In this document: piece after piece, positions 1-16,659 of the stretch
Layout of the letters: each line of letters opens with the position of its first letter
How positions within the stretch are numbered: the first letter of the stretch is position 1
Program-made: the position numbers and the translations under genes
Notes under the pieces: generated by a model
What the model saw: the letters and a program-made list of their open reading frames with translations, nothing else
What the model was told of the DNA's origin: nothing
The model's database searches: none
IMG/VR virus record: IMGVR_UViG_2690316176_000005
Reading direction: 5' to 3' (one strand)
Origin: a virus
Taxonomy: Duplodnaviria; Heunggongvirae; Uroviricota; Caudoviricetes
Length of the DNA: 16,659 nucleotides

Positions 1-405
1 ATGGATCAGGTCGTTGTTTTTCAAAAGATGTTTGAGCAAGTGAGAAAAGAGCAAAACTTCTCCTGGTTTTATTCAGAATTAAAACATCACCGTATTGCAC
101 ATTACATTTATTATCTGGCTACGGATAACATCAGAATTATTACTCACGATGATACGGTTTTGTTATTAAGAGGAACCAGGAACCTGTTAAAAGTTAGTAC
201 GACCAAGAACCCTGCTAAAATAAAAGAGGCCGCATTGCTTCATATTTGCGGAAAATCTACATTTCGGGAATACTGTTCAACACTGGCAGGTGCGGGCGTT
301 TTCCGGTGGGTTACTGATGTTAATCATAACAAACGCAGTTACTACGCCATTGATAATACGCTTTTATATATTGAAGATGTAGAAAATAATAAACCATTAA
401 TCTAG
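1..405 (+). CDS. Hypothetical protein, 134 aa; by position and length it fits the host gene next to iraM in E. coli K-12 (ycgX-like)
   Basis: Intact ATG-to-TAG ORF starting at base 1. Assignment is by synteny with iraM and the icd' scar only; I do not recognise the sequence itself. Confidence 0.4.
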   Translation: MDQVVVFQKMFEQVRKEQNFSWFYSELKHHRIAHYIYYLATDNIRIITHDDTVLLLRGTRNLLKVSTTKNPAKIKEAALLHICGKSTFREYCSTLAGAGVFRWVTDVNHNKRSYYAIDNTLLYIEDVENNKPLI

Positions 406-607
406 CTAAAGTTGGATACTTAAGAAATGCTTCATAATTCAGTAAGGCATTAGCATAATGGAAATAAAAGTGCAGAGACTATCTCTATGGATGATTAATA
501 CTGTCTTTTTATTGTCACCCATAAATAATCACCAGACTAATACTATCAACTTGATATTTGAAATGTGATCACTTGACTTTTGATACGTTATTTTATAACG
601 GTTAACA

Positions 608-663
608 TATTTATAAAAACAACGGCCGTGCCACACGTCCGTTTCAATACTTAACGCACATGT
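608..663. repeat. Degenerate second copy of the icd 3'-flank/terminator hairpin (aacggccgtgccacacgtccgtt + tcaatacttaacgcacatg)
   Basis: About 45 nt with clear similarity to 1481-1524, including a stem-loop at 621-644 with compensatory changes that preserve the stem. Confidence 0.5.
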
Positions 664-1010
664 ATTTTGGTTTAGTCATCATCCGGTTATATGTATTTTA
701 GCCAGGAACAGGTTAAATCATTCCTATATAACTCAAAAATTGAAACCTTATTCTCATGTCATGCTTATATTCATTATTATCGTTATATAAAAAGGCAACC
801 ATAATGTTTAGCAAATTGGCACAAAGTAGCATAAAGGCTATGTTTTAATTACAGGATGTTCAGTCATTTGAATGTATAACATTATAGCTAAACAAATCTA
901 AAACGAAGTCAATAATTTATTGCTTTCACAAAATCTCATTTTGTTTAACATCCATTGAGATTCCTTGCTTTAAATTTTATTTTATATAAGCCATCATTTT
1001 AATTAATTTA

Positions 1011-1027
1011 TTTTTTTGAGGGGGGGG
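1011..1027. repeat. Homopolymeric tract T7 followed by G8, about 80 bp upstream of iraM and just 5' of a TAATAT -10-like hexamer
   Basis: Directly visible: tttttttgagggggggg taatatact. Confidence 0.9.
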
Positions 1028-1104
1028 TAATATACTCATATGCAAAATCAAGAAATAAACATCCTAATGAACCATATTAAATACCGTGGGATAAGACATA
1101 ACAA

Positions 1105-1428
1105 ATGAAGTGGATAGTAATTGACACGGTAATTCAACCTACATGTGGTATATCTTTTTCAGCCATATGGGGTAATATGAAAATGATCATCTGGTATCAA
1201 TCTACTATATTTCTCCCTCCTGGCAGTATATTTACACCGGTTAAGTCTGGTATTATCCTTAAGGATAAAGAATATCCTATTACTATTTATCACATCGCAC
1301 CATTCAACAAGGATTTATGGAGTTTACTCAAAAGCAGTCAAGAGTATCCTCCAGGAGAAAGCAAAATAACAAATAAATGTTTACATAATAGTTGCATTAT
1401 AAAAATATGCCCATATGGGCTCAAGTAA
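1105..1428 (+). CDS. iraM: Anti-adaptor protein IraM (RssB inhibitor), 107 aa
   Basis: Translation [15 protein letters not shown]...ICPYGLK matches my recollection of E. coli IraM (107 aa). In K-12 iraM lies next to the icd' fragment at the e14 right end, as here. Confidence 0.6.
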
Positions 1429-1471
1429 TGGGCTTCATATAAATATGCTCGATATGCTATTAATAATATCC

Positions 1472-1507
1472 ACATAAATAAAACAACGGGCGTGTTATAC
1501 GCCCGTT
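1472..1507 (-). terminator. Rho-independent terminator of icd (probably bidirectional, so it may also terminate iraM)
   Basis: On the minus strand: stem AACGGGCG / CGCCCGTT with a 7-nt loop (1484-1507), followed by GTTTTATTTATG. It lies about 25 nt downstream of the icd' stop codon. Confidence 0.6.
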
Positions 1508-1533
1508 TCAATATTTAACACATGGAGAGATTA

Positions 1534-1692
1534 CATGTTTTCGATGATCGCTTCACCAAACTCTGAACATTTCAGCAGCTTAGCGCCTTCCATCAGACGT
1601 TCGAAGTCATAAGTTACGGTCTTGGCATTGATTGCGCCTTCCATACCTTTAACAATCAGGTCAGCCGCTTCAGTCCAACCCATATGGCGCAG
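1534..1692 (-). pseudogene. icd: Duplicated 3' fragment of isocitrate dehydrogenase gene icd (53 C-terminal codons plus stop); prophage attachment-site scar (attR side)
   Basis: Minus-strand translation [54 protein letters not shown] matches the Icd C-terminus. No icd sequence lies upstream of it; the adjoining DNA is AT-rich and non-coding. Confidence 0.9.
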
Positions 1693-2395
1693 CAGTATAT
1701 AAAAACCATGAATTCAAGTCATTGATATTTAACGATAAAAATTATTTTATTGTCTTTTTATTAGCCAAAATAAACTTTATTCAACCGTTTGATTTCATTG
1801 ACGTTCGTTTTTATTTTGGGGAAAGGTTTTCTCTACCATTTATATCCAAATTACAAGTCTACATTTTATTAACATCTCAATACATGTGAGGCCTTGCAGA
1901 CCTTTGTGAGACCTTATGTGTCTCTGTTTTGTCCCAACTTATGTTAAGAGGCACATAATTAAAAATAAGATAACGATGCCGCCAAGCAGTGCAAAACCTT
2001 GTTTACTCCACGACTGTCTGCCCCATTATCTGCATACATAATTATCCTCCATAACTGAGATAAATGTCGGTTATGAGCGAACAACAGACGTTTAGTTTAT
2101 GATGGCTGTGTCTATACATTAAACATAACATCCATTACCGGCACCGCTTATTAATTGCTATCTGATATTGTCACTAAAAAAATAGGCATTCCCCGATATA
2201 ATAATCACAAAGAAGCTTTTGGTGCTGGCAATCGGTATACCTCATAGTGGACTGCGACTTTCCGGGCACGACAAGGATATATCAATGTATGAGCAGGAAA
2301 ATTAGACCGTGGTGCGTCATATGATGACTAAGCACGGATAACAGCTACTTAATTGAAACTATTGATTATATTACAGCCAGTGCCTTATAGGATGG

Positions 2396-3517
2396 TTAGT
2401 CATCAACCGCGACTCCTGCACAATCATGGGCTATTGCCAGCAATTGTTTTTTAATTGCTTTAGCATCTACCGTCATATCTACTGTAGCAAAATGGATCTT
2501 ATGTCCCTGAGTGACAACATACTCATTAAGCATATAGCCAACAGCTGGATGAAGTAGAAGACCAGCGGCATTGAGCGAAAGCGGATCCGTCTTGTTCTCC
2601 TGTGTTCTAAGGTAGGTATATAGCTGATAAATATAGCCATTACGTAGTGATTGCTCCCGATGCCAACCCTTTGTCAGAATCGAATTAAATTTGGTATCGA
2701 TAATAATACGCCGCTGGGCAGTCTTGTGTTCCAGAATAATGTCTGACTTCATTGTCGGGAAAATCTCTGCACTACCTGCACTTTGATCGCTCAACGCCCA
2801 TTTCAGCTCTTTCCCTGCAGAGACCTGCCAAGTTGTTTTGGCAAGGTGTACACGATATAAGCCAGCGATACCTTTTTCAAATAGTCTTCTCATCCAGTAA
2901 AGGTTATTTGAGGGCGCAGGTAAAAGATATTGGCCTTGATCTTCGGTCGGCATCAGCAGTTCAAAAGCTAATCGTGCGGCATCGACCATCGGTTTATCTG
3001 CGGCATCATGGCGTCCAAAACGCCACACTGAGGGTAATTCGCGGGGGGCAGGATATCCTCCATTTATCCCCTCACGGCGAAGTGATATTGCCATAAAATG
3101 GCAATCTGCCGCCAAAGACGGTTTCACTATGATTGAGGCCAGACGTTCTAACGCACAGCGAACATAGCGATTTCGGGGGGTGTTGAGGGTTATGTCTTGA
3201 AAATGGCAGGCAACCTGTCCCCGTTCCAGCAGTTGATGACTGGCAGTATACAGTATGTCAATGCGCCCTCTCACCCGGTTCAGGGCCGCATGACAAGTTT
3301 GGTATCCCATATTTAAATTGCGACGTCGGCGCAGCGTAATCTCATGAAGGAGGATTGTCGCCACCAGGTCGGGGATTTCTGCTGGGTTATCTTCTACTGC
3401 GATCTGATTGCGCCCTAACTGGCGAAACAGATCTGAAGCGTACAGCATCAGCATCCAGATATTTCGCATGGGAATACGTGATGCTGTATGTTGCTCACTC
3501 CCGGTTATTGTCGTCAT
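2396..3517 (-). CDS. mcrC: McrC-family type IV restriction endonuclease subunit (PD-(D/E)xK nuclease), 373 aa
   Basis: N-terminal IPMRNIWMLMLYASDLF resembles McrC IPVRNIYYMLTYAWGYL. The C-terminal IIIDTKFNS...LRNGYIYQLYTYL resembles the McrC catalytic region IVDAKYYKS...QNLYQLMNYL. The ATG overlaps the upstream gene's stop (ATGA), indicating translational coupling. Confidence 0.8.
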   Translation of the reverse strand: MTTITGSEQHTASRIPMRNIWMLMLYASDLFRQLGRNQIAVEDNPAEIPDLVATILLHEITLRRRRNLNMGYQTCHAALNRVRGRIDILYTASHQLLERGQVACHFQDITLNTPRNRYVRCALERLASIIVKPSLAADCHFMAISLRREGINGGYPAPRELPSVWRFGRHDAADKPMVDAARLAFELLMPTEDQGQYLLPAPSNNLYWMRRLFEKGIAGLYRVHLAKTTWQVSAGKELKWALSDQSAGSAEIFPTMKSDIILEHKTAQRRIIIDTKFNSILTKGWHREQSLRNGYIYQLYTYLRTQENKTDPLSLNAAGLLLHPAVGYMLNEYVVTQGHKIHFATVDMTVDAKAIKKQLLAIAHDCAGVAVDD

Positions 3518-5496
3518 TTTGCTAATAACACTTTTCTGGCTTCATCGACTTTATTTGGAGCATCGAACCAATATTCGGCGAGCAAAGGGCAGATCTCTGT
3601 ATCAACGACTTGTTCATACCAAGCCTGGGCATCGTTGATTTTTTGGCCGATAGCTGGGGTGACATAGCTGTGACCGATACAAAACTGTGGTCCTAAGGTA
3701 ACATCTTTTGCCAGCATATCGTTTAATACCGTCAGTCGAGATTTGATGAATGCTAACATGTCAAAATCAATTGCGTAATTATAATTTACCCAGTTTCTCC
3801 ACGCGTCATTAAAAGCTGGCTTTAGATCGATAAACGCGAAACGACGGCGCAGCGCTAGGTCAAGTAGTGCGAGTGAGCGGTCTGCAATATTCATCGTACC
3901 GATGATATATAGATTCTCAGGAATGTATATTTTTTCATCAGCATTTTTAGGATAGGAAAGAGATAATGCCTCAGTCGGCGTGCGTTTATCTGCTTCCATC
4001 AACGTGAGTGTTTCACCGAAGATTTGCGCCGGATTGCCACGATTAATCTCTTCAATTATCACCACATATTTCGAGGTAGGATTATTGACTGCAGTTTTGA
4101 TTGCATTTACAAAAGGTCCATCAATTAGCGTCAATTGCCCTTCTTTACCTGGACGCCAGCCTCGAATAAAGTCTTCGTAAGAGAGGTTCGGGTGAAATTG
4201 CACCGCGCTAATACGCTCAGGTGCTTTTTCTCCCATCAAGCAGTACGCCAGACGTCGCGCTAACCAAGTTTTTCCAGTTCCGGGTGGTCCTTGTAATATC
4301 AGGTTTTTCTTGTCGATCAGGCGCTGAAGTGTGAGTTGGATCTTAGCCTCTTCCAAGAAACAGCCATCCTGCACCAGATGACTGATGTCATAAGGAACGT
4401 GGGTGAGTTTTGGCAACAGCGCACTCTCTTCGACAGTTTCCTCAGTTATCGTCTGGGATTCGTTTTTCTCAAAATTCAGGTATTCATAATTTCCGGACTC
4501 GAGGGACTTTAACTCATCATCATTGCATAGTTTCTGTAGATAAAAGTAGATTGAGCTTGTAACAGTTTTGCTCTCAGGATGCTCTACCTTGAATACGTCC
4601 AAGTAGTTTTCTTCCAACTCCGAAGCAGTGAAATAAGGGCCATTTTTTTTCAGGCATAACGCCTTAATTTTATTCAGTAAAGAGGCTTTCCACGTTCTAT
4701 TTGCCACCTCATCTTTAGACTGGCTAAGATCTGTATTCCACGCTGATAAGGAAAGTTCTGGGAAAGAATGAACCGGATAGTTTGGTTGGGTAAAGACCTC
4801 GTTCAGCGCCCGCATAAGACTCAGGTAACTTTGTCCACTACAGCGACCTTTTGCCCCGTTTTTAATGATCTTAATGTTTAACACTGTCTGAATGTAATAC
4901 TGCGACTGGCTATCTAAAGTGGGGTAGAACCAAGGACGGGTCCAGTACAACCCCATGGTGAGATTCCAACCGACATTCATTACTGTAGAAGCGATGTCAT
5001 ATGCGGCAGTGAAGTCTGCAGAGTTAGTATTCTGGTTATCCGCAAAGATCATTGCCTGTGAGAACATTTCCCACAAGCATTCAATGTCATTAGGGTCGCG
5101 TGACTTTTCATAACCAAAGAACCAAGATTTTTGGTTATTCAACAGAGGGATTCCGGCAAAGGAGTCAGGAATCGGTTCGTTCACGCCCAACAAATTCGCT
5201 AGCTTGGCAGCAATAATTTTGCGATTGCTGTCGGTCAAGTTACGATTGAACAAGCCCATAGTAGTAAACGGACAAATGTCTTTTAAGGGAAAGATCTCTC
5301 CCATAATAGATTTGTCCTGCAGATGGGACATTCCTTCCACACCCGAGGCAATTAGATGAATACCTTTGACTAATTCATCTCTACGATTTCGCCAAGTCAG
5401 TAACGCGTTGGCAAAAGCCTCATAAAAACTAGCCCAAGCAAACTTGCCATCATGTTCTGCTGTATCCACGGGAACTCCATTATACTTGTTGAGCAA
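3514..5496 (-). CDS. mcrB: McrB-family AAA+ GTPase with a long (~365 aa) non-canonical N-terminal domain, 660 aa
   Basis: Walker A LILQGPPGTGKTW. The VVIIEEINRGNPAQIFGE and IIGTMNIADRSLALLDLALRRRFAFIDL motifs are almost the same as McrB MIIDEINRANLSKVFGE and MNTADRSLAVVDYALRRRFSF, including the NxxD GTP-specificity motif. The N-terminal region has no similarity I recognise to the McrB 5mC-binding domain. The called start is TTG at 5494-5496; an in-frame GTG at 5467-5469 with a GGAG 5 nt upstream is an alternative. Confidence 0.85.
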   Translation of the reverse strand: MLNKYNGVPVDTAEHDGKFAWASFYEAFANALLTWRNRRDELVKGIHLIASGVEGMSHLQDKSIMGEIFPLKDICPFTTMGLFNRNLTDSNRKIIAAKLANLLGVNEPIPDSFAGIPLLNNQKSWFFGYEKSRDPNDIECLWEMFSQAMIFADNQNTNSADFTAAYDIASTVMNVGWNLTMGLYWTRPWFYPTLDSQSQYYIQTVLNIKIIKNGAKGRCSGQSYLSLMRALNEVFTQPNYPVHSFPELSLSAWNTDLSQSKDEVANRTWKASLLNKIKALCLKKNGPYFTASELEENYLDVFKVEHPESKTVTSSIYFYLQKLCNDDELKSLESGNYEYLNFEKNESQTITEETVEESALLPKLTHVPYDISHLVQDGCFLEEAKIQLTLQRLIDKKNLILQGPPGTGKTWLARRLAYCLMGEKAPERISAVQFHPNLSYEDFIRGWRPGKEGQLTLIDGPFVNAIKTAVNNPTSKYVVIIEEINRGNPAQIFGETLTLMEADKRTPTEALSLSYPKNADEKIYIPENLYIIGTMNIADRSLALLDLALRRRFAFIDLKPAFNDAWRNWVNYNYAIDFDMLAFIKSRLTVLNDMLAKDVTLGPQFCIGHSYVTPAIGQKINDAQAWYEQVVDTEICPLLAEYWFDAPNKVDEARKVLLAK

Positions 5497-5829
5497 TGAT
5501 AATTTATCTGTGTGAGTTTTAACATATTACTATCAGTTATAGAAAAATTTAACTATCCGATACAGAGAGCGGAATGCTGAATTTGACCTGACTTGCTTCC
5601 AACCAATTAAAATCAACTTATTTATCAATTGGTTATTTTGGCACATGGCGGTCATCAAGGCAATATCGCGTTGTCATAAGGTGTCGAGGCTCGGAGGTTC
5701 AAATCCTCTCATACAAAAAATAAATAAAATTAATGACGGTTGGAAATTATTCAATACACTCTCGAAAGTACATCAGCCAACCGCAGCACGTTATTGCATA
5801 TAACGTTTCTGCGGCATATCACAAAACTA
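5497..5829 (-). promoter_or_regulatory. AT-rich intergenic region between tfa and the mcrB-like gene; presumed promoter of the mcrBC-like operon
   Basis: A 333-bp non-coding AT-rich gap upstream of a two-gene operon. No specific -35/-10 assigned. It also contains a tRNA T-arm-like motif (see findings). Confidence 0.3.
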
Positions 5830-6414
5830 TTATTCCATAACAGGGATTGCAGGCCACTCAATATCAGGTGCAGTTGATGTATCAACACGATTCAGCAACA
5901 CCCGATACTTCTTCCAGGCTTCAAGCAACGAGGTTTCTTCCTCCGTTGCGATTTCCAGATCTGCAGCATCCTGAAGCGGGGCAATATGCTCACTGGCTAC
6001 CTGCATCAGGCTGTTTTTTGTTTCTTCCGCCTCCCGGATCCGGAACAGTTTTTCTGCTTCCGTATCCTTCACCCAGGCTGTGCCGTTCCACTTCTGAAAC
6101 TCCCCTTCCGGGGATAACCAGGTGATATTTTCCGGTAGAGGTCCGAGTTCAGAAATAAATAACGAGTCGCCGGAAGCCACGTCATAGACGGTTTTTCCCC
6201 GATGATCTTCAACGAGATGCCACGATGCCTCATCACTGTTGAAAACAGCCACGAAGCCTACCGGAATATCTGGCGGTGCAATATAGGTACTGTTTGCTGG
6301 CAGACCTGTATGAGGCGGAATATATGCGTCACCTTCACCAATAAATTCATTAGTTCCGGCCAGCAGATTATAAATTTTTATGGTCCGTGGTTGTTCACTC
6401 ATTCTGAATGCCAT
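5830..6414 (-). CDS. tfa: Tail fibre assembly protein (lambda Tfa / TfaE family), 194 aa
   Basis: [51 protein letters not shown]... is the conserved Tfa N-terminus of E. coli lambdoid prophages. Its ATG overlaps the stf stop (TAATG). Confidence 0.85.
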
Positions 6415-9263
6415 TATGCAAGCCTCACAATGTAGTTAAATGCGATGTTTTTGACGGTGTTTTCCGCGTTACCAGCAGCGTTAACGGTGATGGTGTGTCC
6501 ATGTGAGCCAATCGCAACGGAGTGCGTATGAGCACCAATACCGACAGTATGTGCATGTGCGCCTGCGCTTGCAGCAGTGCCGGACAGCGAGTGGGTATGA
6601 GCACCATCTGATGATGTCTTCCCTGCATTACGAGTCTGGCCACTACCGCTTGTTGTGCTCATAATCCCCGCGCTTAGATTTGAAATCGCGGTATAACCAT
6701 TAGGGAAAATGCTCGTGTTCGTGCCACCAAATGCACCGGAACTCTTGTGTTGGTGCGCACCGGCACTATTTGCGGTCCCGCTAATACTATGGGTATGCGC
6801 CCCGGTGTTATTCGTGGATTTGGTTCCGTAATCAAACGACGATGTGGTTTTCGTCCCCAAATCCGTACTGGATGCGCTGGCGCTGTGGGTGTGCGATTTA
6901 ATGCCGTCCTGTTCCTGAGACAATACGGCCCGACCACTGGCAGGTTTGCCCTTAATCGTCCAGCCACGCATATCAGGGATCACGCCTGACGGATAAGCGG
7001 CTGCAAGTTTCGGGTAAGCAGATTTGTCAAAAGTCTGCCCCTGCATCAGGGCATAACCAGACGGAACGGTATCTGATGGCCACGGGATTGGTGCGCCGAC
7101 TGGGTAGCTTTCTGGTGGAAGATTTTTCGAGGTATAAACTTCTGCCCAGCCTTCCTCAAAACCATAACCGTCTCTTGAAGAACGGTAGAACAGACCACCA
7201 TTTCTGTAATGCGCCTTCATCTGCAGGGTCCGGCAACTTCCGACTCCGGTATAGAAGTTAACCAGAATATAGCTGTCGCCAGAGCGGGTGACATTGTAAG
7301 CGCCTGATTCGGCATTCCAGGGAACGCCACCATCCGCATCGGCATATGTATCCGTTGCCCTTCTGGCAAAAGCAGCCACATGCGCGGCGGTTAAAGTAAT
7401 ATCTTTGGAACCATCAAATGGAACACCGGATATTTTTCTTGCAGTCTGGAGTTTTGTAGCAGTTGCAGCATTACCAGTGGTGTTCTGATTACCCGTAGTG
7501 TTTACACCTGGAAGGTTAATATTTGCAGAACCGTCGAAAACAACTCCACCGATAGATCTTGCCGTCTGCAATTTCGTGGCTGTACTTGCATTACCATTCA
7601 ATGAACCAGTTAATCCACCTGTAACAGACAACGGACCTGAAACTGTTCCTCCGGTTGTTGGCAGTGCTCCAATATCTGATGGTGTAGGTTTCTGATGTGA
7701 GCTATACATCGTATAAACAACACCATAGGTAACGCTGGAAGGCTTACTCGCTGAATATGTTGGCGAGGTATAAACAGAAACTGACGCATTTGCAGTACAA
7801 TCCCAATGGATATTTACACTCGTCGCATAATTGCCAATCTCAACGTAAATATCATATGTATCGCCGGATGTGTTGATCCAGGCGAAATTCGTTAATCCGA
7901 CGGCTGTACGCTTCCACAAAGCCCCGGTAATTCCTTTGGGGTTTCCATTGCCTGCTCGTAGAACCAGTTCTGAAATGCCTGCCTGATGTGGGGAACCGAC
8001 GTTGTAACCAGCGCCACCAATCAATGCGATGTAAACGATGGAACTCGCTTGTGGCATGGTAACCGTAGCCAGTTTGAACCACCCAGCCCCGCCAGAGAAA
8101 GACATCGTTACTGAATTTAAAGTACCAATATCTTTCGGCGTTAATGTTATATCCGCAGTCAGTGCTTTTCCGTTAACTTTTCGGTTAGATGGCACCCTGC
8201 TATTCGCATTGTCATTGGCTGCTTTAACTGCTTTTGGCGTTGCGGCCAGCGATTCACTGGTGCTATCAACAGCACTGCTAAGTTTCACAACACCTTTAGT
8301 TGTAAGGCTTGCGTCTTCCATCGCAACTGCACCGGCAATCTCTTCAGCACGATCAGCAGCAGCTTCCGCACGGGTCGCAGCGGATTCAGCAGTAGTTTTG
8401 CTCTGAGATGCCGCCGTCGCACTGCCAGCTGCCTCTGTCGCCTTCGTGGATGCTGTCGTGGCGCTGCCTTTCGCTGCTGATGCCTGTCTGCTCGCCTCAT
8501 CTTTTGAAGCAGACGCAGATGATGCCGATGACGCCGCCGAACTGGCGGACGATGCAGCTGCCATTTTTGAGGATTCTGCACTGGTTTCCGAGGCTTTCGC
8601 GTTCGTTTCGGATGTCTTCGCTGCGGATGCAGACCTCGCTGCTGCGCTGGCCTGTTCAGCGGCTTCGCCAGCCTTCGTTGTGGCTGTTGAAGCAGACGAT
8701 GCGGCGCTTTCTGCCGATTTTCCGGCGGCGGTGGCACTGGCTGAGGCCTGCCCGGCACTTGTTGACGCGGCACTGGCAGACGACGCAGCCGCTGTTTTTG
8801 AGCCTGCCGCAGCCGAGGCGCTCTGTCCCGCTGCCGTTTCAGAAGACCTGGCGTTTGTCTCAGACGTCTTTGCCGCCTTCGCGGAATTGCCTGCCGCCGT
8901 TGCCGAGGAAGCGGCACTACTGGCGCTTGATGATGCGTTCGTTTCTGATGATTTCGCTGCCTCTTTTGAGGCCGCCGCATCCCGGGCTGAGGTGGCTGCT
9001 TCTGACGCCTTCGTGGTCGCGGCGGATGCAGAAGTGGCTGCTGATTGTTGTGACGCTGCCGCATTCGTTTCTGACGTTTTCGCCGCACCGGCACTGGTAG
9101 CTGCCGCGCTTTTTGAGGACTCTGCAGCAGCACTTTTTGCTGCTTCACGGGCCTTTGTCGATGCCGTTCCTGCGCTGGAAGACGCTGACTGAGCCGACGA
9201 CGCGGCCTGTCCGGCTGACGTGCTGGCGGCACGTGCTGAGCCTGCAGCATCGGTTATTACCAC
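6414..9263 (-). CDS. stf: Side tail fibre protein (lambda Stf family), 5'-truncated, 949 codons in frame
   Basis: Ala/Ser/Thr-rich repeats (AAKTSETNA...), the conserved [20 protein letters not shown] segment, and a C-terminus ([46 protein letters not shown]...[49 protein letters not shown]) that matches lambda Stf. The roughly 130 N-terminal residues of lambda Stf are absent; the ORF-track start is a GTG immediately after an in-frame stop. Confidence 0.85.
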
Positions 9264-10113
9264 TTCCCGGATCGCTATACGCTATTCCGTTAAAGATAAT
9301 GGGCGGAATAATGATTTGACGGTCAAAGTTATGATCATCGCTGATGGTGACTGTAACCGTCCCGTTTGGTGTTTCCGTATTACCCCACGTACCAGCCTGT
9401 TTCGGGAATGATTTGGATACAGCTTTAACGAAGTCACCTCTGACCTGAGTCGCCTCCAGCATGCCCTTAATCGTACAGTTTTCATTTACCGTGACATTGT
9501 TGAGCGTCCCGGCGTTCGCATTCACACTGCCACTGATATCCGCATTTTTAGCGGTCAGCTTTCCGTCCGGTGTCAGGGAAAATGCCGGTGGATTTCCACC
9601 GCTGGTAATGGTGGGGGCCGTCAGGCGTTTCAGGAACACGTCGTTCATGAATATCTGATCGCCCTGACCAACAAACATCGGTTTTGTGTTGCCATTCGCA
9701 GGATTAACCATCGCAATCCTGTCCGCCGCCAGCAGCACCTGACTCTGCATGCCGTCAGGGGTGTTCTCAATATCCACGATGGCCTCTTTTTCCGGTACAT
9801 GCTGCACGGCGGTGATGGCATACGTGCCGTCATCGTTCTCACGGATACTCACGCAGCGGAACAGGCGCTGGCGCAACGTCGGCAGCTTCAGCCCCCATAC
9901 GCTGTATTCAGCAACGCCGTCAGGAACACGGCTCACTTTCACCTTCACGCCGTCGGTGACGGACTGAACCTCCACGCTGACCGGACTCCCCTGCCCGTCA
10001 ACCAGGCTTATCAGCGTGGTGCCGGAAGATGGCAGCGTGATTTCACGGTCGAGCGTCAGCGTCCGGGTCTGGCTGTTTACCGCCAGCACGCGCCCGCCGG
10101 TGCGGATACCCAA
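9145..10113 (-). pseudogene. J: Remnant of tail-tip / host-specificity protein J: a middle segment joined to a C-terminal segment, with internal deletion
   Basis: [99 protein letters not shown] and ...[46 protein letters not shown]... match lambda J from memory. The several hundred residues that separate these blocks in lambda are missing. The N-terminus is absent, the called start is TTG, and the reading frame runs into stf. Confidence 0.75.
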
Positions 10114-10331
10114 GCTGGAGTGGCGAACGTTTTACCCTTGCTGATGAGGTATTCACTGATTTCGCTGTACCACATGTGGCTGAGTGCATTCTGGGAAAGA
10201 CTGCGTCTCTCGCGCCACGGTTTAAGCACCATGCGAAAGCATTTGCCGTCCTCCAGATAAGGCTGGATCTGCCGACCGATAGCGGTGAAGTTACCGCGAT
10301 GCAATTTGATACCATCTTGTGGGAGGTTCAC
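10077..10331 (-). pseudogene. 5' fragment (~76 codons) of a NinB-family (lambda nin-region) gene, truncated at the junction with the J remnant
   Basis: GTG start with a strong SD (GGAGGTGAAGC-GTG). The motif WRERRSLSQNALSHMWYSEIS resembles lambda NinB ERNRSLDQNRKLWACLGDVS. The ORF ends inside J-homologous DNA. Confidence 0.5.
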
Positions 10332-10525
10332 GCTTCACCTCCGCAGAGATCAAACGCTGGATGCAAAATATCGCAGGTGCATTTCTGCATCTGTGAATGG
10401 AGAAGAGAGGTTGGATTGTATGTGCGCATAAACGTCCCCGTTTAGCGCAGAAGTCACCGGAGTTGTTCAGGCCCCAATGGCATGATTATGGCTGGTTGAT
10501 TATTGGAAATCAAATGTGCTGAAAA

Positions 10526-11035
10526 TTAGTCTGCCAAGTCTTCCTCAGTCGCAACTGGGTAATTCCAAATATCAAAAAAAGCTATAGCCTCCTGCCATTT
10601 GCTCCATAAGTTATCAAGTACTTGTGTAGGTTCCGTACTTTTAAAAACAGAATCAGCCGCATCACCGTTATGAACTTCCTCGTACAGTTCCATTATTAGC
10701 AGATTAACAAAGTACTGTTTCAACATTAATGCCTGATTACCTTCTTTCTGCTGGCTATCCTGCTTGATGATCTCCATCGCCCGTACTAGGCACCTGATGA
10801 TATCCGCTGCATCATTAACGCTCCATTCAGATCCGCGCTTATCTTTAGCTGATGAATTGGCTCTCTCAGCGCAAGCCTTTAAAGACTCATAAAGGTAAAC
10901 TCTATTTTGTAGCTGCAGCGCTTTTTTTGACGTGTACCAACTTGCAAGCGCCGACCCCGCTGCGGCTAATGTGCCAAACGCAGAAATACCTGCTGCTATT
11001 GCACTTAAGTCGGCACTGTCAAAGTTCCACATCAT
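10526..11035 (-). CDS. Hypothetical moron protein, 169 aa, with one predicted N-terminal transmembrane helix
   Basis: Intact ATG ORF in an AT-rich segment. The N-terminal hydrophobic stretch DLSAIAAGISAFGTLAAAGSALASWY is followed by a charged soluble region. A terminator from the upstream unit lies at 11212-11250, so this gene probably has its own promoter. Confidence 0.55.
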   Translation of the reverse strand: MMWNFDSADLSAIAAGISAFGTLAAAGSALASWYTSKKALQLQNRVYLYESLKACAERANSSAKDKRGSEWSVNDAADIIRCLVRAMEIIKQDSQQKEGNQALMLKQYFVNLLIMELYEEVHNGDAADSVFKSTEPTQVLDNLWSKWQEAIAFFDIWNYPVATEEDLAD

Positions 11036-11211
11036 CGTTACACCTTATATAAATACCCCTCAGTAATATCCAATAAGGTATGTGCACAATCAATATAATT
11101 TTATCCGTATCGGCACATAGCGATTTGAACGCTACTGGTAATGGTATATTTTAGATTATATCGTCCAGTTTACAGCACCCGTATTTTATGAAATGGACTC
11201 GCATATTACCC

Positions 11212-11250
11212 AAAAAATGCCAGCACTTCCGTCATCGTAGAATGCTGGCA
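11212..11250 (-). terminator. Rho-independent terminator (perfect 8-bp stem tgccagca/tgctggca, 17-nt loop, then T6 on the minus strand)
   Basis: Minus-strand sequence: tgccagca ttctacgatgacggaag tgctggca tttttt. Confidence 0.55.
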
Positions 11251-11293
11251 GTATTTCTAACTAGTGACTTTATTGGAACAGATTCTGACGGAA

Positions 11294-11593
11294 TTATGGT
11301 AACACTCGACTCCACTTATCATCCAGCCACGGCTGGAATTTTACATGTGCCGTTTCTCTGGCGAGGATTGCTCGCGCTCTGTTGAGTATCTGGGGATATT
11401 CTTGCTCGATAGAAGTAAAGCGGCCGGCTTCGCGGTGCTCCGCAACCTGAAGTAGTGGAGTAACGTTCTGGCAGGCAGTTAACATCACATCACCTGCTCG
11501 CCATAACCAAGCACGTGCACAAAGTTTGTTATCAGTGAATTGTTTTGTGATTGGGTATTGTTGAACTGCTAGAACGAGAACGCCAGCATCCAT
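11294..11593 (-). CDS. Hypothetical protein, 99 aa (low confidence)
   Basis: ATG with an AGGGA 6-10 nt upstream; followed downstream by the 11212-11250 terminator. No family recognised. Confidence 0.3.
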   Translation of the reverse strand: MDAGVLVLAVQQYPITKQFTDNKLCARAWLWRAGDVMLTACQNVTPLLQVAEHREAGRFTSIEQEYPQILNRARAILARETAHVKFQPWLDDKWSRVLP

Positions 11594-11704
11594 TGGCAGT
11601 CCCTATAGTAAAACCATAGCTCAGGACGCTTCGTTCAGGATAGATAATTTTATTGTACTTACCTAACTTTCTTACTATAGCACGGTTGAAAAAGTGATTA
11701 TTAC

Positions 11705-13231
11705 TCAAAAATAAACCTCACCATCAACCATATATTTGAGAGTACTTATCGCCTGCTGGGCGGATATTGTTTTCATTAAAGGATAGTGTTTAAAAACAAT
11801 GCCATTCATAAAATAGATATCACAGGTTTTATTATCTGTATTGATTATGATTTTTTCGAATGTTTTATAGGCAAGTGTACGACATAGCTCTCGCCCATTT
11901 TTACTGGTTAAGTCAATAGCATGAAAATCACCAAGTGAACTCACCGCTTTACTCTTCAAAGTTTTTAATGATACAGAAGCCCTTCGTAATTCCTTATCTA
12001 ATACTCTGATTTTTTCTGCTATAGCGGTAACTTCAGGCGCAACAGATAATGCAGCAATTAAATTATTAATTTTCATCTGGAGCTCAATAATTTTCAACTC
12101 TAAAGTTTCATTAGCATCTTTCTTGTTTTCAACTGGTTGGATTTTACTACAATTAAAAAGCAACTCATTAATGATATTATAATCAACCAAATCTCTCTTT
12201 ATTGATGGCCTGTCACATCGATGCAGTCTTCTCATCGGACAAACATAATAGCCATGCAAACTTCCAGATACCGCATGAACAATCATGGTATTACCACAAG
12301 CCTCGCACTTCATAACTGTTCGAAGTAGATTTATCAACATAGGATTTTTGCTACTATTGCTAATACCAAAAGGTGCCAACCGAATTTCCTGCACAGCGTA
12401 AAACAAATCATCTGATATGACTCTGGGATAATAGCCAGCGATTTCACTTATTCCTTTACCTCTTGCACGATATGAAGGTACGCATATACCTATCAGAGCT
12501 TTATTCGCTAATAATTTTTCAATTACAGAAGGTCCCCATGCACTTTCTTTTCCTGAGAAATTCTTTACAGCATGATCATTTAAATACTTGGCTATTGCAT
12601 TCAATGAGCGCCTTTCCATCCTGAGTTTAAAAATTAGCTCAATAGTTTTCACCCTGTCGGGGTCTGGAACAAAAGCCGTTCTTTTGTCATCCAATGAGAG
12701 CCATCTCGGACAAGACGCCGTCATAATCGTGCCTGACTCCAGTGCATCCTGCCGTTTTTTCTTCCATGATAATTTAACCCGACTTGACTTTATCTCGCTT
12801 TCTTCATTTGCCCTTTGTGCTATAAGTATGGCTTTTATTAATGAATATGGCTCATTCAATGAGTCAATATTATAGACTGTATTATCGCAAAGAGTTATAA
12901 CATCAATACCGTGATTCAAAATCAATTTCAGACGCTCAATCGCCTCACCGACTTTTTCTCTTGAAAGTCTGTCCAGACTTTCAACTAACAATGTAGTCCC
13001 TGGCAATATATAACCATGTTCTATAGCATCTAAAAATTCCGAAAAAGCTCCTGATTGTGCATGCTTTCCATTGAATGCGCTTAACCCCAAATCTTCATAC
13101 GTTACGGTATCAAGGTAATAATCACTATTTACCTTTAGCCATTCAGTAATAAGCCTTCTCTGGCGGTTTAATGAATCACCAGACATCTGACTTGGTGATG
13201 AAAATCGCATATATGCTATGGCTTTTTTCAT
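11705..13231 (-). CDS. ybcK: Large serine recombinase (resolvase/invertase-type catalytic domain, recombinase domain and Cys-rich zinc ribbon), 508 aa; YbcK-like as in prophage DLP12
   Basis: N-terminal AIAYMRFSSPSQ...GDSLNRQ carries the serine-recombinase catalytic Ser/Arg motifs. A C-x2-C...C-x-C cluster (MKCEACGNT...YYVCPMRRLHRC) is present. Its size and position next to emrE-ren-P match the DLP12 arrangement. Confidence 0.8.
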   Translation of the reverse strand: MKKAIAYMRFSSPSQMSGDSLNRQRRLITEWLKVNSDYYLDTVTYEDLGLSAFNGKHAQSGAFSEFLDAIEHGYILPGTTLLVESLDRLSREKVGEAIERLKLILNHGIDVITLCDNTVYNIDSLNEPYSLIKAILIAQRANEESEIKSSRVKLSWKKKRQDALESGTIMTASCPRWLSLDDKRTAFVPDPDRVKTIELIFKLRMERRSLNAIAKYLNDHAVKNFSGKESAWGPSVIEKLLANKALIGICVPSYRARGKGISEIAGYYPRVISDDLFYAVQEIRLAPFGISNSSKNPMLINLLRTVMKCEACGNTMIVHAVSGSLHGYYVCPMRRLHRCDRPSIKRDLVDYNIINELLFNCSKIQPVENKKDANETLELKIIELQMKINNLIAALSVAPEVTAIAEKIRVLDKELRRASVSLKTLKSKAVSSLGDFHAIDLTSKNGRELCRTLAYKTFEKIIINTDNKTCDIYFMNGIVFKHYPLMKTISAQQAISTLKYMVDGEVYF

Positions 13232-13486
13232 GGTGACACCTGCTAAAGTATGCTTTTATAAACCTTAGTGGTGAGATATGATTTTTGTTTAATTTTTATT
13301 TAAAAAGACAATTAAGGTCACATTATCTTGAATATACAACAATAATCGTATTGCAATTTTCTTACACCATAATCTTGAAAGCACAAAAGAATGAATAAAA
13401 ACTAAAGACATTAACAAAAAGCATAAAACGAGGCCCATATAAATATACGAGCCTCCATATTTTAGTCGTTTAAAAACAAATTATTT

Positions 13487-13819
13487 TTAATGTGGTGTGC
13501 TTCGTGACAATAAATTAATAACCAACACACCGGCACAAATCAACATCATGCCTATAATGGCTGGCAGGTCCAACCGTTGGCCGAAAAATCCCCATGATAG
13601 TAAGCTAATCAGGACAATACCGACTCCTGACCAGATAGCATAAGCAATCCCTGTAGGAATATAAGCCAGCGTCTGAGCTAATAACCAGAATGATGCACAA
13701 TAACAAATAATTGTACCAACAGATGGCCATAACCGTGTAAAACCTTCTGAAAACTTCATTAAGGTTGTACCAATGACCTCTGCAAGTATTGCACCACCAA
13801 GATAAATATAAGGATTCAT
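13487..13819 (-). CDS. emrE: Small multidrug resistance (SMR) efflux transporter EmrE, 110 aa
   Basis: MNPYIYLGGAILAEVIGTTLMKFSEGFTRLWPSVGTIICYCASFWLLAQTLAYIPTGIAYAIWSGVGIVLISLLSWGFFGQRLDLPAIIGMMLICAGVLVINLLSRSTPH matches EmrE. The ORF-track ORF extends 18 codons upstream, but the true start is the internal ATG at 13817-13819. Confidence 0.9.
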   Translation of the reverse strand: MNPYIYLGGAILAEVIGTTLMKFSEGFTRLWPSVGTIICYCASFWLLAQTLAYIPTGIAYAIWSGVGIVLISLLSWGFFGQRLDLPAIIGMMLICAGVLVINLLSRSTPH

Positions 13820-13886
13820 AGCATATTCTTTCCTGTTCAAACTGGAGAGAATTGTACTACAGTTTGAACTCAACTCACCTGTTTCA

Positions 13887-14189
13887 TCATTGTGTACCCA
13901 TTGATGTTCTTTTATATACCCTCAATACCCGTTTCATCGCGGCACTCTGGCGACACTCCTTAAAAATCAAATTCGTGCTCACCTTTCCTTCCCATTCTTC
14001 TCTGGTAGCGAACCGATAATACACCGTTCGCCAGACCTTACCATCAACGACCAGGATTCCTGCCCGCGCCATTTTAGCCGCAGCCTGATTTATGCTGGTT
14101 ACCGTTGCGCCTGTTACCGCGGCAACGTCCTGCGCACAGAATTTCTTATGAGTCCCCAGGTAATGAATAATTGACTCTTTGCCCGTCAT
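13887..14189 (-). CDS. ren: Lambda Ren-like protein (Rex exclusion escape), 100 aa
   Basis: MTGKESIIHYLGTHKKFCAQDVAAVTGATVTSINQAAAKMARAGILVVDGKVWRTVYYRFATRE... matches lambda Ren from memory. Its start overlaps the P stop, as in lambda. Confidence 0.75.
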   Translation of the reverse strand: MTGKESIIHYLGTHKKFCAQDVAAVTGATVTSINQAAAKMARAGILVVDGKVWRTVYYRFATREEWEGKVSTNLIFKECRQSAAMKRVLRVYKRTSMGTQ

Positions 14190-14887
14190 ACCCTTGCTCC
14201 TTTCAGCCCAAACTTAGCTTTGATTTCTGCGATCTTCGCCAGAGCCTGTGCACGATTTAGAGGTCTACCGCCCATGACAGGAAGTTGTTTTACTGGTTCA
14301 GGTATAGCCTCACCACGGTTAATTCGTGCGGTCATACAGGACAGTTCATCGGCAGCCTTGCGCCGTAATTCCGCGTCAGTCAACGCATTGGCCCGCATGT
14401 TCTGATACAGGTTGGTAACCAGCCAGTAGTGCGCGTTTGATTTCCACGGATAAGACTCTGCATCCGGATACAGCCCGCGCTTCCGGCAATACTCGTAAAC
14501 CATATCAACCAGCTCGCTGGCGTTTGGCAGCCCGGCGGTAACGGATGCTTCTTCCCGGCACCAGGCGACAAACTGCCCGGGTGATGGCAGGAATGGTCGA
14601 TTCTGCCGACGGGCTACGCGCATTCCAGCGTTAACCTGTTCCATTGTGGTGATCCCGTTTTCCCGAAAAGCCAGCACCCACTGGCGGCGGATTTCGTTCA
14701 GTTCATTCTGGTCACGGTTAGCCAGGCTCGCCGGGAAAGTTGCCAGTAACTGGCTGAACACACCGTTGATGATCTGCGCTACCTGCTGTACCTGTGGCTT
14801 TTCGTCGTACTGTTCCGGCATGTTGTTGGCGATCCGACGCATCTGCTCACGGTCAAAGTTAACCATCTGTGCGGCGATGTTTTTCAT
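14186..14887 (-). CDS. P: Lambda replication protein P (DnaB helicase loader), 233 aa, apparently intact
   Basis: MKNIAAQMVNFDREQMRRIANNMPEQYDEKPQVQQVAQIINGVF...AKIAEIKAKFGLKGARV is near-identical to lambda P as I recall it. The start overlaps the O stop. Confidence 0.9.
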   Translation of the reverse strand: MKNIAAQMVNFDREQMRRIANNMPEQYDEKPQVQQVAQIINGVFSQLLATFPASLANRDQNELNEIRRQWVLAFRENGITTMEQVNAGMRVARRQNRPFLPSPGQFVAWCREEASVTAGLPNASELVDMVYEYCRKRGLYPDAESYPWKSNAHYWLVTNLYQNMRANALTDAELRRKAADELSCMTARINRGEAIPEPVKQLPVMGGRPLNRAQALAKIAEIKAKFGLKGARV

Positions 14888-15168
14888 AGATCCACCCCGT
14901 AAATCCAGTCAGTGTTTGTCAGGTCGAGTTTTGGTTTGCCGACTGTCACGCCAGCCTGTTGCTTGTTCCGGTTGATTTCGAGCTGGGTCCACTTGTCGCG
15001 GAGTTTGGCCGGACTCAGCACGTTACCGGACCAGAAGTTGTCCTGGCAGGCCCAGCGGAACAGTACACACATGTCGCGGTGGTTACGTCCATCACGTTCA
15101 CGCATCAGACGGATATCGTTACCGGGATCGACGTGAGAGCTGTCGAACAGGGGGATGATGCGTGGCAC
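14884..15168 (-). pseudogene. O: C-terminal fragment of lambda replication initiator O; the N-terminal ori-binding domain and ori iterons are absent
   Basis: ...[78 protein letters not shown] matches the O C-terminus from memory. Real O homology probably stops near 15110; codons above that are just the antisense of exo. No TCCCTCAAAACGAGGGA-type iterons were seen. Confidence 0.6.
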
Positions 15169-15774
15169 AAATTACGGCTCGGCGTCATCACCGCTTCAGA
15201 AGTTCACAACGTGATAGCAAAGCCCCGCTCAGGAAAGAAGTGGCCTGACATGAAAATGTCCTACTTCCACACCCTGCTTGCCGAGGTTTGCACCGGTGTG
15301 GCTCCGGAAGTTAACGCTAAAGCACTGGCCTGGGGAAAACAGTACGAGAACGACGCCAGAACCCTGTTTGAGTTCACTTCCGGCGTAAATGTTATTGAAT
15401 CCCCGATCATCTATCGCGACGAAAGTATGCGCACCGCCTGCTCTCCCGATGGTTTATGCAGTGACGGCAATGGCCTTGAACTGAAATGCCCGTTTACCTC
15501 CCGGGATTTCATGAAGTTCCGGCTCGGTGGTTTCGAGGCCATAAAGTCGGCTTACATGGCCCAGGTGCAGTACAGCATGTGGGTGACGCGAAAAGATGCC
15601 TGGTACTTTGCCAACTATGACCCGCGTATGAAGCGTGAAGGCCTGCATTATGTCGTGGTTGAGCGGGATGAAAAGTACATGGCGAATTTTGACGAGATGG
15701 TGCCGGAGTTCATCGAAAAAATGGACGAGGCACTGGCTGAAATTGGTTTTGTATTTGGGGAGCAATGGCGATGA
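15079..15774 (+). CDS. exo: Lambda exonuclease (Exo / Red-alpha), complete apart from the first ~3-6 codons and native start
   Basis: From about 15112 the translation ...[85 protein letters not shown]...[14 protein letters not shown] matches lambda Exo. The native ATG/RBS is replaced by the O' junction; the nearest in-frame start is GTG at 15079. Confidence 0.8.
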
Positions 15775-15929
15775 CGCATCCTCACGATAATATCCGGGTA
15801 GGCGCGATCACTTTCGTCTACTCCATTACAAAGCGAGGCTGGGTATTTCCCGGCCTTTCTGTTATCAGAAATCCACTGAAAGCACAGCGGCTGGCTGAGA
15901 AGATAAATAACAAACAGGAGGATATATGA
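15771..15929 (+). CDS. Small ORF, 52 aa, homologous to the lambda ORF immediately downstream of exo (orf60a-like)
   Basis: [52 protein letters not shown]; its ATG overlaps the exo stop (ATGA). The DNA matches the lambda post-exo sequence as I recall it up to about 15905-15920. Absent from the ORF track because it is under 60 aa. Confidence 0.5.
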
Positions 15930-16545
15930 GTCAGGTTGGTAATCATTCATTCGAATTTCCGGCATCGCAAGGTGTACAGGGTGGTACTGTTACACTCTTC
16001 CTTACCATACCAGGAAGATCGCTGGCTCGTTTCCTCGCTTCAGATAATTACGGCCATACACTGGAACGCTCTCAGCGAGAAATTAATCCAAATCGAGTAC
16101 GAAAATTTTTAAATTATCTCACTAACGCAGACTCAAGAAATGAGCCTTTTATCATTCCCCCTCTCGTAGGTAACTGTGATTCGAATATAGAATTTGTACC
16201 GTTTGGCAACACAAATGTTGGTATAGCCAGAATTCCCCTCGACGCCGAAATAAAACTTTTTGATGGTCAACATCGTGCAGCTGGCATTGAGATATTTTGC
16301 CGAAGTTCCCCATCAACGCTCATGGTTCCCATGATGCTTACAATGAATCTGCCGCTAAAAACCCGGCAGCAGTTCTTTTCGGACATAAATAACAACGTTT
16401 CTAAGCCATCAGCGACCATCAATATGGCGTATAACGGCCGGGATGATATTGCTCAGGGAATGATATCCTTCCTGACCCAACATACTGTATTTGCCGATAT
16501 AACCGATTTTGAACACAACGTAGTGCCATTAAAAAGTAATATGTG
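15926..16545 (+). pseudogene. DGQHR-motif (DndB-like, ParB/Srx-fold) protein gene, 3'-truncated by IS insertion at about codon 206
   Basis: ATG overlaps the preceding stop (ATGA). The conserved LFDGQHRAAGIEI motif lies at residues 112-120 (nt 16259-16285). The last 16 codons of the 222-aa track ORF are read from the IS left end, so the native C-terminus is missing. Confidence 0.6.
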
Positions 16546-16659
16546 TGAACCGCCCCGGGAATCCTGGAGACTAAACTTCCTGAGAAAGAGGTAAACAGGA
16601 TGACTAAAAATACTCGTTTTTCCCCCGAAGTCCGTCAACGGGCAGTCCGTATGGTTCTG
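16546..16659 (+). mobile_element. Left end of an IS3-family insertion sequence (IS629 / IS1203-like), partial; continues beyond the window
   Basis: Terminal TGAACCGCCCCGGGAATCCTGGAGACT..., followed after about 50 nt by an orfA start whose product matches IS629 OrfA from memory. Confidence 0.75.
16600..16659 (+). CDS. IS3-family transposase OrfA, N-terminal 20 codons (partial)
   Basis: MTKNTRFSPEVRQRAVRMVL matches the N-terminus of IS629/IS1203 OrfA as I recall it. Confidence 0.75.
   Translation, partial: MTKNTRFSPEVRQRAVRMVL

Follow-up and report, generated by a model that had tools for sequence, protein, structure and literature searches.

A probable McrBC-family restriction operon carried as accessory cargo beside attR of a defective icd prophage

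What is the pair of genes that lies between a tail-fibre assembly gene and the icd' scar in this DNA, and has it taken the place of mcrA in an e14-like prophage? The window, by which we mean the whole analysed stretch of 16,659 nucleotides (IMG/VR record IMGVR_UViG_2690316176_000005), holds an operon at 2396-5496 that is adjoined by tfa (5830-6414) on one side and by icd' (1530-1697) on the other, just where an earlier note on the sequence had placed it. That note proposed a translationally coupled McrB-like/McrC-like pair, acquired separately and swapped for mcrA at the end of an e14-like prophage. We find that these proposals fare very differently when they are taken one at a time.

The two genes and their domains

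The operon and the motifs of its motor subunit are as follows:

3514..5469, minus strand: mcrB-like gene, 651 aa from GTG 5469 (the longest possible ORF has 660 aa, from TTG 5496)
3535..4365, minus strand: McrB AAA+ GTPase motor and lid, aa 378-654
4267-4290, minus strand: Walker A, GPPGTGKT
4039-4065, minus strand: Walker B, VVIIEEINR
3880-3891, minus strand: NxxD signature, NIAD
3838-3852, minus strand: arginine fingers, LRRRF
2396..3517, minus strand: mcrC-like gene, 373 aa, nuclease/activator subunit by homology

Judged from the sequence, GTG 5469 is a likelier mcrB start than TTG 5496: a GGAG stands 5 nt upstream of it, and PGAP also gives a protein of 651 aa. The motor is 47% identical to residues 178-457 of EcoKMcrB and matches PDB 6hz4_A at 5.6e-76. 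Walker B has EE here, which is the form found family-wide, and DE in EcoKMcrB; homologues of the McrB-like protein also carry the lid domain PF28529:McrB_lid. PADLOC-DB matches the protein through its ATPase domain only, and against the full-length McrB equivalog of NCBIfam it scores 262.5 bits, over HMM positions 176-452 only, vs a cutoff of 637.

The McrC-like protein matches Pfam McrBC (PF10117) at 5e-21 and passes the NCBIfam McrC equivalog (NF007277) with 356 bits vs a cutoff of 338. It is a distant relative of EcoK McrC (PDB 6hz4_M, 2.6e-15 by phmmer) and is not recognised by PADLOC-DB. Its PD..DxK motif is intact, D259 and D274-x-K276 (nt 2690-2752) being aligned with the catalytic residues of EcoK McrC. 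A shorter PGAP start, at 3469, is preceded by a conserved N-terminal motif, IPMRNIW (aa 15-21), and in strain 730V1 PGAP annotates the 373-aa McrC that overlaps mcrB. With this equivalog above its cutoff, the motor match and the intact motifs, the assignment to the McrBC family is confirmed, and both McrB and McrC homology are found in profile searches.

The overlap of the two genes is likewise borne out. The mcrB stop and the mcrC start overlap by 4 nt as ATGA (3514-3517), and the same 4-nt overlap occurs in a Leclercia homologue. Both the McrB-then-McrC order and the overlap are kept in Leclercia and Syntrophaceae operons of DUF8425-DpnI_C-AAA_5-McrB_lid architecture, and K-12 mcrBC likewise has a co-oriented, overlapping layout with McrB upstream.

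The N-terminal part of the McrB-like protein is of another kind:

4732..5469, minus strand: DUF8425 (PF28527) N-terminal domain, aa 10-255, mostly helical and globular, with no relative of solved fold
4471..4692, minus strand: DpnI_C-type winged-helix domain, aa 269-342
4534-4557, minus strand: recognition helix of the winged helix, SSIYFYLQ

These approximately 370 aa stand in place of the 5mC-binding N-domain of EcoKMcrB (DUF3578/ADAM), which is absent: Pfam gives no match at E<=10 for the first 387 aa, and BLASTP against EcoKMcrB finds no N-terminal similarity. The earlier note's implied equivalence to the 5mC-specific EcoKMcrBC is lost with this replacement of the specificity domain. DUF8425 lies N-terminal to AAA_5 in all nine long family members scanned, is conserved across phyla at 43-72% identity, and has near-invariant motifs that include DICPFT, FNR, GWNLTMGLYWxRPW and PTLD. 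The DUF8425-McrB family comprises 1944 clusters at 50% identity, and literature searches for PF28527, DUF8425, WP_000379040 and WP_001486526 returned nothing.

The winged helix is genuinely homologous to DpnI_C (E 1.9e-12 with the family profile), DpnI being found by the family profile only; a single-sequence phmmer search of the PDB gave no match. The DpnI residues E228/K229/R231/Q232/Q235 correspond to S/S/Y/F/Q here, so that one of the five methyl-pocket/GATC residues is kept (Q235). All E. coli hosts are Dam+, as is well established. We therefore reject the winged helix as a reader of Gm6ATC, four of the five DpnI contact residues being replaced in a Dam+ host, and for the same two reasons Dam Gm6ATC is unlikely to be the target of the operon as a whole. 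A more speculative idea, which we regard as less likely than not, is that DUF8425 represents a novel reader of modified DNA, perhaps with a base-flipping fold of glycosylase type (HhH-GPD-like) that has degenerated. Combined with a DpnI-type winged helix that has been re-tuned, it would direct the operon to a class of targets unlike that of any characterised McrBC, e.g., m6A in contexts other than GATC or a hypermodified base of phage DNA. If true, this would account for the retention of the operon, under purifying selection, by a Dam+ Dcm+ host in a dead prophage. As material for a diverse HhH-GPD profile, a homologue search with Nth gave only orthologues of 86-99% identity and the PDB matches to MutY were mostly variants of E. 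coli MutY, so that neither set was usable.

The prophage and its cargo slot

The surroundings of the operon are the following:

1530..1697, minus strand: icd' (icdC), a second copy of the icd 3' end, which forms the attR core and the border with the chromosome
1698..1949: attR-proximal prophage arm, ~250 bp, also present in many further lambdoid prophages inserted at icd
1950..2395: non-coding left end of the slot, from the attR arm to the mcrC stop; travels with the cassette
5470..5829, minus strand: AT-rich intergenic region between tfa and mcrB, GC ~0.34
5830..6414, minus strand: tfa, tail-fibre assembly gene (Pfam Caudo_TAP, 7.3e-44), the right border of the slot; context only

Positions 1-1697 of the window are the K-12 ycgX-iraM-icdC flank at 99.8% identity and end exactly at the right boundary of e14 in K-12. 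Beyond this flank and the icd repeat, blastn detects no e14 DNA in the window, and tblastn detects no match there to McrA, Lit or YmfK; there is also no PinE homologue anywhere in the window, as the earlier note had said of the pin invertase. The window Tfa is 36% identical to TfaE. In gene content the element resembles lambda and DLP12 (exo, P, ren, emrE, ybcK), its integrase, located outside the window (L002:30017-31159), is 60% identical to IntE, and the prophage is decayed or defective in every carrier whose annotation was read (n = 4). By its sequence, the element that hosts the operon is a defective lambdoid/DLP12-like prophage in icd, and not e14. What survives of the e14-like label is the icd site and the related integrase, while backbone DNA and gene content are not those of e14. 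A direct swap with mcrA does not fit, since the backbone of e14 is unrelated to that of this element and its attR arm differs; mcrA and the operon thus occupy analogous slots, not the same one. A survey of complete genomes, which the earlier note had suggested as a check, finds the cassette in 305 and a K-12-type pinE-mcrA-attR segment in 329.

The slot itself extends from 1950 to 5776 of the window. At one end the breakpoints fall at 1936-1949; at the other, 53 bp downstream of the tfa gene, sequence homologous to a related prophage begins again. The attR arm at 1698-1949 is common to 1466 of 5426 genomes at 91-97% identity, and only 301 of these 1466 carriers have McrBC-type content in the slot. 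The cassette is therefore not ancestral to the prophage family. In related icd prophages the same slot carries a hypothetical gene with sitABCD, or acetyltransferase/HTH/ompT/hydrolase genes, or DUF3800/DUF4236/DUF2971 behind a 93%-identical tfa. For example, the tfa of MEI2O1-23 has 93% DNA identity to the window tfa and different cargo, and the moron slot of MEI2O1-23 has a homologue of the PADLOC defence candidate PDC-S31. Because the slot carries sitABCD, ompT or other genes elsewhere, the idea of a cargo hotspot at the prophage end holds, and the sequence comparison supports the cassette as swappable accessory cargo between tfa and attR.

Composition says less about the origin of the cassette than had been supposed. 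Total GC is indeed lower in mcrB (0.434) and mcrC (0.473) than in tfa (0.482) and stf (0.532), and the high value of stf arises because its N-terminal half is Ala/Ser-rich. GC3, however, is the same throughout (mcrB 0.451, mcrC 0.430, tfa 0.451, stf 0.447), so that the argument from AT-richness is weak, separate acquisition does not follow from it, and we discard composition as proof of foreign origin.

In the spacer between tfa and mcrB, the tfa stop is closely followed by a hairpin, a ~125-bp element includes a piece resembling the 3' half of a tRNA (5693-5814), and a TATAAT/GGAG region closely precedes GTG 5469. A tRNA gene is rejected here, ARAGORN and Rfam being negative and the resemblance being limited to that fragment. 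The operon promoter is presumed to lie within 5470..5829. Scanning 1600-6000 yielded 12 sites resembling promoters, no excess over shuffled sequence (10.7 +/- 3.4), and no convincing sigma-70 promoter upstream of the operon; terminator-like sites in the same interval numbered 7 vs 3.4 +/- 2.1 in shuffled sequence. H-NS could silence this AT-rich upstream region.

The 305 genomes with the cassette make up ~5.6% of 5426 complete E. coli genomes, or about 1 in 18. All its places are chromosomal and at least 99% identical, with one or two per genome (median 1). Both ORFs are annotated as intact in all four carriers read, where neighbouring phage genes are fragmented and the prophages, ~9 kb to >25 kb in size, have decayed to different extents. 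Two alleles differ at 17 synonymous and 4 non-synonymous codons, which argues for purifying selection; some genomes have IS insertions, frameshifts, a split McrC or large deletions in the cassette. As a gene of sequenced phages the cassette is ruled out by the lack of any blastn or tblastn match among 50,697 phage records, and as a plasmid gene by the fact that plasmids match short AAA-domain stretches only (<=17%). Neither McrC nor DUF8425 is represented by a family in PHROGs, and a survey of E. coli defence islands makes no mention of icd or e14 (PMC10121019).

Proposed function and competing readings

Taken together, our analysis suggests that the operon probably encodes a functional two-subunit, GTP-driven restriction nuclease of the McrBC family (type IV-like). 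It would be accessory cargo of a defective lambdoid prophage in icd, placed in the slot from tfa to attR. By homology to EcoKMcrBC, the McrB-like protomers would assemble into a hexameric AAA+ GTPase ring, and McrC would insert into the ring and stimulate GTP hydrolysis and translocation. DUF8425 and the DpnI_C-like winged helix would bind a DNA feature that marks foreign DNA, and the PD..DxK site of McrC would then cut both strands. We infer GTP dependence, translocation and a non-host DNA modification as the target, the last of these because there is no cognate methyltransferase: neither the slot nor the rest of the prophage remnant has one annotated.

The same facts can be read in other ways. 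The operon might be leftover cargo of a dead prophage, silenced or inactive and with no present role in defence. The defective state of all carrier prophages with annotation read, the AT-rich upstream region without a clear promoter, the disrupted copies in some genomes and the absence from sequenced phages would all suit this. However, the two ORFs have stayed intact in four of four carriers while adjacent phage genes broke up, all catalytic motifs are kept, and the 17:4 ratio points to selection on the proteins, so that we consider decay unlikely. A working nuclease could alternatively serve mainly to police the epigenome, a role proposed for EcoKMcrBC: cells that bring in foreign methyltransferase genes would be killed, or the DNA that brings them in would be blocked. 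EcoKMcrBC, which has the same machinery, is lethal to hosts on their acquiring certain methyltransferases (PMC2614495), and a chromosomal, vertically kept location suits such housekeeping 'immigration control'. Phage defence is compatible with policing, though, and a moron slot that in MEI2O1-23 holds the PDC-S31 homologue suits anti-phage cargo; policing as the main role is thus improbable in our view.

The least probable of these readings makes the operon a sequence-specific McrBC relative, blocked by or independent of modification (LlaJI/LlaI/BsuMI-like), whose N-terminal module reads unmodified DNA, with self DNA protected by other means. Unmodified sites can indeed be read by McrB relatives that have non-canonical N-domains, e.g., through the B3 domain of LlaJI (PMC12707154), winged helices are generic sequence readers, and the conservation of DUF8425 is unusually high for a specificity domain. 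Yet LlaJI-type systems require companion methyltransferases, and a LlaJI-type restriction-modification system as such is rejected by the lack of one in the slot or remnant; the operon comprises two genes rather than three or four, and the cassette is stable in 305 genomes of differing background. Moreover, 87% of the surveyed loci with winged-helix fusions have no DNA methyltransferase among three genes on each side (PMC11037411). We therefore retain the modification-dependent, GTP-driven nuclease as the preferred reading.

If active, such a nuclease would affect the host range of phages, the outcome of phage therapy and how readily carrier strains take up modified DNA. In about 5.6% of complete E. 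coli genomes it is a second, putative McrBC-type nuclease, which standard annotation gives only as 'AAA family ATPase' and 'McrC'. The operon also offers a genetically tractable, E. coli-native entry to the DUF8425-McrB family, and is a clear example of defence cargo that outlives its phage in the tfa-attR moron slot, a principle already established.

Relation to known systems

Both the type of system and the cargo slot are already known. Slots downstream of tail-fibre genes in the lambdoid prophages of EHEC were reportedly called 'exchangeable effector loci' by Tobe et al. in 2006. The b-region or moron slot of lambda similarly has variable accessory genes between stf-tfa and attR, but the cargo here is a restriction system that outlives its prophage. 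In e14, too, a modification-dependent restriction gene lies just inside attR of an icd prophage at a similar frequency (329 vs 305 genomes). EcoKMcrA, however, is an unrelated single-chain HNH enzyme, and e14 has an invertible tail-fibre segment with pin.

EcoKMcrBC shares the two overlapping genes with McrB first, the AAA+ GTPase motor and a PD..DxK McrC; its DUF3578/ADAM 5mC-flipping N-domain (aa 1-~160) is absent here, and it is located in the hsd-mcr-mrr immigration control region, not in a prophage slot at icd. R.DpnI (PDB 4esj/4kyw) has the winged helix fused to a PD-(D/E)XK nuclease, whereas here it is fused to a GTPase motor. The RNA-targeting CoCoNuT branch of McrBC systems has NxD instead of NxxD, with coiled-coil and CSD domains (PMC11090510); membership is rejected, since the signature here is NIAD (NxxD) and neither AF2 secondary structure nor Pfam gives a coiled coil or CSD. 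The closest description is the putative type IV 'NTD-wH-NTPase/McrC' architecture reported in 2024 in Front Microbiol (PMC11037411), to which the operon belongs by having a DpnI-type winged helix between an N-terminal domain and a McrB-like NTPase, paired with a McrC-like nuclease. Those systems were described without activity, specificity or genomic context, whereas the member analysed here is native to Dam+ E. coli, occupies a cargo slot of a prophage and lacks the 6mA/GATC motif of DpnI.

A defective lambdoid prophage at icd

Window positions 1-1697 match the ycgX-ymgL-ymgK-iraM-icdC stretch of E. coli K-12 at 99.8% identity in reversed orientation, and the match ends precisely where the right boundary of e14 is annotated; everything to the right of the icd' scar is prophage. 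In this chromosomal flank, a G run at about 1019-1028 lies in an AT-rich stretch upstream of iraM. The main features are:

1530-1697 (-), icd' scar
2396-3517 (-), mcrC-like ORF, 373 aa
3514-5496 (-), mcrB-like ORF, 660 aa from TTG

The best match to the whole window is E. coli NCTC9100, 100% identical over 1-16545, where an element of approximately 18 kb is bounded by icd' and icd. Reading from icd', it carries McrC, McrB-like, tfa, stf, tail-tip fragments, a P22AR fragment, ybcK, emrE, ren, P, an O fragment, exo, DUF1317, a DGQHR protein, TraR, DUF4222, xis and int, followed by icd. The element is lambdoid, DLP12-like and defective, rather than the e14-like prophage that the earlier note had proposed. 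Specifically, the window shows no e14 DNA by blastn besides the flank and the icd repeat, and tblastn finds no match there to PinE, McrA, Lit or YmfK, so that the claimed lack of a pin invertase holds, and extends to mcrA; TfaE is only 36% identical to the window's Tfa. The integrase, which lies outside the window, shares 60% identity with IntE across 372 aa, as fits a common icd attachment site.

The ren-emrE-ybcK block (11705-14189 (-); ybcK encodes a large serine recombinase) is of DLP12 type within this icd-integrated prophage, and this mosaicism too shows that the element is not e14-like. With a GC content of 0.33-0.40, the block is markedly AT-rich relative to its neighbours. In the early region, a DGQHR/DndB-like gene (15928-16659 (+)) is truncated from about 16530, where one end of an IS3-family (IS629-like) element lies, and the best E. 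coli matches to the window all end at 16545. An intact copy in a comparison genome (L002:27928-28992) matches PADLOC DndB at 4.3e-37, and this solitary gene adjoining exo may itself be related to defence or counter-defence. Annotation of the stf region is inconsistent: the 949-aa ORF (6414-9263 (-)) has a long Ala/Ser-rich N-terminal half with GC of about 0.6 and strong AT skew, whereas for the identical NCTC9100 sequence PGAP gives only a 635-aa tail protein and an opposite-strand 'hypothetical protein' (8408-9192 (+)). Wholly within the tfa coding sequence lies a match to Rfam IS009 (RF02111; 5873-6071 (-), 214 bits, gathering score 117).

Variable cargo next to attR

The approximately 250 bp just inside attR (1698-1949) are common to 1466 genomes at 91-97% identity, but only 301 of these run on into McrBC-type sequence. 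Strain MEI2O1-23 is homologous to the window up to 1949 and again from 5777, which lies 53 bp past the stop codon of a tfa that is 93% identical; between these two points it has genes for DUF3800, hypothetical, DUF4236 and DUF2971 proteins. The slot holds sitABCD in ST131 and CUVET21-H2, with an extra hypothetical gene in ST131, and an acetyltransferase, HTH, ompT, a hydrolase and IS66 in an O157:H7 strain. These different cargoes bear out the proposal of a hotspot next to attR, a location equivalent to the lambda b-region or moron position adjoining attP. Defence-type cargo may recur there, given that the MEI2O1-23 DUF2971 protein (L006:12229-12969) matches the PADLOC candidate PDC-S31 at 1.6e-16.

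The earlier note went further and saw mcrA swapped for mcrBC. K-12 e14 does carry pinE and mcrA at the analogous position, and its pinE-mcrA-attR segment is found in 329 genomes at at least 80% coverage, but the e14 backbone is unrelated and its attR arm different. The hotspot is thus supported and the swap is not: it is an analogy, not a replacement.

Just downstream of tfa we also observe a conserved element of about 125 bp (5693-5814), holding a piece resembling a tRNA 3' half, GGAGGTTCAAATCCTC, then CATACA; neither ARAGORN nor Rfam finds a tRNA in it. ST131 has a copy upstream of sitA (L004:9627-9735) and MEI2O1-23 one within its cargo (L006:10467-10592), at 74-82% identity. One possibility is that the element is a relic of an att or recombination site and marks the borders of cargo modules.

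Distribution and reading frames of the cassette

Of 5426 complete E. coli genomes, 305 carry the 3.1-kb cassette, and 289 have at least 80% of it. It is chromosomal in every case, at one or two places per genome (median 1), each at least 99% identical. It is absent from 50,697 phage records at both DNA and protein level, plasmid matches are only short AAA-domain stretches, and neither McrC nor DUF8425 has a PHROGs family. The prophage around it varies greatly among carriers: it is about 9 kb in O157:H16 98-3133 and about 18 kb in NCTC9100, WCHEC020032 has a remnant that lacks both tfa and stf, and the remnant in 730V1 is larger, DLP12-like and equipped with lysis genes (more than 25 kb, extending beyond the fetched stretch). 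In each of these four genomes the annotation shows the two ORFs intact. Two alleles differ at 22 of 3101 positions, and the 17 synonymous against 4 non-synonymous codon changes indicate that the cassette is under purifying selection. Some copies, however, are disrupted: those of ML35 and FORC_064 by IS3 and IS66 respectively, while strain 1943 has its McrC split and M159-1, 19-5 and YY76-1 show deletions, IS3-mediated or otherwise.

The two overlapping ORFs are as first described, and their ATGA overlap recurs in a Leclercia homologue. For mcrB, PGAP and sequence favour the GTG at 5469, which has a GGAG 5 nt before it and yields a protein of 651 aa. For mcrC, PGAP starts a shorter form at 3469 in some genomes but gives the overlapping 373-aa form in 730V1. 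The long form is better supported: only it includes a conserved IPMRNIW, upstream of 3469, that aligns with IPVRNIY close to the N-terminus of EcoK McrC. The pair had also been called AT-richer than its neighbours. This holds weakly for total GC (mcrB 0.434 and mcrC 0.473 versus tfa 0.482 and stf 0.532, the high stf value reflecting Ala/Ser-rich repeats) but not for GC3 (0.451 and 0.430 versus 0.451 and 0.447), and the composition argument is weak.

A DUF8425-type McrBC system

Assignment to the McrBC family was correct. The McrC-like protein matches Pfam McrBC (5e-21), the NCBIfam McrC equivalog (356 bits, cutoff 338) and EcoK McrC (6hz4_M; phmmer 2.6e-15), and in this last alignment the catalytic PD..DxK residues of EcoK McrC are matched by D259 and D274-x-K276. 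Residues 378-654 of the McrB-like protein are a McrB GTPase (6hz4_A, 5.6e-76) with Walker A GPPGTGKT, signature NxxD as NIAD, and arginine fingers LRRRF; in Walker B, VVIIEEINR, EE replaces DE, a substitution common to the entire subfamily.

The first approximately 370 residues give no match in local Pfam at E<=10. Homologues from a search of 5.8 billion proteins bear newer Pfam domains: PF28527 (DUF8425), PF17726 (DpnI_C), AAA_5 and PF28529 (McrB_lid). The DUF8425-McrB family is large, with 1944 clusters (50% identity) at E<=1e-3, of which 1343 pass the stricter E<=1e-10, and with DUF8425 N-terminal to the AAA_5/McrB domain in 9 of 9 long members scanned and in tandem (2-3 copies) in 12 of the best 150 representatives (P0241-P0386, relatives of window 4732-5469). 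In Leclercia and Syntrophaceae an overlapping McrC gene directly follows. Many members have an extra N-terminal extension of about 150 aa (YWFVGA...GIWE...VSVMAIKAIG...) without a local Pfam match, and one has TPR repeats. The operon is thus an E. coli-native, prophage-borne new member of a subgroup, DUF8425-winged helix-McrB plus McrC, that is already noted though uncharacterised.

By homology, the McrB-like motor would hexamerise, and McrC would bind the ring, stimulate GTP hydrolysis and cut with its PD..DxK site, while the module of DUF8425 and a re-tuned winged helix would select the DNA. No accompanying methyltransferase gene is annotated in the slot or prophage remnant, and E. coli hosts have Dam and, for the most part, Dcm. 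On these grounds the operon is most simply read as a modification-dependent (type IV) system directed at a non-host modification. Compared with EcoKMcrB, the motor is similar (47% identical to residues 178-457), whereas the N-terminal region shows no similarity to the 5mC-binding domain found there.

Follow-up and report, generated by a model that had tools for sequence, protein, structure and literature searches.

The 169-aa open reading frame at positions 10526-11035 (minus strand, ATG start) of the window, which here means the whole 16,659-nucleotide stretch of DNA that was analysed, is a genuine gene subject to purifying selection and belongs to the small orphan family PHROG 1779. It lies where an earlier note on this DNA had placed it. 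The gene is supported as moron-like, and we posit, as a plausible leading guess, that its product guards the lysogen against other phages. The product corresponds to WP_000990013.1, a "hypothetical protein" in the RefSeq annotation of ML35 and 55989. It matches PHROG 1779 ("unknown function") over residues 1-169 on profile positions 1-169 (E 1.2e-102), and the same profile is matched by 27 of 27 aligned relatives. Membership in PHROG 1779 gives a family name and explains no function.

Conservation and distribution of the gene

The surrounding prophage remnant is heavily rearranged and one allele of the gene (L051) carries a frameshift and an internal stop, as might be expected of a spurious or non-functional frame in a decaying prophage. 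This interpretation is effectively refuted by conservation. Intact frames are found in 23 of 24 distinct alleles, and dN/dS is about 0.09 (0.086-0.095 against L053, L057 and L058, relatives of 69-75% identity). The full-length frame is retained from 100% down to ~22% identity across Escherichia, Enterobacter, Scandinavium, Phytobacter, Pantoea and Erwinia-phage contexts, and both promoter and ribosome-binding site are conserved. Decayed prophages of two separate clades (the window and L061-L063) still hold an intact gene, and it is present in the plaque-forming phages PhiR26_1 and PhiR5_1.

The distribution is sparse. The gene is carried by 181 of 5426 complete E. coli genomes, among them members of the pathogenic lineages O104:H4 and 55989; matches to the flanking ninB leader region were found in 2957. 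Only two of 50,697 phage records contain it. A cluster search with the protein returned 15 matches among 5.8 billion clusters, and relatives within PHROG 1779 amounted to 35 representative clusters among 1.84 billion. All contexts examined for the family were temperate phages, prophages or phage-plasmids of Enterobacterales, and none was non-phage chromosomal DNA.

The earlier note had recognised no family. This is correct for Pfam, NCBIfam and PADLOC, whose scans gave no real matches for the protein and 27 relatives; the protein is listed under PHROG 1779. For the window protein, the 5027 defence models of PADLOC-DB 2.0 returned nothing at E <= 1. Matches of the relatives to PADLOC were scattered, each in at most two members with E >= 0.0018, and none was consistent. 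A sequence-profile search of the PDB gave chance matches only (Bcl-2-like, E ~0.6), and nothing about the protein was found in the literature on WP_000990013.1, PHROG 1779 or the carrier phages.

Genomic slot, promoter and terminators

The gene order in the window, P'-ren-emrE-ylcJ-ybcK-rha'-gene-ylcH-ninB', corresponds to a DLP12-like fragment inside an e14-like prophage remnant. The earlier note had located the gene between the serine recombinase and a nin-region remnant. Both neighbours were found (ybcK at 11705-13231, the NinB remnant at 10077-10331), but a Rha remnant at 11294-11593 on the minus strand had gone unmentioned. This remnant consists of the P22AR C-terminal domain (99 aa), as given by the RefSeq annotation and by PHROG anti-repressor matches, and it is cut off by the emrE-ylcJ-ybcK segment. 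At the equivalent position, PhiR26_1, PhiR5_1 and many IMG/VR loci have a full-length Rha.

Together with the Rha remnant, a terminator and a promoter, the gene forms a variable cassette of 1.15 kb (10515-11665, minus strand). A BLASTN comparison of the window with DLP12 of MG1655 showed homology at 11666-14100 and at 10107-10514 that is lost in between; in place of 10515-11665, K-12 DLP12 contains a stretch of 1.8 kb that includes ybcL and ybcM. The ybcL-ybcM pair thus occupies the identical slot, between the ybcK 3' end and the ylcH/ninB leader, but its products, a PEBP-family periplasmic protein and an AraC-type regulator, are unrelated to the 169-aa protein. The downstream edge of the cassette is a conserved ninB leader module (10332-10514, minus strand), which K-12 DLP12 carries too. 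It comprises a promoter-like TTGATT-17-CATAAT (10513-10485), three covarying hairpins, a terminator-like hairpin with U-run (10362-10395) and the 33-aa frame ylcH.

In the loci examined, the stretch from the replication genes to ninB carries Ren, EmrE, YbcL/M or PD-lambda-1. The latter is SNIPE, a membrane nuclease that cuts injected phage DNA; it has an N-terminal transmembrane anchor and cytoplasmic functional domains, and acts at the injection site (bioRxiv 10.1101/2025.11.03.685801). In PhiR26_1 and at least 12 IMG/VR prophages, it lies between ren and ninB, ~1.6 kb from the 169-aa gene. SNIPE is, however, encoded by its own gene on the other strand, as a protein of 500 aa with DUF4041 and nuclease domains, whereas the 169-aa protein has no nuclease motif. 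The 169-aa gene mostly occurs without SNIPE, and we therefore regard the two as sharing a region rather than forming one system. The earlier note had suggested a check for co-occurrence with defence genes. The co-location with PD-lambda-1/SNIPE and Ren reflects a shared hotspot, and no conserved partner gene was found.

The GC content of the gene is 43.9%, compared with 53.2% for the tail fibre gene, 54.9% for the NinB remnant, 48.7% for the Rha remnant and 45.0% for the window as a whole; that of ybcK is lower still (36.5%). The earlier claim that the gene is AT-richer than the phage structural genes holds in the comparison with the tail fibre, and its deviation from the adjacent phage genes is modest.

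A private promoter is predicted at 11065-11093 (minus strand). This sigma-70-type element consists of a -35 TTGATT (11093-11088), a 17-nt spacer and a -10 GATATT (11070-11065). It is weak on paper, with 8/12 positions agreeing with the consensus (4/6 in either hexamer), and the promoter scan omitted it because of this score. The -35 TTG, the GATATTA and the 17-nt spacing are nevertheless invariant in seven diverged loci despite differing spacers and upstream genes. The pattern TTGnnn-17-GATATT occurs within 120 nt upstream of the gene in 55 of 60 loci, compared with nine other occurrences in 1.39 Mb, and this conservation argues for promoter activity. The Shine-Dalgarno sequence AAGGTG (11041-11046, minus strand), read from the sequence, precedes the ATG by 5 nt. 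Two other readings of the inverted repeat around the -10 were rejected: a LexA box, by eye, since the spacing is unlike CTG-N10-CAG, and a conserved RNA hairpin at 11053-11081, which is weak or absent in L006, L008 and L051 while the promoter hexamers are invariant. A search of positions 10250-11350 against Rfam found nothing.

The strong terminator that had been noticed upstream of the gene is present exactly at 11212-11250 on the minus strand. It has the form UGCCAGCAUU...AGUGCUGGCA followed by UUUUUU, with a 10-bp stem and a U6 run, and folds with -16.6 kcal/mol (z = -3.5 against shuffles); a simple terminator scanner missed it because its loop exceeds 8 nt. It insulates the gene against read-through from upstream. 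The description of the gene as its own terminator-delimited unit holds only in part, as this terminator is real but belongs to the 3' end of the Rha/P22AR module, and none directly follows the stop codon in the window, where the next terminator-like hairpin is that of the ninB leader. The Rha terminator is kept alongside full-length Rha in PhiR26_1 and is absent where DUF551 lies upstream. Strong terminators directly 3' of the gene were found in L053-L058 (-18.7 kcal/mol, z -4.3) and likewise in L064/L066 and L067. The intact prophages L005, L006 and L008 have no terminator 5' of the gene.

Morons are recognised by their own promoter and terminator, by a deviant GC content and by being extra DNA relative to related phages (PMC3594210; Juhala 2000). 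The moron-like character of the gene, which the earlier note had asserted, is supported on these grounds: relatives possess terminators, the composition is deviant, and the gene is present or absent among related phages in a defined slot. The private promoter, seen in the seven diverged loci, adds to this on sequence evidence only.

Predicted architecture of the protein

The sequence features of 32 family members favour the single-pass membrane architecture that had been proposed. We infer an inner-membrane protein with about 10 acidic N-terminal residues outside, and an inside part that would consist of a non-enzymatic helical bundle of ~120 residues and an acidic docking peptide. The predicted anchor, with N-out/C-in orientation, is an uncharged segment rich in Ala, Gly and Ser (codons 11-33, positions 10937-11005, minus strand), delimited by hydropathy and conserved columns. 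All 32 members contain an uncharged 19-mer with a Kyte-Doolittle value of 1.44-2.49 (median 1.81). The net charge of the N-flank is 0 to -2 and never positive, and 1-5 K/R occur within the 12 residues that follow the segment. The N-terminal hydrophobic helix reported earlier is therefore present and convincing across the family, but marginal in the window allele, which lies at the weak end with a best 19-mer of 1.59 and a crude Hessa sum of +2.7. In the relative P0042, three further hydrophobic helices precede the anchor segment. The family alignment shows a small-residue face kept within the anchor (S18, A19, A26, A29, S32), which suggests self-association of the helix.

The remainder of the protein is acidic (pI 4.6; 24 D+E against 15 K+R). 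Codons 38-158 (10562-10924, minus strand) are predicted to form an all-helical cytoplasmic bundle, modelled by AF2 with pLDDT 75-96 over most of its length. Conserved positions in the alignments are ERAN, W71, D75-x-A-[ND]-I, Y/F-F, P-D and W147. The bundle gave no significant fold or sequence match and contains no catalytic or known effector motif. It is followed by a flexible acidic C-terminal tail, ATEEDLAD (codons 162-169, positions 10529-10552, minus strand), recognised from the alignment and from AF2, where residues 159-166 have pLDDT < 50. T163, E165, D166, L167 and D169 are invariant in close relatives, and the family motif T-[DE]-[ED]-D-L-x-D is found in most distant members and absent from some. 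The tail is likely a docking peptide.

Several known protein types were considered and rejected. Weak HepT matches raised the HEPN-type toxins, but the Foldseek values are poor (E 0.8-2.6, TM 0.21-0.34), and the conserved motif is E-R-A-N, with no R-x(4-6)-H and no conserved His. P1 Lxr, prompted by a hot-lxr-humD-phd neighbourhood, reached an hhalign probability of 0.2%. A cleavable signal peptide or SAR endolysin would have the wrong topology, given the acidic N-terminus. An i-spanin (Rz) does not fit either: the gene lies outside the lysis cassette, and its acidic N-terminus and basic C-flank are set against the N-in/C-out orientation and basic N-terminus of that class.

Candidate functions and their implications

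HK97 gp15 and other lambdoid morons are among the closest known systems. HK97 gp15 is a small inner-membrane protein expressed from the prophage that blocks genome entry (PMC3594210; Cumby et al. 2012). Like the gene studied here, these are extra genes with a promoter of their own and deviant GC, found in some related phages and not in others; they come with terminator(s), which for the 169-aa gene directly follow it in other clades. A small inner-membrane protein is also what is predicted for the 169-aa product. There is no sequence or fold similarity between the two, however. In contrast to PHROG 1779, which was found only in phage contexts and lies in early regions, the gp15 gene belongs to the tail operon and has its origin in the host gene yebO. 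A further difference is that most of the 169-aa protein is predicted to be cytoplasmic. P22 SieA and T4 Imm, inner-membrane proteins of prophages or phages that stop incoming DNA (PMC10883804; PMC3594210), represent the functional class proposed in the earlier note. Annotated-database searches revealed no homology of the 169-aa protein to either, and only ~10 of its residues are predicted in the periplasm, unlike the classical injection blockers.

Our leading guess, plausible though held tentatively, is a moron-type conversion gene that guards the lysogen by superinfection exclusion or abortive infection. The gene's own promoter would drive its transcription while the prophage is repressed, and the product, located at the inner membrane on the cytoplasmic side, would protect the lysogen from other phages. 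Exclusion might come about by binding of the product to a membrane component, or to a protein of the incoming phage, that genome entry requires. For abortive infection, it might oligomerise via its weak transmembrane helix and compromise the membrane once triggered. Several observations speak against this guess: the co-orientation with the early operon and, in L005, L006 and L008, the lack of a terminator 5' of the gene, so that it would also be made early in lytic growth; the promoter that is weak on paper; the marginal transmembrane segment of the window allele; the short periplasmic part; and the searches that gave no consistent PADLOC match, conserved partner gene or effector motif.

Nearly as likely as exclusion or abortive infection, and likewise only a possibility, is a role as an early-lytic accessory factor, in which the tethered bundle, together with the acidic tail, would capture a cytoplasmic protein of host or phage, or change its location, to the benefit of phage development. 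Throughout ~58 loci the gene is co-oriented with the early transcript, among ead/Ea22, DUF551, Rha, P and ninB. Distant members are part of the early-left operon, with N or exonuclease genes on one side and int on the other. Two clades have a DNA Pol III theta homologue next to the gene, with a TTGA start/stop overlap in L067, and translational coupling to a Pol III theta (Hot-like) gene is seen in Pantoea prophages. The docking-like appearance of the acidic C-terminal peptide and the intact prophages with no upstream terminator also fit such a role. Components of replication or repair, defence proteins and proteases are candidate targets, and the gene would be expressed alongside the delayed-early genes. 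The distant homologues in early-left operons and the theta coupling at the same time count against exclusion or abortive infection and point to a phage-serving role. A conserved private promoter and private terminators would, however, be needless for a rider on the early transcript, and the gene is kept intact in decayed prophages incapable of lytic growth. It is also dispensable for lambdoid growth, because most lambdoid phages lack it (2/50,697 phage records).

Lysogenic conversion unrelated to defence, by a membrane protein that alters envelope physiology such as stress tolerance, transport or colonisation, appears unlikely. Morons have many roles outside defence (PMC3594210), and the moron architecture, the shared slot with ybcL-ybcM, the nearby emrE and the occurrence in pathogenic lineages such as O104:H4 and 55989 would all suit this explanation. 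Pfam, NCBIfam and fold searches, on the other hand, revealed no resemblance to any transporter, adhesin or regulator, and the contexts examined are all phage or phage-plasmid, therefore indicating a phage-centred function. Quite improbable is a modulator of lysis or lysogeny timing, acting through a SAR/pinholin-type helix or by binding FtsH/HflKC and so tuning lysis or CII stability. The composition of the transmembrane helix with its conserved small-residue face and the position in the early region, the site of lysis-lysogeny regulators, are compatible with it. Yet the gene is not in the lysis cassette, complete holin-endolysin-spanin sets exist elsewhere in the same prophages, the predicted N-out/C-in orientation is opposite to that of SAR endolysins and i-spanins, and the protein resembles neither CIII nor known antiholins.

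For the family as a whole, we consider it conceivable, if rather doubtful, that PHROG 1779 is an unrecognised single-gene, membrane-anchored exclusion/Abi family, or a membrane tether that captures a replication-associated protein via its acidic tail. As an exclusion/Abi family, its members would join a cytoplasmic sensor bundle to a weakly hydrophobic self-associating helix. A tether is hinted at by the operon coupling to Pol III theta homologues.

At present, the gene is one among many uncharacterised phage accessory genes, to which the promoter, boundaries, topology and conserved residues are added here. If it serves the phage, the theta link and the acidic docking tail would provide a handle on an unexplained class of early accessory genes, and a membrane tether, if true, would represent a previously undescribed manipulation of replication proteins at the membrane by temperate phages. 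If the protein instead excludes or aborts phages, it would be a compact single-gene system of 169 aa that current defence catalogues have missed, with inducible lambdoid phages and prophages of clinically relevant lineages (O104:H4, 55989) as its carriers. This would also strengthen the view that the interval from the replication genes to ninB is a hotspot for defence and cargo genes in lambdoid phages, similar to those of P2 and P4.

The gene, its family and its setting

The gene is a minus-strand ORF of 169 codons (10526-11035), with a Shine-Dalgarno sequence, AAGGTG (11046-11041, minus strand), read from the sequence 5 nt before the ATG. On the same strand, folding yields an intrinsic terminator with a 10-bp stem and six U exactly at 11212-11250 (-16.6 kcal/mol, z = -3.5 against dinucleotide shuffles), so that the ORF and terminator of the earlier note are borne out. 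Its statement that the gene is AT-richer than the structural genes also holds, with 43.9% GC against 53.2% for the tail-fibre gene (NinB remnant 54.9%, Rha remnant 48.7%); the neighbouring recombinase gene lies lower still, at 36.5%. The note had further described a terminator-delimited unit between the serine recombinase and the nin remnant. Both do flank the gene, with the nuance that the recombinase is separated from the terminator by a 99-aa C-terminal Rha/P22AR remnant (11294-11593). The upstream terminator is strong, but it is the 3' end of the Rha module, and none directly follows the gene in the window.

No family was recognised in the earlier note, and scans of Pfam, NCBIfam and PADLOC likewise gave none for the product. 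The only match is to PHROG 1779, a group lacking an annotated function that is matched by 27/27 aligned members. A cluster search returned 15 relatives among 5.8 billion protein clusters, and a profile search 35 clusters among 1.84 billion representatives. Compared with relatives at 69-75% protein identity, dN/dS is 0.086-0.095 (Nei-Gojobori), and only one of 24 distinct alleles (locus L051) is a frameshifted pseudogene. The gene is also found in PhiR26_1 and PhiR5_1, both of them plaque-forming phages. Relatives at about 35% identity adjoin phd-doc in P1-like phage-plasmids and occur in a 51-kb Enterobacter phage-plasmid; others were found in an Erwinia phage and in prophages of Pantoea, Enterobacter, Scandinavium and Phytobacter. 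The gene is real, and its family is small and associated with phages.

The surrounding 1.4 kb recurs at 100% identity in the chromosomes of numerous E. coli strains; in one of them, ML35, RefSeq names the product hypothetical protein WP_000990013.1. Read along the minus strand, the neighbourhood runs P'-ren-emrE-ylcJ-ybcK-rha'-gene-ylcH-ninB', which is a fragment of a lambdoid prophage of the DLP12 type, wedged in an e14-like remnant with iraM, an icd fragment, mcrBC-like genes, tail fibre genes, a ymfQ fragment and baseplate genes. The corresponding segment of strain 55989 runs on into a normal ninB-ninE-ybcO-rusA-quuD-lysis region. By BLASTN, the window is homologous to K-12 MG1655 at 11666-14100 and 10107-10514. 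Because this homology stops over 10515-11665, where DLP12 has ybcL and ybcM instead, we regard the gene as belonging to an exchangeable 1.15-kb cassette that fills a defined cargo slot. Together with its promoter, it is present in 181 of 5426 complete E. coli genomes, O104:H4 and 55989 among them. In lambdoid loci the gene is always co-oriented with the early-right operon and always closes the series of variable genes that precedes ninB or DUF1367, the positional analogue of ninB. Depending on the phage, the stretch from the replication genes to ninB holds Ren, EmrE, YbcL/YbcM or PD-lambda-1, the last being SNIPE, a nuclease with a membrane anchor that cuts phage DNA on entry (bioRxiv 10.1101/2025.11.03.685801); this alternation marks the region as a cargo and defence hotspot. 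A conserved partnership of the gene with SNIPE was rejected, since the two occur together only in a single, near-identical lineage of E. coli prophages.

The arrangement amounts to a chimeric, much rearranged prophage graveyard. The DLP12-like fragment sits between the ymfQ fragment and the tail genes, next to the mcrBC-like genes, the icd fragment and iraM, and only about the first 84 codons of ninB (10077-10331) are left, up against a pseudogene with a tail-tip domain (9145-10113). The emrE-ylcJ-ybcK segment (11594-13873) takes the place of the N-terminal half of Rha in related phages, leaving only the C-terminal 99 aa of P22AR, and looks like an insertion into rha; emrE lies within 13487-13873, and ybcK, a large serine recombinase (11705-13231), has the lowest GC of the region. 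Farther away, Rfam RF02111 ('IS009') matches 5873-6071 on the minus strand (214 bits, E 1e-52) inside a tail-fibre-assembly gene (5830-6414). The N-terminal part (8285-9263) of the 949-aa tail fibre (ORF 6414-9263) consists of Ala/Ser/Thr-rich low-complexity repeats with more than 60% GC and strong AT skew, which create long but spurious ORFs, both in other frames and on the complementary strand.

Transcription signals and the ninB leader

Sixty loci were gathered from IMG/VR, GTDB genomes, Logan/ENA/JGI contigs and GenBank; most are near-identical, and the independent evidence comes from seven distinct lineages, whose proteins are 50-100% identical to that of the window and whose copies of the gene are preceded by different genes (Rha, DUF551, Ead/Ea22 or P). 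Common to all seven is a promoter-like element directly 5' of the gene (11093-11065, minus strand, in the window), comprising TTG(A/C)nn, exactly 17 nt and GATATT, with the ribosome-binding site about 20 nt further on. Its TTG and GATATTA columns are invariant and its spacer is variable. The motif lies within 120 nt upstream in 55 of the 60 loci and occurs nine other times in 1.39 Mb of locus sequence. We take it as a predicted private sigma-70 promoter; it is weak on paper, with 8 of 12 positions agreeing with the consensus, too few for the motif scanner to list it. Another group of relatives (loci L004, L011 and L012) instead has TATAAT followed by a GC-rich hairpin over the ribosome-binding site. 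An imperfect inverted repeat at 11053-11081 (minus strand; ATACCTT...GGGGTAT, and ATACCCTG...CAGGGTAT in relatives) brackets the -10 in several lineages, not all, and could be an operator or an RNA hairpin.

Strong intrinsic terminators follow the gene in three other clades (loci L053-L058, L064/L066 and L067), that of L053-L058 being GGCCTC-TCCG-GAGGCC plus T5 (-18.7 kcal/mol, z -4.3). Published criteria for morons are an own promoter and terminator, deviant GC and extra DNA relative to related phages (PMC3594210). Judged from sequence, the PHROG 1779 family behaves as a moron by these criteria; the window copy agrees in promoter, composition and presence/absence and lacks a downstream terminator of its own.

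In the E. coli clade the gene runs directly into the ninB leader, a conserved module (10332-10514, minus strand) found in 11 diverged loci and in DLP12 of K-12. It comprises, all on the minus strand, a promoter-like TTGATT-17-CATAAT (10513-10485), a hairpin with the conserved loop CCUGAACA(A/C) (10455-10479), a second with the loop GGGGAC (10424-10448), and a third followed by a U-run (10362-10395). The three hairpins carry compensatory changes, with double changes in 9 of 30 pairs (RNAalifold), and the module has no match in Rfam. A tR2-like terminator or leader is one possible reading of the module, a small prophage RNA of some 120 nt another. The 33-aa ORF ylcH (10328-10429, minus strand) overlaps the leader hairpins, and its end overlaps the ninB start (ATGA/GTGA). 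As its frame is kept in the diverged loci L005 and L006 despite an altered third-hairpin sequence, ylcH may be a real small protein or a leader peptide coupled to ninB. In PhiR26_1 (locus L002), a second, partial leader copy of 98 nt (4653-4750, 91% identical to window 10352-10449) lies upstream of Rha, so that the Rha-terminator-gene cassette is flanked by module repeats. The repeated module may be a recombination joint that shuttles cargo into and out of the slot.

Distant relatives differ in placement: they belong to early-left operons, with N or exonuclease genes on one side and int on the other. In two clades (loci L061-L063 and L067-L069) the gene is directly 3' of a gene for DNA Pol III theta (HolE/Hot-like). 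In the Pantoea prophages (L067) the stop codon of theta overlaps the TTG with which the gene starts (TTGA), which implies translational coupling and, with the strong closing terminator, a two-gene cassette. The gene is intact in decayed prophages of two separate clades, the window and L061-L063, a weak indication of host benefit.

Protein architecture and possible function

The hydrophobic N-terminal helix of the earlier note is marginal in the window allele taken alone (best 19-mer Kyte-Doolittle 1.59), but the anchor pattern recurs in 32/32 members. An N-terminus of 5-13 residues, net positive in none, precedes an uncharged Ala/Gly/Ser-rich segment (19-mer Kyte-Doolittle 1.44-2.49, median 1.81), and 1-5 Lys/Arg fall in the 12 residues past it. 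On this pattern the protein is predicted to be anchored by a single membrane pass, its N-terminus outside and its remainder cytoplasmic. The conserved small residues S18, A19, A26, A29 and S32 share one helical face, which may serve in self-association. In P0042, a 288-aa relative, three further hydrophobic helices precede the segment, an arrangement consistent with membrane residence. AlphaFold2 models residues ~40-155 as an all-helical bundle (pLDDT mostly 75-96), with a low-confidence N-terminal helix and a disordered linker ahead of the last eight residues. These read ATEEDLAD; the motif T-[DE]-[ED]-D-L-x-D is invariant in close relatives and present in most of the distant ones, several lacking it. 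Conserved polar positions are Q43, R58, N60, D75, K106, E116 and D128, and the conserved positions include no His/Cys/Ser constellation suggestive of catalysis.

The earlier interpretation is partly supported, in that its moron architecture and the predicted membrane anchor hold. The features fit a moron-type gene whose product would combine an inner-membrane anchor with a non-enzymatic binding domain in the cytoplasm and an acidic tail for docking. Classical lambdoid morons such as HK97 gene 15 are the closest parallel to how the gene would work, and its predicted architecture recalls the small inner-membrane exclusion proteins P22 SieA and T4 Imm. The product has no detectable homology to any of the three, and unlike these exclusion proteins it would have a periplasmic part of only about 10 residues. 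Among the memberships that could be tested, PHROG 1779 was the sole one found: the product fell outside the PADLOC defence families (HMM scan), the HEPN toxins and the spanins or SAR proteins, and was not related to P1 Lxr.

As to function, we tentatively favour, as did the earlier note, a prophage-expressed protector against other phages. The product would act at the cytoplasmic face of the inner membrane and hinder genome entry; alternatively, helix-driven oligomerisation would harm the membrane once triggered. Nearly as likely is an accessory role early in the lytic cycle, tethering or sequestering a cytoplasmic protein for the phage's benefit, to which the co-orientation with early genes, the intact prophages without the upstream terminator and the theta coupling all point. 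Lysogenic conversion unrelated to phages is a less likely role, and one in lysis or the timing of lysogeny is improbable; the conservation data effectively exclude a non-functional ORF. The kind of element is well known, and this gene is a new and uncharacterised example of it. Its interest is modest; demonstration of phage exclusion as a phenotype, or of a tie to replication proteins, would raise it.

Follow-up and report, generated by a model that had tools for sequence, protein, structure and literature searches.

The window analysed here is the whole stretch of 16,659 nucleotides in the virus record IMGVR_UViG_2690316176_000005, and at its right-hand end lies the 5′ part of a phage gene of the DGQHR/DndB-like type (15926–16545, plus strand), comprising codons 1–206 and two bases of codon 207, or the first 58% of the gene. 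In the list of open reading frames it appears as an ORF of 222 aa (15926–16594, plus strand), the ATG of which (15926–15928) overlaps the TGA (15927–15929) of the preceding DUF1317 ORF in a shared ATGA. The FDGQHR motif is encoded at 16259–16276 and corresponds to residues 112–117. An alignment to the intact gene of E. coli FORC 064 shows 100% identity, without a single mismatch, as far as 16545 and total divergence from 16546 onwards. Translation across the junction places the break after the second base of codon 207 (TG/G, Trp), so that the preliminary description, which located the cut at about codon 206 and ascribed it to the left end of an IS3-family element resembling IS629, was correct in position as well as in cause.

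The sequence from 16546 to the end of the window at 16659 (plus strand) is the left end of IS629, an IS3-family element. Its terminal repeat TGAACCGCCCCGGG opens at 16546 as part of the terminal inverted repeat TGAACCGCCCCGGGAATCC..., the ATG of orfA follows at 16600 (MTKNTRFSPEVRQRAVRMVL), and the element continues past the window end. Over these 114 bases there is 100% identity to IS629 copies, with matches in 2,927 plasmid records, one of them to a region of Shigella flexneri pCP301 annotated as ‘IS629 ORF1’. Both the terminal repeat and orfA are identical to reference copies, and the visible part of the element shows no difference from IS629; the window does not reach the remainder of the element or the target duplication. 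Reading through into the IS adds a tail of 16 codons, CEPPRESWRLNFLRKR, and a stop (16546–16594, plus strand), as seen in both the ORF list and the junction translation, with the first tail codon (Cys) being completed by a T from IS629.

The identical 222-aa fusion product has been called on 14 public contigs, which indicates a genuine allele and not an assembly artefact, and carriers include GCA_001283945.1 and GCA_017117565.1; the six places that we inspected are draft-genome or metagenome contigs ending in, or just after, the fusion ORF or the IS. The junction between gene and IS629 is absent from complete E. coli genomes, where the best coverage ends at 16545. Because IS629 starts inside codon 207, the C-terminal helical domain of the protein is lost, whilst the entire N-terminal domain of ParB/Srx fold and the interdomain linker are kept. 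The insertion thus sits exactly at the domain boundary, sparing the nucleotide-binding domain and removing the helical one. With the C-terminal domain missing and, as described below, the promoter region of the operon deleted, the window copy is almost certainly non-functional.

The gene belongs to a decayed mosaic prophage at an e14-type (icd) site. The leftmost gene of the window encodes a DUF1398 protein, and an ORF of 107 codons (1105–1428) lies within a stretch that aligns to the FORC 064 locus on its iraM side. Rightwards there follow an McrC-like gene and a gene for a 660-aa AAA_5 ATPase, then tail-fibre assembly and tail-fibre genes with a C-terminal fragment of J, then genes for a 508-aa serine recombinase and an SMR/EmrE-like protein, and then ren, the gene for replication protein P and a fragment of that for replication protein O (14884–15168, minus strand). 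The O fragment is inverted with respect to a 5′-truncated exo gene (15120–15774, plus strand), which it abuts at about 15120. This exo gene, the upstream gene of what is left of the early-left unit, has 98% nucleotide identity to the exo of Stx phages from 15120 on; in the identical FORC 064 locus it is annotated ‘lambda exonuclease family protein’, and the called gene carries the PF09588 YqaJ domain. Since the O fragment abuts truncated exo directly, the early-left unit has lost its pL/N/cI/gam/bet part, and no promoter-like site was found on the strand of the DGQHR gene between 14800 and 15930.

Between exo and the DGQHR gene lies a DUF1317 gene of the lambda orf60a type (15765–15929, plus strand; 54 codons; PF07026, E 4.4e-31; phrog_1998), which is the last gene with lambdoid homology. 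Nucleotide homology (98%) to Stx and other lambdoid phages spans 15120–15922, and in one phage reaches 15933, within a few bases of the end at 15905–15920 that had been proposed earlier. The lambdoid homology stops where the DGQHR gene starts, and the start at a mosaic boundary is thus borne out. In the intact locus this is accompanied by a drop in GC content from ∼53% in exo to 41–44% in the DGQHR gene. The FORC 064 locus represents the same element with 6542–14789 deleted, both sides being 100% identical. An origin from DLP12, hinted at by emrE, ren and P, was considered and rejected in view of iraM, the icd fragment and the 100% identity to the icd-linked element of FORC 064. These features show a site of the e14 type whose content is mosaic.

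The intact gene encodes a protein of 354 aa (WP_000084449.1 / WP_001678641.1, from FORC 064 and strain 042). Of 5,426 complete E. coli genomes, 284 carry the gene at ≥99% identity, 282 of them with a match over no less than 80% of its length. Broken copies recur in the species, one being interrupted by IS1 and a few truncated, in addition to the copy in the window. The order of genes in FORC 064 and 042 is exo, DUF1317, DGQHR, a gap of ∼150 bases that contains a terminator-like hairpin, a TraR/DksA zinc-finger gene, DUF4222, excisionase, integrase and icd. In complete prophages, the genes ahead of DGQHR are those of the canonical early-left (gam–bet–exo–orf60a) operon, the last three being bet (261 aa), exo and DUF1317. 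There is no promoter-like site of its own ahead of the gene on its strand; it is coupled by overlap into the exo–orf60a early-left unit, a unit that is repressed in the lysogen.

The preliminary description suggested that partner genes, if any, would lie beyond the IS. The IS-free loci instead show a lone gene of 354 aa followed by the hairpin, TraR/DksA, DUF4222, xis, int and icd. Neither FORC 064 nor 042 has dnd, dpd, ssp or nuclease genes at this locus, and the proposed partners are therefore absent from the intact form. No gene of the dnd, dpd or nuclease kind occurs within 8 kb of the gene. Likewise, the intact E. coli loci have no dndA/C/D/E or dndFGH genes, and a search to 8 kb around ∼120 related loci found none either. 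The only candidate for a hidden dnd or dpd partner across these related loci is a DpdA-like gene, five genes downstream, in two loci of the E. coli type. None of the DGQHR loci contains a PAPS-reductase homologue, a methyltransferase gene never adjoins the E. coli allele, and the window itself contains no methyltransferase homologue.

Profile searches place the protein firmly within the DGQHR family. Residues 1–206 alone match TIGR03187 (DGQHR) with E 2.5e-44 and 152.1 bits, well above the cut-off of 58.85, and the intact protein scores 188.9 bits over the full 276-position model; residues 1–206 also match PF14072 (DndB) with E 3.8e-36. These matches, together with the shared ATGA, uphold the earlier identification of a DGQHR-motif, DndB-like gene beginning at an overlap, and they include the profile match that had been sought for the truncated protein. 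The cut-off of the TIGR03233 equivalog model for DndB (328 bits) is missed by both the fragment (84.6 bits) and the intact protein (107 bits). On the basis of sequence, the protein is thus a member of the DGQHR family and not DndB proper. It also matches phrog_7901 (‘unknown function’) end to end, with E 7e-216. When PADLOC-DB 2.0 was searched, DndB was the sole model matched by the protein (E 4.3e-37); its neighbours gave no defence match besides one at chance level, and no partner genes. An exhaustive search of 1.84 billion representatives returned 810 relatives at E ≤ 0.001, and ∼250 clusters at 53–73% identity are distributed across the Enterobacterales. In the literature on DGQHR and DndB-like proteins we found no study of the phage subfamily and no paper naming its accessions.

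The N-terminal domain has the ParB/Srx fold, and the C-terminal part is a helical domain of ∼150 aa. Among 19 orthologues with 52–72% identity, RSQRE, FDGQHR and QFFSDINNNxSKP are invariant in the N-terminal half, as are YK..[IL]QFH, E306 and W314-G-x-C in the C-terminal half. A search of the protein for helix-turn-helix (HTH) or other classical DNA-reading domains found none. Relatives of solved structure were found by sequence neither for the whole protein nor for a profile of its C-terminal domain, and a model of the C-terminal domain by itself (pLDDT 83) had no significant structural neighbour. The C-terminal string YKRDYIQFH, of the form K-[R/K]-x5-H, resembles the Rx4-6H motif of HEPN domains; the HEPN assignment that has been made for DndB is not confirmed here, because the modelled domain has no significant structural neighbour. 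Weak structural neighbours include GmrSD, SspE and BrxU. The C-terminal DUF1524/His-Me nuclease domain of these type IV restriction and PT-sensing nucleases was not found, which sets the phage protein apart from them.

Among the closest known systems is DndB (TIGR03233/PF14072), the regulator of the dndBCDE phosphorothioation operon, with which the phage protein shares the domain family, the DGQHR motif and the combination of a ParB/Srx-fold N-terminal domain with a helical C-terminal domain; the two align over positions 3–305 of the DndB model, which has 355 positions. DndB is a repressor of dndBCDE that binds palindromes in the dnd promoter, and it regulates dndCDE (PMC4507180), a control that is described as ATP-modulated (Xia 2019, as cited in PMC10164549). 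In contrast to DndB, the phage protein falls below the equivalog cut-off, has no dnd genes nearby and is encoded in a phage early operon without a promoter of its own.

DpdB offers a second comparison, since it too combines a ParB-like N-terminal NTPase with a helical C-terminal domain and accompanies a DNA-modifying enzyme, being a DNA-stimulated ATPase that is required for DNA modification by DpdA (PMC10164549); many phage DGQHR genes likewise precede the gene of a DNA-modifying enzyme. The DpdB motif, however, is DGQQR and not DGQHR, and with neither this motif nor an adjacent dpdA the phage protein does not belong to DpdB. In addition, the partner of DpdB is the transglycosylase DpdA, which acts in 7-deazaguanine modification, whereas the phage DGQHR partners are methyltransferases of six kinds, and the E. 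coli allele has no adjacent enzyme at all. Finally, ParB-fold domains are found fused to methyltransferases in phages and prophages (bioRxiv 10.1101/2025.10.10.680097; PMC5512222). These fusions (PF02195 with an N6_N4 methylase, and others) and the DGQHR genes both join a ParB/Srx module with an orphan methyltransferase in prophage early regions, and the DGQHR–methyltransferase gene pairs look like an unfused form of them. They differ in that the fusions have PF02195 in place of DGQHR/PF14072, whereas here the genes are separate and the protein carries an extra helical domain.

The genomic surroundings were surveyed over ∼200 loci. For relatives, 41 genomic and 80 viral loci were compared by calling ORFs, clustering them and annotating the recurrent clusters. 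Where the locus belongs to a phage or prophage, the gene is placed in the temperate-phage early-left arm, with the recombination genes on one side and xis/int on the other. Loci other than that of the E. coli allele very often have a DNA methyltransferase gene downstream on the same strand, at position +1 or +2. Those at +1 often overlap the DGQHR gene by 4 bases; in the +2 arrangement, a gene for a multi-HTH ‘D5-like regulator’ of 154–179 aa (phrog_323) sits in between. Six kinds of methyltransferase are represented, namely MT-A70, Dam (PF05869), N6_N4, C5 and D12 by Pfam, and the phrog_111 methyltransferase. In Salmonella phage SPN1S, for instance, the DGQHR gene SPN1S_0033 adjoins the MT-A70 gene SPN1S_0032. 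A downstream methyltransferase is present in at least 12 of 34 clusters (dereplicated at 90% identity) and in at least 22 of the 29 loci of the largest cluster, counts that are lower bounds because only recurrent neighbours were annotated and singletons were left out. Two thirds of the dereplicated clusters have no recognised methyltransferase nearby, singleton neighbours again being unannotated.

Within ±8 kb, the methyltransferases concentrate at +1 to +3, and the rest are >4.8 kb upstream on the other strand. As a control, only 1 of 67 DUF1317-positive E. coli loci without a DGQHR gene has such an enzyme within 6 kb downstream, in a set that is narrow and consists of close E. coli relatives. 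A single DGQHR cluster (≥90% identity) pairs with four unrelated methyltransferase families, which argues against a specific protein–protein partnership, so that a tie at the level of the DNA or of a common theme fits the linkage better. The four-family pairing fits a shared ‘theme island’ just as well as it fits true functional coupling. Relatives of 427–460 aa, with 37–43% identity, adjoin genes for PsiA, ArdB/KlcA-type antirestriction proteins, RadC, DUF1281, DUF5431 and DUF4942, a set that conjugative and integrative elements carry for their establishment.

The slot of the DGQHR gene in lambdoid prophages of E. coli has conserved flanks, the DUF1317 gene on one side and the TraR/DksA gene on the other, and the interval between them measures 582/591, 1074, 1218 or 2802 bases. 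The cargo in this interval starts at, or just past, the DUF1317 stop codon, and in most loci read the last base of the stop is shared. Among 78 sampled loci, 52 carry DUF1382 with phrog_303 (the lambda orf63/orf61 type), 17 carry a gene for a 250-aa TGT/DpdA-like protein (phrog_887, E 4e-99), 11 carry the DGQHR gene and four carry a gene for a 414-aa protein of the PAPS-reductase family (PF01507, phrog_424) that weakly resembles the DndC and QueC models. Of the four types of cargo, three are homologous to components of DNA-modification systems (Dpd, Dnd). Two DGQHR loci of the E. coli type also bear a second, DpdA-like gene, namely the one five genes downstream that was mentioned above.

What the window contains is clear: it is a single-gene phage cargo, inactivated by an IS, in an e14-like (icd-integrated) defective lambdoid prophage, and we have very little doubt on this point. 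As a feature it is unremarkable, an IS-disrupted cargo gene from a family that is annotated but uncharacterised. As to function, we tentatively suggest, by analogy with the proteins compared above, that the intact protein may be an early-expressed, NTP-gated DNA-binding factor that aids or tunes phage DNA modification against restriction. Inactivated cargo and modification helper, taken together, form our best overall explanation, to which we would give somewhat less than an even chance.

The proposed mechanism would run as follows. The intact protein would be made early in infection, or on induction, and not in the lysogen. It would bind an NTP in the DGQHR pocket, as in DndB, DpdB, SspE and ParB; the invariant arginine of the motif and the precedents of DndB-like proteins, DpdB and SspE make such binding plausible, and a DndB-like protein binds both ATP and GTP (bioRxiv 10.1101/2025.10.10.680097). 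In the NTP-bound state it might engage DNA as a dimer, DNA binding being suggested by family precedent, and this engagement would support or tune the covalent modification of the phage genome, allowing it to escape host restriction. In many relatives the modifying enzyme would be the DNA methyltransferase encoded directly downstream. As the E. coli allele has no adjacent enzyme, its product would need to cooperate with enzymes from the host or from genes elsewhere, or else to have an enzyme-independent role at the level of the DNA.

A broader reading of the slot between DUF1317 and TraR is that it serves as a dedicated cassette site for DNA-modification or counter-restriction functions, filled in turn by DndB-, DpdA- and DndC-like genes, and that the phage DGQHR proteins are a new class of NTP-gated accessory factors. 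Their task would then be the loading or tuning, on the phage genome, of orphan enzymes that modify DNA, whilst the solitary E. coli form would instead subvert host immunity of the Dnd or Dpd type. In this extended form we consider the proposal unlikely. A rival to the helper role is the suggestion that the protein acts in counter-defence by itself, as a mimic of DndB or DpdB that hinders host Dnd, Ssp or Dpd immunity, or that binds or drains a nucleotide signal, with no modifying enzyme of its own. This would agree with an E. coli allele that is solitary and yet matched over most of its length at ≥99% identity in 282 of its 284 carriers, with the DpdA-like and PAPS-reductase/DndC-like proteins that fill the slot in sister prophages, and with the distant relatives among the antirestriction genes of the establishment regions of conjugative elements. 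The case is purely contextual, however; the high identity within E. coli may reflect recent common descent and not selection, and copies broken by an IS or truncated recur. We regard this version as distinctly improbable.

The preliminary description had raised the possibility of a broken defence locus, and the intact gene could be a single-gene prophage defence. In that reading, a ParB-like NTPase joined to a helical domain of effector-like character would detect or attack incoming foreign DNA or RNA and so keep superinfecting phages out. The DGQHR/DUF262 ParB-like clade does hold the defence nucleases GmrSD, SspE and BrxU, the weak structural neighbours noted above, and DndB has been described as a ParB-like domain with HEPN, in a clade tied to Abi systems (Makarova et al., PMC3632139). 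The HEPN-like string in the C-terminal domain points the same way, as do the position of the gene as variable cargo and the McrBC-like system in the same element. However, the arginine of the putative HEPN-like motif is a lysine in 5 of the 19 orthologues, no effector fold was found in the protein, the PADLOC match is limited to the DndB model with the partner gene absent, and the recurrent neighbours are methyltransferase and antirestriction genes rather than defence genes. Moreover, a gene with no promoter-like site of its own, coupled by overlap to an operon that is silent in lysogens, is poorly placed for such a task. The earlier account was to be refuted by intact homologues that are solitary phage genes with a known non-defence function; solitary phage genes they are, whilst a known function of that sort was not found for them. 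A defence locus is thus not favoured, and we consider it to have a low probability.

Also to be weighed is a regulator of the DndB type, that is, an NTP-modulated repressor that sets the expression of the cargo downstream, akin to the controller protein of a restriction–modification system. The protein aligns over most of the length of the DndB models, DndB itself represses the dnd operon in a manner reported to be modulated by ATP (PMC4507180; Xia 2019, as cited in PMC10164549), and there is suitable cargo downstream, a methyltransferase in other phages and TraR/DksA–DUF4222–xis–int in E. coli. In E. coli, the 150-base gap with its terminator-like hairpin 3′ of the gene would suit such control, and the multi-HTH ‘D5-like regulator’ gene found between DGQHR and methyltransferase in many phages suggests a regulatory module. 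Nevertheless, there is no promoter belonging to the gene on which autoregulation could act, the 4-base overlap with the methyltransferase gene, where there is one, leaves no operator space between them, and the protein lacks a detectable HTH or classical DNA-reading domain, so that this explanation seems to us quite unlikely.

The broken copy in the window matters little, as yet another cargo gene knocked out by an IS in a prophage that is decaying. The family is of more interest, as a conserved ParB-fold protein that is widespread in temperate phages of the Enterobacterales, Vibrio and relatives, and that is encoded where phages put genes for the first minutes of infection. Two observations deserve following up, namely the modification-themed cassette slot and the recurrent linkage of DGQHR and methyltransferase genes. 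Should the role as a helper of DNA modification prove true, these proteins would add to phage self-modification against restriction an accessory layer that has yet to be studied, with a parallel in DpdB of the Dpd system and in the ParB–methyltransferase fusions. The DGQHR–methyltransferase gene pair is present in isolated phages such as SPN1S of Salmonella.

Genes for DNA methyltransferases, of six different kinds, were found at position +1 or +2 after phage DGQHR genes, and the two genes often overlap by 4 bases. With the DGQHR loci dereplicated at 90% identity, at least 12 of the 34 clusters had a methyltransferase at one of these positions, compared with 1 of the 67 control loci (DUF1317-positive loci without DGQHR), which are close E. 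coli relatives only. Examples among many of the DGQHR gene with its downstream methyltransferase are the comparison loci L003:5073-6658 (SPN1S), L005:5992-9187, L044:8001-9891 and L094:8001-11729. In many Enterobacterales prophages a gene for a multi-HTH protein of 154–179 aa (L097:1166-1630; L091:9046-9585) lies between the two. This protein corresponds to phrog_323, ‘D5-like regulator’, and shows weak similarity to GcrA and to sigma-70 region 4.

Longer relatives of the DGQHR protein (427–460 aa, 37–43% identity) have as their neighbours genes for PsiA, ArdB/KlcA-type antirestriction proteins, RadC, DUF1281, DUF5431 and DUF4942, as in L021:5280-11478 and L018:7124-11010. The gene set around these relatives is establishment or leading-region-like.

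In sister prophages, a cassette slot spans the interval from DUF1317 to the TraR/DksA zinc-finger gene (L165:2818-3570, L164:6162-7406 and L137:6162-6651; the equivalent in the window runs from 15926 onward). DUF1382 with phrog_303, a TGT/DpdA-like protein (phrog_887), a protein of the PAPS-reductase family and DGQHR itself alternate in this slot, and in the sister-prophage loci every one of these cargo types starts at the DUF1317 stop or just past it. Two E. coli-type loci have a DpdA-like gene five genes 3' of DGQHR in the same operon (L052:11021-11821; L059:10916-11716), whose 266-aa product shares 37% identity with the DpdA-like protein encoded in the slot. At the FORC 064 locus (L001), the intact DGQHR gene is followed, ∼80 bases beyond its stop codon and before the TraR/DksA gene, by a terminator-like hairpin at 10164-10188, GGAGCTACAGGCTCC with a T run after it.

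The window contains a rearrangement junction at 14884-15170, where a C-terminal fragment of replication protein O (− strand) meets a 5'-truncated exo (+ strand) at ∼15120, and the O-to-exo region, which in lambda holds cII-cro-cI-N-cIII-gam-bet, is gone. The same junction is found in FORC 064. Window 6542-14789 (8.2 kb) is absent from L001, with 100% identity on both sides; the window therefore shows this element in a state with less deleted. On the − strand at 2396-5496, the window has a McrC-like gene (PF10117) and the gene for a 660-aa AAA_5 ATPase, which together form a McrBC-like pair of type IV restriction genes within the prophage remnant; this pair is also present in FORC 064 and strain 042. 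Also embedded in the remnant, at 11705-13873 (− strand), are genes for an SMR/EmrE-like efflux protein and for a 508-aa serine recombinase whose domains are Resolvase, Recombinase and Zn-ribbon. The usual association of these two genes is with DLP12; in the window they are instead at the icd site.
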